The notes under the pieces: model-generated
The model's input: the letters and a program-made list of their open reading frames with translations, nothing else
Database searches by the model: none
Told to the model about the DNA's origin: nothing
Translations under genes and position numbers: made by a program
Assembly (NCBI RefSeq): GCF_058153355.1
Contig: NZ_CM177019.1
Direction: 5' to 3' (one strand)
DNA length: 64,000 nucleotides
Shown: piece after piece, positions 1 through 64,000 of the stretch
Layout of the letters: each line of letters starts with the position of its first letter
Position numbering within the stretch: position 1 is the stretch's first letter

Positions 1-667
1 GGATAAAAGACTGCTCTTCGTCCAGAGCTTCCAGCTTGCGACGCAGGTTTTTAATGTGGCTGTCGATGGTGCGGTCAGTTACTACGCGGTAGTCGTCATA
101 AAGGTGGTTCAACAACTGCTCGCGGGAGAACACTTTTCCTGGTTCATGAGAGAGTGTTTTCAGCAGACGAAATTCCGCAGGCGTCAGGTCAAGCATTTTA
201 CCGCGCCATGAAGCCTGAAAACGACCTTCGTCGATAATCAACGGGCTTTCAGCATCCTGTTGCTGCAACTCGCGCTGCGGTTTGCAACGGCGCAAAATGG
301 TTTTGACGCGCGCTACCACTTCCCGTGGGCTGTACGGCTTGCAGATATAATCATCTGCGCCAATCTCCAGTCCGAGCAGGCGGTCTATCTCTTCGATTTT
401 TGCCGTCACCATCACGACAGGAACATCGGAAAAACGACGAATCTCCCGACACAACGTCAGGCCATCGGTGCCAGGGAGCATCAGATCCAACAGGATCAGA
501 TCCGGTGGTGTCTGGCGCACATATGGCAGTACCTGATCGCCGTGGCTGATAAGCGTCGGCGCATAGCTCGCAGCACGCAGATAATCAATAAGCAACTGCC
601 CCAGCTTCGGTTCATCTTCCACGATCAAAATACGTGGCGTGTTTTCGTCGATTGGTAACTCGGTCAT
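1..667 (-). CDS. baeR: Response regulator BaeR (OmpR family); 3' end lies beyond the window edge
   Basis: Reverse-complement translation from 667 reads [22 protein letters not shown] (receiver-domain N-terminus); ATGA overlap with the baeS stop at 664-667; no stop codon before position 1. Not in the ORF track because it is truncated. Confidence 0.9.
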
Positions 668-2067
668 ACTTCTCTCTGTAAATCCCGTTCCAGCGGTAAC
701 TCTACTGTAATGCTTACCCCGCCAAAAGGCGAATGAGCGGCAACAATGCGACCATTATGTGCTTCAACAATGTTAAGACAAATCGCTAGCCCCAAGCCGG
801 AACCGCCGCTGGCACGGTTGCGGGAACCTTCGGTGCGATAAAAACGCTCAAACAATTTTTGCAGTTGATCGTCACTAACGCCCGGTGCACTGTCGGCAAA
901 GGTCAGACGCACCGTTTTGTCATGTTGCTCGGCAGAGATATGCAGGCTGCCGCTGCTGTCGGTATAGCGCAGGCTGTTTTCCAGTAAGTTATTGAACAAC
1001 TGCATTAAACGATCGCGATCGCCAAATACGGTAATGCTGTCTGGCAGGGAAAATTGCAGTTTCAGCCCGCGGCTGGCGAAACGCTCACGAAATGCGCCAC
1101 CCGCGACTTCCAGTAGCGGGATCAGATCCACCGACGATTTCTGGTAGGCGAGAGCGCCTTCATCAGACATCGACAATTGATGAAGATCATCCACCAGTTT
1201 GGTCAGTGTACCGACCTCTGCCTGTAAAGAAGCCACCGTCTCCGGCGTGAATTTACGCACGCCATCCTGAATAGCTTCCAGTTCGCCGCGCAGTACTGCT
1301 AAAGGTGTGCGCAGCTCGTGGGAGATATCGGCCATAAAATCGCGGCGCATCTGTTGGTTTTTCTCCAGCGTGCTGGCGAGCTGGTTGAAGTCTTGCGCCA
1401 GTTTGCCCAATTCATCTTCACTGGTGGGCGTCACGCGAGTAGTGAAATCGCCCGCTGCCAGTTTGTGTGTACCGTCCACCAGTCGTTTGACCGGAGCCAG
1501 CAAACCGCGCGCCAGTGGGAATGTCGCCAGCGCCGCTAACAAGGTAGATAAAGCGACAATCAGCCAACTGGTTTGCCTCTGTTGTCTGTCAAAATTGATA
1601 TCGGTATTGCGGGTCAGTCGTTCAACAGGGGAGGCGATCACCGCACCCACTTCCGCCCCATTGACCATAATGGGCCGCCGTGTGCCGTCTGGTGGAATCG
1701 GTGCTCGCGGGCCAACCAGCACTTTGTTGTTTTGATCAACCACCCAGAATTGCGTGCGCCAACCGTGTGGCGGCATACCGGGGCCGGGCTTATCTTCGTT
1801 GTTATCATGCTCCAGCGAACGTAGGATCTGAAATACAAAGCGATCGTTATTACGCAGGAAGCGCCAGTTCCCGTGCTGGGCGTACTGCTCACCAAGCGCA
1901 TCGCCGAGCATTTGCAGCCGTTGTTCATTTCCATGCTTGATGTAATCGATAAAGCCGCGCTCAAAACTGATACGTACCGCCCAGTGCATCGTGATCAATA
2001 AGACAATGCAGGTGGCGAAAATCGCCAGAAACAGTTTGCCGGTAATACCGGGTCGCCAGAATTTCAT
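664..2067 (-). CDS. baeS: Sensor histidine kinase BaeS
   Basis: 467-aa ORF; N-terminal TM segment, HAMP-like region, H-box [12 protein letters not shown]-terminal ATPase G-boxes (GGSGLGLAI); start overlaps the mdtD stop. Confidence 0.93.
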
Positions 2068-3479
2068 TGCGCGCTCCTTTTTCGCCGCGAAATAGCGACA
2101 TTTTGATGCGTATCGTTCGGCACTCTGGCAAAGACAAACGCCGGAAGGGCGATGATAAACGCCATGCTAAGCCAGGTGTACATAAAGACGGTTTGTGTGG
2201 TGCTGCTGTCTACACTGACATGCTGTGAACCAAAAAGCCCCAGCAACAGCCCGGCGATGGTGACGCCGATACTCATCGATAATTGCATAATCATCGACAG
2301 CAGGCTGTTGCCGCTGCTCGCCAGATTGTCTGGTAGATCTTTCAGCGTCAGGGTGTTCATGGAGGAGAAACGTGTCGAGTTGACCATTCCTTGTAAAAAC
2401 AGGACGAACGGCAAAACGTAGTACCAGCCCAGCAGAGCGGTAGTCATAAACAGCAGGGTGACCAGCGACAGGCCCAGCGTGGTCGCCACCAGTACCCGAC
2501 GGTAGCCAAAGCGATTCACCACCTGCACTACAATTCGCTTCATTCCCATGCTGCCGAGCACCATCGGGATCATCATCAGTCCGGCATGAAACGGTGAGAA
2601 GCCAAGGCCAATCTGTAAGAAAACCGGTGTCATAAAGGGCAACATGCCACTGCCGATACGTCCGGCAAAGCTCCCCGCCAGGCCCAGCGAAAAGGTACGA
2701 GTGCGGAACAGTTTCAGACTGAAAAGAGCGCGGTTGTTATTTCTGGCGTGCAGCAGATAAAGCACCAGTGCTACCACGCCAATTGCTGCCAGTCCGGCAA
2801 TCGCCAGCGGTGAAAGTCCCGTGCCTTTACTGCCATCCAGCGCCAGAGTTAATACCGCCATGCCAACCGCCAGCAATAAAAAGCCGGAGAGATCGAAGCG
2901 CCGCGTCTGCATGGTGTAGTTTGGCATTAACATCAGCGTGGCGATCGCACCGATAATCCCTACCGGTATGTTGATCAAAAAGATCCAATGCCAGGACGCG
3001 TATTCCACCAGCAGGCCGCCGAGCGCCGGACCCAATAGTGGGCCGACCTGACCGGGCAGCGTAACAAAGGTCATCGCCGCCATATATTGCTCGCGCGGTA
3101 CAATTTTCATCACCGTAAGCCTGCCGACCGGCACCATCATCGCGCCGCCAACGCCCTGTAACGCGCGTGCCAGCAACAGTTCGTTTAGCGTGGCAGAAAG
3201 CGCGCAAAACAGCGAACCGAGGGTAAACAGCACGATGGCGGTAAAGAAGATATTGCGTACGCCGACTTTGTCCGCCAGCCAGCCGCTGGCGGGCAGCATC
3301 ACCGCCACGGTCAGCACATAAGATACGATGACCATGTGCATATGTAGCGGACTTTCCCCAAGGCTTTGCGCCATTGAGGGAAGGGCGGTGTTTACGATGG
3401 TGGTGTCCAGCGACTGCATAAAGAAGCCGAAAGCCACAATCCACAATTGCCAGCGGGTGCTGTCGGGAAGATCTGTCAT
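2064..3479 (-). CDS. mdtD: MFS-family efflux transporter MdtD
   Basis: 471-aa highly hydrophobic ORF with many predicted TM helices; position between mdtC and baeS matches the mdtABCD-baeSR operon. Confidence 0.9.
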
Positions 3480-6400
3480 TTACTCGGTTACCGTTTGTTT
3501 AGGTTTACGCGAAAAACGCAGCCGCAGACGGTCAAAAAAGAGATACACCACTGGCGTGGTATACAGCGTCAGAAGCTGGCTCATTACCAGACCTCCGACA
3601 ATGGTGATCCCCAGGGGTTGGCGCAGCTCCGAGCCGTCACCGCCCGCCAATACCAACGGCAGCGCACCAAACAGCGCCGCCAGGGTAGTCATCATAATCG
3701 GGCGAAAACGCAGCAGACAGGCCTGGAAAATAGCTTCCTGCGGCGTCAGGTTACCGTGCCGTTGGGCTTCGAGCGCAAAATCGACCATCATTATGGCGTT
3801 TTTCTTCACGATGCCGATTAATAGCATGATCCCTATCAGGGCGATTAGGCTGAACGGGGCATTGAATAGCTCCAGCGCCAACAGCGCTCCAACGCCCGCC
3901 GAGGGCAGGGTGGAGAGAATCGTGAGCGGATGTACGTAACTCTCGTAAAGGATACCCAGTACGATATACACCGTGGCGATGGCTGCGATAATCAGGATCA
4001 CCTGCGAGTTCATCGTCTCCTGGAATACCTGCGCTGTTCCGGCAAAACTGCCGCGCACCGTCGAAGGCACACCTAGCTGGGTCATTGCGCGGTCAATCGC
4101 CGCACTGGCGTCCGAGAGCGATTTTCCGGTCGGCAAGTTGAACGAGATGGTCGAGGCCGCCGATAATCCCTGATGATTCACCGACAGCGGGGCATTCGCC
4201 GGTTGCCATTTAGCGAAATATGACAGCGGGATCGCTTTTCCTTCGTTATTAATGACGAACATTTTTTCCAGTGCACTGATGTCCTGGGTATAGCGCGGAT
4301 CCACTTCCATCACCACTTTATACTGGTTCATGGGCTGGTAAATGGTCGAGATTTGCCGCTGCCCGAAGGCGTTATTCAACAGGCTGTTGGCGGCCTGCAC
4401 GTCGATTCCCAGTCGTGCCATAGTGTCGCGGTCGTAAACCAGATTCATCTCCGCGCCGTTATCCTGCTGGTCGGAATTCACGTCCGCCAGTTCCGGTAAC
4501 GTTGCCAGTTTTTTGCGGATTTTCGGCTCCCATTCGCGCAGCGCCGCCAGGTCGTCGGAGAGCAACGTATACTGGTAACTGGCGTTCGACTGACGTCCGC
4601 CAACGCGAATATCCTGCACTGCCATCAGGAACAGATTCGCCCCCGGTTCTTTCGCCAGCTTCACCCGCAAACGGTCGATAATTTGCTGCGCCGTTTCGCT
4701 GCGTTCGTCGCGTGGCTTGAGGGTGATAAACATCATCCCACTGTTCACCCGCGAGCCACCGGTAAAGCCGGTGACATTATCCACTGCCGGATCGTCACGG
4801 ATAATTTTCATGAAATCCTGCAATTTGCCGCGCATCGCCTGAAACGAAATACTCTGATCCGCCTGTATCCCGCCCATCAGTACACCAGTGTCCTGCTCCG
4901 GGAAGAAGGTTTTCGGGATCGAGATATACAGCCAGATATTCAAAGCAATGGTGCCAAGCAGCACCACGCCCACCAGACGGGTATGATTGAGCACCCATTT
5001 CAGCGACTTGCCGTAGCCTTGTTGCAGAGCAACCAACATGCGACCAAAACCACGCAGACGCTTTTGCTCGCGCGGCTTGCTGGCTTTTAGCATCCAGCCG
5101 CACATCATCGGCGTTAACGTCAGGGAAACCAGCAACGAAATACCAATGGCGACAGAAAGCGTCACGGCAAATTCGCGTAACAGTCGGCCCGGCAATCCGC
5201 CCATCAGCAGCAGCGGCAGGAACACCGCCACCAGTGACAGACTCATCGACAGTACCGTAAAGCCGACTTCGCGAGTACCTTGCAGCGCGGCTTGCAACGG
5301 TTTCATTCCCGCTTCCAGATGACGGGCAATGTTTTCCAGCACCACGATGGCATCATCCACCACAAAGCCTGTAGCGATGGTCAGCGCCATTAACGAAAGA
5401 TTATTGAGACTGAAACCGCACAGGTACATCGCCGCAAACGTACCAATCAGCGAAACCGGCACCGCAACGGCGGGAATAATAGTGGCGCGACCCGAGCGCA
5501 GGAATAAAAAGACCACCAGAATCACCAGCGCCACCGAGATAATCAGCGTTTGCTCGACTTCCTCCAGCGAGGCGCGAATGGTGGGAGAGCGATCCTGGGC
5601 AATTTGCAGATCAATCGCCGCCGGAATGGTCTCCTGCAACTCCGGTAATTTTGCCCGGATGCTGTCTACCGTCTGGATAATATTGGCTTCCGGCAGCTTG
5701 CGGATCATCAGCAAAATAGCCGGTTTAGCGTTGGTCATCCCGGCGTTGCGCACATCCTGCACCGAATCGGTCACCGTCGCCACATCACCCAGACGAACCG
5801 CGCCGCCGTTGTTGTAATGAACAATCAGCGGTTGGTATTCGGCTGCGGTTTTTAGTTCATCGTTAGTCTGGATCTGCCAGCGGTGAGTGCCATCTTCCAG
5901 CGCGCCCTGCGGTTTACGCACGTTGGCATTGCTGATGGCAGTGCGCACATCGTCCAGTGACACGCCCTGATTAAACAGCGCCTGCGGATTCAGCCCAACG
6001 CGCACGGCGGGCAGTGAGCTGCCGCCAACATCGACATCACCGACACCGTCGATTTGCGAAATCGTCGGAGCCAACTGCGTCGAGGCAAAATCGTACAGTT
6101 CACCCTGCGAATAAGTATCGGATGTCAGCGTGAGGATCATAATTGGCGCATCCGACGGGTTCGCTTTGCGATAGGTCGGATGGCTGGGCATCCCACTGGG
6201 CAGCAAACTTTGTGCAGCGTTGATCGCCGCCTGCACATCGCGCGCTGCGCCGTTGATATCCCGGTCAAAATCAAACTGCAAAATAATACGCGTGCTGCCA
6301 AGCGAACTGCTGGAGGTCATTTCACTGACCCCGGCGATGCGCCCAAGTGAGCGCTCCAGCGGCGTGGCGACGGAAGACGCCATTGTCTCCGGTGATGCAC

Positions 6401-6557
6401 CGGGCAGCGAGGCGCTGACCATAATCACCGGAAAATCGACCTGCGGCAGCGGGGCGACCGGCAGCATACGGAAACCCAGTATGCCGCACAGGGTAATGGC
6501 GACCGACAGTAAAATCGTCGCCACCGGGCGGTAAATGAAGAGGGCAAAAAACTTCAC
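3480..6557 (-). CDS. mdtC: RND multidrug efflux pump subunit MdtC
   Basis: 1025-aa ORF with RND/AcrB-like architecture (TM segments alternating with large periplasmic loops); immediately follows mdtB. Confidence 0.94.
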
Positions 6558-9500
6558 TTACGCCTCCTCTTCATGACGGACAAAGCGACTTTTGGTCCAC
6601 AATGCCAGGCGGTCGAATAGCAGATAAATCACAGGCGTGGTAAACAGCGTCAGCACCTGGCTAACAATCAGGCCGCCGACCATGCCGATGCCTAACGGAC
6701 GACGTAGTTCCGCGCCGACTCCGGTGCTCAACATCAGCGGCAGCGCGCCAAGCAGTGCCGCCAGAGTGGTCATCAGGATCGGACGAAAACGCAGCAAACA
6801 GGCCTGGTAAATTGCATCGCGCGGCGACATGCCTTGCTCGCGCTCGGCAGCCAGCGCGAAGTCGATCATCATGATGGCGTTTTTCTTCACAATACCGATC
6901 AGCAAAATAATGCCGATGATTGCGATCACATCCAGTTCGCTACCGGCAATCAGCAACGCCAGCAGTGCGCCAACACCTGCCGTTGGCAACGTCGAGAGAA
7001 TGGTGATCGGGTGAATAAAGCTCTCGTACAGAATGCCGAGCACGATGTACATCGCCACCACTGCCGCGACAATCAGCCAGACAGTGCTGCCCAATGCCGA
7101 CTGGAAGGCGAGGGGGCTACCCTGGAACTGCGTGGTGATATCCACCGGCAGATTCAGCGTCTTTTCGGTGTCCATAATCGCCTGCACCGCATCGCCCAGC
7201 GAATAGTTATCTGGCACGTTAAAGGAGATGGTCGTTACCGGGAACTGATCCAGATGGTTGATGGAGAGCGGCGCAAAACGCTGCTCAATTTTGGCAATTG
7301 AGCTTAGCGGCACCACGCCACCGTCGCTGCTGGTCAGGCGAATGGTATCCAGCGCCGCAAGCCCTGGGGTATTTTCGGTATTGTGCTCCAGCACCACGCG
7401 ATACTGGTTAGCCTGAGTATAAATGGTGGAAATCAGTCGCTGACCAAACGCGTTGTACAGGGCGTTATCGACGTCCGCCATGCTGATCCCCAGACGGCTG
7501 GCGCTGTCGCGATCAACATTGACATACGCCAGCAGCCCTTTGTCCTGCCAGTCACTGGAGACATCAGAAAGCTGTGGCAGCTGCTGGAGTTTTTCCACGA
7601 GTTGCGGAACCCAGGTGCTGAGCGCATCCAGCGATGTGGCCTGCAAGGTAAACTGGTACTGGGTGCGGCTGACCTGAGTATCAATCGTCAGGTCCTGCGT
7701 TGGTTGCAGGAAGAGATCGACGCCCGGCACTTTATCTACTGCTGTTTGCAAACGGGCGATGACTTTTTGCACCCGATCATCACGTTCATCCAACGGTTTG
7801 AGGTTGATCTGTAAACGCGCACTGTTCAGCGACGGGTTAGTGCCATCAACGCCAACAAATGAGGTCAGGCTTTGCACCGCCGGATCCTGCAATATCACGT
7901 CCGCGACCTGGCGTTGCCGCTGGGCCATATTGGCAAAGGAGCTGGATTGCGGTGCCTGCAAGGTGCCCTGAATAATGCCGTTGTCCTGTACCGGGAAGAA
8001 ACCTTTCGGAATGAACACCCACAATAGAACGCTCAGCAGCAGCGTGCTGAGCGCCACGCTTAAGGTCAGCCACGGATGATTCAGCACTTTCGCCAGTCCA
8101 CGACCATAGGCGGCAATTATCCTGTCGAACATTTTTTCCGAGGCCCGGGAGAAGCGGTTCTGTTTACGCAGCGACTCCTGGCTGAGCATCCGCGCGCACA
8201 TCATCGGTGTCAGGGTCAGCGACACCACGGCTGAGATCAAAATCGCTACCGCCAGGGTAATGGCAAATTCGCGGAACAGTCGCCCGACGATATCGCCCAT
8301 AAACAGCAGCGGGATCAGCACTGCAATCAGAGAGAAAGTCAGTGAGATAATGGTAAAACCGATTTCACCTGCGCCCTTGAGCGCCGCTGCCAGTGGTTTT
8401 TCGCCTTTTTCGATATAGCGGGAAATGTTTTCGATCACCACGATGGCGTCGTCGACAACGAATCCGGTGGCGATGGTTAACGCCATCAGCGTCAGGTTAT
8501 TGATTGAAAAATCGAGAAACACCATAACCGCAAAGGTGCCAATTAACGACAGCGGCACGGCGACGCCAGGAATGATAGTCGCCGGAATATTGCGCAAAAA
8601 AAGGTAGATAATCATGACTACCAGCGCGATAGCCATCATCAATTCAAACTGGGTATCGTTGACCGATGCGCGGATATTGGTGGTACGGTCAGAAAGTACC
8701 GTCACCTTCACCGATTTCGGCAGACTCTCGGTGAGCTGTGGCAGCATCTGCCGGATGCTGTCGGCGGTGGAGATAATGTTAGCACCAGGCTGGCGCTGAA
8801 CATTCATCACAATGGCCTGTTCTTTATTTGCCCACGCCCCAAGCCAGCTATTTTCTGCACCTTGCTCTACGGTTGCGACATCGCCCAGACGAATCGGCGC
8901 GCCGTTCTGGTAGGCAATAATTAGCTGGCGATACTCTTCGGCGGATTGCATCTGGTCGTTCGCGGAAAGGGTGACCGCGCGGGAAGGGCCGTCGAGGCTA
9001 CCTTTAGCCGAGTTAACGTTAGCGCCGGTAATGGCGGTGCGCACGGTTTCGCTGGTCAGGCCGAGGGCGGCAATCGCCTGGGCGTTAAGTTTGACGCGAA
9101 CAGCCGGACGCTGACCGCCGGAAAGCGTCACCAGCCCGACGCCGGAAATCTGCGAGATCTTCTGCGCGACGCGGGTTTCCACCATATCTTCCACTTGCGT
9201 CATCGGCATGGCGGTTGAGGTAACAGCGAGCGTCATGATCGGCGGATCTGCCGGGTTCACTTTGCTGTATACCGGAGGGTTAGGCAGATCGCTCGGCAAC
9301 AGGTTAGTGGCGGCGTTAATCGCGGCCTGCACTTCCTGCTCGGCGACATCCAGCGGCAATGTTAGCTGGAATTGCAAGGTGATAACTGACGCGCCGCCGG
9401 AACTTTGCGATGACATCTGTTTCAGGCCAGACATCTGCCCAAATTGGCGTTCGAGCGGCGCAGTAACGGCGGAGGTCATGACATCCGGGCTGGCACCTGG

Positions 9501-9680
9501 GTAGAGGGTGACCACCTGAATGGTTGGATAGTCCACTTCCGGCAGCGCCGAAACGGGCAGGGCGCGATAACCGATAATCCCGGCGAGTAAGATCGCCACC
9601 ATCAGCAGCGTGGTGGCAACAGGACGCATAATAAACAGGCGCGACGGACCGCCTGTGCTGCTCGGGGGTAACACCTGCAT
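6558..9680 (-). CDS. mdtB: RND multidrug efflux pump subunit MdtB
   Basis: 1040-aa RND-type ORF, paralogous to the adjacent MdtC ORF (shared motifs such as IMMAFFFT and [10 protein letters not shown]). Confidence 0.94.
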
Positions 9681-10927
9681 CAGGAGCGTGCTCCTTTTTT
9701 AGCGTATTCGCGGCTGGTGGCTTTCTCTTCCGAAGTGGTGGCGCTTTGAGCTTCAACCACTTCCACTTTCGCCCCTTCGGTCAGACGATCAATGCCATCC
9801 GTCACTACGCGGTCGCCTGCAGAAATACCTGCGCGGATCACCACTTTCTGACTGTCCTGAATGCCCGGCGTCACCAGATGTTTGCTGACCTTGTTTTCGC
9901 TATTCAGCACCCAGACAAAATGGCCTTCGTTGCCCATTTGCAGGGCGGCGGTGGGGATCACCACGGCGTTTTGTTCGGTGTCGACTAACATGCGCGCGTT
10001 AACAAACTGATTGGGAAACAGCGCATCATCCTGATTATTAAAGCGTGCTTTCACTTTAATCGTACCGGTAGTGGCATCGATTTGGTTATCGAGACTTAAC
10101 AGCGTGCCTTCACTTAATTTCTTCGAGTTGGTGCGATCCCAGGCTTCAACAACCAGCGGTTTTCCGGCTTTTTGCGCCTGTACTACGGTAGTGATATCGC
10201 TTTCCGGCAGGGTAAAGAGCAAATCGATAGGATGCGTCTGGGTGATCACCACAATTCCGGTGGTATCACCACTGGAGATTTGGTTACCAACATCAACCTG
10301 CTTGAGACCAACGCGACCATCGACTGGTGCGGTGATGCGGCTCCAGTCGAGTTGCAGCTGCGCACTGGCGACGCTCGCTTCATCAGCCTTAATGGTACCT
10401 TCGGTTTCACTGACCAGCGCCTGTTGGGCATCCAATTCCTGACGGGAGACGAGATTGGTTTTTGCCAGTTGCTGATAACGCGCTAAATCACGGCGGGCGT
10501 TGGCTAGTGTGGCTTTATCTTTTGCCAGTTGCCCCTGAGCTTGTGCTAATGCAACTTTGAACTGGCTGGGGTCAATTTCTGCCAGTAAATCGCCTGCTTT
10601 GACCTGCTGACCCTCCTGGAAATGTAATGCCATCAGTTGACCATCTACGCGACTGCGCACCGTAACGGTGTTAGCAGCGGTAATCGTACCAAGCCCGGTG
10701 AGGTAACGCGGAACCGCCTGTTCCACGGCAGTTGCTGCCTGAACCGGGGCCAATGGGCCGGAACGCATACCACGGCGGCCACCGGCTGGCGACTGCTGTG
10801 CTTGCTTCGTCGCACCTGGCGCTGCGCTCTGGGATTCATTGCGGCCTTGCCAGAACCAGAAAGCGGCGATGGCGGCGATAACCACCACGATTACGATTAC
10901 CCAACGGGATTTATAACTGCCTTTCAT
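9680..10927 (-). CDS. mdtA: Membrane fusion (periplasmic adaptor) protein MdtA
   Basis: Chosen start is the internal ATG at 10925-10927, giving 415 aa beginning [26 protein letters not shown] (N-terminal membrane anchor). The 464-aa ORF-track form is an in-frame upstream extension. Coiled-coil/lipoyl region typical of HlyD-family adaptors. Confidence 0.88.
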
Positions 10928-10980
10928 CGTTAAGAGTTTCTCTTCCTGAAACGTTTCGCGGAATGATACTAGTGTAGCCA

Positions 10981-10998
10981 GCCAATAAGGGAGAAAAA
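10981..10998 (-). promoter_or_regulatory. Candidate BaeR-binding box upstream of mdtA
   Basis: Minus-strand sequence TTTTTCTCCCTTATTGGC, 54-71 nt upstream of the mdtA ATG; close to the BaeR box consensus TTTTTCTCCATDATTGGC as I recall it (one mismatch). Confidence 0.4.
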
Positions 10999-11159
10999 TG
11001 GAGGAATTATGAAACACTGTCGGGAATCGTCTGAATGACGGGCACTTTTGCGAGCACGCATCCAGTAATAACACAGGAAACTATTTTATCTACGCGTTAG
11101 CGATAGACTGCATTAAGGGCAAAAGGAGGTAGGCCGACGATTTCAGCGGGACGCTGAAA

Positions 11160-11297
11160 CGGGAAAGCCCCTCCCGAGGAAGGGGCCTTAAATAAGGAAA
11201 GGGTCATGATGAAGTGGATCATCATCGTGGTGCTCTTAGTCGTTAGCTACCCAGCTTACTAAGACTACCAGGGCGGGGGAAACCCCGCTCAACCCTC
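11160..11297 (-). ncRNA. sib: Predicted Sib-type antisense RNA (antitoxin) covering ibs copy 1; ends approximate
   Basis: Minus-strand promoter-like TTGACA (plus 11328-11333), 17-nt spacer, TATTTT (plus 11305-11310); minus-strand hairpin GCCCCTTCCTCGGGAGGGGC followed by a T-rich tract near 11165-11195 as terminator; transcript fully overlaps the ibs ORF. Confidence 0.45.
11206..11262 (+). CDS. ibs: Ibs-family type I toxin, 18 aa (MMKWIIIVVLLVVSYPAY), repeat copy 1
   Basis: Short hydrophobic ORF with an MMK start and PAY C-terminus, preceded by an AAGGAAAGGG Shine-Dalgarno-like sequence; matches the Ibs toxin pattern. Too short for the ORF track. Confidence 0.75.
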   Translation: MMKWIIIVVLLVVSYPAY

Positions 11298-11487
11298 ACT
11301 CCTGAAAATATGCCTTCACGGTCAGAATGTCAATCCGCAGGCTTTGCAGTCTGCGATCCTGCCAGCAAATATTCTTTGCGAGTCGTTACGCAATAATCAC
11401 AGATGAAACTATTTTATCTAAGCGTTAGCGATAGACTGCATTCAGGGCAAAAGGAGGTAGGCCGACGATTTCAGCGGGACGCTGAAA

Positions 11488-11625
11488 CGGGAAAGCCCCT
11501 CCCGAGGAAGGGGCCTTAAATAAGGAAAGGGTCATGATGAAGATACTCATCATCGTGGTGCTCTTAGTCATTAGCTTACCGGCTTACTAAGACTACCAGG
11601 GCGGGGGAAACCCCGCTCTACCCTC
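11488..11625 (-). ncRNA. sib: Predicted Sib-type antisense RNA covering ibs copy 2; ends approximate
   Basis: Same architecture as copy 1, shifted 328 bp; -10 element is TACTTT. Confidence 0.42.
11534..11590 (+). CDS. ibs: Ibs-family type I toxin, 18 aa (MMKILIIVVLLVISLPAY), repeat copy 2
   Basis: Same features as copy 1, exactly 328 bp downstream. Confidence 0.75.
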   Translation: MMKILIIVVLLVISLPAY

Positions 11626-11815
11626 ACTCCTGAAAGTATGCCTTCACAATCAGATTGTCAATCCGCAGGCTTTGTAGTCTGCGATCCTGCCAGCAAATAT
11701 TCTTTGCGAGACGTTACGCAATAATCACATGTGAAACTATTTTATCTGCAAGTTAGCGATAGACTGCTTGCATGGCGAAAGGAGGTAGGCCGCCGATTTC
11801 AGCGGGACGCTGAAA

Positions 11816-11953
11816 CGGGAAAGCCCCTCCCGAGGAAGGGGCCTTAAATAAGGAAAGGGTCATGATGAAGCTACTCATCATCGTGGTGCTCTTAGTTATT
11901 AGCTGGCCAGCTTACTAAGACTACCAGGGCGGGGGAAACCCCGCTCTACCCTC
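11816..11953 (-). ncRNA. sib: Predicted Sib-type antisense RNA covering ibs copy 3; ends approximate
   Basis: Same architecture; TTGACA retained, -10 degenerate (TAACTT), so expression is less certain. Confidence 0.38.
11862..11918 (+). CDS. ibs: Ibs-family type I toxin, 18 aa (MMKLLIIVVLLVISWPAY), repeat copy 3
   Basis: Same features as copy 1, 656 bp downstream. Confidence 0.75.
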   Translation: MMKLLIIVVLLVISWPAY

Positions 11954-12135
11954 ACTCCTGAAGTTATGTTACTCCACCCTTATTGTCAATCTGTAAGTCC
12001 ACGTTCTTGCGGGGCGAATAGCAAAACCCTCTGCGCTTATGGGCCGAATTCTGAAAGTTGCTTTGCCTGCTCTTATTTCATTATTGCAGTCGGTATGATA
12101 CCGGACCTCAATAATTCTCTAAGAAAGGATTTCTT

Positions 12136-12795
12136 ATGAGCGAACAAATCACGTTTGCCACCAGCGATTTTGCCAGTAACCCGGAACCACGTTGCCCCTG
12201 CATTTTGCTGTTGGATGTTTCTGGTTCGATGAGTGGTAGACCTATTAATGAACTTAACGCCGGATTGGTTACCTTTCGCGATGAACTGCTTGCCGATTCG
12301 CTGGCCTTAAAAAGAGTGGAACTCGGTATTGTGACGTTCGGCCCGGTGCATGTGGAACAACCATTTACCAGCGCCGCTAATTTTTTCCCGCCCATCCTGT
12401 TTGCCCAGGGCGATACACCAATGGGGGCCGCCATTACCAAAGCCCTGAATATGGTTGAGGAGCGCAAACGTGAGTATCGCGCCAATGGTATTTCCTATTA
12501 TCGTCCGTGGATTTTCCTGATTACCGATGGCGCACCAACCGATGAGTGGCAGGCTGCTGCCAACAAGGTGTTTCAGGGGGAAGAAGATAAGAAGTTTGCC
12601 TTCTTTTCCATCGGTGTTCAGGGGGCGGATATGAAGACGCTGGCCCAAATCAGCGTTCGTCAGCCTTTGCCACTGCAGGGATTACAATTCCGTGAACTGT
12701 TTAGCTGGTTATCCAGTTCGCTGCGTTCGGTTTCCCGCTCCACGCCGGGAACGGAAGTTGTACTGGAAGCGCCAAAAGGCTGGACGTCAGTGTGA
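12136..12795 (+). CDS. yegL: von Willebrand factor A (vWA) domain protein, TerY-like
   Basis: 219-aa ORF; MIDAS motif DVSGSMSG near the N-terminus ([11 protein letters not shown]) and later ITDGAPTD, typical of vWA / TerY proteins. Confidence 0.85.
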
Positions 12796-13553
12796 GCTGG
12801 CGTCTGGTTTATGCATCAGCCGTTGGAACGTCGCACATCAGCGCTGACTTGTCTTGCCAGGATGCCTGCCAGATGCAGGTTGCCTGGCTAGAAGACCAGC
12901 AGCCATTATTGTCGGTATTTGTCGCTGATGGCGCAGGCAGCGTCTCGCAGGGAGGCGAAGGTGCGAAGCTTGCCGTCAATGAAGCGATGGCTTATATATC
13001 GCAAAAAGTGCAGGGTGGGGAATTAGGGCTTAATGATGTTCTCGCCACGGATATTGTACTGACTATTCGTCAGCGACTTTTTGCCGAGGCAGAGGCCAAA
13101 GAATTAGCGGTTCGCGATTTTGCCTGCACATTTCTGGGACTGATTTCATCGCCTAACGGCACATTGATTATGCAGATTGGCGATGGTGGCGTGGTGGTAG
13201 ATTTGGGGCACGGTTTGCAATTGCCGCTCACGCCGATGGTGGGTGAATATGCCAACATGACGCATTTCATTACCGATGAAGATGCCGTTTCCAGACTGGA
13301 AACTTTCACCAGCACTGAGCGTGCGCATAGAGTTGCAGCATTTACGGATGGTATTCAGAGACTGGCGTTAAATATGCTGGATAATTCTCCGCATGTGCCT
13401 TTCTTTACCCCGTTTTTCAATGGACTGGCGTCAGCAACGCAGGAACAACTCGATTTATTACCTGAATTGTTAAAGCAGTTTTTGTCCAGCCCAGCGGTAA
13501 ACGAGCGTACCGATGATGATAAAACGTTAGCACTGGCTATGTGGACAGAATGA
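12792..13553 (+). CDS. yegK: PP2C-family Ser/Thr protein phosphatase (YegK; also called PphC if my recollection is right)
   Basis: 253-aa ORF starting with GTG at 12792, overlapping the yegL stop by 4 bp; metal-binding Asp/Gly motifs VADGAGS and MQIGDGG typical of PP2C phosphatases. Confidence 0.82.
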
Positions 13554-13562
13554 ACATCGCAT

Positions 13563-13590
13563 GGCGGTTGAAGACAACGGTTCAACCGCC
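13563..13590. terminator. Perfect 10-bp inverted repeat (GGCGGTTGAA, 8-nt loop, TTCAACCGCC) between convergent yegK and yegJ
   Basis: Hairpin read directly from the sequence; no strong T-tract on either side, so intrinsic-terminator function is uncertain. Confidence 0.35.
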
Positions 13591-13617
13591 AGTTTAAGCA
13601 ATCAATATAATGGCTGG

Positions 13618-14079
13618 CTAGCGAACTAACTTTGCTCTTAGCTCGTCGGCTTCTTCTTTTGGATAGGTGACCAATAAAGGATCAATGGTATAACCACCGT
13701 AAATTTTATCCCCGCGCGTATACATCCAGTCTGAAATATCTTCTTTCTTGATTTTCCACTCCTGGCCATATTCTACGTTTGTAACAATACCAGGGTCATT
13801 GCTTATTATACCAATAAACATGCCGTTAGAATAAGTCACATCCGTGAGCCAGAAATGCTCGGTTTCTCCGCGATCGGTTATCGGGGCTTTGACTGCGAAA
13901 GTATCAGCATCTTTTTTATTCATAACTTCGATGAATTGATCGGTTTCTTTCCGCGCATGTTTAATCGCGTCAGACATCGCCTTTTTATCATAACCTCCCG
14001 TCACTAACGTATCCGAAACTTCACTAAAGCCCGCGGTAGTAAAAAATAGCAGACACAACATAAGTAATATCTTTTTCAT
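13618..14079 (-). CDS. yegJ: Secreted or periplasmic protein of unknown function YegJ
   Basis: 153-aa ORF with N-terminal signal peptide MKKILLMLCLLFFTTAGFS; convergent with yegK and divergent from yegI. Confidence 0.8.
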   Translation of the reverse strand: MKKILLMLCLLFFTTAGFSEVSDTLVTGGYDKKAMSDAIKHARKETDQFIEVMNKKDADTFAVKAPITDRGETEHFWLTDVTYSNGMFIGIISNDPGIVTNVEYGQEWKIKKEDISDWMYTRGDKIYGGYTIDPLLVTYPKEEADELRAKLVR

Positions 14080-14279
14080 TTTTTCTCCAGAATCCCTGTG
14101 TAGTAAAAGTTAGCAAAAAACCTGTGGAAGTGAATCATTATCAGGTTGGAATTGAATTGTATCCTGATGAAATTGCATTATCATTTTTATTCTTGAGTGG
14201 GACTCTTCCAATATGGAAATAATTATAATGGGCAGTGTTATTATTCATTGAAATATAATATGACTGCCCTTGAAACATT

Positions 14280-16226
14280 ATGAAGAAAAATATAAAAGTA
14301 TTTACATCGACAGGTGAATTGACCACTCTCGGGCGTGAACTGGGCAAAGGTGGCGAAGGCGCGGTTTATGATATCGAGGAGTTTGTCGATAGCGTCGCCA
14401 AGATTTATCACACGCCGCCACCCGCCTTAAAACAGGACAAACTTGCCTTTATGGCTGCGACAGTTGACGCGCAGTTGCTGAATTATGTCACCTGGCCGCA
14501 AGCAACGCTTCATAGTGGACGAGGTGGGAAGGTTATCGGTTTTATGATGCCAAAAGTTTCTGGTAAAGAACCGATTCATATGATCTATAGCCCGGCACAT
14601 CGTCGCCAGAGTTACCCTCATTGTGCGTGGGATTTTCTCCTCTATGTTGCGCGCAATATTGCTTCATCTTTTGCTACGGTTCATGAGCACGGGCACGTCG
14701 TGGGTGACGTAAACCAGAACAGCTTTATGGTAGGTCGCGACAGCAAAGTGGTGTTGATCGATAGTGACTCCTTTCAGATTAACGCCAATGGCACACTGCA
14801 TTTATGCGAAGTCGGCGTGTCGCATTTTACGCCGCCAGAGCTGCAAACCTTGTCGTCATTTGTTGGCTTTGAACGCACAGAAAATCACGATAATTTTGGC
14901 CTTGCATTGCTGATTTTTCACGTCTTGTTTGGTGGGCGGCATCCTTATTCTGGTGTGCCGCTTATCTCTGATGCGGGTAATGCGCTGGAGACGGATATTG
15001 CCCATTTTCGTTATGCCTACGCGTCAGACAATCAGAGACGTGGCTTAAAACCGCCGCCACGATCGATTCCGCTATCGATGTTACCGGGTGATGTTGCAGC
15101 CATGTTTCAGCAGGCATTCACGGAAAGTGGCGTGGCAACCTCGCGTCCGACGGCAAAAGCGTGGGTAGCGGCACTGGATTCTCTACGCCAACAGTTAAAG
15201 AAATGTACCGTTTCAGCAATGCATGTTTACCCTGGTCATTTAACCGACTGCCCGTGGTGTACACTGGATAATCAAGGCGTTATCTATTTTATTGATCTTG
15301 GCGAAGAGGTGATTACCACCGGCGGTGATTTTGTGCTGGCGAAAGTCTGGGCGATGGTGATGGCGTCAGTAGCACCGCCAGCACTACAGTTACCATTACC
15401 CGCTCATTTCCAACCAGCTGGCAGGCCGCTTCCTTTAGGCCTGTTACGGCGTGAATACATTATTCTGATTGAGATCGCACTGTCAGCGTTATCGCTGTTG
15501 CTTTGCGGTCTTCAGGCAGAACCGCGTTATATTATTTTGGTGCCTGTGCTGGCGGCTATCTGGATTATTGGCAGTCTGACAAGCAAAGCTTACAAAGCAG
15601 AAGTCCAGCACCGTCGTGAGGTATTTAATCGTGCGAAAATGGACTATGACCATTTAGTCAGCCAGATCCAACAGTTGGGCGGGTTGGAAGGTTTTATCGC
15701 CAAACGGACGATGCTCGAAAAAATGAAGGACGAAATTCTCGGTTTACCGGAAGAAGAAAAGCGCGCGGTGGCAGCACTTCATGACACCGCAAGGGAACGG
15801 CAGAAGCAGAAGTTTCTGGAGGGATTTTTTATTGATGTTGCCTCTATTCCCGGCGTTGGCCCTGCGCGTAAAGCGGCGTTACGGTCTTTTGGTATTGAAA
15901 CAGCAGCAGATGTTACCCGTCGTGGTGTTAAGCAAGTGAAAGGGTTTGGTGACCATCTGACCCAGGCGGTTATCGACTGGAAAGCGAGTTGCGAACGCCG
16001 TTTTGTGTTCAGGCCGAATGAAGCGGTAACGCCAGCAGACAGACAAGCGGTAATGGCGAAAATGACCGCCAAACGACATCGGCTGGAATCGGCGCTGACT
16101 GTCGGCGCGACAGAGTTGCAGCGATTCCGCCTTCATGCTCCTGCACGGACCATGCCGTTGATGGAACCATTACGTCAGGCAGCGGAGAAACTGGCTCAGG
16201 CGCAGGCTGATTTAAGCCGCTGCTGA
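14280..16226 (+). CDS. yegI: Membrane-associated eukaryote-like Ser/Thr protein kinase YegI
   Basis: 648-aa ORF; kinase-like N-terminal half (GKGGEGAVYDI glycine-rich loop, VGDVNQNSFMV catalytic-loop-like, IDSDSFQ DFG-like), central hydrophobic segment, C-terminal helix-hairpin-helix-like motifs. Confidence 0.85.
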   Translation: MKKNIKVFTSTGELTTLGRELGKGGEGAVYDIEEFVDSVAKIYHTPPPALKQDKLAFMAATVDAQLLNYVTWPQATLHSGRGGKVIGFMMPKVSGKEPIHMIYSPAHRRQSYPHCAWDFLLYVARNIASSFATVHEHGHVVGDVNQNSFMVGRDSKVVLIDSDSFQINANGTLHLCEVGVSHFTPPELQTLSSFVGFERTENHDNFGLALLIFHVLFGGRHPYSGVPLISDAGNALETDIAHFRYAYASDNQRRGLKPPPRSIPLSMLPGDVAAMFQQAFTESGVATSRPTAKAWVAALDSLRQQLKKCTVSAMHVYPGHLTDCPWCTLDNQGVIYFIDLGEEVITTGGDFVLAKVWAMVMASVAPPALQLPLPAHFQPAGRPLPLGLLRREYIILIEIALSALSLLLCGLQAEPRYIILVPVLAAIWIIGSLTSKAYKAEVQHRREVFNRAKMDYDHLVSQIQQLGGLEGFIAKRTMLEKMKDEILGLPEEEKRAVAALHDTARERQKQKFLEGFFIDVASIPGVGPARKAALRSFGIETAADVTRRGVKQVKGFGDHLTQAVIDWKASCERRFVFRPNEAVTPADRQAVMAKMTAKRHRLESALTVGATELQRFRLHAPARTMPLMEPLRQAAEKLAQAQADLSRC

Positions 16227-16238
16227 GCCATTTTTCAA

Positions 16239-17591
16239 TTAACGAAACACCACTTCTGCCCAACGTGCCAGCCCGGCGGTAACCGACCCAAAGTCATCGC
16301 CGCCTGCAATTGGAATGCCCGGCAACTGTTCTGCCAGCGCTTTTTTAATCAGCGGTGATCGGGCGCTACCACCAGTCAGATAGATGACATCCGGTTTTTC
16401 CTGGGCGTTATCCAGCGCCAGTTGCACCTGTTCCAGAATTCGCGCCAGCGGCTGACTGAGGGCGTTTTCCAGTCCTTGTTGGCTAATCAGTGTTGCCAGT
16501 TCATCGCTGATAAACGGCAGCGATGCGCGGGTTTCCGCTGCGCTGGAAAGGGCGATTTTGCTCTCTTCCGCGCTGCGTACCAGCCGATAACTTAAACGCT
16601 GACGCCAGACTTTCTGTAACAGGGCCACTTTCTCCGGTTCGCGGGCGTCGCGTACCAGGTCGTTAAGCAGACGACCGTTAGCACTACTGTAGAAATCACT
16701 CTGCGCTGGTACATCGTTGATGGCAACCGCATTCCACCACGGCAGGATCGGCAGGGCGATGCCTTTTTCGGTTTCGCCACCCATGCCCAGTAACGGCATC
16801 AGGTTTTTAAACGCCAGCGCGATATCCAGATCGTTACCACCAATACGGCAACCACTATGACCCAGCAGGCTGGCTTCACGATCGAGACGCGAACGCCACT
16901 GTGGCCCCATTAGCAGTAAAGAACAGTCAGTCGTACCACCACCAATATCCACCACCAGCACCCGTTTTTCTTCCTGCAAGGTGGCTTCGTAATCCAGCCC
17001 AGCCGCCACCGGCTCGTACTGGAATACCACATCCTTAAACCCGGCACGCTTCGCTGCGCGCTCCAGAATCCCTTGTGCCTGGGCGTTTGCTTCATCGCCG
17101 CCCAGCCCCTGGAAGTTGATCGGGCGACCAATCACCGCCTGGGTAATCGCTTCTGGCAATTGCGCCTGCGCCTGTTGGCGAATGTGCAGCATCATTGCGC
17201 AGACCAGATCCTCAAACAGCGCTACCTGCTGCGGTTTTAAGCCGCTGGCACCGAGGAACGATTTTGGTGATTTCACAAACCACACTTCTTCCGGATCATC
17301 AATGTATTGTGCCAGTGAAGAAAGACCGAACTGCACGCTTTTCGCCGTGACATCGATATCTTCTTCGCGGTTATAACGAATTGCCCGACGTAATAGCGCC
17401 TGCGTTTCATTGTCGTCTGCCGGAACATCATGATGGCGGTACAGCCATTCGCTTACCGCTTCACGCGTTGGCGCGCAAAGCATTGAAGGCAGCAGCGTGC
17501 TGTCGTTTTCCATTTTCAGTAATTGCGGTTTACCGTCACGCATGACCGCCACTGAACAGTTTGCTGTACCGTAATCAAAACCAATAAACAC
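16239..17591 (-). CDS. yegD: Hsp70-family (actin-like ATPase) protein YegD
   Basis: Chosen start is the GTG at 17589-17591, giving 450 aa beginning (M)FIGFDYGTANCSVAV (phosphate-1 motif of Hsp70/actin fold); later VVDIGGGTTD. The ORF-track 471-aa form is an upstream extension. Confidence 0.85.
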   Translation of the reverse strand: MFIGFDYGTANCSVAVMRDGKPQLLKMENDSTLLPSMLCAPTREAVSEWLYRHHDVPADDNETQALLRRAIRYNREEDIDVTAKSVQFGLSSLAQYIDDPEEVWFVKSPKSFLGASGLKPQQVALFEDLVCAMMLHIRQQAQAQLPEAITQAVIGRPINFQGLGGDEANAQAQGILERAAKRAGFKDVVFQYEPVAAGLDYEATLQEEKRVLVVDIGGGTTDCSLLLMGPQWRSRLDREASLLGHSGCRIGGNDLDIALAFKNLMPLLGMGGETEKGIALPILPWWNAVAINDVPAQSDFYSSANGRLLNDLVRDAREPEKVALLQKVWRQRLSYRLVRSAEESKIALSSAAETRASLPFISDELATLISQQGLENALSQPLARILEQVQLALDNAQEKPDVIYLTGGSARSPLIKKALAEQLPGIPIAGGDDFGSVTAGLARWAEVVFR

Positions 17592-17663
17592 GAAATAATC
17601 CCCATGCCGGTGAAGAAGGGGCGTGACTTTAGCGAAATGTTGCCGTCGCGACAACCGGAATAT

Positions 17664-17677
17664 GAAAGCAAAGCGCA
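17664..17677 (+). promoter_or_regulatory. Ada box of the alkA promoter (GAAAGCAAAGCGCA)
   Basis: Matches the Ada-binding motif AAANNAAAGCGCA, ~50 nt upstream of the alkA ATG. Confidence 0.55.
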
Positions 17678-17724
17678 GCGTCTGAATAACGTTTATGCTG
17701 AAAGCGGATAAACAAGGAGAAGCG

Positions 17725-18573
17725 ATGTATACCCTGAACTGGCAGCCGCCATATGACTGGTCGTGGATGTTGGGATTTCTCGCCGCCCGCGCGGTGAGCG
17801 GCGTGGAAACGGTCGCTGACGATTTTTATGCCCGTAGTCTGGCGGTGGGCGAATATCGCGGCGTGGTGACTGCTATTCCGGATATAGCCAGCCATACTCT
17901 GCACATAAATTTAAGTGCAGGTTTAGAACCTGTTGCCGCTGAGTGTCTGGCGAAAATGAGCCGCCTGTTTGATCTGCAATGTCACCCGCAGATTGTTAAC
18001 GGTGCGTTGGGCAAGTTAGGCGCGGCGCGGCCCGGATTGCGTTTACCTGGTTGTGTTGATGCTTTTGAGCAGGGCGTGCGGGCGATTTTAGGCCAACTGG
18101 TGAGCGTGGCGATGGCGGCAAAATTGACCGCCAGAGTGGCACAGCTTTATGGCGAACGGCTGGATGATTTTCCGGATTATGTCTGCTTCCCCACGCCTCA
18201 GCGGCTGGCTGCAGCCGACCCGCAGGCATTAAAAGTGTTAGGTATGCCGTTGAAACGGGCAGAGGCGCTGATTCATCTGGCAAATGCGGCGCTGGAGGGC
18301 ACCTTACCAATGACAATACCGAGCGACGTAGAACAAGCGATGAAAACGCTGCAAACTTTTCCGGGTATCGGGCGCTGGACGGCGAATTATTTCGCCTTAC
18401 GTGGTTGGCAGGCGAAAGATGTTTTCCTGCCGGATGATTATCTGATTAAACAGCGATTTCCGGGAATGACACCGGCACAAATCCGCCGTTATGCCGAACG
18501 CTGGAAGCCCTGGCGTTCTTATGCGCTGTTGCATATCTGGTATACGGAAGGCTGGCAACCAGACGAAGCATGA
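17725..18573 (+). CDS. alkA: 3-methyladenine DNA glycosylase II (AlkA)
   Basis: Start chosen at the internal ATG (MYTLNWQPPYDWSWMLGFL...), giving 282 aa; HhH-GPD glycosylase region (FPGIGRWTANYFALRG). Confidence 0.92.
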   Translation: MYTLNWQPPYDWSWMLGFLAARAVSGVETVADDFYARSLAVGEYRGVVTAIPDIASHTLHINLSAGLEPVAAECLAKMSRLFDLQCHPQIVNGALGKLGAARPGLRLPGCVDAFEQGVRAILGQLVSVAMAAKLTARVAQLYGERLDDFPDYVCFPTPQRLAAADPQALKVLGMPLKRAEALIHLANAALEGTLPMTIPSDVEQAMKTLQTFPGIGRWTANYFALRGWQAKDVFLPDDYLIKQRFPGMTPAQIRRYAERWKPWRSYALLHIWYTEGWQPDEA

Positions 18574-18576
18574 CGT

Positions 18577-18668
18577 TGGTCGCCGGATGCGGTGCGAGCG
18601 CCTTATCCGGCCTGGGGAATGAGCGATTTGTAGGCATGATAAGACGCGTTAGCGTCGCATCAGGCAAT
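18577..18668. repeat. REP/BIME palindromic elements after alkA
   Basis: Contains GCCGGATGCGG...CGCCTTATCCGGCC and GTAGGCATGATAAGACGCG...CGTCGCATCAGGCA, the canonical REP inverted pair. Confidence 0.7.
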
Positions 18669-18682
18669 GGGCAAACGCTCCC

Positions 18683-21600
18683 TCAGTTAATCGCGAAATA
18701 ACTGCTATTCACCAGCAAATCCAGCGGTTGGGCATCGGCAATCACATCGCCATAAATCAGATCGACGCCGATGCCAGAAAGCGTATCCATCACTAAGGGT
18801 AAAACAACTGGCCCGGCGATAGTCTTCACCCCGAGTCGCTGAGCGTGCCCCTGAATAATCGTAATCAGCATCTCATCCATCAAATTACCCTGCACGCTGG
18901 CGCATAGCTCACCGTCAAGTAGCAGGTAATCTGCCATATTCGCTTTCAGCGTGTTGAAAATTTGCAGATCGCGACCCACCTGGCTGAGCACTATCCGACA
19001 TCCCGCCAGCCGTAGTTTTTGCACGCTTTCTGCGTGATCGAAAACCGCTTCTGCCGGAATAATCAGATGTAATAACCGTGGTGGTAGAGGGTTATTTTCC
19101 AGTTGCTCAAGCAGTTCATTCACCAGCGCGGCGCTACTCAAGCCGGCAACAGAAAGGGGGAGGGCGATGCTTAAGCCTTTACTGGCAATCGCTTTTGCGG
19201 TCTGCTGGAAAAATTCATGGAGTACCCGGCGGTCAAGAGCATGGTTAAGCGCCGGATCACCGAAGCTACGACGAAATGTTTGTTCATCAAAAATCTCGCC
19301 TTCGCAACCCCAGAGTTTTAGTGATATCAACCACAAATTACGCGCTTCCGGGATCCGTGGCGAAGCGACGCCGTGGGCGATCATCATCAACTGATTCTCT
19401 TTAATCATCCGCCACTGTTCATCAATCGACATCGCCGCCCGTTCGCTATGTGCGTCAGCTTGCTGCGGTTCGTAAACTGTCACCCGGCCGCGGCCACCAT
19501 TTTTGGAGGCATAACAGGCGATGTCAGCCTGCGACATCACTTCAACCGCCTGATGATTGTTGTCATCAATCAAGGTAATCCCGGCACTGGCACCTACCCG
19601 ATGTACACGTCCTTCCCATATAAAGTGATAGTCATTCACGGCGCTGATAATGCGTGTAGCGATAAAACGCGCACTTTCGACATTACAATCTGGCAGCAGC
19701 AGACCAAATTCATCGCCACCGAGTCGCGCAAGTACGTCGCTGGAGCGCAGCATACTCAGCATCAATGACGCCAGTTCGCGCAACAAAGCGTCGCCAGCGG
19801 CGTGTCCGGCGCTGTCATTCACCGCTTTAAAGCGATCAAGATCGATAAACACCAGGGCATGTCGCTGATGTGTACTGTTTACCGTTTGCAGCAGGATGCG
19901 TAGTTGCTTCTCAAAACTGGCGCGATTGGCGAGATGCGTCAGTGCATCATGGGAGGCGCTGTAGCTCAGCTGGCGCAGCATTTTGCGTGATTCGGTGACG
20001 TCCTGAATCACCAGAACCGAGCCTATATTGCTGCCGTCCAGAGTACTTAACGGTGTAATACTGTAATGCACGTCGTAGCTGCCGCCGCTCCGGCAGTGCA
20101 ACACCACATCTTGTTCAATCGCAGAACGTGAGGTGTCGGCACTGTAAATGTTCTCCATTAATGGCCCGTTGTCGCCAAAAGTAATATGCAACACCGTCAG
20201 GAGCGGAACACCTAACGCTTCTTCCTGCGTCCAGCCGCTCATCTTCTCCGCCACTGGATTCATAAAGGTAATTTTCATCGCCATGTCAATACAGACCACG
20301 GCTTCGCCGATGGAGTCCAGCGTAATATGCAGGCGCTCTTTTTCCTGAAACAGTGCCTCGTTAAGCTGTTTCACTTCAGTCATATCCATATTGATGCCAA
20401 GCAGGCGTTCAACTTCGCCTTCTTTATTCAGTACCCGGTTAGCGAGGGCGCGGATATGGCGAATACCGTCTTTCACGGTAATGCGAAATTCCAGTTTAAA
20501 GGGAGAGCGCGATTGCAATGAATCGCGAATCACTTTTTCGGCGTGCTGGCGATCTTCCGGCAGCACGCACTCGTACCACACCTGCCAGTTCGGTTTGATA
20601 TGCGGAGGAATTTCATACAGCTCGAACATCCGCTTATCCCAGCTAAAAATATTCGGCTTTAGCTCCCACTCCCAGATGCCAATCCCGCCCGCTTCGTTAG
20701 CCAGCGTGATGCGCTCCATCAGTTGCTGGTTCACCTGTTCGGTGCGTTTTAGCTCGTTAATGTCTTCAATCTGAGCGATAAAATAGAGCGGCGTACCATC
20801 GGTGTGGCGCACTAGTGAGACGGCAAGCAACGCCCAGACAACATCGCCATTGCGGTTGTAGTAGCGTTTTTCCATTGAATAGGTGTTTATTTCACCGCTT
20901 ATCAGCTTTTCAACCTGTTGCAGATCTTTATTGAGATCCTCCGGCCAGGTCAGTTGCTGAAAGGTGAGTCCGCGCAGTTCTTCCTGACTGTAACCGAGAA
21001 ACTGGCAGAGCGCTTTGTTGGATTGCAGCCATTGCCCCTCGGTGCCCACTAATGCCATGCCGATGGCGGAATATTCCATCGCGTTCCGAAAACGGGTTTC
21101 GCTTTCGGAAATGTGTTTGCGTTCCGCACGAAAGGCATACATCACCATCGTCATGATGTTGGCGGGCAGCAGGATCAGTAAAAACGGTAGCCACGGCATA
21201 TGGCTCATCAGGTACGTCCGCGGCGTAGCAAGCAGGGAGGGATCCGCGGCCATCATCAGCGACACCATCATCACCGTGGTAAGGAAAATCAAAAAGGCTT
21301 CCATTCGTGGCAGGCGCACGGCGCTCCACATCAGCAGCACAATAATGAAAGTAAAAGGCCACGGTAGATACAGCATCGAAAGCCAGCTTAACGTCAGTGT
21401 GATGGCTAACGTGAGCAGTGACTCAAAAAGCAACCTTGGGTTGCGATGGCGCAGCAGATAGTGTGGTTTAAATAACAATCCCAGCGGCACCAGTGCCAGG
21501 GCGCCGATGGATTCTGACAGTACCCATATCAAAAATGCCCTGAGAGGATCGTCTCCGGGCGTCAGCAGGACAACCAGAACACCCCCTAACAGAGGTGGAA

Positions 21601-22000
21601 CAATGGCGCTGCCGAATGCCAGACGCAGCCAGTCAGCCAGATTTTGCAATGGGTTATACCACGGCAGCAATTTACGCAGTAGCACTGCCCCGACCACGGC
21701 TTCAACAATATTGATGGTCGTCCAGGTCATGTTCAGCGAGCTGGTGGAAAAAAGCAGGATGGATGCGGCGATATTTCCCAGCGAGCAGCTCAGCGCTATT
21801 CCCGGCCACATGCGCCCGGCATGGCGATAAAACGCCACCATCATGATGGACGTCGGGAACCACAGTGGGGCGAGTTGGGTGCCAAACTGCGAAAGCTCAA
21901 GCGAGAAAAGGGTAAAGATAAACGAGACTAAACCTAAACTGACCAGGTGAAGCAGCGGGTGGGGCAGGGCAATTAATACATGCTGTGATTGTTTGCTCAT
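18683..22000 (-). CDS. dgcE: Diguanylate cyclase DgcE (YegE): membrane MASE1-like region, PAS domains, GGDEF, degenerate EAL
   Basis: 1105-aa ORF; hydrophobic N-terminal third; GGDEF motif present (ARLGGDEFGLL); C-terminal EAL-like region. Confidence 0.9.
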   Translation of the reverse strand: MSKQSQHVLIALPHPLLHLVSLGLVSFIFTLFSLELSQFGTQLAPLWFPTSIMMVAFYRHAGRMWPGIALSCSLGNIAASILLFSTSSLNMTWTTINIVEAVVGAVLLRKLLPWYNPLQNLADWLRLAFGSAIVPPLLGGVLVVLLTPGDDPLRAFLIWVLSESIGALALVPLGLLFKPHYLLRHRNPRLLFESLLTLAITLTLSWLSMLYLPWPFTFIIVLLMWSAVRLPRMEAFLIFLTTVMMVSLMMAADPSLLATPRTYLMSHMPWLPFLLILLPANIMTMVMYAFRAERKHISESETRFRNAMEYSAIGMALVGTEGQWLQSNKALCQFLGYSQEELRGLTFQQLTWPEDLNKDLQQVEKLISGEINTYSMEKRYYNRNGDVVWALLAVSLVRHTDGTPLYFIAQIEDINELKRTEQVNQQLMERITLANEAGGIGIWEWELKPNIFSWDKRMFELYEIPPHIKPNWQVWYECVLPEDRQHAEKVIRDSLQSRSPFKLEFRITVKDGIRHIRALANRVLNKEGEVERLLGINMDMTEVKQLNEALFQEKERLHITLDSIGEAVVCIDMAMKITFMNPVAEKMSGWTQEEALGVPLLTVLHITFGDNGPLMENIYSADTSRSAIEQDVVLHCRSGGSYDVHYSITPLSTLDGSNIGSVLVIQDVTESRKMLRQLSYSASHDALTHLANRASFEKQLRILLQTVNSTHQRHALVFIDLDRFKAVNDSAGHAAGDALLRELASLMLSMLRSSDVLARLGGDEFGLLLPDCNVESARFIATRIISAVNDYHFIWEGRVHRVGASAGITLIDDNNHQAVEVMSQADIACYASKNGGRGRVTVYEPQQADAHSERAAMSIDEQWRMIKENQLMMIAHGVASPRIPEARNLWLISLKLWGCEGEIFDEQTFRRSFGDPALNHALDRRVLHEFFQQTAKAIASKGLSIALPLSVAGLSSAALVNELLEQLENNPLPPRLLHLIIPAEAVFDHAESVQKLRLAGCRIVLSQVGRDLQIFNTLKANMADYLLLDGELCASVQGNLMDEMLITIIQGHAQRLGVKTIAGPVVLPLVMDTLSGIGVDLIYGDVIADAQPLDLLVNSSYFAIN

Positions 22001-22317
22001 TACCGCTTTATCCGCAAGGCCTGGTCGCCAGTATTCGTTTCTGTGTTTATGCTAGTACAAAAGTTTTACATTTTATATGCGAATTGCTCATAAAGTGACG
22101 TAAAGGCGGATAATTTGCGCAACTGCGTATAACATTTTTTACCTTGTATAAAACTGATCAACGTAATTTGCCACCGGGAATTATTCGTCAACAATTAACT
22201 CTGAGCGCGCGGCAACGCTATTCGACTGGTATCAGGCGGATGAAATCCCTATAATTGCCGCGTTTGGCGCTTCGTCGCCCCCTTCCTAACATCCAGGTTA
22301 ATCAGGTCGCTAAATAT

Positions 22318-22959
22318 ATGACTGATCAGTCTCATCAGTGCGTCATTATCGGTATCGCTGGCGCATCGGCTTCCGGCAAGAGTCTTATTGCCAGTACCCT
22401 TTATCGTGAATTACGTGAGCAAGTCGGTGATGAACACATCGGCGTAATTCCCGAAGACTGCTATTACAAAGATCAAAGCCATCTGTCGATGGAAGAACGC
22501 GTTAAGACCAACTACGACCATCCCAGCGCGATGGATCACAGCCTGCTGCTTGAGCATTTACAAGCATTGAAACGCGGCTCGGCAATTGACCTGCCGGTTT
22601 ACAGCTATGTTGAACATACGCGAATGAAAGAAACGGTGACGGTTGAGCCGAAGAAAGTCATCATTCTCGAAGGCATTTTGCTGCTGACGGATGCGCGTTT
22701 GCGTGACGAACTTAACTTCTCAATTTTCGTTGATACCCCGCTGGATATCTGCCTGATGCGCCGCATCAAGCGTGATGTTAACGAGCGTGGGCGTTCAATG
22801 GATTCAGTGATGGCGCAATATCAAAAAACTGTGCGCCCGATGTTCCTGCAATTCATTGAGCCTTCTAAACAATATGCGGACATTATCGTGCCGCGCGGCG
22901 GGAAAAACCGCATTGCGATCGATATATTGAAAGCGAAAATAAGTCAGTTCTTTGAATAA
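22318..22959 (+). CDS. udk: Uridine/cytidine kinase
   Basis: Start at the internal ATG ([22 protein letters not shown], Walker A), giving 213 aa; the ORF-track form has a 21-codon upstream extension. Confidence 0.93.
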
Positions 22960-23050
22960 GCTTGATAAATTGTGTACCGTTCAGTGATAACCTGGTATGC
23001 CCTTGACGTAATTGGCGTTAAGGGAGTGATGCGCGAAAGGAGAAAATGCC

Positions 23051-23632
23051 ATGCGTCTGTGTGACCGAGATATTGAAGCCTGGCTTGATGAAGGCCGTTT
23101 GTCGATCAACCCACGTCCGCCAGTGGAGCGTATTAACGGCGCGACGGTGGATGTACGCCTGGGCAATAAATTTCGTACCTTCCGTGGTCACACGGCAGCG
23201 TTTATCGATCTGAGCGGTCCCAAAGATGAAGTGAGCGCCGCGCTTGACCGCGTGATGAGCGATGAGATCGTTCTCGACGAGGGCGAGGCGTTCTATCTTC
23301 ACCCAGGAGAGCTGGCGCTGGCGGTGACGCTGGAGTCGGTGACGCTGCCAGCCGATCTGGTGGGCTGGCTGGACGGGCGTTCCTCTTTGGCGCGTCTGGG
23401 GCTGATGGTGCACGTCACCGCGCACCGCATCGATCCGGGCTGGTCTGGCTGCATTGTGCTGGAGTTCTACAACTCCGGTAAGCTGCCGCTGGCGCTGCGT
23501 CCGGGCATGTTAATTGGTGCGCTGAGCTTTGAGCCGCTTTCCGGCCCGGCGGCGCGACCTTACAACCGCCGTGAAGATGCGAAATATCGCAACCAGCAGG
23601 GCGCGGTAGCCAGCCGAATCGATAAAGACTAA
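23051..23632 (+). CDS. dcd: dCTP deaminase
   Basis: 193-aa [24 protein letters not shown]..., dUTPase-fold family; directly downstream of udk. Confidence 0.94.
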
Positions 23633-23653
23633 TTCAGGCCCATTGAGGATACC

Positions 23654-25507
23654 ATGAGACGATTTCTGACGACGCTGATGATACTCCTGGTCGTGCTGGT
23701 GGCCGGATTATCTGCGTTAGTGTTGCTGGTGAATCCGAATGATTTCCGCGACTATATGGTCAAGCAAGTTGCTGCACGTAGCGGTTATCAATTGCAGCTC
23801 GACGGGCCACTGCGTTGGCACGTCTGGCCGCAGCTTAGTATCCTCTCCGGGCGAATGTCTCTCACCGCCCAGGGCGCGACCCAGCCACTGGTTCGCGCCG
23901 ACAACATGCGCCTGGACGTGGCGCTTTTACCACTACTGAGTCATCAACTGAGCGTTAAGCAGGTGATGCTAAAAGGGGCAGTGATCCAACTGACGCCGCA
24001 GACGGAAGCGGTGCGCAGTGAAGACGCTCCGGTTGCACCTCGCGACAATACCTTGCCGGATCTGTCAGACGATCGCGGATGGTCGTTTGATATATCCAGT
24101 CTTAAGGTGGCGGACAGCGTTCTGGTGTTCCAGCATGAAGATGACGAGCAGGTGACAATCCGCAATATCCGCCTGCAAATGGAACAAGATCCCCAACATC
24201 GTGGCTCATTTGAGTTCTCCGGGCGGGTTAATCGCGATCAGCGCGATCTCACGATATCCCTTAACGGTACGGTAGATGCTTCTGATTATCCGCATGATTT
24301 AACGGCGGCTATTGAACAAATTAACTGGCAGTTGCAGGGTGCAGATTTACCAAAACAAGGTATTCAGGGGCAGGGGAGTTTCCAGGCCCAGTGGCAGGAG
24401 TCACATAAACGCCTTTCATTTAACCAAATTAGTTTGACCGCCAATGACAGTACGCTGAGCGGGCAAGCACAGGTTACGCTGACAGAGAAACCGGAATGGC
24501 AGCTGAGGCTGCAATTCCCGCAACTGAATCTTGACAACCTCATCCCGCTTAATGAAACCGCGAATGGTGAAAACGGTGCCGCGCAGCAGGGGCAGAGCCA
24601 ATCAACGTTGCCGCGCCCGGTTATTTCTTCGCGTATTGATGAACCGGCCTATCAGGGACTGCAAGGCTTTACGGCTGATATTTTGTTGCAGGCCAGTAAC
24701 GTGCGCTGGCGCGGAATGAATTTTACAGATGTTGCCACGCAAATGACCAACAAGTCGGGTCTGCTGGAAATTACTCAACTACAGGGCAAGCTTAACGGTG
24801 GACAGGTTTCACTGCCGGGCACGCTGGACGCGACATCAATAAATCCGCGGATAAACTTCCAGCCACGGCTGGAAAACGTTGAGATTGGTACCATTCTGAA
24901 GGCGTTTAACTATCCGATTTCGTTGACCGGAAAAATGTCACTGGCTGGTGATTTCTCCGGTGCTGACATAGATGCCGACGCATTCCGCCACAACTGGCAA
25001 GGACAGGCACATGTCGAAATGACCGACACGCGCATGGAAGGGATGAACTTCCAGCAGATGATTCAGCAAGCGGTAGAACGTAATGGTGGTGATGTGAAGG
25101 CCGCTGAAAACTTCGATAACGTAACGCGTCTTGACCGCTTTACCACCGATTTGACGTTGAAGGATGGCGTCGTGACGTTAAACGACATGCAAGGTCAATC
25201 GCCTGTGCTGGCGCTTACAGGGGAAGGCATGTTGAATCTGGCAGATCAAACCTGCGACACCCAGTTTGATATTCGGGTCGTGGGTGGCTGGAACGGGGAA
25301 AGCAAACTGATTGATTTCCTCAAAGAAACGCCAGTACCGCTGCGGGTTTATGGCAACTGGCAGCAACTCAATTACAGTCTGCAAGTGGATCAGTTACTGC
25401 GCAAACATCTACAGGACGAAGCGAAACGTCGCCTGAATGACTGGGCCGAGCGGAATAAAGATTCCCGCAATGGCAAAGATGTGAAGAAGTTGCTGGAGAA
25501 GATGTAG
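23654..25507 (+). CDS. asmA: Outer-membrane assembly protein AsmA
   Basis: 617-aa ORF with an N-terminal membrane anchor (MRRFLTTLMILLVVLVAGLSALVLLV) followed by a long Gln/Asn-rich soluble region typical of the AsmA family. Confidence 0.9.
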   Translation: MRRFLTTLMILLVVLVAGLSALVLLVNPNDFRDYMVKQVAARSGYQLQLDGPLRWHVWPQLSILSGRMSLTAQGATQPLVRADNMRLDVALLPLLSHQLSVKQVMLKGAVIQLTPQTEAVRSEDAPVAPRDNTLPDLSDDRGWSFDISSLKVADSVLVFQHEDDEQVTIRNIRLQMEQDPQHRGSFEFSGRVNRDQRDLTISLNGTVDASDYPHDLTAAIEQINWQLQGADLPKQGIQGQGSFQAQWQESHKRLSFNQISLTANDSTLSGQAQVTLTEKPEWQLRLQFPQLNLDNLIPLNETANGENGAAQQGQSQSTLPRPVISSRIDEPAYQGLQGFTADILLQASNVRWRGMNFTDVATQMTNKSGLLEITQLQGKLNGGQVSLPGTLDATSINPRINFQPRLENVEIGTILKAFNYPISLTGKMSLAGDFSGADIDADAFRHNWQGQAHVEMTDTRMEGMNFQQMIQQAVERNGGDVKAAENFDNVTRLDRFTTDLTLKDGVVTLNDMQGQSPVLALTGEGMLNLADQTCDTQFDIRVVGGWNGESKLIDFLKETPVPLRVYGNWQQLNYSLQVDQLLRKHLQDEAKRRLNDWAERNKDSRNGKDVKKLLEKM

Positions 25508-25523
25508 GTTACCAGGTGACCTG

Positions 25524-25566
25524 TCCTGTAGGCCTGATAAGACGCGTAAAGCGTCGCATCAGGCGT
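25524..25566. repeat. REP element after asmA
   Basis: GTAGGCCTGATAAGACGCGTAAAGCGTCGCATCAGGCG REP-type palindrome. Confidence 0.65.
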
Positions 25567-25958
25567 TCGCGGCGGCACCATTATATTCTGAATATGTAAG
25601 ATCGAAGGCTGTTCCGTTCACTTGATGTTCCTCGCTACTATGGAACGCTCAAGCCGGTGAACGTGCCAGGGTGGCTCAATCGCCACCACCCTGGCAACCC
25701 GGGCTCCCGGCGGTAAATCGCCGCTGGCGCGGTTCCCTCATCTTATTCCTTTCGGCTATCGGGTACGGGCGCGAGGTAACATCCCTGTAAAACGCGCCCT
25801 CAGCCCACATCCATGTGGGCTGCCCCGGCCTACAGGAAACGATTCGGCGATTTACAGCCGGACCCACACCCCCGCTGTAATGTCCATGTACCACAGACAA
25901 CGCTTCATTGCTGAAGTTATAAGGCGTCACGCAGCATCGGGTAAAATGACCGATACCA

Positions 25959-27542
25959 TCACACCTCGTACTCCATCTCGCCATCCTTACGCAGCGGTAT
26001 AATCTGCACCTTCTGCACGCGATGGCTTTCCACCTGCAACGTTTTAAGCAAATAATCCCCCACCTGAACTTCTTCGCCAGGTTTTGGAATACGCTGTAAA
26101 TATTCCATCAACAGCCCGGCAATGGTGTGATATTCACGTTTTTCATCCAGCGGCAGCGGCACATATTGCACCAGATCTTCCAGCGGCATATGACCATTCG
26201 CCGTCCAGGAACCGTCCGCATTCTTCTGAATATCATGGCGGGCGTCGATCTCTTCCACTTCGTTCGGTAAGTTACCGGCAATGGTTTCAGTGACGTCACT
26301 TAATGTCACAATCCCTTCCACCGAGCCAAACTCATCCACCACAAAAGCAAAGTGTGTGCGGGCATTACGGAACTGCTCCAGGGCAGGTAACAACGGCAAG
26401 GTTTCCGGGAACACCAGCGGCTGGCGAATCAACACCCGCAGGTTGAGCGGTTCGCCACGCAGTGACTGTTGTAGCAGGTCGATAACGTGAACAACACCGA
26501 GCAAATCTTCTGCGTCATCACCGTCGGTAACCACCAGCCGCGTATGCTGATTTCGCTCCAGCAACTGGCGGATCTCGTCTTCCGGCGCGTTGAGATCGAT
26601 ATGCTCAATATCGTGGCGCGACGTCATAATGCTGCTGACAGTACGCTGGTTAAGATTAAGTACCCGCTCAATCATCCGCCGTTCCTGCGGATTAAAGATC
26701 TGCTGGTTACCATGATCCACCAGCATGGACGCGGTTTCGGCGTCCAGTTCCGCATCTTCTTTTTGCCCGCTAAGCAGGCGCATTACCGCTTCGGTAGTCC
26801 GCTGGCGTAGCGTCTGGTTAGCGGAAAGAAAACGTCGCCGGTTAAAGATAGCCAACTGATTGAGCGCCTCGATCATCACCGAGAAACCAATGGCAGCGTA
26901 CAGGTAGCCTTTCGGAATGATGAAGCCGAAACCTTCTGCCACCAGGCTAAAGCCAATCATCAACAGGAAGCTTAAGCAGAGAATAACGATGGTCGGGTGA
27001 CTGTTAACAAATTGCGTTAACGGCTTGCTGGCCATCAACATCAGGCTGATAGCGATAACCACGGCGGCCATCATGACCAGTAAATGGTCGACCATCCCGA
27101 CGGCGGTAATCACTGAGTCGAGTGAGAAGATGGCGTCCAGTACCACAATTTGTGTCACCACCCCCCAGAACTTCGCACCTTTGCGTTGTGTGGGATTATT
27201 GCTGTCTTTCCCTTCCAGCCGTTCGTTCAGCTCCATCGTGGCTTTGAACAACAGGAAGAAACCACCAAACAGCATGATTAAGTCGCGGGCGCTAAAGGTA
27301 AACGAGCGGAAGCTGAACAGCGGTTGCGTCAGGGTGACCAGCCAGGAGATTGACGCCAGCAGTAACAGGCGCATTAACATCGCCAGCAACAGCCCGGTAA
27401 CCCGTGCGCGGTCGCGCTGCTTCGGCGGTAGTTTTTCGGCGAGGATGGCAATAAAGACCAGGTTATCAATGCCGAGGACCAGTTCGATCACAATCAGCGT
27501 GATTAACCCGGCCCAGATAGACGGATCGGCAATCCATTCCAT
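25959..27542 (-). CDS. yegH: Inner-membrane TerC-like / CBS-domain / CorC-HlyC protein YegH (UPF0053 family)
   Basis: Start at the internal ATG 27540-27542 ([34 protein letters not shown], the TerC-type GIDN motif), giving 527 aa; hydrophobic N-terminal half, soluble C-terminal half. Confidence 0.85.
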
Positions 27543-27983
27543 AGTAAGTACAAAACCTATTCGTTGTATGACAAATGTCACAATTCGATCATGGATAAAT
27601 CGGGGCAAAAATGCAATGTTGCAGCACTATTTATCTCATATTATTTGAGGGTAATAACCTCACATTATCCCTGAATTAAAAGTGGTAATAATAAAACATT
27701 ATTTAAGAAATATCGCATGTGGAGGCGCAATATTAAATATTGTCAACCTAAAGAAACTCCTAAAAACCATATTGAATGACACTTAATATAATTCTTAAAA
27801 ATAGCCAATTGCCGAATTGTTACCTTGCCTGCTATTCCGTTAGCTGTAACACTTCCTCCTGCATTATTGGAGAGCCAATATTCAATTACCATAATGTCAC
27901 CTTATATTCGGAAGTTAATTTCCGCAATAACCCTTGCTCATCAACGATTGTATGCAGAGAGGGTTTGAAAAATTAAGCTAAAT

Positions 27984-28022
27984 CAGTGTGTTGGTAGCTA
28001 AAAAGCCAGGGGCGGTAGCGTG
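27984..28022 (+). promoter_or_regulatory. JUMPstart element with ops motif (GGCGGTAGCGTG) in the wza leader
   Basis: CAGTGTGTTGGTAGCTAAAAAGCCAGGGGCGGTAGCGTG, ~180 bp upstream of wza; ops sites recruit RfaH for antitermination of long polysaccharide operons. Confidence 0.78.
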
Positions 28023-28200
28023 TCTGGATGCCTGAAAGACCAGTCTGAATTATTCTGTCAATAGCCTGCGGATGAAATCAATTTTTTTAGGACTGATGCC
28101 AGTTAAATTTTTATTCAATTAACTGCAAGGTAAATGTGCATGGCGACATTGCTATTAATAGTGCACAGGATAATTACTCTGCCAAAGTGATAAATAAACA

Positions 28201-29340
28201 ATGATGAAATCCAAAATGAAATTGATGCCATTATTGGTGTCAGTAACCTTGATAAGCGGTTGCACAGTACTTCCGGGCAGCAATATGTCGACGATGGGGA
28301 AAGACGTCATCAAACAGCAGGACGCTGATTTCGATCTCGACAAAATGGTGAATGTTTATCCGCTGACCCCGCGCCTGATTGACCAATTACGCCCACGTCC
28401 GAATGTAGCGCGCCCTAATATGACGCTGGAAAGTGAGATCGCGAATTACCAGTATCGCGTCGGGCCGGGGGACGTTCTTAATGTCACCGTCTGGGATCAC
28501 CCGGAACTCACCACGCCAGCCGGTCAGTACCGCAGCTCCAGCGACACCGGCAACTGGGTACAGCCTGACGGCACCATGTTCTACCCGTATATCGGCAAGG
28601 TCCACGTCGTGGGGAAAACGCTCGCTGAAATCCGCAGTGATATTACCGGGCGCTTAGCGACGTACATCGCTGACCCGCAGGTGGACGTTAATATCGCCGC
28701 CTTCCGCTCGCAAAAAGCCTATATCTCCGGCCAGGTGAATAAATCCGGTCAACAGGCGATTACCAACGTACCACTGACCATTCTCGATGCCATCAACGCC
28801 GCAGGTGGCCTGACCGACACCGCTGACTGGCGCAACGTGGTGCTAACACACAATGGTCGTGAAGAGCGCATTTCTTTGCAGGCGCTGATGCAAAACGGCG
28901 ACCTCAACCAGAATCGCCTGCTTTACCCCGGCGATATTCTCTACGTGCCACGTAATGATGATCTGAAAGTATTTGTGATGGGTGAAGTGAAGAAACAGAG
29001 CACCCTGAAAATGGACTTTAGCGGCATGACCCTGACTGAAGCTCTGGGCAATGCCGAAGGTATCGACATGACCACCTCCAACGCCAGCGGCATCTTTGTC
29101 ATTCGTCCGCTGAAAGGCGAGGGCGGGCGTAACGGCAAGATTGCCAATATCTACCAGCTGGATATGTCCGATGCCACGTCGCTGGTGATGGCGACAGAAT
29201 TCCGCCTGCAACCTTATGACGTGGTGTATGTCACCACCGCCCCGGTTTCCCGCTGGAACCGTCTGATCAATCAGTTGCTGCCAACTATTAGCGGTGTCCG
29301 TTACATGACGGATACAGCCAGCGACATTCATAACTGGTAA
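28201..29340 (+). CDS. wza: Outer-membrane polysaccharide export lipoprotein Wza
   Basis: 379-aa ORF; lipoprotein signal with lipobox LISGC; first gene of the colanic acid operon. Confidence 0.95.
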
Positions 29341-29345
29341 TCGTC

Positions 29346-29789
29346 ATGTTTAACAACATCTTAGTTGTCTGTGTCGGCAATATTTGCCGTTCCCCGACGG
29401 CGGAACGCTTACTGCAACGTTATCACCCGGAGCTGAAAGTGGAGTCCGCTGGACTCGGCGCGCTGGTCGGTAAGGGCGCTGATCCTACCGCTATCAGCGT
29501 CGCCGCAGAACATCAACTGTCTCTGGAAGGTCACTGTGCCCGTCAAATCAGCCGCCGTCTGTGTCGCAACTACGACCTGATTTTGACCATGGAAAAGCGC
29601 CATATCGAACGCTTATGCGAGATGGCACCCGAGATGCGCGGCAAAGTGATGCTGTTTGGTCACTGGGATAACGAATGTGAAATCCCCGATCCGTATCGCA
29701 AAAGCCGGGAAACGTTTGCAGCGGTGTACACATTACTTGAACGGTCTGCCCGCCAGTGGGCGCAGGCATTGAACGCAGAGCAGGTATAA
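29346..29789 (+). CDS. wzb: Low-molecular-weight protein-tyrosine phosphatase Wzb
   Basis: 147-aa ORF with the LMW-PTP P-loop CVGNICRSP (C-X5-R) at the N-terminus. Confidence 0.93.
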   Translation: MFNNILVVCVGNICRSPTAERLLQRYHPELKVESAGLGALVGKGADPTAISVAAEHQLSLEGHCARQISRRLCRNYDLILTMEKRHIERLCEMAPEMRGKVMLFGHWDNECEIPDPYRKSRETFAAVYTLLERSARQWAQALNAEQV

Positions 29790-29791
29790 GA

Positions 29792-31954
29792 ATGACAGAA
29801 AAAGTAAAACAACATGCCGCTCCGGTAACGGGCAGTGATGAAATCGATATTGGTCGCCTGGTCGGCACCGTCATTGAAGCGCGCTGGTGGGTGATTGGCA
29901 TCACCGCTGTATTTGCCCTCTGTGCCGTGGTTTACACCTTCTTCGCCACGCCGATTTATAGTGCCGACGCACTGGTACAAATCGAGCAAAACAGCGGCAA
30001 TTCGTTAGTGCAGGATATCGGATCGGCGTTAGCCAACAAACCGCCTGCATCGGACGCCGAGATCCAGTTGATTCGTTCGCGTCTGGTGCTTGGTAAAACG
30101 GTGGACGATCTCGACCTCGATATTGCAGTGAGCAAAAACACGTTCCCGATTTTCGGTGCGGGCTGGGATCGCCTGATGGGACGTCAGAACGAGACGGTGA
30201 AAGTGACCACCTTTAACCGCCCGAAAGAGATGGCGGATCAGGTGTTTACGCTTAATGTGCTGGACGATAAAAACTACACCCTGAGCAGCGACGGCGGCTT
30301 TAGCGCCCGTGGGCAAGCGGGCCAGATGCTGAAAAAAGAAGGCGTCACGCTGATGGTTGAAGCCATTCACGCCCGCCCGGGCAGTGAGTTTACCGTCACC
30401 AAATACTCCACGTTGGGGATGATCAACCAACTGCAAAACAGCCTGACGGTAACGGAGAACGGCAAAGACGCAGGCGTACTGAGCCTGACTTATACCGGTG
30501 AAGATCGCGAACAGATCCGCGACATTCTTAACAGCATCGCCCGTAACTATCAGGAACAAAATATTGAGCGCAAATCGGCGGAAGCGTCGAAAAGCCTCGC
30601 TTTCCTCGCGCAACAGTTACCGGAAGTACGTAGCCGCCTCGATGTTGCCGAAAACAAACTGAATGCCTTCCGTCAGGATAAAGATTCTGTTGATCTGCCG
30701 CTGGAAGCGAAAGCGGTGCTCGATTCGATGGTGAACATCGACGCGCAGTTGAACGAACTGACCTTTAAAGAGGCGGAAATCTCCAAGCTGTACACCAAAG
30801 TTCACCCGGCGTACCGCACGCTGCTGGAGAAACGTCAGGCGCTGGAAGAAGAGAAAGCCAAACTTAACGGTCGCGTAACGGCGATGCCGAAAACCCAGCA
30901 GGAGATTGTGCGCCTGACCCGCGATGTCGAGTCTGGTCAGCAGGTCTATATGCAACTGCTGAATAAAGAGCAGGAGCTGAAAATCACCGAAGCCAGCACC
31001 GTCGGCGATGTGCGCATTGTTGACCCGGCAATCACCCAGCCTGGCGTGCTGAAACCGAAGAAAGGGCTGATTATCCTCGGCGCGATTATCCTTGGCCTGA
31101 TGCTTTCTATCGTGGGTGTGCTGCTGCGCTCGTTGTTTAATCGCGGCATCGAAAGCCCGCAGGTGCTGGAAGAACACGGTATCAGCGTCTATGCCAGCAT
31201 CCCGCTGTCGGAATGGCAGAAAGCGCGCGATAGCGTCAAAACCATCAAAGGGATTAAACGCTATAAACAGAGCCAGCTACTGGCGATGGGGAATCCAACC
31301 GATCTGGCGATTGAAGCCATCCGCAGTCTGCGTACCAGTTTGCACTTCGCGATGATGCAGGCACAGAACAATGTGTTGATGATGACCGGGGTTAGCCCGT
31401 CAATCGGTAAAACCTTTGTCTGCGCCAACCTGGCGGCGGTGATCAGCCAGACCAATAAACGGGTGTTGTTGATCGACTGCGATATGCGCAAAGGCTACAC
31501 CCACGAGCTGCTGGGCACTAATAACGTTAATGGCCTGTCGGAAATTCTGATTGGTCAGGGCGATATTACTACCGCTGCTAAACCGACCTCTATTGCCAAA
31601 TTTGACCTGATCCCGCGCGGTCAGGTGCCGCCAAATCCTTCTGAACTGTTGATGAGCGAACGCTTTGCCGAACTGGTGAACTGGGCGAGTAAAAACTATG
31701 ACCTGGTGTTGATTGATACGCCGCCGATTCTGGCAGTGACCGATGCGGCAATTGTTGGTCGTCATGTTGGAACCACGTTAATGGTGGCGCGTTATGCGGT
31801 CAACACATTGAAAGAAGTGGAAACCAGTCTGAGCCGCTTTGAGCAAAACGGTATTCCGGTGAAAGGGGTGATTCTGAACTCCATCTTCCGCCGCGCCAGC
31901 GCGTATCAGGATTATGGCTATTACGAATACGAATATAAGTCGGATGCGAAATAA
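29792..31954 (+). CDS. wzc: Tyrosine autokinase / polysaccharide co-polymerase Wzc
   Basis: Start at the internal ATG (MTEKVKQHAAPVTG...), giving 720 aa; Walker A GVSPSIGKT; Tyr-rich C-terminal tail YQDYGYYEYEYKSDAK. Confidence 0.93.
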   Translation: MTEKVKQHAAPVTGSDEIDIGRLVGTVIEARWWVIGITAVFALCAVVYTFFATPIYSADALVQIEQNSGNSLVQDIGSALANKPPASDAEIQLIRSRLVLGKTVDDLDLDIAVSKNTFPIFGAGWDRLMGRQNETVKVTTFNRPKEMADQVFTLNVLDDKNYTLSSDGGFSARGQAGQMLKKEGVTLMVEAIHARPGSEFTVTKYSTLGMINQLQNSLTVTENGKDAGVLSLTYTGEDREQIRDILNSIARNYQEQNIERKSAEASKSLAFLAQQLPEVRSRLDVAENKLNAFRQDKDSVDLPLEAKAVLDSMVNIDAQLNELTFKEAEISKLYTKVHPAYRTLLEKRQALEEEKAKLNGRVTAMPKTQQEIVRLTRDVESGQQVYMQLLNKEQELKITEASTVGDVRIVDPAITQPGVLKPKKGLIILGAIILGLMLSIVGVLLRSLFNRGIESPQVLEEHGISVYASIPLSEWQKARDSVKTIKGIKRYKQSQLLAMGNPTDLAIEAIRSLRTSLHFAMMQAQNNVLMMTGVSPSIGKTFVCANLAAVISQTNKRVLLIDCDMRKGYTHELLGTNNVNGLSEILIGQGDITTAAKPTSIAKFDLIPRGQVPPNPSELLMSERFAELVNWASKNYDLVLIDTPPILAVTDAAIVGRHVGTTLMVARYAVNTLKEVETSLSRFEQNGIPVKGVILNSIFRRASAYQDYGYYEYEYKSDAK

Positions 31955-31969
31955 TGACGCCTGCATTCG

Positions 31970-32012
31970 CACCGCCCCGTAGGCCGGATAAGGCGCTCAC
32001 GCCGCATCCGGC
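31970..32012. repeat. REP element between wzc and wcaA
   Basis: GTAGGCCGGATAAGGCGCTCACGCCGCATCCGGCA REP-type palindrome. Confidence 0.6.
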
Positions 32013-32046
32013 AAGCAAACCAGCTCATAAGCCGGGAGAACAACCT

Positions 32047-32886
32047 ATGAAAGACAATCCGCTGATCTCAATCTATATGCCGACCTGGAACCGCCAACAA
32101 CTGGCGATTCGGGCGATACAATCGGTCTTGCGCCAGGACTACAGCAACTGGGAGATGATCATCGTGGATGATTGCTCCACCTCCTGGGAACAGCTTCAGC
32201 AGTACGTCACCGCCCTCAACGATCCGCGTATTACCTACATTCACAACGACATTAACAGCGGGGCGTGCGCGGTACGTAACCAGGCGATTATGCTGGCGCA
32301 AGGGGAATACATCACCGGGATCGATGATGATGATGAATGGACGCCCAACCGCCTGAGCGTCTTCCTCGCCCATAAACAGCAACTGGTCACCCACGCCTTT
32401 TTGTACGCTAACGACTACGTTTGTCAGGGCGAAGTCTATTCCCAACCGGCAAGTTTGCCGCTGTATCCCAAATCGCCGTATTCACGCCGCCTGTTCTACA
32501 AACGCAATATCATTGGCAATCAGGTCTTTACCTGGGCGTGGCGTTTCAAAGAGTGTTTGTTCGATACCGAACTGAAAGCGGCACAGGATTACGACATCTT
32601 CCTGCGGATGGTGGTGGAGTATGGCGAACCGTGGAAAGTGGAAGAAGCGACGCAGATCCTGCATATCAATCACGGTGAAATGCAGATCACCTCGTCACCG
32701 AAAAAATTCTCCGGATACTTCCACTTTTACCGCAAGCACAAAGACAAATTCGACCGGGCCAGCAAAAAATATCAGCTGTTTACCCTCTACCAGATCCGCA
32801 ATAAACGTATGACCTGGCGCACTTTGCTGACGCTGCTGTCGGTGCGTAACGGCAAACGTCTGGCTGATGGTATTCGGGGGCGCTAA
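32047..32886 (+). CDS. wcaA: Colanic acid glycosyltransferase WcaA (GT2)
   Basis: Start at the internal ATG (MKDNPLISIYMPTWNRQQ...), giving 279 aa; GT2 features (IIVDDCST, DDDDEW). The upstream ORF-track extension runs through the REP element. Confidence 0.88.
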   Translation: MKDNPLISIYMPTWNRQQLAIRAIQSVLRQDYSNWEMIIVDDCSTSWEQLQQYVTALNDPRITYIHNDINSGACAVRNQAIMLAQGEYITGIDDDDEWTPNRLSVFLAHKQQLVTHAFLYANDYVCQGEVYSQPASLPLYPKSPYSRRLFYKRNIIGNQVFTWAWRFKECLFDTELKAAQDYDIFLRMVVEYGEPWKVEEATQILHINHGEMQITSSPKKFSGYFHFYRKHKDKFDRASKKYQLFTLYQIRNKRMTWRTLLTLLSVRNGKRLADGIRGR

Positions 32887-32888
32887 AG

Positions 32889-33377
32889 ATGCTGGAAGAT
32901 CTGCGCGCCAACAGCTGGAGTTTACGCCCGTGCTGCATGGTTCTTGCCTATCGCGTTGCTCATTTTTGTTCGGTGTGGCGCAAAAAGAACGTCCTCAACA
33001 ATCTGTGGGCGGCCCCGCTGCTGGTGCTGTATCGCATTATCACCGAATGCTTTTTCGGTTATGAAATCCAGGCCGCCGCGACCATTGGCCGCCGCTTTAC
33101 TATCCATCACGGTTACGCCGTAGTGATCAATAAAAACGTGGTAGCGGGGGATGATTTCACCATTCGCCACGGCGTCACTATCGGCAATCGTGGTGCCGAT
33201 AACATGGCATGTCCACACATTGGCAACGGCGTCGAACTCGGAGCCAACGTCATTATTCTTGGTGATATCACGCTTGGTAACAACGTCACCGTGGGCGCGG
33301 GCAGCGTGGTGCTCGACTCTGTCCCGGACAACGCGCTGGTGGTGGGAGAAAAAGCGCGAGTGAAGGTAATTAAATGA
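32889..33377 (+). CDS. wcaB: Colanic acid acetyltransferase WcaB (hexapeptide-repeat family)
   Basis: 162-aa ORF with left-handed beta-helix hexapeptide repeats (IGNGVELGANVIILGDITLGNNVTVGAGSVV). Confidence 0.9.
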   Translation: MLEDLRANSWSLRPCCMVLAYRVAHFCSVWRKKNVLNNLWAAPLLVLYRIITECFFGYEIQAAATIGRRFTIHHGYAVVINKNVVAGDDFTIRHGVTIGNRGADNMACPHIGNGVELGANVIILGDITLGNNVTVGAGSVVLDSVPDNALVVGEKARVKVIK

Positions 33378-34591
33378 ATATTCTGCAATTTAATGTGCGA
33401 CTGGCGGAAGGCGGGGCAGCAGGTGTGGCGTTAGATCTCCACCAGCGTGCGCTGCAACAGGGGCTGGCGTCACATTTTATCTACGGCTACGGCAAAGGCG
33501 GCAAAGAGAGCGTCAGCCATCAGAACTATCCGCAGGTCATCAAACATACGCCGCGGATGACCGCAATGGCGAATATTGCCCTGTTTCGTCTGTTTAATCG
33601 CGATCTGTTTGGCAATTTCAATGAGTTATATCGCACCATTACTCGCACACCGGGTCCGGTGGTCCTGCATTTTCATGTGCTGCACAGCTACTGGCTAAAT
33701 CTTAAGAGCGTGGTGCGCTTTTGCGAAAAGGTGAAAAACCATAAACCGGACGTCACTCTGGTCTGGACGCTGCACGACCACTGGAGTGTAACCGGACGCT
33801 GTGCCTTTACCGACGGTTGCGAAGGCTGGAAAACGGGCTGCCAGAAATGCCCGACCTTAAATAACTATCCGCCGGTGAAGATTGATCGGGCGCACCAGCT
33901 GGTGGCGGGCAAACGCCTGTTATTTCGTGAGATGCTGGCGCTGGGCTGTCAGTTTATTTCCCCCAGCCAGCATGTGGCTGACGCTTTCAATAGCCTGTAC
34001 GGTCCAGGGCGTTGCCGGATTATCAATAACGGTATTGATATGGCAACCGAAGCGATTCTGGCGGATCTGCCTCCGGTGCGCGAAACTCAGGGCAAGCCGA
34101 AAATCGCGGTGGTGGCGCATGACCTGCGTTACGACGGTAAGACTAACCAGCAACTGGTGCGTGAGATGATGGCGCTGGGCGACAAAATTGAACTGCATAC
34201 CTTTGGTAAGTTCTCGCCGTTCACCGCTGGCAACGTGGTTAATCACGGCTTTGAAACTGACAAGCGCAAGTTGATGAGCGCGCTCAATCAGATGGATGCG
34301 CTGGTATTCAGTTCTCGCGTCGATAACTACCCGCTGATTTTGTGTGAGGCGTTATCAATTGGCGTGCCGGTGATTGCCACCCATAGCGACGCGGCACGGG
34401 AAGTGTTGCAAAAATCCGGCGGTAAAACCGTCAGCGAAGAAGACGTGCTGCAACTGGTGCAGTTAAGCAAACCGGAAATCGCGCAGGCGATATTTGGTAC
34501 CACGCTGGCTGAGTTCAGCCAACGCAGCCGCGCGGCCTACAGTGGACAACAGATGCTGGAGGAGTATGTCAACTTCTATCAGAATCTGTAG
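33374..34591 (+). CDS. wcaC: Colanic acid glycosyltransferase WcaC (GT4-like)
   Basis: 405-aa ORF overlapping the wcaB stop by 4 bp; position and size match wcaC. Confidence 0.88.
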   Translation: MNILQFNVRLAEGGAAGVALDLHQRALQQGLASHFIYGYGKGGKESVSHQNYPQVIKHTPRMTAMANIALFRLFNRDLFGNFNELYRTITRTPGPVVLHFHVLHSYWLNLKSVVRFCEKVKNHKPDVTLVWTLHDHWSVTGRCAFTDGCEGWKTGCQKCPTLNNYPPVKIDRAHQLVAGKRLLFREMLALGCQFISPSQHVADAFNSLYGPGRCRIINNGIDMATEAILADLPPVRETQGKPKIAVVAHDLRYDGKTNQQLVREMMALGDKIELHTFGKFSPFTAGNVVNHGFETDKRKLMSALNQMDALVFSSRVDNYPLILCEALSIGVPVIATHSDAAREVLQKSGGKTVSEEDVLQLVQLSKPEIAQAIFGTTLAEFSQRSRAAYSGQQMLEEYVNFYQNL

Positions 34592-35783
34592 CTACCTGTT
34601 GTTGCCGCTGATCTACCTGCTGGTTAACGTCAAAATCGCCCAGCTTGGCGAAAGTTTCCCCATCACCATCGTCACTTTTTTACCTGTCTTGTTACTGCTG
34701 TTTTTAGAGCGCATCAGCGTTAAAAAATTGATGATTGCCTTAGGGATTGGTGCGGGACTCACGGCGTTTAACTATCTGTTTGGTCAGTCGTTGGATGCCA
34801 GTAAATACGTCACTTCAACCATGCTGTTTGTCTATATTGTGATCATTATTGGCATGGTGTGGAGTATTCGCTTTAAAACGATTTCGCCACACAACCATCG
34901 CAAGATATTACGTTTCTTTTATCTGGTGGTCGGGTTGGTGGTGGCGCTGGCGGCGGTGGAGATGGCGCAAATTATCCTCACCGGCGGCAGCAGTATTATG
35001 GAGTCGATTTCCAAATATCTGATTTACAGCAACAGCTATGTACTGAATTTCATTAAATTCGGCGGCAAGCGCACGACAGCACTTTATTTCGAACCGGCAT
35101 TTTTCGCTCTGGCATTAATCTCAATTTGGCTCAGCATCAAACAGTTTGGTATCAAAACGCCTAAAACCGATGCTATGATTCTCGCAGGGATAATATTATC
35201 CGGATCGTTTTCAGGGGTTATGACCTTTATCCTGTTTTATTTGCTGGAGTGGGCATTTCAATATCTGAATAAAGAGGCGATTAAGAAAAAGTTACCGTTG
35301 GCATTGATTTCTCTGGCTGTATTCCTGGTTGGTGTGGTAATCGCGTTTCCTTATATTTCCACCCGTCTGGGCGATTTAGGTACGGAAGGATCGTCATCGT
35401 ATTATCGTATTGTCGGTCCGCTGGTGATGGTCGGTTATTCTTTGACCCATATTGACGGTGTAGTCAGATTTGGCTCACTTTATGAATATGTCGCATCATT
35501 CGGAATATTTAACGGTGCGGATGTCGGAAAAACCATAGACAATGGTTTGTATCTGCTGATTATTTATTTTTCCTGGTTCGCGGTGTTTTTATCGCTGTGG
35601 TACATGGGGAAAGTGATAAAAATGATGATCAACGCTTTTGGTGATAACCGCAATTTTCGCGTGCAATTATATCTTTTTACTCCGGTATCGCTGTTTTTTA
35701 CCGGTTCGATATTTAGCCCGGAATATGCATTTTTAATCGTCTGTCCGTTTATTTTGCGAAAAGCGTTAAATATTACGAGGTAA
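34566..35783 (+). CDS. wcaD: Colanic acid polymerase WcaD (Wzy-like integral membrane protein)
   Basis: Start at the internal ATG 34566 ([22 protein letters not shown]...), giving 405 aa; strongly hydrophobic multi-TM protein. Confidence 0.85.
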
Positions 35784-35793
35784 GAATAAGAAC

Positions 35794-36540
35794 ATGTTGC
35801 TTAGCATAATCACTGTCGCGTTTCGTAACCTCGAAGGGATAGTCAAAACACATGCCTCGCTGGCGCATCTGGCGCAGGCGGACGATATCAGCTTCGAATG
35901 GATTGTTGTCGATGGCGGTTCCAACGACGGTACCCGTGAGTATCTGGAAAATCTCAATGGTATCTATAACCTACGCTTTGTCAGCGAGCCAGATAACGGT
36001 ATCTACGACGCCATGAACAAGGGCATTGCGATGGCACAAGGCAAGTTCGCGTTGTTTCTCAACTCGGGCGATATTTTTCATCAGGATGCCGCAAATTTTG
36101 TCCGTAAGTTAAAAATGCAAAAAGATAACATGATGATCACCGGCGATGCGCTGCTGGATTTTGGCGACGGGCATAAAATTAAGCGTAGTGCTAAACCGGG
36201 CTGGTATATTTATCACAGCCTGCCCGCCAGTCATCAGGCGATATTTTTCCCGGTATCCGGTTTGAAAAAATGGCGTTATGACCTGGAATATAAAGTTTCT
36301 TCTGATTACGCGCTGGCAGCTAAAATGTATAAAGCAGGTTATGCATTTAAAAAACTCAATGGCCTGGTGTCTGAATTTTCCATGGGTGGGGTATCAACCA
36401 CCAATAATATGGAATTGTGTGCTGACGCGAAAAAAGTCCAACGGCAGATATTACATGTGCCTGGCTTCTGGGCAGAATTATCCTGGCATTTACGCCAGCG
36501 TACTACCTCAAAGACGAAAGCCTTATATAACAAAAGCTGA
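35794..36540 (+). CDS. wcaE: Colanic acid glycosyltransferase WcaE (GT2)
   Basis: 248-aa ORF; GT2 N-terminus [10 protein letters not shown]...[10 protein letters not shown]. Confidence 0.88.
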
Positions 36541-36555
36541 ATATAAGGGAAAACG

Positions 36556-37104
36556 ATGCAGGATTTAAGTGGATTCTCGGTGCCGAAAGGGTTCCGGGGT
36601 GGCAACGCTATTAAAGTGCAATTGTGGTGGGCAGTACAGGCAACATTATTTGCCTGGTCGCCACAAGTATTGTATCGCTGGCGGGCATTTTTATTACGTT
36701 TATTCGGCGCAAAAATAGGAAAAAACGTAGTTATTCGTCCGTCAGTAAAAATTACCTATCCGTGGAAATTAACCTTAGGTGATTACGCGTGGGTCGGCGA
36801 TGAGGTCAATTTATATACCCTCGGTGAAATAACCATTGGCGCACATTCGGTGATATCGCAAAAAAGTTATTTATGCACCGGGAGCCACGACCATGCAAGT
36901 CAACATTTCACCATTAACGCCACGCCTATTGTGATTGGCGAGAAATGCTGGCTGGCGACAGATGTTTTTGTTGCCCCTGGCGTCACGATCGGCGACGGCA
37001 CCGTCGTGGGGGCGCGAAGCAGTGTTTTTAAATCGCTTCCGGCAAATGTGGTTTGCCGGGGGAATCCCGCAGTGGTGATACGCGAACGCGTTGAAACTGA
37101 ATAA
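36556..37104 (+). CDS. wcaF: Colanic acid acetyltransferase WcaF (hexapeptide-repeat family)
   Basis: 182-aa ORF with hexapeptide repeats (IGDGTVVGARSSV). Confidence 0.9.
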   Translation: MQDLSGFSVPKGFRGGNAIKVQLWWAVQATLFAWSPQVLYRWRAFLLRLFGAKIGKNVVIRPSVKITYPWKLTLGDYAWVGDEVNLYTLGEITIGAHSVISQKSYLCTGSHDHASQHFTINATPIVIGEKCWLATDVFVAPGVTIGDGTVVGARSSVFKSLPANVVCRGNPAVVIRERVETE

Positions 37105-37130
37105 ATTCAAAAAATACAGAGGAATAAGAC

Positions 37131-38252
37131 ATGTCAAAAGTCGCTCTCATCACCGGTGTAACCGGACAAGACGGTTCTTACCTGGCAGAGTTTCTGCTGG
37201 AAAAAGGTTACGAGGTACATGGTATTAAGCGTCGTGCATCGTCATTCAACACCGAGCGCGTGGATCACATTTATCAGGATCCGCACACCTGCAACCCGAA
37301 ATTCCATCTGCATTATGGCGACCTGAGTGATACCTCCAACCTGACGCGCATTTTGCGTGAAGTGCAGCCGGATGAAGTGTACAACCTGGGCGCAATGAGC
37401 CACGTTGCGGTTTCTTTTGAGTCACCGGAATATACCGCAGACGTCGATGCGATGGGTACGCTACGCCTGCTCGAGGCGATCCGCTTCCTCGGTCTGGAAA
37501 AGAAAACCCGTTTCTATCAGGCTTCCACTTCTGAACTGTACGGTCTGGTGCAGGAAATTCCGCAGAAAGAAACCACGCCGTTCTACCCGCGATCTCCGTA
37601 TGCGGTCGCCAAACTGTACGCCTACTGGATCACCGTTAACTACCGCGAATCCTACGGCATGTACGCCTGTAACGGTATTCTCTTCAACCATGAATCCCCG
37701 CGCCGCGGCGAAACCTTCGTTACCCGCAAAATCACCCGCGCAATCGCCAATATCGCCCAGGGGCTGGAGTCGTGCCTGTACCTCGGCAATATGGATTCCC
37801 TGCGTGACTGGGGCCATGCCAAAGACTACGTAAAAATGCAGTGGATGATGCTGCAACAGGAACAGCCAGAAGATTTCGTTATCGCGACCGGCGTTCAGTA
37901 CTCCGTACGTCAGTTCGTGGAAATGGCGGCAGCACAGCTGGGCATCAAACTGCGCTTTGAAGGCACGGGCGTTGAAGAGAAGGGCATTGTGGTTTCCGTC
38001 ACCGGGCATGACGCGCCGGGCGTTAAACCGGGTGATGTGATTATCGCCGTTGACCCGCGTTACTTCCGTCCGGCAGAAGTTGAAACACTGCTCGGCGACC
38101 CGACCAAAGCGCACGAAAAACTGGGCTGGAAACCGGAAATCACCCTCAGAGAGATGGTGTCTGAAATGGTGGCTAATGACCTCGAAGCGGCGAAAAAACA
38201 CTCTCTGCTGAAATCTCACGGCTACGACGTGGCGATCGCGCTGGAGTCATAA
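37131..38252 (+). CDS. gmd: GDP-mannose 4,6-dehydratase
   Basis: 373-aa ORF; Rossmann motif [10 protein letters not shown]; SDR-type catalytic residues; highly conserved enzyme. Confidence 0.95.
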
Positions 38253-38254
38253 GC

Positions 38255-39220
38255 ATGAGTAGACAACGCATTTTTATCGCTGGCCATCGCGGGATGGTCG
38301 GTTCTGCCATCAGGCGGCAGCTCGAACAGCGCGGTGATGTGGAACTGGTATTACGCACCCGCGACGAGCTGAACCTGCTGGACAGCCGCGCCGTGCATGA
38401 TTTCTTTGCCAGCGAACGTATTGACCAGGTCTATCTGGCGGCGGCGAAAGTGGGCGGCATTGTTGCCAACAACACCTATCCGGCGGATTTCATCTACCAG
38501 AACATGATGATTGAGAGCAACATCATTCACGCCGCGCATCAGAACGACGTGAACAAACTGCTGTTTCTCGGATCGTCCTGCATCTACCCGAAACTGGCAA
38601 AACAGCCGATGGCAGAAAGCGAGCTGTTGCAGGGTACGCTGGAGCCGACCAACGAGCCTTATGCCATTGCCAAAATCGCCGGGATCAAACTGTGCGAATC
38701 TTACAACCGCCAGTATGGACGCGATTACCGCTCTGTCATGCCGACCAACCTGTACGGGCCGCACGACAATTTCCACCCGAGTAATTCGCATGTGATCCCA
38801 GCATTGCTGCGTCGCTTCCACGAGGCGACGGCACAGAATGCGCCGGACGTGGTGGTGTGGGGCAGCGGTACACCGATGCGCGAATTTCTGCACGTCGATG
38901 ATATGGCGGCGGCAAGCATTCATGTGATGGAGCTGGCGCACGAAGTCTGGCTGGAGAACACCCAGCCGATGCTGTCGCACATTAACGTCGGCACCGGCGT
39001 TGACTGCACTATCCGCGAGCTGGCGCAAACCATCGCCAAAGTGGTGGGTTACAAAGGTCGGGTGGTTTTTGATGCCAGCAAACCGGATGGTACGCCGCGC
39101 AAACTGCTGGATGTGACGCGCCTGCATCAGCTTGGCTGGTATCACGAAATCTCACTGGAAGCGGGGCTTGCCAGCACTTACCAGTGGTTCCTTGAGAATC
39201 AAGACCGCTTTCGGGGGTAA
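38255..39220 (+). CDS. fcl: GDP-L-fucose synthase (GDP-4-keto-6-deoxymannose epimerase/reductase)
   Basis: 321-aa ORF; N-terminal [12 protein letters not shown](P)-binding motif; follows gmd. Confidence 0.95.
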
Positions 39221-39222
39221 TG

Positions 39223-39702
39223 ATGTTTTTACGTCTGGAAGACTTTGCCACGGTAGTGCGCTCCACCCCGCTTGTCTCTCTCGACTTTATTGTCGAGAAC
39301 AGTCGCGGCGAGTTTCTGCTTGGCAAAAGAACCAACCGCCCGGCGCAGGGTTACTGGTTTGTGCCGGGAGGGCGCGTGCAGAAAGACGAAACGCTGGAAG
39401 CCGCATTTGAGCGGCTGACGATGGCGGAACTGGGGCTGCGTCTGCCGATAACAGCAGGCCAGTTTTACGGTGTCTGGCAGCACTTTTATGACGATAACTT
39501 CTCCGGCACGGATTTCACCACTCACTATGTGGTGCTCGGTTTTCGCTTCAGAGTAGCGGAAGAAGAGCTGTTACTGCCGGATGAGCAGCATGACGATTAC
39601 CGCTGGCTGACGCCGGACGCGCTGCTCGCCAGTAACGATGTTCACGCTAACAGCCGCGCCTATTTTCTCGCTGAGAAGCGTGCCGGAGTACCCGGATTAT
39701 GA
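39223..39702 (+). CDS. gmm: GDP-mannose mannosyl hydrolase (Nudix)
   Basis: 159-aa form starting at the second ATG (39223); an ATG at 39220 overlaps the fcl stop and would give 160 aa. Nudix-fold protein in the GDP-fucose block. Confidence 0.85.
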
Positions 39703-40922
39703 AAATACTGGTCTACGGCATTAACTACTCGCCGGAGTTAACCGGCATCGGCAAATACACCGGCGAGATGGTGGAATGGCTGGCGGCACAAGGTCATGAG
39801 GTGCGGGTCATTACCGCACCGCCTTACTACCCGCAATGGCAGGTGGGTGAGAACTATTCCGCCTGGCGCTACAAACGAGAAGAGGGGGCCGCCACGGTGT
39901 GGCGCTGCCCGCTGTACGTGCCAAAACAGCCGAGCACCCTGAAACGCTTGTTGCATCTCGGCAGTTTTGCCGTCAGCAGTTTCTTTCCACTGATGGCGCA
40001 ACGTCGCTGGAAGCCGGATCGCATTATCGGCGTAGTGCCAACGCTGTTTTGCACGCCGGGAATGCGCCTGCTGGCGAAGCTCTCTGGTGCGCGTACCGTG
40101 CTGCATATTCAGGATTACGAAGTGGACGCCATGCTGGGGCTGGGCCTTGCCGGAAAAGGCAAAGGCGGCAAAGTGGCACAGCTGGCAACGGCGTTCGAAC
40201 GTAGCGGACTGCATAACGTCGATAACGTCTCCACGATTTCGCGTTCGATGATGAATAAAGCCATCGAAAAAGGCGTGGCGGCGGAAAACGTCATCTTCTT
40301 CCCCAACTGGTCGGAAATTGCCCGTTTTCAGCATGTTGCAGATGCCGATGTTGACGCCCTTCGTAACCAGCTTGACCTGCCGGATAACAAAAAAATCATT
40401 CTTTACTCCGGCAATATTGGTGAAAAGCAGGGGCTGGAAAACGTTATTGAAGCTGCCGATCGTCTGCGCGATGAACCGCTGATTTTTGCCATTGTCGGGC
40501 AGGGCGGCGGCAAAGCGCGGCTGGAAAAAATGGCGCAGCAGCGTGGACTGCGCAACATGCAATTTTTCCCGCTGCAATCGTATGACGCGTTACCCGCACT
40601 GCTGAAGATGGGCGATTGCCATCTGGTGGTGCAAAAACGCGGCGCGGCAGATGCCGTATTGCCGTCGAAACTGACCAATATTCTGGCGGTAGGCGGTAAC
40701 GCGGTGATTACCGCAGAGGCCCACACAGAACTGGGGCAGCTTTGCGAAACCTTTCCGGGCATTGCGGTTTGCGTAGAACCGGAATCGGTCGAGGCGCTGG
40801 TGGCGGGGATCCGTCAGGCGCTCCTGCTGCCCAAACACAACACGGTGGCACGTGAATATGCCGAACGCACACTCGATAAAGAGAACGTGTTACGTCAATT
40901 TATAAATGATATTCGGGGATAA
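39699..40922 (+). CDS. wcaI: Colanic acid glycosyltransferase WcaI (GT4)
   Basis: 407-aa ORF overlapping the gmm stop by 4 bp; GT-B fold features. Confidence 0.9.
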
Positions 40923-40924
40923 TT

Positions 40925-42361
40925 ATGGCGCAGTCGAAACTCTATCCAGTTGTGATGGCAGGTGGCTCCGGTAGCCGCTTATGGCCGCTTTCCCGCGTAC
41001 TTTACCCCAAGCAGTTTTTATGCCTGAAAGGCGATCTCACCATGCTGCAAACCACCATCTGCCGCCTGAACGGCGTGGAGTGCGAAAGCCCGGTGGTGAT
41101 TTGCAATGAGCAGCACCGCTTTATTGTCGCGGAACAGCTGCGTCAACTGAACAAACTCACCGAGAACATTATTCTCGAACCGGCAGGGCGTAACACTGCA
41201 CCTGCCATTGCACTGGCGGCGCTGGCGGCAAAACGTCATAGCCCGGAGAGCGACCCGTTAATGCTGGTGCTGGCGGCGGATCATGTGATTGCCGATGAAG
41301 ACGCGTTCCGTGCCGCCGTGCGTAATGCCATGCCATATGCCGAAGCGGGCAAGCTGGTGACCTTTGGCATTGTGCCGGATCTACCAGAAACCGGTTATGG
41401 CTATATTCGTCGCGGTGAAGTGTCTGCGGGTGAGCAGGATACGGTGGCCTTTGAAGTGGCGCAGTTTGTCGAAAAACCGAATCTGGAAACCGCCCAGGCC
41501 TATGTGGCAAGTGGCGAATATTACTGGAACAGCGGCATGTTCCTGTTCCGCGCCGGACGCTATCTCGAAGAACTGAAAAAATATCGCCCGGATATTCTCG
41601 ATGCCTGTGAAAAAGCGATGAGCGCCGTCGATCCGGATCTTGATTTTATTCGTGTGGATGAAGAAGCGTTTCTCGCCTGCCCGGAAGAGTCGGTGGATTA
41701 CGCGGTCATGGAACGTACGGCAGATGCCGTTGTGGTACCGATGGATGCGGGCTGGAGCGATGTCGGCTCCTGGTCCTCATTATGGGAAATTAGCGCCCAC
41801 ACCGCCGAGGGCAACGTTTGCCACGGTGATGTGATTAATCACAAAACCGAAAACAGCTATGTGTATGCCGAATCTGGCCTGGTCACCACCGTCGGGGTGA
41901 AAGATCTGGTGGTGGTGCAGACCAAAGATGCGGTGCTGATTGCCGACCGTAACGCGGTACAGGATGTGAAAAAAGTAGTCGAGCAGATCAAAGCCGATGG
42001 TCGCCATGAGCATCGGGTACATCGCGAAGTCTATCGCCCGTGGGGCAAATATGACTCTATCGACGCGGGCGACCGCTACCAGGTGAAACGCATCACCGTG
42101 AAACCGGGCGAAGGCTTGTCGGTACAGATGCACCATCACCGCGCGGAACACTGGGTGGTGGTCGCGGGAACGGCAAAAGTCACTATTGACGGTGATATCA
42201 AACTGCTTGGTGAAAACGAGTCCATTTATATTCCGCTGGGGGCGACGCACTGCCTGGAAAACCCGGGGAAAATTCCGCTCGATTTAATTGAAGTGCGCTC
42301 CGGCTCTTATCTCGAAGAGGATGATGTGGTGCGCTTCGCGGATCGCTACGGACGGGTGTAA
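40925..42361 (+). CDS. cpsB: Mannose-1-phosphate guanylyltransferase (ManC)
   Basis: 478-aa ORF; N-terminal nucleotidyltransferase motif [12 protein letters not shown]; C-terminal cupin domain. Confidence 0.93.
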
Positions 42362-42470
<109 letters not shown>

Positions 42471-42553
42471 GCGAAACCGCGGTGTAAATAACGACAAAAA
42501 TAAAATTGGCCGCTTCGGTCAGGGCCAACTATTGCCTGAAAAAGGGTAACGAC

Positions 42554-43924
42554 ATGAAAAAATTAACCTGCTTTAAAGCCTATGATATTCGCGGGAAATT
42601 AGGCGAAGAACTGAATGAAGATATTGCCTGGCGTATTGGGCGTGCCTATGGCCAATTTCTCAAACCGAAAACCATTGTGTTAGGCGGTGATGTCCGCCTC
42701 ACCAGCGAAACCTTAAAACTGGCGCTGGCAAAAGGTTTACAGGATGCGGGCGTTGACGTGCTGGATATCGGTATGTCCGGCACCGAAGAGATCTATTTCG
42801 CCACGTTCCATCTCGGCGTGGATGGCGGCATTGAAGTTACTGCCAGCCATAATCCGATGGATTACAACGGCATGAAGCTGGTGCGCGAGGGGGCTCGCCC
42901 GATCAGCGGTGATACCGGACTGCGCGACGTCCAGCGTCTAGCTGAAGCCAACGACTTTCCTCCCGTCGATGAAACCAAACGCGGTCGCTATCAGCAAATC
43001 AACCTGCGTGACGCTTACGTTGATCACCTGTTCGGTTATATCAACGTCAAAAACCTCACGCCGCTCAAGCTGGTGATCAACTCCGGGAACGGCGCAGCGG
43101 GTCCAGTAGTGGACGCCATTGAAGCCCGCTTTAAAGCCCTCGGCGCGCCCGTGGAATTAATCAAAGTACACAACACACCGGACGGCAATTTCCCCAACGG
43201 TATTCCTAACCCGCTGCTGCCTGAATGCCGCGACGACACCCGCAATGCGGTCATCAAACACGGCGCGGATATGGGCATTGCTTTTGATGGCGATTTTGAC
43301 CGCTGTTTCCTGTTTGACGAAAAAGGGCAGTTTATCGAGGGCTACTACATTGTCGGTCTGCTGGCAGAAGCATTCCTCGAAAAAAATCCCGGCGCGAAGA
43401 TCATCCACGATCCGCGTCTTTCCTGGAACACCGTTGATGTGGTGACTGCCGCAGGCGGCACGCCGGTGATGTCGAAAACCGGACACGCCTTTATTAAAGA
43501 ACGTATGCGCAAGGAAGACGCCATCTACGGTGGCGAAATGAGCGCCCACCACTATTTCCGTGATTTTGCTTACTGCGATAGCGGCATGATCCCGTGGCTG
43601 CTGGTCGCTGAACTGGTATGCCTGAAAGGAAAAACGCTGGGCGAACTGGTGCGTGACCGCATGGCAGCGTTTCCGGCAAGCGGTGAGATCAACAGCAAAC
43701 TGGCGCAACCCGTTGAGGCGATTAACCGCGTCGAACAGCATTTTAGCCGCGAGGCGCTGGCGGTGGATCGTACTGATGGCATCAGCATGACCTTTGCCGA
43801 CTGGCGCTTTAACCTGCGCTCTTCCAACACCGAACCGGTCGTACGCCTGAATGTGGAATCGCGCGGTGATGTGCCGCTGATGGAAGCGCGAACGCGAACT
43901 CTGCTGACGTTGCTGAACGAGTAA
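42554..43924 (+). CDS. cpsG: Phosphomannomutase (ManB)
   Basis: Start at the internal ATG ([20 protein letters not shown]...), giving 456 aa; phosphoserine active-site motif TASHNP. Confidence 0.93.
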
Positions 43925-44045
43925 TGTCATTACTTTCCCCCTCACCCTGACGCTCTACTGCCTGCGGAGAGAAGTGAGCACGGAACTTTATTCTCCCCCT
44001 CGCCCCTTTGGGGAGAGGGCCGGGGTGAGGGGCGAGGCGACAATA
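43925..44045. repeat. GC-rich composite palindromic intergenic element (not a canonical REP)
   Basis: CCCCCTCACCC (near 43937) pairs with GGGTGAGGGG (near 44020); inner inverted repeats CTCCCC/GGGGAG and CTCGCCCC/GGGGCGAG. Resembles a recurrent small E. coli intergenic repeat; family name not assigned. Confidence 0.5.
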
Positions 44046-44059
44046 GAACAGGAACAACG

Positions 44060-45454
44060 ATGACAAATCTAAAAAAGCGCGAGCGAGCGAAAACCAATGC
44101 ATCGTTAATCTCTATGGTGCAACGCTTTTCAGATATCACCATCATGTTTGCCGGACTATGGCTGGTTTGCGAAGTGAGCGGACTGTCATTCCTCTACATG
44201 CACCTGTTGGTGGCACTGATTACGCTGGTGGTGTTCCAGATGTTGGGCGGCATCACCGATTTTTATTGCTCATGGCGCGGTGTTCGGGCAGCGACAGAAT
44301 TTGCCCTGCTGCTACAAAACTGGACCTTAAGCGTGATTTTCAGCGCCGGACTGGTGGCGTTCAACAATGATTTCGACACGCAACTGAAAATCTGGCTGGC
44401 GTGGTATGCGCTGACCAGTATCGGACTGGTGGTTTGCCGTTCGTGTATTCGTATTGGGGCGGGCTGGCTGCGTAATCATGGCTATAACAAGCGTATGGTC
44501 GCGGTGGCGGGGGATTTAGCCGCCGGGCAAATGCTGATGGAGAGCTTCCGTAACCAGCCGTGGTTAGGGTTTGAAGTGGTGGGCGTTTACCACGACCCGA
44601 AACCGGGCGGCGTTTCTAACGACTGGGCGGGTAACCTGCAACAGCTGGTCGAGGATGCTAAAGCAGGCAAGATTCATAACGTCTATATCGCGATGCAAAT
44701 GTGCGACGGCGCGCGAGTGAAAAAACTGGTCCATCAACTGGCGGACACCACCTGTTCGGTGCTGCTGATCCCCGATGTCTTTACCTTCAACATTCTCCAT
44801 TCACGTCTTGAAGAGATGAACGGCGTTCCGGTGGTGCCGCTTTACGACACGCCGCTTTCCGGGGTTAACCGCCTGCTCAAACGTGCGGAAGATATTGTGC
44901 TGGCGACGCTGATCTTGCTGCTGATCTCCCCTGTGCTGTGCTGCATTGCGCTGGCGGTGAAACTGAGCTCACCGGGGCCGGTTATTTTCCGCCAGACTCG
45001 CTACGGCATGGATGGCAAACCGATCAAAGTATGGAAGTTCCGTTCCATGAAAGTGATGGAGAACGACAAAGTGGTGACCCAGGCGACGCAGAACGATCCG
45101 CGCGTTACTAAAGTGGGGAACTTTCTGCGCCGCACCTCGCTGGACGAATTGCCGCAATTTATCAATGTACTGACCGGGGGGATGTCGATTGTGGGGCCAC
45201 GTCCGCACGCGGTGGCGCATAACGAACAGTATCGCCAGCTCATTGAAGGCTACATGCTGCGCCATAAAGTGAAACCGGGCATTACCGGCTGGGCGCAGAT
45301 TAACGGCTGGCGCGGCGAAACCGACACGCTGGAGAAAATGGAAAAACGCGTCGAGTTCGACCTTGAGTACATCCGCGAATGGAGCGTCTGGTTCGATATC
45401 AAAATCGTTTTCCTGACGGTATTCAAGGGCTTCGTTAACAAAGCGGCATATTGA
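44060..45454 (+). CDS. wcaJ: UDP-glucose:undecaprenyl-phosphate glucose-1-phosphate transferase WcaJ (initiating transferase)
   Basis: 464-aa ORF; N-terminal TM helices; C-terminal bacterial sugar-transferase domain with the conserved IVGPRPH motif. Confidence 0.92.
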   Translation: MTNLKKRERAKTNASLISMVQRFSDITIMFAGLWLVCEVSGLSFLYMHLLVALITLVVFQMLGGITDFYCSWRGVRAATEFALLLQNWTLSVIFSAGLVAFNNDFDTQLKIWLAWYALTSIGLVVCRSCIRIGAGWLRNHGYNKRMVAVAGDLAAGQMLMESFRNQPWLGFEVVGVYHDPKPGGVSNDWAGNLQQLVEDAKAGKIHNVYIAMQMCDGARVKKLVHQLADTTCSVLLIPDVFTFNILHSRLEEMNGVPVVPLYDTPLSGVNRLLKRAEDIVLATLILLLISPVLCCIALAVKLSSPGPVIFRQTRYGMDGKPIKVWKFRSMKVMENDKVVTQATQNDPRVTKVGNFLRRTSLDELPQFINVLTGGMSIVGPRPHAVAHNEQYRQLIEGYMLRHKVKPGITGWAQINGWRGETDTLEKMEKRVEFDLEYIREWSVWFDIKIVFLTVFKGFVNKAAY

Positions 45455-45455
45455 T

Positions 45456-46934
45456 ATGAGCTTACGTGAAAAAACCATCAGCGGCGCGAAGTGGTCGGCG
45501 ATTGCCACGGTGATCATCATCGGCCTCGGGCTAGTGCAGATGACCGTGCTGGCGCGGATTATCGACAATCACCAGTTCGGCCTGCTGACCGTGTCGCTGG
45601 TGATCATCGCGCTGGCAGATACGCTTTCTGACTTCGGTATCGCTAGCTCGATTATTCAGCGAAAAGAAATCAGTCACCTTGAACTCACCACGTTGTACTG
45701 GCTGAACGTCGGGCTGGGGATCGTGGTGTGCGTGGCGGTGTTTTTGTTGAGTGATCTCATCGGCGACGTGCTGAATAACCCGGACCTGGCACCGTTGATT
45801 AAAACATTGTCGTTGGCGTTTGTGGTGATCCCCCACGGGCAACAGTTTCGCGCGTTGATGCAGAAGGAGCTGGAGTTCAACAAAATCGGCATGATCGAAA
45901 CCAGCGCGGTGCTGGCAGGCTTCACTTTTACGGTGGTTAGCGCCCATTTCTGGCCGCTGGCGATGACCGCGATCCTCGGTTATCTGGTCAATAGTGCAGT
46001 AAGAACGCTGCTGTTTGGCTACTTTGGTCGAAAAATTTATCGCCCCGGTCTGCATTTCTCGCTGGCGTCGGTGGCACCAAACTTACGTTTTGGTGCCTGG
46101 CTGACGGCGGACAGCATCATCAACTATCTCAATACCAACCTTTCAACGCTGGTGCTGGCGCGTATTCTCGGCGCGGGCGTGGCAGGGGGATACAACCTGG
46201 CGTACAACGTGGCCGTTGTGCCGCCGATGAAACTGAACCCAATCATCACCCGCGTGTTGTTTCCGGCATTTGCCAAAATTCAGGACGACACCGAAAAGCT
46301 GCGCGTCAACTTCTACAAGCTGCTGTCGGTGGTGGGGATTATCAACTTTCCGGCGCTGCTGGGGCTGATGGTGGTGTCGAATAACTTTGTACCGCTGGTC
46401 TTTGGTGAGAAGTGGAACAGCATTATTCCGGTGCTGCAATTGCTGTGTGTGGTGGGGCTACTGCGCTCAGTGGGTAACCCGATTGGTTCGCTACTGATGG
46501 CGAAAGCGCGGGTCGATATCAGCTTTAAATTCAACGTATTCAAAACATTTCTGTTTATTCCGGCGATTGTTATTGGTGGGCAGATGGCGGGCGCAATCGG
46601 CGTCACGCTCGGTTTCCTGCTGGTGCAGATTATCAACACCATTCTGAGTTACTTCGTGATGATTAAACCGGTGCTCGGTTCCAGTTATCGCCAGTACATC
46701 CTGAGTTTGTGGCTGCCGTTTTATCTCTCGTTGCCGACGCTGGGGGTCAGTTATGCGCTGGGCATTGTGCTGAAAGGGCAACTGGCGCTGGGGATGCTGC
46801 TGGCGGTGCAAATAGCCGCGGGCGTGCTGGCGTTTGTGGTGATGATTGTGCTGTCGCGCCATCCGCTGGTGGTGGAAGTGAAGCGCCAGTTTTGTCGCAG
46901 CGAAAAAATGAAAATGCTTTTACGGGCGGGGTGA
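45456..46934 (+). CDS. wzxC: Colanic acid repeat-unit flippase WzxC
   Basis: 492-aa polytopic membrane protein of the polysaccharide-biosynthesis (Wzx) family. Confidence 0.9.
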   Translation: MSLREKTISGAKWSAIATVIIIGLGLVQMTVLARIIDNHQFGLLTVSLVIIALADTLSDFGIASSIIQRKEISHLELTTLYWLNVGLGIVVCVAVFLLSDLIGDVLNNPDLAPLIKTLSLAFVVIPHGQQFRALMQKELEFNKIGMIETSAVLAGFTFTVVSAHFWPLAMTAILGYLVNSAVRTLLFGYFGRKIYRPGLHFSLASVAPNLRFGAWLTADSIINYLNTNLSTLVLARILGAGVAGGYNLAYNVAVVPPMKLNPIITRVLFPAFAKIQDDTEKLRVNFYKLLSVVGIINFPALLGLMVVSNNFVPLVFGEKWNSIIPVLQLLCVVGLLRSVGNPIGSLLMAKARVDISFKFNVFKTFLFIPAIVIGGQMAGAIGVTLGFLLVQIINTILSYFVMIKPVLGSSYRQYILSLWLPFYLSLPTLGVSYALGIVLKGQLALGMLLAVQIAAGVLAFVVMIVLSRHPLVVEVKRQFCRSEKMKMLLRAG

Positions 46935-46949
46935 GTTGTTGTTTTCGGT

Positions 46950-47255
46950 TCCGACAACGGTTGCCGGGTGCAGCGTAAAACGCCTTATCCGTCCTACGGT
47001 TCTGTGCTCGGGACCTGTAGGCCTGATAAGACGCGTCAGCGTCGCATCAGGCACTGAATGCCGGATGCGGCGTGAACGCCTTATCCGTCCTACGGTTCTG
47101 TGCTCGGGACCTGTAGGCCTGATAAGACGCGTCAGCGTCGCATCAGGCACTGAATGCCGGATGCGGCGTGAACGCCTTATCCGGCCTACGGTTCTGTGCT
47201 CGGGTCTTGTAGGCCTGATAAGACGCGCCAGCGTCGCATCAGGCAAAAAGCGGCA
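46950..47255. repeat. Tandem array of three ~97-bp REP/BIME units
   Basis: The block GCCGGATGCGGCGTGAACGCCTTATCCG(T/G)CCTACGGTTCTGTGCTCGGG...GTAGGCCTGATAAGACGCG(T/C)CAGCGTCGCATCAGGCA recurs three times. Confidence 0.85.
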
Positions 47256-47305
47256 ACGAAAAAAACAAACGCAGCCTCACCTGGCATCAAATTTATGAGG
47301 AAAAA

Positions 47306-48586
47306 ATGAAATTACTTATTCTGGGCAACCACACTTGCGGCAATCGTGGCGACAGCGCCATCCTGCGCGGCTTACTTGATGCCATCAACATTCTCAATCC
47401 ACACGCCGAAGTGGATGTGATGAGCCGCTATCCGGTCAGTTCTTCCTGGCTGCTCAACCGCCCGGTAATGGGCGATCCGCTGTTCCTGCAAATGAAACAA
47501 CACAACAGCGCAGCGGGCGTTGTCGGGCGCGTTAAAAAAGTCCTCCGTCGCCGCTACCAGCATCAGGTACTGCTCTCGCGCGTCACCGACACTGGCAAGT
47601 TGCGTAATATCGCCATCGCCCAGGGATTCACTGACTTCGTGCGCCTGCTGTCAGGTTACGACGCCATTATTCAGGTCGGCGGATCGTTTTTTGTCGATCT
47701 CTACGGCGTGCCACAGTTTGAACATGCACTTTGCACGTTTATGGCGAAAAAGCCGCTGTTTATGATTGGTCACAGCGTTGGCCCGTTCCAGGATGAGCAA
47801 TTTAACCAACTGGCGAACTATGTCTTTGGTCGCTGTGACGCGCTGATCCTGCGCGAATCGGTCAGCCTTGATCTGATGAAACGCAGCAATATCACCACTG
47901 CAAAAGTTGAACATGGCGTCGATACCGCGTGGCTGGTCGATCACCACACAGAAGACTTCACCGCCAGCTATGCCGTTCAACACTGGCTGGACGTTGCCGC
48001 ACAACAGAAAACGGTAGCCATTACCCTGCGCGAACTGGCACCGTTCGACAAACGTCTCGGCACCACTCAGCAAGCGTATGAAAAAGCCTTTGCCGGGGTG
48101 GTCAATCGCATTCTCGACGAAGGGTATCAGGTGATTGCGCTCTCCACCTGTACGGGCATCGACAGCTATAACAAAGACGACCGCATGGTGGCGCTCAATC
48201 TGCGCCAGCACATCAGCGATCCTGCCCGTTATCACGTGGTGATGGATGAACTCAACGATCTGGAAATGGGCAAAATTCTCGGTGCCTGTGAACTCACCGT
48301 CGGTACGCGCCTGCACTCCGCCATTATCTCAATGAACTTTGCCACCCCGGCGATTGCCATCAACTATGAACATAAATCCGCCGGGATCATGCAGCAGCTG
48401 GGGCTGCCAGAGATGGCAATTGATATCCGTCATTTATTAGACGGCAGCCTGCAAGCGATGGTTGCGGATACCTTAGGCCAACTTCCGGCGCTGAACGCAC
48501 GACTTAATGAAGCTGTCAGTCGTGAGCGTCATACAGGAATGCAGATGGTGCAATCTGTGCTTGAACGCATCGGGGAGGTGAAATGA
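47306..48586 (+). CDS. wcaK: Colanic acid pyruvyl transferase WcaK
   Basis: 426-aa ORF MKLLILGNHTCGNRGDSAILRGLLDAI..., polysaccharide pyruvyl transferase family. Confidence 0.9.
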   Translation: MKLLILGNHTCGNRGDSAILRGLLDAINILNPHAEVDVMSRYPVSSSWLLNRPVMGDPLFLQMKQHNSAAGVVGRVKKVLRRRYQHQVLLSRVTDTGKLRNIAIAQGFTDFVRLLSGYDAIIQVGGSFFVDLYGVPQFEHALCTFMAKKPLFMIGHSVGPFQDEQFNQLANYVFGRCDALILRESVSLDLMKRSNITTAKVEHGVDTAWLVDHHTEDFTASYAVQHWLDVAAQQKTVAITLRELAPFDKRLGTTQQAYEKAFAGVVNRILDEGYQVIALSTCTGIDSYNKDDRMVALNLRQHISDPARYHVVMDELNDLEMGKILGACELTVGTRLHSAIISMNFATPAIAINYEHKSAGIMQQLGLPEMAIDIRHLLDGSLQAMVADTLGQLPALNARLNEAVSRERHTGMQMVQSVLERIGEVK

Positions 48587-49803
48587 AGGTCGGCTTCTTT
48601 TTACTGAAATTTCCGCTGTCGTCGGAAACCTTCGTCCTCAACCAAATTACCGCGTTTATTGATATGGGCTTTGAGGTGGAGATTGTCGCGCTGCAAAAAG
48701 GTGACACCCAGAACACCCACGCGGCATGGACGAAATACAACCTTGCCGCCAGAACCCGCTGGTTACAGGACGAACCTACGGGCAAAGTGGCGAAGCTGCG
48801 CCACCGCGCCAGCCAGACCTTACGCGGCATTCATCGTAAAAATACCTGGCATGCGCTCAACCTCAAACGCTATGGTGCCGAGTCGCGGAACCTGATTTTG
48901 TCTGCCATTTGTGGTCAGGTCGCAACACCGTTTCGCGCCGATGTGTTCATCGCTCATTTTGGCCCTGCGGGGGTAACCGCAGCAAAACTACGCGAACTGG
49001 GTGTCATTCGCGGCAAAATTGCCACCATCTTCCACGGTATTGATATCTCCAGTCGGGAAGTGCTCAACCACTACACTCCCGAATATCAACAACTGTTTCG
49101 CCGTGGCGACCTGATGTTACCGATAAGCGATCTGTGGGCCGGAAGGCTGCAAAAAATGGGCTGCCCCAGAGAAAAAATCGCCGTATCGCGCATGGGCGTG
49201 GACATGACGCGCTTTAGCCTGCGTCCGGTGAAAGCACCCGCAACGCCGCTGGAAATCATTTCCGTCGCACGCTTAACCGAGAAAAAAGGTCTGCATGTGG
49301 CGATTGAAGCCTGCCGTCAGTTGAAAGAGCAGGGCGTGGCATTTCGCTATCGCATCCTCGGCATTGGCCCGTGGGAAAGACGCCTGCGCACCCTCATCGA
49401 ACAATATCAACTGGAAGATGTGATAGAGATGCCAGGCTTTAAACCGAGCCATGAAGTGAAGGCGATGCTCGACGACGCGGATGTCTTCCTGTTGCCATCG
49501 GTAACGGGTGCGGACGGCGATATGGAAGGCATTCCGGTGGCGCTGATGGAGGCGATGGCGGTCGGCATTCCGGTAGTTTCTACTCTGCATAGCGGAATTC
49601 CGGAACTGGTAGAGGCCGATAAATCCGGCTGGCTGGTGCCTGAGAACGATGCTCGCGCACTGGCGCAACGACTGGCGACGTTTAGCCAACTGAACACCGA
49701 CGAACTGGCTCCGGTCGTCAAACGTGCTCGCGAAAAAGTCGAACATGATTTTAACCAGCAGGTGATTAATCGAGAACTCGCCAGCTTGCTGCAAGCTTTA
49801 TAG
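48583..49803 (+). CDS. wcaL: Colanic acid glycosyltransferase WcaL (GT4)
   Basis: 406-aa ORF overlapping the wcaK stop by 4 bp; GT-B fold. Confidence 0.9.
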
Positions 49804-49813
49804 AGGAGAAAGC

Positions 49814-51208
49814 ATGCCATTTAAAAAACTCTCCCGACGTACCTTCCTGACGGCAAGCTCCGCGCTTGCCTTCCTCCATACCCCTTTCGCCCGTGCACTT
49901 CCCGTCCGACAAAGCGTTAATATCAGTGACTACAATCCGCACGACTGGATCGCCTCATTTAAGCAGGCCTTCAGCGAAGGGCAAACGGTCGTCGTGCCTG
50001 CCGGATTTGTTTGTGACAACATTAATACCGGTATCTTCATCCCTGCCGGTAAAGCAATACGCATCCTCGGTAGCCTGCGCGGCAACGGCAAAGGGCGATT
50101 TGTCTTACAGGACGGCAGCCAGGTGACAGGGGAGAAGGGCGGCAGTATGCATAACATCACCCTGGATGTGCGTGGTTCTGACTGCACCATCAAAGGGCTG
50201 ACTATGAGCGGCTTTGGGCCGGTAACGCAGATTTACATCGGGGGAAAAAACAAACGGGTCATGCGTAACCTGACCATCGATAACCTCACTGTCAGCCACG
50301 CTAATTACGCCATTTTACGCCAGGGATTTCATAACCAGATTATCGGTGCCAACATCACCAATTGTAAGTTCAGTGACTTACAGGGCGACGCCATTGAATG
50401 GAATGTGGCGATTAACGACAGTGATATTTTGATATCTGACCATGTCATCGAGCGCATCAACTGTACCAACGGCAAAATCAACTGGGGCATCGGCATAGGT
50501 CTTGCGGGAAGCACTTATGATAATAATTACCCGGAAGACCAGGCAGTGAAAAACTTTGTCGTGGCGAATATCACGGGATCGGATTGTCGGCAGTTGATCC
50601 ATGTTGAAAATGGTAAACATTTTGTTATTCGTAATATCAAAGCCCGCAATATCACGCCGGATTTCAGTAAGAAAGCAGGTATTGATAACGCCACAGTCGC
50701 TATTTACGGTTGTGACAATTTCGTGATTGATAATATTGAAATGATTAATAGCGCCGGAATGTTAATCGGCTATGGGGTAATTAAAGGCAAATATCTCTCG
50801 ATACCGCAAAATTTCCGAGTGAATAATATTCAACTGGATAACACCCATCTTGCTTATAAATTGCGCGGCATCCAAATCTCCGCCGGGAATGCTCTCTCCT
50901 TTGTGGCACTGACTAACATTGAGATGAAGCGTGCGTCGCTGGAGTTACACAACAAACCGCAACATCTTTTTATGCGAAATATCAAGGTGATGCAGGAATC
51001 CTCAGTTGGACCCGCATTGAGCATGAACTTCGACATGCGCAAAGACGTTCGCGGCGTCTTTATGGCGAAAGAAGAAACACTGCTGTCTCTTGCAAATGTT
51101 CATGCGGTGAATGAAAGAGGGCAAAGCTCCGTCGATATCGACAGGATTAATCACCATATTGTTAATGTGGAAAAGATTAACTTTAGATTGCCGGAACGGT
51201 GGGAGTAG
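49814..51208 (+). CDS. wcaM: Colanic acid biosynthesis protein WcaM (Tat-type signal, beta-helix-like)
   Basis: 464-aa ORF with twin-arginine-like signal [15 protein letters not shown]; last gene of the colanic acid cluster. Confidence 0.88.
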
Positions 51209-51365
51209 ATTTGCGACCATTCATAAACTTACTGGATATAATGTTCTAAAAGATTATAATCCTCACACTAACTGTTAAAGCTGGGGCTGGGCAGCATTGA
51301 CTACTCAGGGAAGGTACTCATCTTTATCTTGTGTTTCTTACGTAACAACCAGACTAAAGTGATTT

Positions 51366-52361
51366 ATGAACGATAACGTTTTGCTCATAGGAGCTTCCGG
51401 ATTCGTAGGAACCCGACTACTTGAAACGGCAATTGCTGACTTTAATATCAAGAACCTGGACAAACAGCAGAGCCACTTTTATCCAGAAATCACACAGATT
51501 GGCGATGTTCGTGATCAACAGGCACTCGACCAGGCGTTAGCCGGTTTTGACACTGTTGTGCTACTGGCAGCGGAACACCGCGATGACGTCAGCCCTACTT
51601 CTCTCTATTATGATGTCAATGTTCAGGGTACCCGCAATGTGCTGGCGGCCATGGAAAAAAATGGCGTTAAAAATATCATCTTTACCAGTTCCGTTGCTGT
51701 TTATGGTTTGAACAAACACAACCCTGACGAAAACCATCCACACGACCCTTTCAACCACTACGGCAAAAGTAAGTGGCAGGCAGAGGAAGTGCTGCGTGAA
51801 TGGTATAACAAAGCACCAACAGAACGTTCATTAACCATCATCCGTCCTACCGTTATCTTCGGTGAACGCAACCGCGGTAACGTCTATAACTTGCTGAAAC
51901 AGATCGCTGGCGGCAAGTTTATGATGGTGGGCGCAGGGACTAACTATAAGTCCATGGCTTATGTTGGAAACATTGTTGAGTTTATCAAGTACAAACTGAA
52001 GAATGTTGCCGCAGGTTATGAGGTTTATAACTACGTTGATAAGCCAGACCTGAACATGAACCAGTTGGTTGCTGAAGTTGAACAAAGCCTGAACAAAAAG
52101 ATCCCTTCTATGCACTTGCCTTACCCACTAGGAATGCTGGGTGGATATTGCTTTGATATCCTGAGCAAAATTACGGGCAAAAAATACGCTGTCAGCTCAG
52201 TGCGCGTGAAAAAATTCTGCGCAACAACACAGTTTGACGCAACGAAAGTGCATTCTTCAGGTTTTGTGGCACCGTATACGCTGTCGCAAGGTCTGGATCG
52301 AACTCTGCAGTATGAATTCGTCCATGCCAAAAAAGACGACATAACGTTTGTTTCTGAGTAA
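51366..52361 (+). CDS. gne: NAD-dependent sugar nucleotide epimerase, probably UDP-GlcNAc 4-epimerase (Gne-like)
   Basis: 331-aa ORF; Rossmann motif LIGASGFVG; sits between wcaM and galF, where gne lies in several E. coli serogroups with GalNAc-containing O antigens. Family call is solid; substrate is inferred. Confidence 0.6.
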   Translation: MNDNVLLIGASGFVGTRLLETAIADFNIKNLDKQQSHFYPEITQIGDVRDQQALDQALAGFDTVVLLAAEHRDDVSPTSLYYDVNVQGTRNVLAAMEKNGVKNIIFTSSVAVYGLNKHNPDENHPHDPFNHYGKSKWQAEEVLREWYNKAPTERSLTIIRPTVIFGERNRGNVYNLLKQIAGGKFMMVGAGTNYKSMAYVGNIVEFIKYKLKNVAAGYEVYNYVDKPDLNMNQLVAEVEQSLNKKIPSMHLPYPLGMLGGYCFDILSKITGKKYAVSSVRVKKFCATTQFDATKVHSSGFVAPYTLSQGLDRTLQYEFVHAKKDDITFVSE

Positions 52362-52603
52362 TGCAGGCGAGTCAGAGAAAAAAGGACCAGGTTGGACTAC
52401 GATTATTCGGAAAGAGGTACTGATTAAATTATCAGTATGTGGATTTCCGAGTAATCCGAGTAACCCAGATGCTGATGGTGTGTAGTGTTATCGTAAGGTT
52501 TAATCAAAGTTATGCGGAACTAAGCTTTGCTATATAGCCATAACGCTTGGCTAACCTATGGCAATAATTTACGCACTATCAGCCACTTAGAGGTAGGAAA
52601 ATA

Positions 52604-53497
52604 ATGACGAATTTAAAAGCAGTTATACCGGTAGCAGGTCTTGGGATGCATATGTTGCCTGCCACTAAGGCGATTCCCAAAGAGATGCTACCGATCGTCG
52701 ACAAGCCAATGATTCAGTACATTGTTGACGAGATTGTGGCTGCAGGGATCAAAGAAATCCTCCTGGTAACTCACGCGTCCAAGAACGCGGTCGAAAACCA
52801 CTTCGACACCTCTTATGAATTAGAATCTCTCCTTGAGCAGCGCGTGAAGCGTCAACTGTTGGCGGAAGTACAATCTATCTGTCCGCCGGGCGTGACCATT
52901 ATGAACGTGCGTCAGGGTGAACCTTTAGGTTTAGGCCACTCCATCTTATGTGCGCGACCTGCCATTGGTGACAACCCATTTATCGTGGTACTGCCAGACG
53001 TAGTGATCGACGACGCCAGCGCCGACCCGCTGCGCTACAACCTTGCTGCCATGATTGCGCGCTTCAACGAAACGGGCCGTAGCCAGGTGCTGGCAAAACG
53101 TATGCCGGGTGACCTCTCTGAATACTCCGTCATCCAGACCAAAGAACCGCTGGACCGTGAAGGTAAAGTCAGCCGCATTGTTGAATTTATCGAAAAACCG
53201 GATCAGCCGCAGACGCTGGACTCAGACATCATGGCCGTAGGTCGCTATGTGCTTTCTGCCGATATTTGGCCGGAACTAGAACGCACTCAGCCTGGTGCAT
53301 GGGGGCGTATTCAGCTGACTGATGCTATTGCCGAACTGGCGAAAAAACAGTCCGTTGATGCCATGCTGATGACTGGAGACAGCTACGACTGCGGTAAAAA
53401 AATGGGCTATATGCAGGCGTTTGTGAAGTACGGACTGCGTAACCTGAAAGAAGGGGCGAAGTTCCGCAAAGGTATTGAGAGGTTGTTGAATGATTAA
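52604..53497 (+). CDS. galF: UTP-glucose-1-phosphate uridylyltransferase regulatory paralog GalF
   Basis: 297-aa ORF; nucleotidyltransferase N-terminus [26 protein letters not shown]; canonical 5' flank of the O-antigen locus. Confidence 0.92.
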
Positions 53498-53746
53498 AAA
53501 CATGAACAAATATAACGGTAAATAAGAGAAATTGTAACGGCAGTGAGGATTTGCGGCGAAGCTCAAACGTGGCGAATATCCCTGTCGTTATTTATTAATA
53601 AATCATCGTACTAACAATGGAATAAAAAAGTGCCTTGTTTTAAGTTTTACAGGATATTCCTTGTTTCTGGAGGAGATTGATAAGACAATCAGCATCTGAA
53701 TTTATCAGAACTTGTGTGTCTTGCTGATTACATTGTTATATTCATG

Positions 53747-53785
53747 TAGTGTACTGGTAGCTGTGGAGCCAGGGGCGGTAGCGTG
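53747..53785 (+). promoter_or_regulatory. JUMPstart element with ops motif (GGCGGTAGCGTG at 53774-53785) heading the O-antigen cluster
   Basis: TAGTGTACTGGTAGCTGTGGAGCCAGGGGCGGTAGCGTG, ~60 bp upstream of wzx; near-identical core to the copy upstream of wza. Confidence 0.78.
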
Positions 53786-53842
53786 CATTAATATTCACAA
53801 TATATTCTTTTAAATGTAAGCAGAATTAATCGAACCTAAATA

Positions 53843-55357
53843 ATGTCACGTAACAAAATAATCATAAAGAATACTATGTTTTTGGCAACAAGAACCTTAG
53901 TTTCTTTAAGTGTTTCATTTTACACAACAAGAATAGTTATACAACAGTTGGGGGCGGCAGACTATGGCTTATTTAATATCATTTATGGAGTTGTAACATT
54001 TTTTACATTCGTAGTCACCGCGATGAATGATTCTGTACAGCGTTATATTGCAATAGGTGTTGGTTCACAAAAAATATCGGTTATTAGAGATGCTGTAAAA
54101 AATAGTATGTTTATATTTGTTATATCTGCTTTCATATTGGCAGTATGTCTTCTTTTGGCAAGGGGGGTGATCATACATAATATTTTAAATATACCTAAAG
54201 ATTCTATTGAAAATGCAAGTGTGTTATATTTGGTTGCAGTATTTTCAATAACCATACTTATAATTCAGACGCCACTTAATGCGATGGTGTTAGCATACGA
54301 GAAAATGTCATTTTACGCATACATGATGATATTTGAAATGGTAGCTAAAATGAGTATGGCTTTGTTACTAACTTTACTGGAAAAAGATAAGGTCATTGTA
54401 TATTCAATACTTTTAGGTTCTATTTCTTTTTTTAACTTGTTGGTTTATTTATGCTACTGCTTGATATGTTTTAAAAAATCAATGTTTGGTGGGAGAATAA
54501 AATTTAGAGTGCTGAAAGAAATTTCAACTTTTTCATTTTGGAATATATTTGGTAATTTCTCTTACATGTGCAGAGTTCAGGGAGTGAACATTGTAATTAA
54601 TATGTTTTACGCTATAGCCGTGAATGCAGCATATGCGATTTCGATTACTGTTTTAAATGCAATTAATACACTTACGCAATCATTAATTACAGCATTAAGG
54701 CCTCAAATATTTAAATCATATGGCGAATGTGATTTAAAAAGATATAATCATCTAGTTCTCTTTGGTTCAAAATATACATTTTCAATATTGTTTCTGTTAA
54801 GTAGCCCTGTAATTCTATGTGCGGATGAGTTGTTAAAGATATGGCTTGATATTGTACCAGATTATACAGTTGAATTTGTGAGGTTGGTCATTGTTGTGGC
54901 TTTTATTGATAGTTTTTCATATAGCATGATTGCTGGTATTCAGGCTACGGGTAGGATTAAAACATATCAACTAGTTGTTAGTTTAATTGTCCTAATTAAT
55001 TTGCCGTTAACCTTTATTTTGTTTAAGGCAGGAAATAATGTTTTAAGTATGTTTTATCCATTTATTGTTACTGCCATTATCAATCAAGGTTTAAGGTTGT
55101 ATTTTATCTATATCAATGCAGGTTTTGATTATAAGAAGTATTTCACTGTTGTGATCTATCCTTGCTTGTTAGCTGTATGCTTATCGTTAGTGACAGATAT
55201 TTCAATTAAAAAAATGCTTCCATTTAACAGTGTTATTGATGTTTTAATTGTGTGTATTTTTATTTTTTCATTCAATACAATAATTTTTTATTGGGTTGTA
55301 GTTTCTAAAAAGGAAAAAAAATGGTTATTAGAAACCCTGAAAAGAAAAGTGAAATAA
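53843..55357 (+). CDS. wzx: O-antigen flippase Wzx (polysaccharide biosynthesis / MOP family)
   Basis: 504-aa AT-rich ORF, almost entirely hydrophobic with ~12 predicted TM helices; first gene after galF and JUMPstart. Confidence 0.7.
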   Translation: MSRNKIIIKNTMFLATRTLVSLSVSFYTTRIVIQQLGAADYGLFNIIYGVVTFFTFVVTAMNDSVQRYIAIGVGSQKISVIRDAVKNSMFIFVISAFILAVCLLLARGVIIHNILNIPKDSIENASVLYLVAVFSITILIIQTPLNAMVLAYEKMSFYAYMMIFEMVAKMSMALLLTLLEKDKVIVYSILLGSISFFNLLVYLCYCLICFKKSMFGGRIKFRVLKEISTFSFWNIFGNFSYMCRVQGVNIVINMFYAIAVNAAYAISITVLNAINTLTQSLITALRPQIFKSYGECDLKRYNHLVLFGSKYTFSILFLLSSPVILCADELLKIWLDIVPDYTVEFVRLVIVVAFIDSFSYSMIAGIQATGRIKTYQLVVSLIVLINLPLTFILFKAGNNVLSMFYPFIVTAIINQGLRLYFIYINAGFDYKKYFTVVIYPCLLAVCLSLVTDISIKKMLPFNSVIDVLIVCIFIFSFNTIIFYWVVVSKKEKKWLLETLKRKVK

Positions 55358-56703
55358 CAATAAAAGATGTTATAGACAATGAACTCTGTACTGGTTGTGG
55401 AGTTTGTATTTCGGAAGATAGTAGCAAAACCTCCTTTATGAAATGGAATTCTGAAGGTTTTTATGAGCCATGTTTCTCTCCTGTATCAACATTATTCAAT
55501 ATGCAGCGTGTTTGTCCCTTTAACTTAAGTAGGGATACATTAGTGAATGAGGATGAACTTGCGCATGAGTTTTTTGATGGTAAGGGATATTTAGATTCTG
55601 AGGTTGGGTTTTATAAAAAAATATATGTGGGTTATTCTAAACATTTTAGAGAGACTTCATCCTCCGGTGGTATAGCTACATATGTATTTGAACAACTTCT
55701 TAGACGTAAGTATGTTGATGCTCTATTTATAGTTAGGGAGCTTGGTGGTTCATATGGATATCAAGTCTTCGATAATCCAGAACATATTAAGGATATGTCT
55801 AAAACAAGATATTATCCTGTAACGCTAGAAAAGTTATTTGATAATATTTATAAGCTTAATGGTAGAGTGGCCGTTTCAGGAGTGGCATGTTTTATTAAAG
55901 CCATTAGGCTCAAACAACATTACCATCCAGAACTGAAAGAGAAAATACCATTCCTTGTTGGTATAATTTGTGGAGGACTCAAAAGTCGATATTACACTGA
56001 TTATTTATCACAGTCTGCTGGTTGTGTCAGTGAGTACCAAAATGCTGAGTATCGAGTGAAAAAGAAAGATAGTCATGCTCTTGACTATCGTTTCACATGT
56101 GTTGAGAAATCAAATAATATAATTCATTCTGTTGATATGCAAAGAATGGGGGATATGTGGGGTTCAGGGCTATTTAAGGCAAACGCATGTGACTATTGTG
56201 ATGATGTTACAACCGAACTCGCAGACATATCATTGGGTGATGCCTGGATTTCGCCATACAATATGGATGGAGCTGGTAATAATGTAGTTGTATGTCGCTC
56301 CACCACAGCTCATGAAATTATTTTATCTGGGATTGAGAAAAAAGACTTAGAATTAACGGAACTCGAATTAGAGCAGTTGAAATTGTCACAACAAGGAAGT
56401 TTTAACCACAGGCATAAAGGATTATTATATAGAATAAAAAATGCAGAGAAAAATAATCGCTTAGTGCCTGTTAAGAGGAAAAGATTCTTACGCTCTATAT
56501 CTTTTTTATTAAAGTTAATTCAAAAACAACGATCAGTTACAAGGAGAAAAAGCATAGAGATATGGATGGAAACTCAAAATTCAGCAACTTTCGATAAGAA
56601 AATGAAGGGATATTTATTCACGTTGCGTTGGTTAACAGTGGTCAATAGGAAATTAAGTCGGATGTTCAAGATTGTTTCTCTAAATAGAATGGGTAAAAAA
56701 TGA
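55321..56703 (+). CDS. Fe-S protein resembling coenzyme F420 hydrogenase/dehydrogenase beta subunit (FrhB-like); probable partner of the adjacent pyruvyl transferase
   Basis: 460-aa ORF with ferredoxin-like CTGCGVC motif near the N-terminus and further Cys residues (CDYCDD); overlaps the wzx end by 37 bp, so the true start may lie downstream. Confidence 0.5.
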   Translation: MVIRNPEKKSEITIKDVIDNELCTGCGVCISEDSSKTSFMKWNSEGFYEPCFSPVSTLFNMQRVCPFNLSRDTLVNEDELAHEFFDGKGYLDSEVGFYKKIYVGYSKHFRETSSSGGIATYVFEQLLRRKYVDALFIVRELGGSYGYQVFDNPEHIKDMSKTRYYPVTLEKLFDNIYKLNGRVAVSGVACFIKAIRLKQHYHPELKEKIPFLVGIICGGLKSRYYTDYLSQSAGCVSEYQNAEYRVKKKDSHALDYRFTCVEKSNNIIHSVDMQRMGDMWGSGLFKANACDYCDDVTTELADISLGDAWISPYNMDGAGNNVVVCRSTTAHEIILSGIEKKDLELTELELEQLKLSQQGSFNHRHKGLLYRIKNAEKNNRLVPVKRKRFLRSISFLLKLIQKQRSVTRRKSIEIWMETQNSATFDKKMKGYLFTLRWLTVVNRKLSRMFKIVSLNRMGKK

Positions 56704-57836
56704 AAGTTGCAATATTAACTCAACCATTACATACGAATTATGGTGGCACATTACAAGCCTATGCATTACAAAAAGTCTTGATTAATTTGGGACATGAACC
56801 AGAGACTATTAATTATAGGTCGAAAATTAAGAGGCCACTATTTATCCGTGTTGTGTTGTCAAAAATTAAAAGGATAGTATTATGCCGAAAAATCACATTT
56901 GATTTTACAACACAAGATAGAATTAATATTAGGAAGCATCATCAATCTTTCATTGATACAAGATTAAACTATTCAGAGGAGATTAACGGTACTGAGGGGT
57001 TGAGAGATTATATTTTAAAAAATAATTACGGTGCTGTAATAATAGGTAGTGATCAGACATGGAGACCAATATATTCGCCTAGAATAGATTCATTTTTTCT
57101 CGATTTTTTAAGTGATGTAAACGATATAAAAAAAATGGCATATGCAGCATCTTTTGGTACTGATAAATGGGAGTTCACGGAGTCACAAACTAATTTATTT
57201 AAATTGTTACTTTCAAAATTTGACTATGTTTCAGTTAGAGAGTCCTCAGGAGTCAAATTATGTAGTGAAAAATTTGGTTTGAAAGCAGAGTTGGTTTTAG
57301 ATCCGACATTGCTATTGACATTCGAAGATTATACTCATTTATTAGACAATGACTATATTAATCTTCATAAGGGAAAGGTGTTTAGTTATGTACTTGATGA
57401 GAATTACGACAAAAAAAACTTTATAGACACAGTAGCAAGTACTCTCCGCACAACGTCATTTTATACTTACCCTAAAAAAATCACTAAAGATGAATATGTG
57501 ATTAGAAATTATTCCGAGTATGAATATCCGCCAATAGAATATTGGATTTCTTCGTTTAAGGCCGCTGAATTTATTGTAACAGATTCATTTCATGGAACAG
57601 TATTTTCTATTATTTTTAACAAACCCTTCATCGCCATTGCAAATGAAGAGAGAGGAAAGGCTAGATTTACGTCACTATTGGAAATGTTTGGTCTTGAAAG
57701 ACGACTTGTGAGTAATTTAGATGATGTTGATTTAAAGCTTGTAAATGAAAAAATTAACTATGGCCCCATAAATGAAAAAATTGCTTATTTTAGAGAAGAG
57801 TGCCTTAAAAAGTTGCAGTTAATGCTAATAAAATAA
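56700..57836 (+). CDS. Polysaccharide pyruvyl transferase (WcaK/CsaB family)
   Basis: 378-aa ORF; N-terminus MKVAILTQPLHTNYGGTLQAYAL parallels the WcaK N-terminus MKLLILGNHTCGNRGDSAIL in this same window; 4-bp overlap with the upstream gene. Confidence 0.55.
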   Translation: MKVAILTQPLHTNYGGTLQAYALQKVLINLGHEPETINYRSKIKRPLFIRVVLSKIKRIVLCRKITFDFTTQDRINIRKHHQSFIDTRLNYSEEINGTEGLRDYILKNNYGAVIIGSDQTWRPIYSPRIDSFFLDFLSDVNDIKKMAYAASFGTDKWEFTESQTNLFKLLLSKFDYVSVRESSGVKLCSEKFGLKAELVLDPTLLLTFEDYTHLLDNDYINLHKGKVFSYVLDENYDKKNFIDTVASTLRTTSFYTYPKKITKDEYVIRNYSEYEYPPIEYWISSFKAAEFIVTDSFHGTVFSIIFNKPFIAIANEERGKARFTSLLEMFGLERRLVSNLDDVDLKLVNEKINYGPINEKIAYFREECLKKLQLMLIK

Positions 57837-57882
57837 TCAGATTATGTATGTCTCTCTACAATTAAAATATGAATGTTGATCG

Positions 57883-58887
57883 ATGAAGAATTGTAAAGTA
57901 TCTGTAATTATTCCGGTCTATAATGCGGAAAAATATATACAACGTTGTATTTTAAGCTTATTAAAGCAGACATTAGATGATGTTGAAATTATCATCATTG
58001 ATGATGGTTCTACTGATAATTCACTTTCTATAATAAAAGAAACTGTTGCATTGCATACTGCTAGTAGAGCTCGCCAAAAGAGAATCAATATAATCTCTCG
58101 AGAAAACAAAGGAGTTGCCTATACACGAAGTCAGGGATTGAGACTTTCGCAGGGGGAATTTATCATTCATTTTGATAGTGATGATTGGGCAAAATCCAAT
58201 ATGCTGGAGGAAATGTATAAGACAATTGTTTCCAATAATGCAGACATGGTTATATGCGATTATTTTTTAGTGAAGAATAATAAAGAAATACTTATAAAAC
58301 AGAGAGTGGAGTATGAGCCAAAGAAATGTATTAGATATCTACTGACTGGTGAGCTAGAAGGATTTACATGGAACAAACTAATTAGAAAAAAATATATCGA
58401 TAAAAATAAAATTGATTTTGTTAATAAAATTACTTATATGGAGGATTTTTTGTTCATATTAAGTGTGTTACTACACAATCCTAAAATTATTTTTCAGGAT
58501 TGTGCATATTATTATTATCAAAAAAGCAATCCTAAATCTCTAACTAGCCATGCTAGTGTGGATAGGCTTTCTGAAATGATTAAAGCCGTAAGTGAAATAG
58601 AAAAGAAGATAAATAAATATAATTTACAAAAGTATCTGAATAACGAGTTTCAATTGTTTAAGTTAAAACAAAAAATTTGGTTTATATCTATAAGTAAGTT
58701 AAATGTTAATGATAATGTATGGAATCTCTTTCCTGAAACAAATCCATTTATATCAAAGGTAAATGTGCTTTTTTATTATAAAATAGTGCTTTTTCTTGAT
58801 AGTATTAAACTGCGTTTTTTTTCAAATAAGATCATTTATCTCATTGGATTGGTGCAGGCTTTATTACAAGAAAGGAAAGAGAAGTGA
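57883..58887 (+). CDS. Glycosyltransferase family 2
   Basis: 334-aa ORF; VSVIIPVYNAEKYI, IIIIDDGSTDNS, later DSDD (DXD). Confidence 0.72.
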   Translation: MKNCKVSVIIPVYNAEKYIQRCILSLLKQTLDDVEIIIIDDGSTDNSLSIIKETVALHTASRARQKRINIISRENKGVAYTRSQGLRLSQGEFIIHFDSDDWAKSNMLEEMYKTIVSNNADMVICDYFLVKNNKEILIKQRVEYEPKKCIRYLLTGELEGFTWNKLIRKKYIDKNKIDFVNKITYMEDFLFILSVLLHNPKIIFQDCAYYYYQKSNPKSLTSHASVDRLSEMIKAVSEIEKKINKYNLQKYLNNEFQLFKLKQKIWFISISKLNVNDNVWNLFPETNPFISKVNVLFYYKIVLFLDSIKLRFFSNKIIYLIGLVQALLQERKEK

Positions 58888-59672
58888 TACCAAAAATAAT
58901 TCATTACTGCTGGTTCGGTCGCTCTCCATTGTCGGAATTAACAAAGCAGTGCATTGCAAGCTGGGAGAAATATTGTCCTGAATATAAAATCATAAGATGG
59001 GATGAAAATAATGTCGATTTGAATTCTTGTTCTTTTGTTAGACAAGCTTATAAAGAAAAAAAATGGGCGTTCGTTTCTGATTATGTAAGGCTTAAAGTGG
59101 TTAATGAATATGGCGGTATCTATCTTGATACAGATGTTGAATTAATAAAGCCATTAGATGATTTGTTAATATATCCTGCATATATAGGCTTTGAAATTAA
59201 CAAGGAATGGTATGTAAATTCTGGTTTGGGGTTCGGTTCTGTTAATAATAATCCGGTTTTAGAATCATTAATTATGGAGTATGAAAATATTAATTTTGTA
59301 AATGAGGATGGGACTCTAAATATAACGCCGTGCCCCATAAGAGAAACAAAAGCATTAACAAAAATAGGTTTAATTCCTGATGGTCAATGTCAATCTTTTG
59401 ATAATATAGTGATTTTTTCTGCAGATTATTTTTGTCCTGTATCTATAACAGGTGAGAGAAATTTTTCTGATAAAACATATTCAATACATCATTACGATGC
59501 TAGTTGGTTTTCTGAGCAAAAGAGAAAAGGCCTGCAACGTAAAAAGAGATTTATAAAACTATTCGGCAACCTAATAGGCACATATATTAATAAACCTTTT
59601 ATTTTTGTAGATGAATGTCGCGAGTTCGGATTAGTTAAAGCAATCAAGAATATGCGTTCCAATTTTCCTTAA
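58884..59672 (+). CDS. Glycosyltransferase with DXD sugar-binding region (Gly_transf_sug / Och1-like family)
   Basis: 262-aa ORF; N-terminus IPKIIHYCWFGRSPL, then YLDTDVELIKPLDD; characteristic of this small retaining glycosyltransferase family. Confidence 0.65.
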   Translation: MIPKIIHYCWFGRSPLSELTKQCIASWEKYCPEYKIIRWDENNVDLNSCSFVRQAYKEKKWAFVSDYVRLKVVNEYGGIYLDTDVELIKPLDDLLIYPAYIGFEINKEWYVNSGLGFGSVNNNPVLESLIMEYENINFVNEDGTLNITPCPIRETKALTKIGLIPDGQCQSFDNIVIFSADYFCPVSITGERNFSDKTYSIHHYDASWFSEQKRKGLQRKKRFIKLFGNLIGTYINKPFIFVDECREFGLVKAIKNMRSNFP

Positions 59673-59745
59673 TTTTTAGTGTTAAGGAATAAGTTTCGTT
59701 AAAATACTTTATTCATTTAATTAATAAAGGTTTAATGGTGATTAG

Positions 59746-60849
59746 ATGTACTTTCTTTTGTTCTTCTCAATATTTTATTTTGTATACGTAATCTTAATAG
59801 GAACATTATGTCATAACTATAAAGCCCTTTTGATTTTTTCACTAATCCCTCTGACAATAGTGTCAGGTATAAGATATAATGTCGGCTTTGATTTTATGTC
59901 ATATGTTGATTACTTCAATCAACTCAAATATTCAAATGATATATATCTAGATTCTACCTTTAAGTATATAAGCTACTTTACCTATTATATAGGAGGTAAC
60001 GAACAGATTTTGTTTCTGATATATGCGGTTTTTTATTCGGTTGCACTTTATTTTTTAATAAAACTGGTATTGGAAAATTATATAACGGAAATAAATAATT
60101 TTTATACTATTGGACTTGTGTTATCATTTTATTCGTTTTATTTTTTATTATCATTTAATCAAATTAGGGCTGTATTATCAGCTCTAATACTATGTTATGG
60201 GCTATTAAAAAATAAAATAGATTTTTCTTTTATAATAACAATTACATTAAGTATTCTTTTTCACTCTGCAGCAATGTTCATTTTACCTCTTTATTTTGTC
60301 CTAAGAAAAATAAATGTAACAGTTCTGTTGGTGATATTCCCTTTTTTGGTTGTTGCTTCATTCTTTAATATTTTTTCAGATATTGTGAGATTCATTCTGA
60401 CATTGCTAAATAGTCGTTTTTTAACATATTTTAACTCTGAATATTTTGTTCCAAGGACGGGAATGGAAAAAATGTATAGTATGATCTCAATGATTATTGT
60501 TTTGGGAATGGTTGTTTGTTTGTCTAAATTATTACCTAAAAAGTTTGATTTAATGATAAAGTTTGTTATTCTTTTTGTTCTACTTAGAGCGATGTCAATT
60601 GATATATTGATTTTTGCTAGGTTTAGTGATTTTCTTAAACCAATGGCTATAATTCTTATATTTACCGCTGTTTATTTTTCTTCGAATAAAGTGCGACCTA
60701 GAATTATCCTTCCTTTTTATTTAATTATGACATTGTTTCTCTGTATTTTTAATATAATAATCGGATCGAATATAACTAAGGGGAACTATTATACTTATGG
60801 TTATAACATTTGCTTTTTTGGCAATAAATGTATAGATAAATTTTATTAG
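59746..60849 (+). CDS. wzy: Candidate O-antigen polymerase Wzy (EpsG-like polytopic membrane protein)
   Basis: 367-aa, extremely AT-rich, ~10 predicted TM segments with no soluble domain; placement among the glycosyltransferases is typical of wzy. Assignment is by architecture only. Confidence 0.5.
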   Translation: MYFLLFFSIFYFVYVILIGTLCHNYKALLIFSLIPLTIVSGIRYNVGFDFMSYVDYFNQLKYSNDIYLDSTFKYISYFTYYIGGNEQILFLIYAVFYSVALYFLIKLVLENYITEINNFYTIGLVLSFYSFYFLLSFNQIRAVLSALILCYGLLKNKIDFSFIITITLSILFHSAAMFILPLYFVLRKINVTVLLVIFPFLVVASFFNIFSDIVRFILTLLNSRFLTYFNSEYFVPRTGMEKMYSMISMIIVLGMVVCLSKLLPKKFDLMIKFVILFVLLRAMSIDILIFARFSDFLKPMAIILIFTAVYFSSNKVRPRIILPFYLIMTLFLCIFNIIIGSNITKGNYYTYGYNICFFGNKCIDKFY

Positions 60850-60859
60850 TAATTGTCAT

Positions 60860-61927
60860 TTGATACTTCTGGTATTTATGGAAAAATATATGAATAACTT
60901 TTCTTGTAAAGAACCCCCTTCATTTATTGAAAATAAAATTATATTATCAATTATTCTTCCTGTATATAACGTATCAGAGTATTTAATTGAGTGCCTAAAC
61001 AGTTTGCTGTTAGACGTTCATGAACGTTATCTTAATAGATGTGAAGTAATTGTGGTTGATGATGGTTCAACTGATAATTCATTTGAATTAATGAGAGAGT
61101 ATTCTTTGAAATATCCTGAATCTATTAAGATTTATTCGAAATTCAATGGTGGTCTCTCAGATGCAAGAAACTATGGATTATTAAAATCTTCAGGTAAATA
61201 TATTTCTTTTGTTGATTCAGATGATGTTGTTAATAGAGGTTTTATAAAGGAAATCATCAATTTCATTGATGCCTATGATTTTGATATATTGTCATTTGAC
61301 TTCATGAAGTTTTTTAATAATAATGATGCTCTTATTCTTTCACAAATAGATGAATTCTCCAAAATGGCAGAAAGAGTAGATTCGGAGTTCTACAAGTCCA
61401 AGCCTGTTTTTGCTTGGAATAAAGTTTATCGACGTTCTCTTTTCGACAATGAAGTATTTCCTAAGGGGTGGTATTATGAAGATGTTGCATTAATTCCGTT
61501 ATTATTAGATAGAGCAAAAGTTTTATACCATATTAATAGCGTTTGTTATTTTTATAGACAGAGACAAGGAGCAATCACTTTTTTTTATGACAATAAATAT
61601 CTTGATATTTTAAAAGGAGTGTCTTTTTTATATGACAGGTCACAATCTTCATTCATTAAAACGATAATTATAAATCAGTTTTTTACTTTAACCTTACTAT
61701 CTTTAAGATTGCCGACTGATAATTATTTCATGAATATGAGGGGGATTATTGATACCTATTGTGAAAAATTTGACTTGGATTCCTTTGAGCCTAAACTAAT
61801 ATTAAAACACATTCCTTTTTTATTGCTTAAAAAATTGAAGTCGCTGTGTGTTTATCCACTGTATTTATTTAAACCTGCAGTTTTTTTACATAAACAAATT
61901 AAACATTTTAGAGGAAAACTAAAGTGA
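60860..61927 (+). CDS. Glycosyltransferase family 2 (start codon uncertain)
   Basis: 355-aa ORF; ILSIILPVYNVSEYL, VIVVDDGSTDNS, FVDSDD. The true start may be the internal ATG at MNNFSC. Confidence 0.7.
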   Translation: MILLVFMEKYMNNFSCKEPPSFIENKIILSIILPVYNVSEYLIECLNSLLLDVHERYLNRCEVIVVDDGSTDNSFELMREYSLKYPESIKIYSKFNGGLSDARNYGLLKSSGKYISFVDSDDVVNRGFIKEIINFIDAYDFDILSFDFMKFFNNNDALILSQIDEFSKMAERVDSEFYKSKPVFAWNKVYRRSLFDNEVFPKGWYYEDVALIPLLLDRAKVLYHINSVCYFYRQRQGAITFFYDNKYLDILKGVSFLYDRSQSSFIKTIIINQFFTLTLLSLRLPTDNYFMNMRGIIDTYCEKFDLDSFEPKLILKHIPFLLLKKLKSLCVYPLYLFKPAVFLHKQIKHFRGKLK

Positions 61928-63033
61928 AATATGATTATATAATTATAGGTAGCGGTCTTTTTGGGAGTGTGTTTGCACATGAATTAGGGAAAATGAAAAA
62001 AAAGGTCAAGGTTATTGAGCGTCGTGATCATGTTGGTGGTAATGTATATTGTGAGAATATTGAAGGAATTAATGTTCATAAATATGGCGCACATATATTC
62101 CATACTAACGATAAAGAAATATGGGATTATGTAAATCAATTTGTAGAGTTTAATAGATATACAAATTCACCATTAGCTTTTTCAAAAGGTAAAATTTATA
62201 ATTTACCTTTTAACATGAATACCTTTAATCAACTCTGGGGGGCTATTACTCCTCAACATGCGAAAGAAATTATTAAAAAGCAAAGCGGTGAAATAAGTGG
62301 AAATAAACCAAGGAATCTTGAAGAGCAAGCTATTTCTTTGGTGGGACGAGATATTTATAATTGTTTGATTAAGGAGTACACTGAGAAACAATGGGGACGA
62401 CCTTGCACTGAATTGCCATCATTTATTATAAAACGACTCCCTGTTAGGTTTACATACGATAATAACTATTTTAATGACCAGTATCAAGGAATACCAGTCG
62501 GTGGTTACAATAAATTAATCGATGCATTATTAAATGGTATTGAAGTTCAAACATGCACTGACTATTTTGAAGAGAAGAAATATTGGGATTCTATTGCAAA
62601 GAAAATTATTTATACAGGGCCTATTGATAAGTTTTATTGCTATAAATTTGGAGCTTTGGATTATCGATCATTAAAATTTGAGCATGAATTACTGAATGTC
62701 GATAATTTTCAAGGGAATGCTGTTGTAAATTATATAGACAAAAAATTCCCATTCACTCGTATAATAGAACATAAATTTTTTGAATTTGGTGAACAGCATA
62801 ATACTCTCATTACTCGAGAGTACCCAAAAGAATTCGAAGAAGGCGATGAGTATTACTATCCTGTCAATGATGAAAAAAATATGCAAATCTATAAAATGTA
62901 TTATAATCTTTCTAAACAGGAAAGTAATGTGATTTTTGGTGGACGTCTTGCGGAATATAAATATTATGACATGCATCAAGTTATCAAATCAGCTTTAAAT
63001 GCATTCCGAAAAGAGGTACGTTTAGGTGAATAA
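61924..63033 (+). CDS. glf: UDP-galactopyranose mutase
   Basis: 369-aa ORF; FAD-binding YDYIIIGSGLFGSVFA, then KYGAHIFHTNDK...GGRLAEYKYYDMHQVI; very similar to the E. coli K-12 Glf sequence as I remember it. Confidence 0.85.
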   Translation: MKYDYIIIGSGLFGSVFAHELGKMKKKVKVIERRDHVGGNVYCENIEGINVHKYGAHIFHTNDKEIWDYVNQFVEFNRYTNSPLAFSKGKIYNLPFNMNTFNQLWGAITPQHAKEIIKKQSGEISGNKPRNLEEQAISLVGRDIYNCLIKEYTEKQWGRPCTELPSFIIKRLPVRFTYDNNYFNDQYQGIPVGGYNKLIDALLNGIEVQTCTDYFEEKKYWDSIAKKIIYTGPIDKFYCYKFGALDYRSLKFEHELLNVDNFQGNAVVNYIDKKFPFTRIIEHKFFEFGEQHNTLITREYPKEFEEGDEYYYPVNDEKNMQIYKMYYNLSKQESNVIFGGRLAEYKYYDMHQVIKSALNAFRKEVRLGE

Positions 63034-63940
63034 AGAAGTAATCGCAGTTATTGTAACCTATAATAGAAAAGCATTATTGCTGAAAGTTATAGATGCTGTT
63101 ATTAACCAAAGTTATCCACTAAAAAAAATATTGATAATAGATAATAATAGTACTGATGGTACGGAGATGTTTATTTCAAATAGGCTCTCTGACGTGGTGA
63201 AGTATAAAAATACGGGGGATAATTTAGGGGGGGCTGGCGGGTTTTATAGAGGATTCATAGAGGCGGAAAAATATGGCTATGATTATCTTTGGTTAATGGA
63301 CGATGATTTTATGCCTACAGTGAATTGTCTTGAAATATTAATATCAAATAGCCCTGATGGTATTGTCCAACCTGTTAGATATAACTTGGATGAAACTTGT
63401 GCAGAGCTTTCTCCATTAACTTATGATTTATCTAACCCATTTAAGTTAAACCCTAAAGGTACACCATTAAAAAATTACTTAAATACAATTGGTAATAAAT
63501 CTGCGAAGGTAGATATTGAAGCTATTCCATTTGAAGGTCCATTGATTTCACGAAAGGTTGTTGAAAAAATAGGCTATCCAGAGCCTAAGTTTTTTATTTT
63601 TTGTGATGACATTGAATACGCTATTAAAGCTAAAAGAAAGGGGATTCCCATCCAGTGCAATCTTAAAGCCAAGGCATACCGCCTTTTGGTCAACAATCAA
63701 GGTAATGATCTTCTTTCCTGGAAAGGATATTTTATGCTTCGAAATCTTTTCTACCTGCATAAAACGTATGGGACCAATTTCCTTGTTAGACAAAAACCTA
63801 TCGTATTGGGATTAGGATATGCATTGTCGTGTGTATTGAAATGCAATTTTTCTCAACTTCCCGTTATATGGCGTGCTTTTTGGGATTCATCTACGTTAAG
63901 AAATACCGAAAAATTCAGGCCCGAAATGAGAAGTAAATAA
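63026..63940 (+). CDS. Glycosyltransferase family 2, plausibly a galactofuranosyltransferase
   Basis: 304-aa ORF; VIAVIVTYNRKALL, IIDNNSTDGT, LMDDDF; sits directly after glf. Acceptor and donor specificity are inferred from context only. Confidence 0.62.
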   Translation: MNKEVIAVIVTYNRKALLLKVIDAVINQSYPLKKILIIDNNSTDGTEMFISNRLSDVVKYKNTGDNLGGAGGFYRGFIEAEKYGYDYLWLMDDDFMPTVNCLEILISNSPDGIVQPVRYNLDETCAELSPLTYDLSNPFKLNPKGTPLKNYLNTIGNKSAKVDIEAIPFEGPLISRKVVEKIGYPEPKFFIFCDDIEYAIKAKRKGIPIQCNLKAKAYRLLVNNQGNDLLSWKGYFMLRNLFYLHKTYGTNFLVRQKPIVLGLGYALSCVLKCNFSQLPVIWRAFWDSSTLRNTEKFRPEMRSK

Positions 63941-64000
63941 TTTATTATTATGTTTTTATTAATTAATGTCGATTTTTACTAAAATTCTTAACACGATATT

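Follow-up and report, generated by a model that had tools for sequence, protein, structure and literature searches.

The window, a stretch of 64,000 nucleotides, very probably contains the O124 variant of the complete galF-gnd O-antigen cluster that E. coli O124 and O164 have in common. [quoted passage not shown] The backbone is Galp-(β1-6)-Galf-(β1-3)-GalNAc, with GlcLA-(β1-6)-Glc-(α1-4) as the side chain (PMC7685785); the acidic group of the unit is a lactyl ether, GlcLA (glucolactilic acid) being 4-O-(1-carboxyethyl)-glucose (PMC7685785, PMC10609480). The O124 and O164 clusters are >99.4% identical and share genes and backbone, but O164 has a frameshift in wfeP, owing to which its O unit contains Glc in place of GlcLA (PMC7685785).

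The cluster consists of nine ORFs, all intact and all on one strand, at coordinates that coincide exactly with those of the first-pass annotation, whose gene calls and reading as a Wzx/Wzy-type O-antigen cluster stand. As noted there, the cluster is AT-rich (GC content falls from ~0.54 upstream to 0.25–0.35 inside), is preceded by galF and a JUMPstart/ops element (TIGR01105 and Rfam RF01707, both above their cutoffs) and encodes four glycosyltransferases (three GT2 and one GT32); rml or other dTDP-sugar genes, also noted there as absent, were not found when the cluster was searched with NCBIfam profiles. The relevant features are the following.

51366..52361, + strand: gnu, Und-PP-GlcNAc 4-epimerase, upstream of galF; identical to WP_000999466.1 (from genome VL7S7)
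52604..53497, + strand: galF, 5′ boundary housekeeping gene; TIGR01105, 686.6 bits versus a cutoff of 659
53747..53785, + strand: JUMPstart element; Rfam RF01707, 54.7 bits versus a gathering score of 35
53774-53781, + strand: ops (GGCGGTAG), exact match inside the JUMPstart element
53843..55357, + strand: wzx, O124/O164 O-unit flippase, 504 aa; 100% identical to WP_023308089.1; weak MatE Pfam match
55321..56703, + strand: FrhB-like Fe-S/flavin oxidoreductase, probably WfeO; FrhB_FdhB_N (PF04422) 1.3e-8, FrhB_FdhB_C (PF04432) 7.7e-24
56700..57836, + strand: polysaccharide pyruvyl transferase, probably wfeP; PS_pyruv_trans (PF04230) 3.1e-39, covering model positions 1-279 of 280
57883..58887, + strand: GT2, probably WfeQ; GT2 profile matches
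58884..59672, + strand: GT32 DXD glycosyltransferase, probably WfeR; Gly_transf_sug (PF04488) 2.8e-15
59746..60849, + strand: wzy, O124/O164 O-antigen polymerase, 367 aa; 100% identical to WP_000273730.1; EpsG family
60890..61927, + strand: GT2 WfeS; GT2 matches; UniProt B5L455 ('WfeS') found in the cluster
61924..63033, + strand: glf, UDP-galactopyranose mutase; TIGR00031, 419.7 bits versus a cutoff of 303.75
63026..63940, + strand: GT2, probably WfeT, last gene before gnd; best NCBIfam match GlfT1 (1e-25), below cutoff

At the JUMPstart/ops element, transcription of the operon is subject to RfaH-dependent antitermination. The wfeS ORF is open back to a TTG at 60860, but the start is probably the ATG at 60890, which yields 345 aa, as in RefSeq. 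The first-pass annotation had called the cluster incomplete, which is literally correct in that gnd lies outside the window, but the cluster is not truncated. In near-identical genomes, gnd follows the last glycosyltransferase gene after 81 nt; it would start at position 64022, 22 nt past the end of the window, with no gene in between, and thus no cluster gene is missing. Of the parts of a Wzx/Wzy-dependent pathway, wzx and wzy are present in the window, and the gene for the chain-length regulator, wzzB, was seen outside it, in WEC, a near-identical genome where it follows gnd-ugd.

The RefSeq names of the proteins identical to Wzx and Wzy are 'O124/O164 family O-antigen flippase' and 'O124/O164 family O-antigen polymerase', respectively. 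Positions 53500-64000 (10,501 nt) are collinear with five complete E. coli genomes at 99.8–99.96% identity, in each of which wzx and wzy are labeled as O124/O164 family. The closest one is VL7S7 (99.96%, four mismatches), followed by four further genomes at 99.8%; compared with WEC and TUM18780, there are 16–18 differences. Compared with VL7S7, eight cluster proteins are identical, and the ninth, the GT32, has a single exchange (E141K). Hundreds of E. coli and Shigella contigs in public databases encode the exact cluster proteins, and the exact matches include UniProt B5L449-B5L462, the entries of Liu et al. 2008. The cluster has the same nine genes in the same galF-gnd order as that described for O124 and S. 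dysenteriae type 3 (PMC7685785), with the modification genes intact and a content that fits the five-sugar Galf/GalNAc/GlcLA unit. Differences from database genomes are limited to a few SNPs and are of no substance; the alleles of the window are E. coli variants, not those of S. dysenteriae. The cluster has, thus, already been described and does not constitute a new serogroup. The notion of a new or unassigned O serogroup, which the first-pass annotation had entertained, can be dismissed almost with certainty, because wzx/wzy identity of >97%, set beforehand as the mark against novelty, was 100% to curated O124/O164 family proteins, the 10.5 kb of DNA match five genomes at 99.8% identity or more, and the gene set fits the published O124/O164 structure (PMC7685785). 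Serology is also shaped by genes that the window does not contain, namely wecA, waaL, and rfaH, and possibly by modification genes carried by phages.

The product of glf, which scores above the TIGR00031 cutoff, makes UDP-Galf, and the predicted Galf in the O unit is corroborated by the published O124 structure; that structure also contains the GalNAc that had been suggested (PMC7685785). The latter prediction had been based on a gne-like gene upstream of galF. An epimerase is indeed encoded there, but it is not a UDP-sugar epimerase: WP_000999466.1 is named N-acetyl-alpha-D-glucosaminyl-diphospho-undecaprenol 4-epimerase in RefSeq, that is, Gnu, which acts on the lipid carrier-bound Und-PP-GlcNAc and so provides Und-PP-GalNAc, with which the O unit begins. 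Both its role and its location upstream of galF have been described (PMC7685785). The number of glycosyltransferases fits that of the linkages, with three inverting and one retaining enzyme for three β-linkages and one α-linkage, whereas allocating single enzymes to linkages is a matter of inference. The GT32 is the only member of a retaining family and there is a single α-linkage in the O unit (PMC7685785), which suggests that it is the α-1,4 glucosyltransferase acting on Gal. Because of the stereochemistry of inverting families and its position beside the modification genes, the WfeQ-like GT2 may be the β-1,6 glucosyltransferase for the terminal Glc of the side chain. WfeS, which is 49% identical to the GT2 of a conserved GT2-glf-GT block in SM107, would be the Galp-(β1-6)-Galf transferase. 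The WfeT-like GT2, co-inherited with glf in SM107 (76% amino acid identity), would be a galactofuranosyltransferase forming Galf-(β1-3)-GalNAc.

Assembly of the O unit would begin with WecA (encoded elsewhere) and Gnu, yielding Und-PP-GalNAc, to which the three inverting GT2 enzymes and the retaining GT32 would add Galf (from UDP-Galf provided by Glf), Galp, α-Glc, and β-Glc, resulting in a five-sugar unit. The terminal Glc would then acquire the 4-O-(1-carboxyethyl) lactyl ether, probably while the unit is lipid-linked: the PS_pyruv_trans enzyme would transfer an enolpyruvyl group from PEP, and the adjacent FrhB-like Fe-S flavoprotein would reduce the enol ether, in analogy to MurA/MurB. Subsequently, Wzx would flip the unit, Wzy would polymerize it via GalNAc-(β1-3)-Gal, and the JUMPstart/ops element would allow RfaH-dependent read-through of the operon.

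The proposed logic is the same as that of MurA/MurB, where an enolpyruvyl group from PEP is transferred to a sugar hydroxyl and then reduced to a D-lactyl ether in a flavin-dependent reaction. The enzymes, however, are not homologous, the pyruvyl transferase belonging to PF04230 as opposed to the MurA/EPSP fold, and the putative reductase being an FrhB-family Fe-S protein as opposed to the FAD-binding fold of MurB. Neither modification protein has a MurA or MurB family among its NCBIfam or Pfam matches, and the likeness is, therefore, confined to the proposed chemistry. Moreover, MurA/MurB modify O-3 of GlcNAc, whereas the lactyl ether of O124 is at O-4 of Glc. Whether the ether is made on the lipid-linked unit or, instead, at the level of the nucleotide sugar, with both enzymes converting UDP-Glc to UDP-GlcLA before transfer by a glycosyltransferase, bears on this comparison, as MurA/MurB use a UDP-sugar substrate, and the review also phrases the function as UDP-GlcLA synthesis (PMC7685785). 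Despite this precedent, the nucleotide-sugar route appears to be the less likely one, though it deserves serious consideration: the terminal Glc is still added in O164 although its pyruvyl transferase is broken (PMC7685785), so both UDP-Glc and UDP-GlcLA would need to be substrates of one and the same glycosyltransferase. In addition, the PS_pyruv_trans enzymes studied, to our knowledge and as covered in part in PMC6030368, seem to act on lipid-linked or assembled glycans, which would argue for modification of the lipid-linked unit.

The proposal that the FrhB-like protein is the reductase converting the enolpyruvyl to the lactyl ether draws on its company. In all seven informative loci, its gene adjoins that of the pyruvyl transferase, and 12 proteins among the top 150 representatives are fusions of the two, in both domain orders; in the loci and proteins examined, it never occurred apart from PS_pyruv_trans, which was either its neighbor or its fusion partner. 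Together with wzx, the two genes form a module conserved across genera, as exemplified by K. oxytoca locus L004, which has the same wzx-FrhB-pyruvyl transferase order (51%, 60%, and 53% amino acid identity, respectively). The conserved module and the fusions support a putative two-step route to the lactyl ether, by enolpyruvyl transfer and then reduction. In the FrhB-like protein, eight cysteines in two groups of four, putative Fe-S ligands, are each shared by at least 97% of 125 homologues. It scores far under the NCBIfam equivalog cutoffs (48 versus 475 bits) and matches the solved FrhB and Fsr chains only distantly (E 5e-4 to 1e-2). Synthesis of F420 is not known from E. coli, and the electron donor is, therefore, likely to be a different one.

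RefSeq labels of the 'O124/O164 family' and wzx/wzy typing do not separate O124 from O164. Given that this typing is blind to the difference and the two clusters are so nearly identical, the window might represent the O164 form, in which the terminal Glc does not carry the lactyl ether. This is improbable, because all nine ORFs are intact and the lesions expected of O164 are missing. The T6 run at 57093-57098 of the pyruvyl transferase gene is preserved, whereas in three database genomes (TUM18780, TUM18530, and DETEC-C31) a T5 run causes a frameshift that splits the gene, truncating the TUM18780 protein near residue 136. Neither the pyruvyl transferase (378 aa) nor the FrhB-like protein (460 aa) is truncated in the window, and the frameshift variant of the latter is likewise absent. 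ISEc11 has been reported in the O164 reference cluster (PMC4379981), and compared with collinear genomes the window contains no such insertion. Because the pyruvyl transferase gene is intact and ISEc11 is absent, the genotype is that of O124. The probable equation of wfeP with the pyruvyl transferase ORF is based on the sequential naming of the genes, anchored by WfeS as the second GT2, and on the natural frameshift in the database genomes. In silico, O124 can, thus, be told from O164 by the T6/T5 run.

The first-pass annotation had deduced a pyruvate ketal in the O unit from the pyruvyl transferase gene, which conflicts with the published O124 structure: it has a lactyl ether and no ketal (PMC7685785, PMC10609480). 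The Pfam match to PS_pyruv_trans is strong, the characterized members WcaK and CsaB form ketals, and ketals, being acid-labile, were overlooked in older structural work (S. dysenteriae type 10 is an example). Nevertheless, it is very improbable that the pyruvyl transferase adds a conventional ketal, considering that both the published and the re-investigated structures of O124 and S. dysenteriae type 3 show the lactyl ether on Glc (PMC7685785, PMC10609480), and that the lactyl group is missing in O164, the form to which loss of the pyruvyl transferase is genetically linked. WcaK (colanic acid; 47306-48586 in the same window) and CsaB belong to the same Pfam family as the wfeP candidate, and the C-terminal region of WcaK, including a conserved His-containing motif, aligns with it, but at only 22% identity over 169 residues. 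WcaK forms a ketal, not an ether, and no redox partner is encoded beside it. Conversely, a pyruvyl transferase is redox-paired, as here, in Klebsiella K66 (an F420-hydrogenase-like gene with wcqF) and in K22 and K37 (a nitroreductase with wclZ), and the products of all three are listed without pyruvate ketals. These are capsule loci with other sugars. Presumably, the K22 and K37 polysaccharides carry 4-O-(1-carboxyethyl)-GlcA. On small E. coli plasmids, too, a nitroreductase may stand in for the FrhB-like protein.

The chemistry predicted for the O unit is, thus, corrected from a pyruvate ketal to a lactyl ether on glucose. Lactyl ethers are present in many bacterial polysaccharides, and in the open literature searched, no enzymology of their formation was described beyond that of muramic acid. 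Judging from the sequence comparisons, chances are about even that the FrhB-like protein and PS_pyruv_trans make up a lactyl-ether (1-carboxyethyl) synthase that is widespread and modifies surface polysaccharides, is non-homologous to MurA/MurB, is usually accompanied by a dedicated Wzx, is sometimes fused, and has a nitroreductase instead of the FrhB-like protein in some loci. If so, a redox partner beside a pyruvyl transferase would predict an ether, rather than a ketal, from sequence alone, and the O124/O164 pair, together with strains in which the FrhB-like gene is naturally split, would represent ready-made mutants. The fusions and the co-occurrence point to a specific, testable enzyme pair.

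The cluster at 53843-63940 is a complete, already well-known O124 locus of the O124/O164 group. When the segment 53500-64000 was used as a megablast query against 5,426 complete Escherichia coli genomes, full-length matches at 99.8% identity or more were obtained in five, and in all five the flippase and the polymerase are named "O124/O164 family" by RefSeq. The first-pass annotation had left the serogroup unassigned and possibly new, to be given up if wzx and wzy were more than 97% identical to those of a known serogroup; both exceed this value, and the claim of novelty is therefore gone. The closest genome, VL7S7, differs at four positions across 10,501 nt and shares with the window identical Wzx, FrhB-like protein, pyruvyl transferase, Wzy, Glf and all three GT2 enzymes (GT2a, GT2b and GT2c, in gene order). 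Exact copies of the window's proteins are encoded on tens to hundreds of E. coli and Shigella contigs in public databases and include UniProt B5L449-B5L462, which stem from the original submissions for O124/O164 and for S. dysenteriae type 3. The latter shares its O antigen with E. coli O124; the Wzx and pyruvyl transferase alleles of the window are the E. coli variants, not those of S. dysenteriae type 3. Several proteins of a further record (EAA1047425.1-EAA1047433.1), annotated as O124/O164 family but carrying the organism name "Escherichia coli O28ac", are also identical, which may mean that serotyping or labelling is inconsistent between two serogroups associated with enteroinvasive E. 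coli (EIEC). The cluster had also been considered incomplete because gnd was not reached. In the near-identical genomes, gnd starts 81 nt past the last glycosyltransferase gene with no gene between, a spacing that puts its start at position 64022, 22 nt outside the window; all nine cluster genes lie inside.

The nine genes form consecutive ORFs on the plus strand, and their coordinates, like every gene call of the first-pass annotation, held up, the latter in profile searches. The cluster contains no rml genes. The features, in order, are:

upstream of galF, gnu, product identical to the RefSeq Und-PP-GlcNAc 4-epimerase
galF, product scoring above the profile cutoff
53747-53785, JUMPstart element (Rfam, 54.7 bits; gathering score, 35)
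53774, ops octamer, intact, inside JUMPstart
plus strand, wzx, product with a weak match to MatE-type flippases
55321-56703, plus strand, FrhB-like protein with both FrhB_FdhB domains and an N-terminal ferredoxin motif
plus strand, pyruvyl transferase, full-length PS_pyruv_trans match
plus strand, GT2a, first of three GT2 enzymes in the cluster
plus strand, DXD glycosyltransferase of family GT32
plus strand, Wzy of the EpsG family
plus strand, GT2b, start most likely at ATG 60890, not at TTG 60860
plus strand, Glf, score above the equivalog cutoff
plus strand, GT2c (last gene), best profile match GlfT1, below threshold

The GC content drops sharply, from 0.54 in the upstream colanic acid genes to 0.25-0.35 in the O-antigen block. 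Neighboring genes overlap at wzx/FrhB-like (37 nt, 55321-55357), FrhB-like/pyruvyl transferase (4 nt, 56700-56703), GT2a/GT32 (4 nt, 58884-58887), GT2b/glf (4 nt, 61924-61927) and glf/GT2c (8 nt, 63026-63033), which suggests that translation may be coupled in three sub-blocks of the O-antigen operon. The first base of JUMPstart (53747) is T in the window and C both in the Rfam consensus and in the three related genomes compared. Three more exact ops octamers (GGCGGTAG) are present on the plus strand at 27424, 28011 and 40685; that at 28011 precedes wza by ∼190 nt, at the expected site of the colanic acid operon JUMPstart.

Outside the cluster, the window resembles sequenced strains less closely. 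Positions 1-25000 (the baeS/mdtABCD, yegI, dgcE, udk, dcd and asmA region) reach at best 97.9% identity among the 5,426 genomes, and 90-95% to most of them, compared with at least 99.8% to five for the O-antigen cluster. This contrast would fit acquisition of the cluster by lateral transfer in a lineage outside the collection; it also agrees with the high diversity known for the surroundings of the O-antigen locus. In VL7S7, the colanic acid gene wcaE is interrupted by IS1 (VL7S7 coordinates 35312-36081), an IS421 lies close to ibsA, and dgcE is frameshifted. The IS1 is missing at window position ∼36081-36088, the ibs region (11286-11640) differs from VL7S7, and comparison of the colanic acid region revealed no IS in the window relative to that strain. 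Taken together with the Wzx and pyruvyl transferase alleles, this makes E. coli a likelier source of the window than S. dysenteriae type 3.

The published O124 structure has the backbone ->3)-D-Galp-(b1->6)-D-Galf-(b1->3)-D-GalpNAc-(b1-> and a side chain D-GlcpLA-(b1->6)-D-Glcp linked a1->4 to Gal (PMC7685785), where GlcLA, glucolactilic acid, is 4-O-[(R)-1-carboxyethyl]-D-glucose (PMC10609480). Galf and GalNAc, both predicted from the gene content, are thus part of the O unit. GalNAc had been ascribed to a gne-like gene; its source is not a UDP-sugar epimerase of the Gne type but Gnu acting on Und-PP-GlcNAc. The predicted pyruvate ketal has to be replaced by a lactyl ether. Once GalNAc has initiated the unit, four transfers remain, three beta and one alpha, and the cluster encodes three GT2 enzymes (an inverting family) and one GT32 enzyme (a retaining family), in agreement with the structure in both number and type. 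This argument presupposes the stereochemistry established for the CAZy families; the pairing of individual glycosyltransferases with linkages is one that we infer. The block GT2b-glf-GT2c recurs in SM107 (NZ_CP130667.1) at 49%, 80% and 76% amino acid identity, there too with gnu upstream, which supports a role of the block in making the Gal-Galf-GalNAc trunk. The galF-gnd O-antigen cluster of SM107 (3600-10913) has no serogroup-specific wzx/wzy name in RefSeq; it includes a gene for a LipB/KpsS-family protein and a 3′ block GT32-GT2-glf-GT related to that of O124, and wzzB of this strain is disrupted by IS5.

O164 differs from O124 solely by Glc replacing GlcLA, which is caused by a frameshift in wfeP (PMC7685785). 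GT2b is WfeS by its UniProt name; with sequential naming, the FrhB-like protein would therefore be WfeO and the pyruvyl transferase WfeP, in agreement with the same review. Comparison with the five related genomes shows a single indel, located in a T run at 57093-57098 (codon 132 of the pyruvyl transferase gene), which has six T in the window, VL7S7 and WEC, and five in TUM18780, TUM18530 and DETEC-C31. In the five-T allele the protein ends near residue 136, and the gene is annotated as two fragments in RefSeq. The O164 reference cluster carries ISEc11 (PMC4379981), which is absent from the cluster in the window. With wfeP identified by naming order, we conclude that the window most probably has the O124 genotype, not that of O164. 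Among public E. coli with the O124/O164 cluster, some have the pyruvyl transferase gene split and others the FrhB-like gene; the latter is frameshifted after codon 100 in about 30 public contigs (the protein halves P0273 and P0274; EOA0765145.1/EOA0765144.1 and others). Judged from these sequences, the FrhB-like gene, too, is inactivated independently in nature.

A PS_pyruv_trans enzyme is genetically required for a lactyl ether, not a ketal. Such an enzyme could transfer an enolpyruvyl group to the sugar, and formation of the ether would then demand a two-electron reduction, for which the FrhB-like protein is the candidate reductase because it is the only oxidoreductase encoded in the cluster. 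The logic of this route would be similar to that of MurA/MurB, but neither the FrhB-like protein nor the pyruvyl transferase is homologous to these enzymes. Synthesis of GlcLA as a UDP-GlcLA precursor, toward which the wording of the review leans (PMC7685785), is less likely, because O164 keeps its terminal Glc although the transferase is broken; this argues for modification of the lipid-linked unit. Searches confined largely to the open-access literature returned no enzymology of non-muramic lactyl ethers and, for the FrhB-like/pyruvyl transferase pairing, only a Klebsiella cps survey; the two-step idea may well have been proposed elsewhere already. In that survey of 79 capsule types, an "F420 hydrogenase" gene is confined to K66 and a nitroreductase gene to K22 and K37, and each of the three pairs its oxidoreductase gene with a type-specific pyruvyl transferase; according to the survey, K8, K22, K37 and K66 have a pyruvyl transferase gene and no pyruvate ketal (PMC4616057).

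Besides this capsule survey, further independent findings connect the FrhB-like protein with the pyruvyl transferase. The order wzx, FrhB-like, pyruvyl transferase is kept in polysaccharide loci of Klebsiella oxytoca, Serratia marcescens and Acinetobacter radioresistens, at amino acid identities of 35-51% for Wzx, 55-60% for the FrhB-like protein and 47-53% for the pyruvyl transferase. It is kept as well in two loci of more distant relationship and on one E. coli plasmid, in some cases with a single gene in between. Linkage was found in seven of seven informative contexts, a count that leaves out two distant FrhB-like homologues on contigs too short to reveal neighbors. Among the best 150 of 3,432 representatives of the FrhB-like family (E <= 1e-3), 12 carry a pyruvyl transferase domain in the same polypeptide, as natural fusions in both orders (e.g., in Paracoccus litorisediminis and Gordonia), some with large additional N-terminal regions and a total length of up to 1,520 amino acids. 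These database proteins are:

pyruvyl transferase then FrhB-like: P0121-P0125, P0127-P0129, P0136
FrhB-like then pyruvyl transferase: P0170, P0232, P0247

Two four-cysteine sets and an SGG motif are conserved in the family, as would be expected of an Fe-S flavoprotein, and the 460-amino-acid start is therefore favored over the 421-amino-acid annotation of one GenBank entry.

A distant blastn search for a diverged pair in the lactyl-ether serogroups O58, O69 and O150 gave matches outside the O124/O164 genomes only on three E. coli plasmids, all small (24-34 kb): pBDSF8-3_3, NZ_CP070932.1 and NZ_JBWDPM010000002.1. The first carries IS-flanked remnants of polysaccharide loci:

pBDSF8-3_3 (NZ_JBTWTU010000003.1), 2739-5112 and 6641-10661

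One pairing on it consists of a nitroreductase fragment, a pyruvyl transferase and a GT2, the other of a flippase, an FrhB-like protein and a pyruvyl transferase, at about 41-45% amino acid identity to the proteins of the window. On the other two plasmids, the matches cover pyruvyl transferase and GT2 genes only, joined on one of them by a nitroreductase gene. Probing with the plasmid nitroreductase-pyruvyl transferase-GT2 segment for named chromosomal O clusters gave plasmid matches only, and no chromosomal counterpart of the remnants was found among the 5,426 E. coli genomes. What remains of interest in this known locus is the conserved and in some proteins fused pair of FrhB-like protein and pyruvyl transferase, a candidate lactyl-ether synthase; public genomes contain natural frameshift mutants of either gene.

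What the first reader, a model, noticed from the sequence alone, without database searches (positions are those of the whole stretch)
55321..57836. FrhB-like Fe-S protein paired with a pyruvyl transferase inside the O-antigen cluster
A 460-aa protein with ferredoxin-type cysteine motifs (CTGCGVC), resembling F420 hydrogenase/dehydrogenase beta subunits, is translationally coupled (4-bp overlap) to a polysaccharide pyruvyl transferase. The role of such FrhB-like partners is not established biochemically; a redox-active Fe-S protein has no obvious job in ketal formation from PEP. The same window carries a second, unpaired pyruvyl transferase (wcaK) in the colanic acid cluster, giving an internal comparison: one works without an Fe-S partner, the other is coupled to one.
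Basis: partly seen in the sequence, partly recalled or inferred. Interest (0 to 1): 0.55.

Follow-up and report, generated by a model that had tools for sequence, protein, structure and literature searches.

The report
Two-gene lactyl-ether module of O124 antigen
The iron-sulfur flavoprotein gene and the neighbouring "pyruvyl transferase" gene are the already-described pair that puts a lactic-acid ether (not a pyruvate ketal) on a glucose of the E. coli O124 / Shigella dysenteriae 3 O-antigen, so the redox protein's likely job is to reduce the transferred enolpyruvyl group to lactyl.

Summary
ORF 55321-56703 is an FrhB-family protein with eight conserved cysteines. It overlaps by 4 bp a PS_pyruv_trans gene (56700-57836), and wcaK (47306-48586) is a second, unpartnered pyruvyl transferase.

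The "no obvious job" puzzle rests on a wrong premise. The window is the E. coli O124 cluster, whose O unit carries no pyruvate ketal. It carries glucolactilic acid, glucose bearing a lactyl ether. Making that ether from PEP needs enolpyruvyl transfer plus a two-electron reduction, the MurA/MurB logic.

Supporting evidence:
- O164-type genomes differ by one T deleted inside the transferase gene, and O164 has plain glucose.
- All other cluster genes are accounted for.
- 69 of 80 homologous loci have the two genes adjacent, and fusions exist in both orders.
- O69 (lactyl-GlcNAc) has the same pair; O150 (lactyl-GlcNAc) has a related transferase with a nitroreductase-fold flavoenzyme instead.
- Only Klebsiella K22, K37 and K66 pair a transferase with a reductase, and all three are reported unpyruvylated.

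A 2006 paper title (Senchenkova et al., not readable here) already reports "two new genes" for glucolactilic acid. The role is therefore known genetically. I found no biochemistry for the reductase step in the searchable literature.

The parts
55321..56703 (+). FrhB-family Fe-S flavoprotein (460 aa); proposed enolpyruvyl-ether reductase of glucolactilic acid synthesis
   Evidence: Pfam FrhB_FdhB_N and FrhB_FdhB_C. AF2 pLDDT 95.9. Foldseek hits only FrhB-family modules. Far below the FrhB/FpoF equivalog cut-offs. PyrT adjacent in 69 of 80 loci.
55387..55515 (+). N-terminal ferredoxin-type motif C23-x2-C26-x2-C29 ... C65-P66 (predicted first [4Fe-4S] site)
   Evidence: Conserved in 95-100% of 132 homologues. 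Aligns with the CxxCGxC of Fsr and 8rja_E. Cluster binding is inferred, not shown.
55888..56199 (+). FrhB-core cysteines C190, C217, C290-x2-C293 (predicted second [4Fe-4S] site). The conserved S115-G116-G117 lies upstream at 55663-55671.
   Evidence: Invariant in alignment A1. C190 and C290/C293 align with the PC and CxxC motifs of Fsr and 8rja_E.
56368..56700 (+). C-terminal helical extension (aa 350-460), very basic, absent from FrhB and Fsr structures
   Evidence: 29 K+R against 5 D+E. Helices H350-459 at high pLDDT. Query TM-score only 0.47-0.60 against target TM-score of about 0.7. A role in membrane or substrate docking is inferred.
56700..57836 (+). PS_pyruv_trans family protein (378 aa), most likely wfeP; proposed PEP:glucose-O4 enolpyruvyl transferase
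   Evidence: Pfam 3.1e-39. Only 22% identical to WcaK over 169 aa. 25.8 bits against a CsaB cut-off of 213. Split by a frameshift in O164-type genomes.
57093..57098 (+). T6 tract; loss of one T gives the O164-type frameshift
   Evidence: Alignment of the window with NZ_AP023197. Across 53843-57836 the only differences are two SNPs in wzx and this deletion.
53843..55357 (+). wzx (O124/O164 flippase); overlaps the FrhB-like gene by 37 bp; first gene of a recurring wzx - FrhB-like - PyrT trio
   Evidence: PGAP name. The trio is seen in Klebsiella, Acinetobacter, Serratia and Raoultella and in 29 of 80 loci.
53774..53781 (+). ops element GGCGGTAG, 62 nt upstream of wzx
   Evidence: Its role in RfaH-dependent operon expression is established knowledge and was not tested here.
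57883..63940 (+). Rest of the O124 cluster: GT2, GT32, wzy, GT2, glf, GT2. Four glycosyltransferases for the four non-polymerisation linkages.
   Evidence: with the O-unit structure from PMC7685785. This leaves only the FrhB-like and PyrT genes for the lactyl group.
47306..48586 (+). wcaK, colanic-acid ketal pyruvyl transferase (internal comparison, no reductase partner)
   Evidence: WcaK equivalog 933 bits. No FrhB-like or NTR-type ORF elsewhere in the window.

Best explanation
The two genes form the glucolactilic-acid (lactyl ether) module of the O124 / S. dysenteriae type 3 O-antigen.

**Step 1 (inferred).** The PS_pyruv_trans protein adds PEP to O-4 of the terminal beta-glucose of the side chain and releases phosphate. 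The product is an enolpyruvyl ether rather than a closed ketal.

**Step 2 (inferred).** The FrhB-family protein reduces the C=C of that enol ether to give the (R)-1-carboxyethyl (lactyl) ether. It probably holds a flavin and two [4Fe-4S] clusters. E. coli makes no F420, so it would draw electrons from a one-electron donor such as flavodoxin or ferredoxin.

The logic is that of MurA/MurB in muramic acid synthesis, carried out by two unrelated protein families.

The modification most likely occurs on the undecaprenyl-diphosphate-linked O unit at the cytoplasmic face, before the co-inherited Wzx flips it.

**Shown here or in the literature:** the glycan carries a lactyl ether, and loss of the transferase gene coincides with loss of the lactyl group.

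**Inferred:** the enolpyruvyl intermediate, the cofactors, the electron donor and the substrate level.
For: 1. **Identity of the cluster.** The window is 100% identical to O124/O164 clusters. The O124 side chain is D-GlcLA-(b1-6)-D-Glc, and O164 is the same with Glc, attributed to a wfeP frameshift (PMC7685785).
2. **Natural mutant.** In O164-type genomes the only coding lesion across wzx, the FrhB-like gene and PyrT is a one-T deletion that splits PyrT.
3. **Gene accounting.** Four GTs match four linkages. glf, gne, wzx and wzy are explained. Only these two genes remain for the one remaining feature.
4. **Prior genetics.** The title of Senchenkova et al. 2006 reports two new genes for glucolactilic acid.
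5. **Co-occurrence.** 69 of 80 loci have the genes adjacent and 77 of 80 within 6 kb. Single-polypeptide fusions exist in both orders.
6. **Independent serogroups.** O69 (lactyl-GlcNAc) has FrhB-like + wzx + PyrT. O150 (4-O-(S)-lactyl-GlcNAc) has nitroreductase-family + wzx + a PyrT 48% identical to the O69 one. An Enterobacter PyrT 53% identical to the O124 one is likewise paired with a nitroreductase.
7. **Klebsiella.** Among 35 capsule pyruvyltransferases, only K66 (F420-hydrogenase-like) and K22/K37 (nitroreductase) have a reductase gene. These three are among the four types with a transferase gene but no pyruvylation.
8. **Chemical precedent.** The nitroreductase-fold domain of FbiB reduces a PEP-derived enolpyruvyl methylene to lactyl (PMC6450877).
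9. **Fold.** FrhB-family fold with eight conserved cysteines. The family includes HCAR, which acts on a non-F420 substrate.
Against: - No enzymology exists in any paper I could read. The enolpyruvyl intermediate, flavin and Fe-S content, electron donor and order of steps are all inferred.
- The 2006, 2008 and 2017 papers that assign the genes are not held. I know their titles only and cannot say which genes were knocked out.
- The review writes "synthesis of UDP-D-GlcpLA", implying action at the nucleotide-sugar level. That disagrees with my lipid-linked proposal.
- The equation wfeP = PyrT is inferred from the position of the frameshift.
- Serotypes of the matched genomes were not verified.
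- The 80 loci are the best-scoring of 512, not a random sample.
Confidence: 0.75

Rival explanations
1. Same two steps, but at the nucleotide-sugar level as in MurA/MurB. UDP-Glc is converted to UDP-GlcLA, which a glycosyltransferase then transfers.
For: [quoted passage not shown] MurA/MurB act on UDP-GlcNAc (PMC6801904).
Against: - O164 builds a complete O unit with plain terminal Glc when PyrT is broken. The glycosyltransferase therefore accepts UDP-Glc, which fits modification after transfer.
- GlcLA is the terminal residue.
- The module travels with its own wzx in 29 of 80 loci.
- Characterised PS_pyruv_trans enzymes act on lipid-linked or oligosaccharide acceptors (from memory of Hager et al.).
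- The reductase has a strongly basic C-terminal extension.
Confidence: 0.2
2. The transferase makes an ordinary 4,6-pyruvate ketal on the terminal glucose. The Fe-S flavoprotein then reductively opens the ketal to the 4-O-lactyl ether.
For: The PF04230 family is known for ketal formation. O-6 of the terminal glucose is free in O124.
Against: - I know of no biochemical precedent for reductive ketal opening, whereas reduction of an enolpyruvyl C=C has two (MurB; FbiB).
- Lactyl ethers also occur on rhamnose (O58), where the geometry for a ketal differs.
- The partner-type PyrTs are a distant subgroup from WcaK and CsaB.
Confidence: 0.06
3. Reduction comes first. The FrhB-like protein reduces PEP (or an activated enolpyruvyl donor) to 2-phospholactate, and the transferase then transfers a lactyl group.
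For: Adjacency and fusions do not fix the order of steps.
Against: - Displacing phosphate at the secondary carbon of phospholactate is chemically unfavourable compared with addition-elimination on PEP.
- In F420 biosynthesis the long-assumed 2-phospholactate route was disproved in favour of PEP followed by reduction (PMC6450877).
Confidence: 0.05
4. One reading: a ketal-forming pyruvyl transferase with an Fe-S partner whose function is unrelated, regulatory or unknown.
For: Public annotation says only "coenzyme F420 hydrogenase" and "polysaccharide pyruvyl transferase".
Against: - O124 has no pyruvate ketal.
- There are no other genes for the lactyl group.
- The reductase family is swapped next to related transferases in O69/O150 and in Enterobacter.
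- The Klebsiella pattern points the same way.
Confidence: 0.03

Closest known systems
Glucolactilic-acid genes of S. dysenteriae 3 / E. coli O124 / S. boydii 17 (Senchenkova et al. 2006 BBRC 349:289; Liu et al. 2008; wfeP in Liu et al. 2019)
   Same: This is the same locus. The identical proteins occur in S. dysenteriae and O124/O164 records. The O164 frameshift lies in the PyrT gene.
   Different: Nothing differs at the sequence level. I found no mechanism or enzymology in the searchable literature, and the primary papers could not be read.
MurA / MurB (UDP-GlcNAc enolpyruvyl transferase and UDP-enolpyruvyl-GlcNAc reductase)
   Same: Same proposed chemical logic: PEP-derived enolpyruvyl ether on a sugar hydroxyl, then flavin-dependent reduction to an (R)-lactyl ether.
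   Different: Unrelated folds: PF04230 instead of the MurA fold, and an FrhB-family Fe-S flavoprotein instead of MurB. No MurA or MurB domains were detected. The position is O-4 of Glc rather than O-3 of GlcNAc. The substrate is probably lipid-linked. No NADPH-binding domain is evident.
FbiB C-terminal nitroreductase-fold domain (dehydro-F420-0 reductase)
   Same: It reduces a PEP-derived enolpyruvyl methylene to lactyl with reduced flavin (PMC6450877). The same fold family partners the PyrT in O150, K22/K37, Enterobacter, Providencia and Pseudoalteromonas.
   Different: The O124 partner belongs to the FrhB family, not the NTR fold. The FbiB substrate is a phosphodiester cofactor precursor, not a glycan ether. 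The O150 protein does not hit FbiB directly in the PDB sequence search.
HCAR (7-hydroxymethyl chlorophyll a reductase, 5dqr) and BciB (ferredoxin-dependent 8-vinyl reductase)
   Same: FrhB-family proteins that act on non-F420 substrates. HCAR is a significant fold match (1.8e-14). BciB reduces a vinyl C=C using ferredoxin (from memory).
   Different: 16-19% identity and high rmsd (about 13 A over the full alignment). The substrates are tetrapyrroles. There is no PyrT partner.
FrhB / FpoF / Fsr N-terminal half (F420-reactive modules of methanogens)
   Same: Same Pfam domains, same fold, same cysteine pattern, and an N-terminal ferredoxin extension as in FpoF and Fsr.
   Different: Scores 26-48 bits against equivalog cut-offs of 269-475. 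No hydrogenase or dehydrogenase partner subunits are in the locus. The host makes no F420 (established knowledge). There is an extra basic C-terminal helical region.
WcaK / CsaB ketal pyruvyl transferases
   Same: Same Pfam family PF04230. They act in Wzx/Wzy pathways on terminal sugars.
   Different: 22% identity over part of the length. Far below the equivalog cut-offs. WcaK scores 63 bits against 364 on a profile of reductase-partnered PyrTs. The end product here is an ether, not a ketal.

Membership tests
FrhB/FdhB superfamily (PF04422 + PF04432) | Both Pfam domains present in order | tested here: met
   FrhB_FdhB_N 1.3e-8 and FrhB_FdhB_C 7.7e-24.
FrhB/FdhB superfamily (PF04422 + PF04432) | FrhB fold | tested here: met
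   AF2 pLDDT 95.9. The top 21 Foldseek PDB hits are all FrhB-family modules; target TM-score about 0.7 to FrhB.
FrhB/FdhB superfamily (PF04422 + PF04432) | Cysteine ligands for the core [4Fe-4S] cluster and a flavin-binding GG motif | tested here: met
   C190, C217, C290 and C293 are invariant and S115-G116-G117 is at least 90% conserved. They align with the Fsr and 8rja_E motifs. Actual cofactor binding was not tested.
True FrhB / FpoF orthologue (F420-reactive subunit) | Reaches the NCBIfam equivalog score | tested here: not met
   48.3 against 475 (FpoF), 46.7 against 269, 25.7 against 331.5 (frhB).
True FrhB / FpoF orthologue (F420-reactive subunit) | Encoded with hydrogenase or dehydrogenase partner subunits | tested here: not met
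   The neighbours are wzx, PyrT, glycosyltransferases, wzy and glf.
True FrhB / FpoF orthologue (F420-reactive subunit) | Host produces coenzyme F420 | not testable with these tools
   E. coli is not known to make F420 (established knowledge; heterologous production was needed in PMC6450877). The whole genome was not available to scan.
PS_pyruv_trans (PF04230) | Full-length Pfam match | tested here: met
   3.1e-39 over model positions 1-279 of 280.
Ketal-forming pyruvyl transferase (WcaK/CsaB type) | Product glycan carries a pyruvate ketal | tested here: not met
   Per PMC7685785, the O124 O unit carries GlcLA, and pyruvate is listed only for O112ac, O149 and O156.
Ketal-forming pyruvyl transferase (WcaK/CsaB type) | Reaches the WcaK or CsaB equivalog score | tested here: not met
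   25.8 bits against a cut-off of 213.1 for CsaB, and no WcaK hit.
Glucolactilic-acid gene pair of O124 / S. dysenteriae 3 | Located in the O124/O164 O-antigen cluster with identical sequence | tested here: met
   100% identity to O124/O164 clusters. The exact proteins are in S. dysenteriae records.
Glucolactilic-acid gene pair of O124 / S. dysenteriae 3 | Loss of function removes the lactyl group | tested here: met
   For the PyrT gene: a T6-to-T5 frameshift in O164-type genomes, combined with the structure difference. For the FrhB-like gene: known only from the 2006 title, not verified.
MurA/MurB system | MurA-fold transferase and MurB-type FAD-binding reductase | tested here: not met
   Pfam finds only PF04230 and PF04422/PF04432. 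The relationship is a functional analogy only.
MurA/MurB system | Enolpyruvyl ether intermediate reduced to lactyl ether | not testable with these tools
   Needs enzyme assays. It is supported indirectly by the lactyl product and the FbiB precedent.

The most novel reading that the evidence does not exclude
Lactyl ethers in bacterial glycans are made by a modular, stereodivergent two-enzyme system. One subfamily of PF04230 enzymes stops at the enolpyruvyl ether. One of two unrelated flavoreductases then sets the configuration: FrhB-like Fe-S flavoproteins give (R) and nitroreductase-fold proteins give (S).

- (R) with FrhB-like: O124; O69, reading the Knirel 2017 title respectively.
- (S) with nitroreductase fold: O150; K22/K37 from memory; FbiB gives the L-lactyl of F420.

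The reductase gene is swapped next to closely related transferases. On this reading the FrhB-like enzyme would be a ferredoxin- or flavodoxin-driven glycan reductase acting on lipid-linked substrates. Thousands of genes annotated "coenzyme F420 hydrogenase" in organisms without F420 would then predict lactylated polysaccharides.
Probability: 0.4. Interest if true: 0.6.

Novelty: already known. Interest (0 to 1): 0.38.

Why it matters
The locus and its role are already in the O-antigen literature, so this is not a discovery. Three things still make it useful.

- **Annotation.** Public annotation ("coenzyme F420 hydrogenase", "pyruvyl transferase") is misleading for a large family. There are 3432 representative clusters at 50% identity and at least 512 of 100,044 species genomes. 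A transferase-plus-reductase pair appears to predict a lactyl ether rather than a ketal, which matters for predicting glycan structure from sequence, for example in serotyping and vaccine antigens.
- **Enzymology.** I found no biochemical characterisation of the reductase step. It would be an FrhB-family enzyme working without F420 in E. coli, a tractable host.
- **Testable rule.** The apparent link between reductase family and lactyl configuration is cheap to test.

Tried and rejected
1. **Reaching O146 and O58.** I tried the O124, O69, O150, IAI1, Providencia, Pseudoalteromonas, Klebsiella, Buttiauxella and Serratia genes, including two chimeric queries, in distant DNA mode. Only O124/O164, O69, O150, IAI1-type strains and three plasmids were found. 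The (R)/(S) prediction for O146 and O58 remains untested.
2. **Ketal controls.** The pyruvate-ketal serogroups O112ac, O149 and O156 could not be located as negative controls. wcaK in the window and the Klebsiella survey serve instead.
3. **Primary papers.** Liu 2008, Knirel 2017 and Senchenkova 2006 are not held. The E. coli review has no supplements held.
4. **The "Shigella boydii" copy.** The FrhB-like protein P0280 turned out to lie in an ordinary O124-type cluster, not type 17.
5. **PDB by sequence.** This gave only weak hits. The fold search was needed.
6. **O150 nitroreductase against FbiB.** It does not hit FbiB by sequence. The link is at fold-family level only.
7. **True F420-dependent subunit: rejected.** See the equivalog scores, the neighbouring genes and the host.

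Full report
**1. The observation**

The two ORFs are as described.
- ORF 55321-56703 (+, 460 aa) matches Pfam FrhB_FdhB_N (1.3e-8) and FrhB_FdhB_C (7.7e-24). It has a weak Fer4 hit on the CTGCGVC motif.
- ORF 56700-57836 (+, 378 aa) is a full-length PS_pyruv_trans (3.1e-39).
- The two share ATGA at 56700-56703.
- wcaK lies at 47306-48586 (933 bits to the WcaK equivalog).

A profile scan of all 266 window ORFs finds one FrhB-like ORF, two pyruvyl-transferase-family ORFs and no nitroreductase-type partner.

**2. Where this is**

Window 53843-57836 is 100% identical to *E. coli* chromosomes whose flippase and polymerase NCBI names "O124/O164 family".

The cluster reads: gne, galF, wzx, FrhB-like, PyrT, GT2, GT32, wzy, GT2, glf, GT2, gnd. 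G+C falls to 0.25-0.34 across it.

The identical proteins occur in *Shigella dysenteriae* records. There they are named only "coenzyme F420 hydrogenase", "putative hydrogenase" or "polysaccharide pyruvyl transferase".

**3. What the glycan is**

The review by Liu et al. (PMC7685785) gives the O124 O unit.
- Main chain: ->3)-D-Galp-(b1->6)-D-Galf-(b1->3)-D-GalpNAc-(b1->.
- Side chain: D-GlcpLA-(b1->6)-D-Glcp, linked a1->4 to Gal.

GlcLA is glucolactilic acid, a glucose bearing a lactyl ether. From my own knowledge it is 4-O-[(R)-1-carboxyethyl]-D-glucose.

The same review lists pyruvate ketals only for O112ac, O149 and O156. It lists lactyl groups for O58, O124, O146, O69 and O150. It states that O164 is O124 with Glc in place of GlcLA, owing to a frameshift in wfeP.

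**4. A natural mutant**

Three of the five matching complete genomes are one base shorter. Across 53843-57836 they differ from the window by two SNPs in wzx and by loss of one T from the T6 run at 57093-57098. That deletion splits the PyrT gene into two CDSs, while the FrhB-like gene is intact.

This matches the published O124/O164 difference. It identifies wfeP as the PyrT gene (an inference) and the window as the intact O124 form.

**5. Gene accounting**

- The O unit needs four glycosyltransferases for its four non-polymerisation linkages, and the cluster has four.
- glf supplies Galf.
- gne supplies GalNAc.
- wzx and wzy do flipping and polymerisation.

The only unexplained genes are the FrhB-like gene and PyrT. 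The only unexplained structural feature is the lactyl ether.

**6. Prior art**

The data bibliography of PMC5643014 cites Senchenkova, Feng, Wang, Perepelov, Qin et al. [quoted passage not shown]

The reference list of the review cites Knirel et al. [quoted passage not shown] It also cites Perepelov et al. 2007 on O150 containing 4-O-[(S)-1-carboxyethyl]-GlcNAc.

None of these papers is held.

The main open-access review of glycan pyruvylation mentions neither lactyl ethers nor an F420-type partner. No paper in the library combines the relevant terms. A two-gene requirement is therefore known genetically, and I found no enzymology.

**7. The Fe-S protein**

- *Family size.* An exhaustive search finds 3432 representative clusters at E <= 1e-3 and 737 at <= 1e-30. 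The closest relatives are in Kluyvera, Citrobacter, Klebsiella, Raoultella, Serratia and Acinetobacter.
- *Conserved residues.* In 132 homologues of 27-65% identity, eight cysteines are conserved in 95-100%:
  - C23-x2-C26-x2-C29 with C65-P66, a ferredoxin-type motif;
  - C190, C217 and C290-x2-C293, the FrhB core.
  - Also conserved are S115-G116-G117 and a set of Arg, Lys and Asp residues.
- *Fold.* The AlphaFold2 model is confident (pLDDT 95.9, pTM 0.94). Its significant PDB matches are all FrhB-family modules:
  - F420-reducing CODH and Fmd components (8riu_B, 8rja_E);
  - the N-terminal half of Fsr;
  - FrhB;
  - FdhB;
  - the plant chlorophyll enzyme HCAR.
- *Not an orthologue.* It is far below every FrhB/FpoF equivalog cut-off and has no hydrogenase neighbours.
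- *Extra region.* It carries a 111-residue helical C-terminus with 29 Lys+Arg against 5 Asp+Glu.

I conclude that it is a genuine FrhB-superfamily redox module, probably flavin plus two [4Fe-4S] clusters, and not an F420 enzyme. Cofactor content is inferred.

**8. Co-occurrence**

*Closest relatives.* In Klebsiella, Acinetobacter, Serratia and Raoultella the order is wzx, FrhB-like, PyrT with overlapping stops and starts.

*Species-level scan.* A scan of one genome per species found 512 relatives. Of the best 80 loci (Bacteroidota, Proteobacteria, Firmicutes, methanogens):
- 69 have a PyrT gene adjacent on the same strand (47 downstream, 22 upstream);
- 8 have one within 6 kb;
- 3 have none, and 2 of those lie at contig ends.

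*Fusions.* Single polypeptides exist in both orders:
- at least ten PyrT-then-FrhB-like proteins, about 50% identical to the O124 pair;
- FrhB-like-then-PyrT proteins.

*Asymmetry.* The reverse does not hold. In Klebsiella only 3 of 35 capsule pyruvyltransferases have any reductase neighbour. The reductase depends on the transferase and not the other way round. That is what one expects if it acts on the transferase's product.

**9. Tests against known structures**

*E. coli.* I predicted that the other lactyl serogroups would carry such a pair.

| Serogroup | Lactyl sugar | Cluster order |
|---|---|---|
| O69 | lactyl-GlcNAc | rmlBDAC, FrhB-like, wzx(O69), PyrT |
| O150 | 4-O-(S)-lactyl-GlcNAc | rmlBDAC, nitroreductase-family protein, wzx(O150), PyrT |

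The layout is the same in both. The O150 PyrT is 48% identical to the O69 one, but the flavoenzyme family is different.

The same swap is seen elsewhere.
- A PyrT 53% identical to the O124 enzyme sits next to a nitroreductase-family gene in *Enterobacter asburiae*.
- Pseudoalteromonas and Providencia loci have rml genes, nitroreductase, a probable flippase, GT2, PyrT.

*Klebsiella* (Pan et al. 2015).
- K66 is the only type with an "F420 hydrogenase" gene, and it lies next to pyruvyltransferase wcqF.
- K22 and K37 share pyruvyl transferase wclZ plus a "nitroreductase".
- K22, K37 and K66 are three of the four types that have a transferase gene but no pyruvylated capsule.
- From memory, K22 and K37 contain 4-O-[(S)-1-carboxyethyl]-glucuronic acid.

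*Campylobacter.* A 2026 preprint notes that a 234-Da sugar proposed to be glucolactilic acid is found in Campylobacter whose pgl operons contain a pyruvyl transferase gene.

**10. Mechanism**

The best-supported reading has two steps.
- PEP-dependent enolpyruvyl transfer by the PF04230 enzyme.
- Reduction of the enol-ether C=C by the flavoenzyme.

Two precedents support the reduction step.
- MurB (established knowledge).
- The nitroreductase-fold domain of FbiB, which reduces the terminal methylene of the PEP-derived dehydro-F420-0 to the lactyl group of F420-0 with FMNH2 (PMC6450877).

HCAR, and from memory the ferredoxin-dependent vinyl reductase BciB, show that FrhB-family proteins can act on non-F420 substrates.

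Since E. coli lacks F420, electrons probably enter from flavodoxin or ferredoxin through the N-terminal cluster. They would then pass through the core cluster to the flavin (inferred).

I favour action on the lipid-linked O unit, for four reasons.
- O164 assembles a complete unit with plain terminal Glc when PyrT is broken.
- GlcLA is terminal.
- A dedicated wzx travels with the module.
- The reductase has a strongly basic tail.

The review's wording (UDP-GlcLA) points the other way, so I keep that as a rival at 0.2.

**11. A pattern seen in passing**

| Reductase family | Lactyl configuration | Cases |
|---|---|---|
| FrhB-like | (R) | O124; O69, reading the 2017 title "respectively" |
| Nitroreductase fold | (S) | O150; K22/K37 from memory; the L-lactyl of F420 made by FbiB |

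The stereocentre is created in the reduction step, so the reductase family may set the configuration.

I could not reach the O146 and O58 clusters to test this. It is a hypothesis resting on three to five cases.

**12. Verdict**

- The gene pair and its role are already in the specialist literature, so novelty is "already known".

What remains open and worth doing is the enzymology of the FrhB-family reductase, the substrate level, and the possible stereochemical rule. The misleading public annotation of a large family is also worth correcting.

Interest is 0.38. Confidence in the two-step mechanism is 0.75. Confidence that the pair makes the lactyl ether is about 0.9.

Noticed in passing
window 57093-57098: The O124-to-O164 difference is loss of one T from a T6 homopolymer tract inside the PyrT gene. 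Three of five complete genomes carry T5 and look like one lineage (similar size and coordinates). A homopolymer site raises the possibility of recurrent switching, but only one event is evident.
   Followed up: partly
window 53774-53781 (+); also 27424, 28011, 40685 (+) and 8246 (-): ops-like GGCGGTAG elements: 5 copies against 1.29 expected. One lies 62 nt upstream of the O-antigen wzx.
   Followed up: no
window 55321-55357: wzx and the FrhB-like ORF overlap by 37 bp. Homologues start about 13 codons later with 4-bp overlaps, but O124 has no start codon at that position. The first four residues are low-confidence in the model.
   Followed up: partly
window 56368-56700 (aa 350-460 of the FrhB-like protein): A long, highly basic helical C-terminal extension (29 K+R, 5 D+E), absent from solved FrhB and Fsr structures and partly conserved in the family (R371, P383, K385, R386, R404, S411). 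It could be a membrane or partner docking element.
   Followed up: partly
L095 (E. coli IAI1, NC_011741 2160628-2180765), genes at 7948-11677: Eight complete E. coli genomes carry flippase, FrhB-like, PyrT in a galF-gnd cluster whose serogroup NCBI does not name. The module predicts a lactyl-ether sugar in that O antigen.
   Followed up: no
L094 (E. coli O150:H6 FEX669) 6466-10131 and L092 (O69) 8194-12198: O69 and O150 have the same layout (rmlBDAC, reductase, wzx, PyrT) with PyrTs 48% identical, but an FrhB-like reductase in O69 and a nitroreductase-fold one in O150. This is a non-orthologous displacement that may track (R) against (S) lactyl configuration. The O150 strain's wzx is annotated as frameshifted.
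   Followed up: partly
L003 (E. coli plasmid pBDSF8-3_3) 5739-13661; also plasmids NZ_CP070932 and NZ_JBWDPM010000002: Small plasmids carry IS-scrambled fragments of capsule loci. They hold a nitroreductase fragment + PyrT + GT2 and a flippase + FrhB-like + PyrT set. The two PyrT copies are 99.7% identical.
   Followed up: no
P0121-P0129, P0136 (PyrT then FrhB-like), P0170 and P0247 (FrhB-like then PyrT); L011 403-3528: Natural fusion proteins of the two domains exist in both orders. P0125 adds a C-terminal hexapeptide-repeat acyltransferase domain, and several have 130-600 extra N-terminal residues of unknown nature.
   Followed up: partly
L056-L059, L065, L089 (methanogen genomes): Methanogens, which do make F420, also have FrhB-like genes next to PyrT genes. 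Separately, Bashiri et al. 2019 note that the archaeal dehydro-F420-0 (enolpyruvyl) reductase is unknown. Whether this family is relevant to that gap is pure speculation.
   Followed up: no
window ~54000-64000: G+C drops from about 0.45-0.55 to 0.25-0.34 with strongly positive GC skew across the O-antigen cluster, typical of horizontally acquired O-antigen genes.
   Followed up: no
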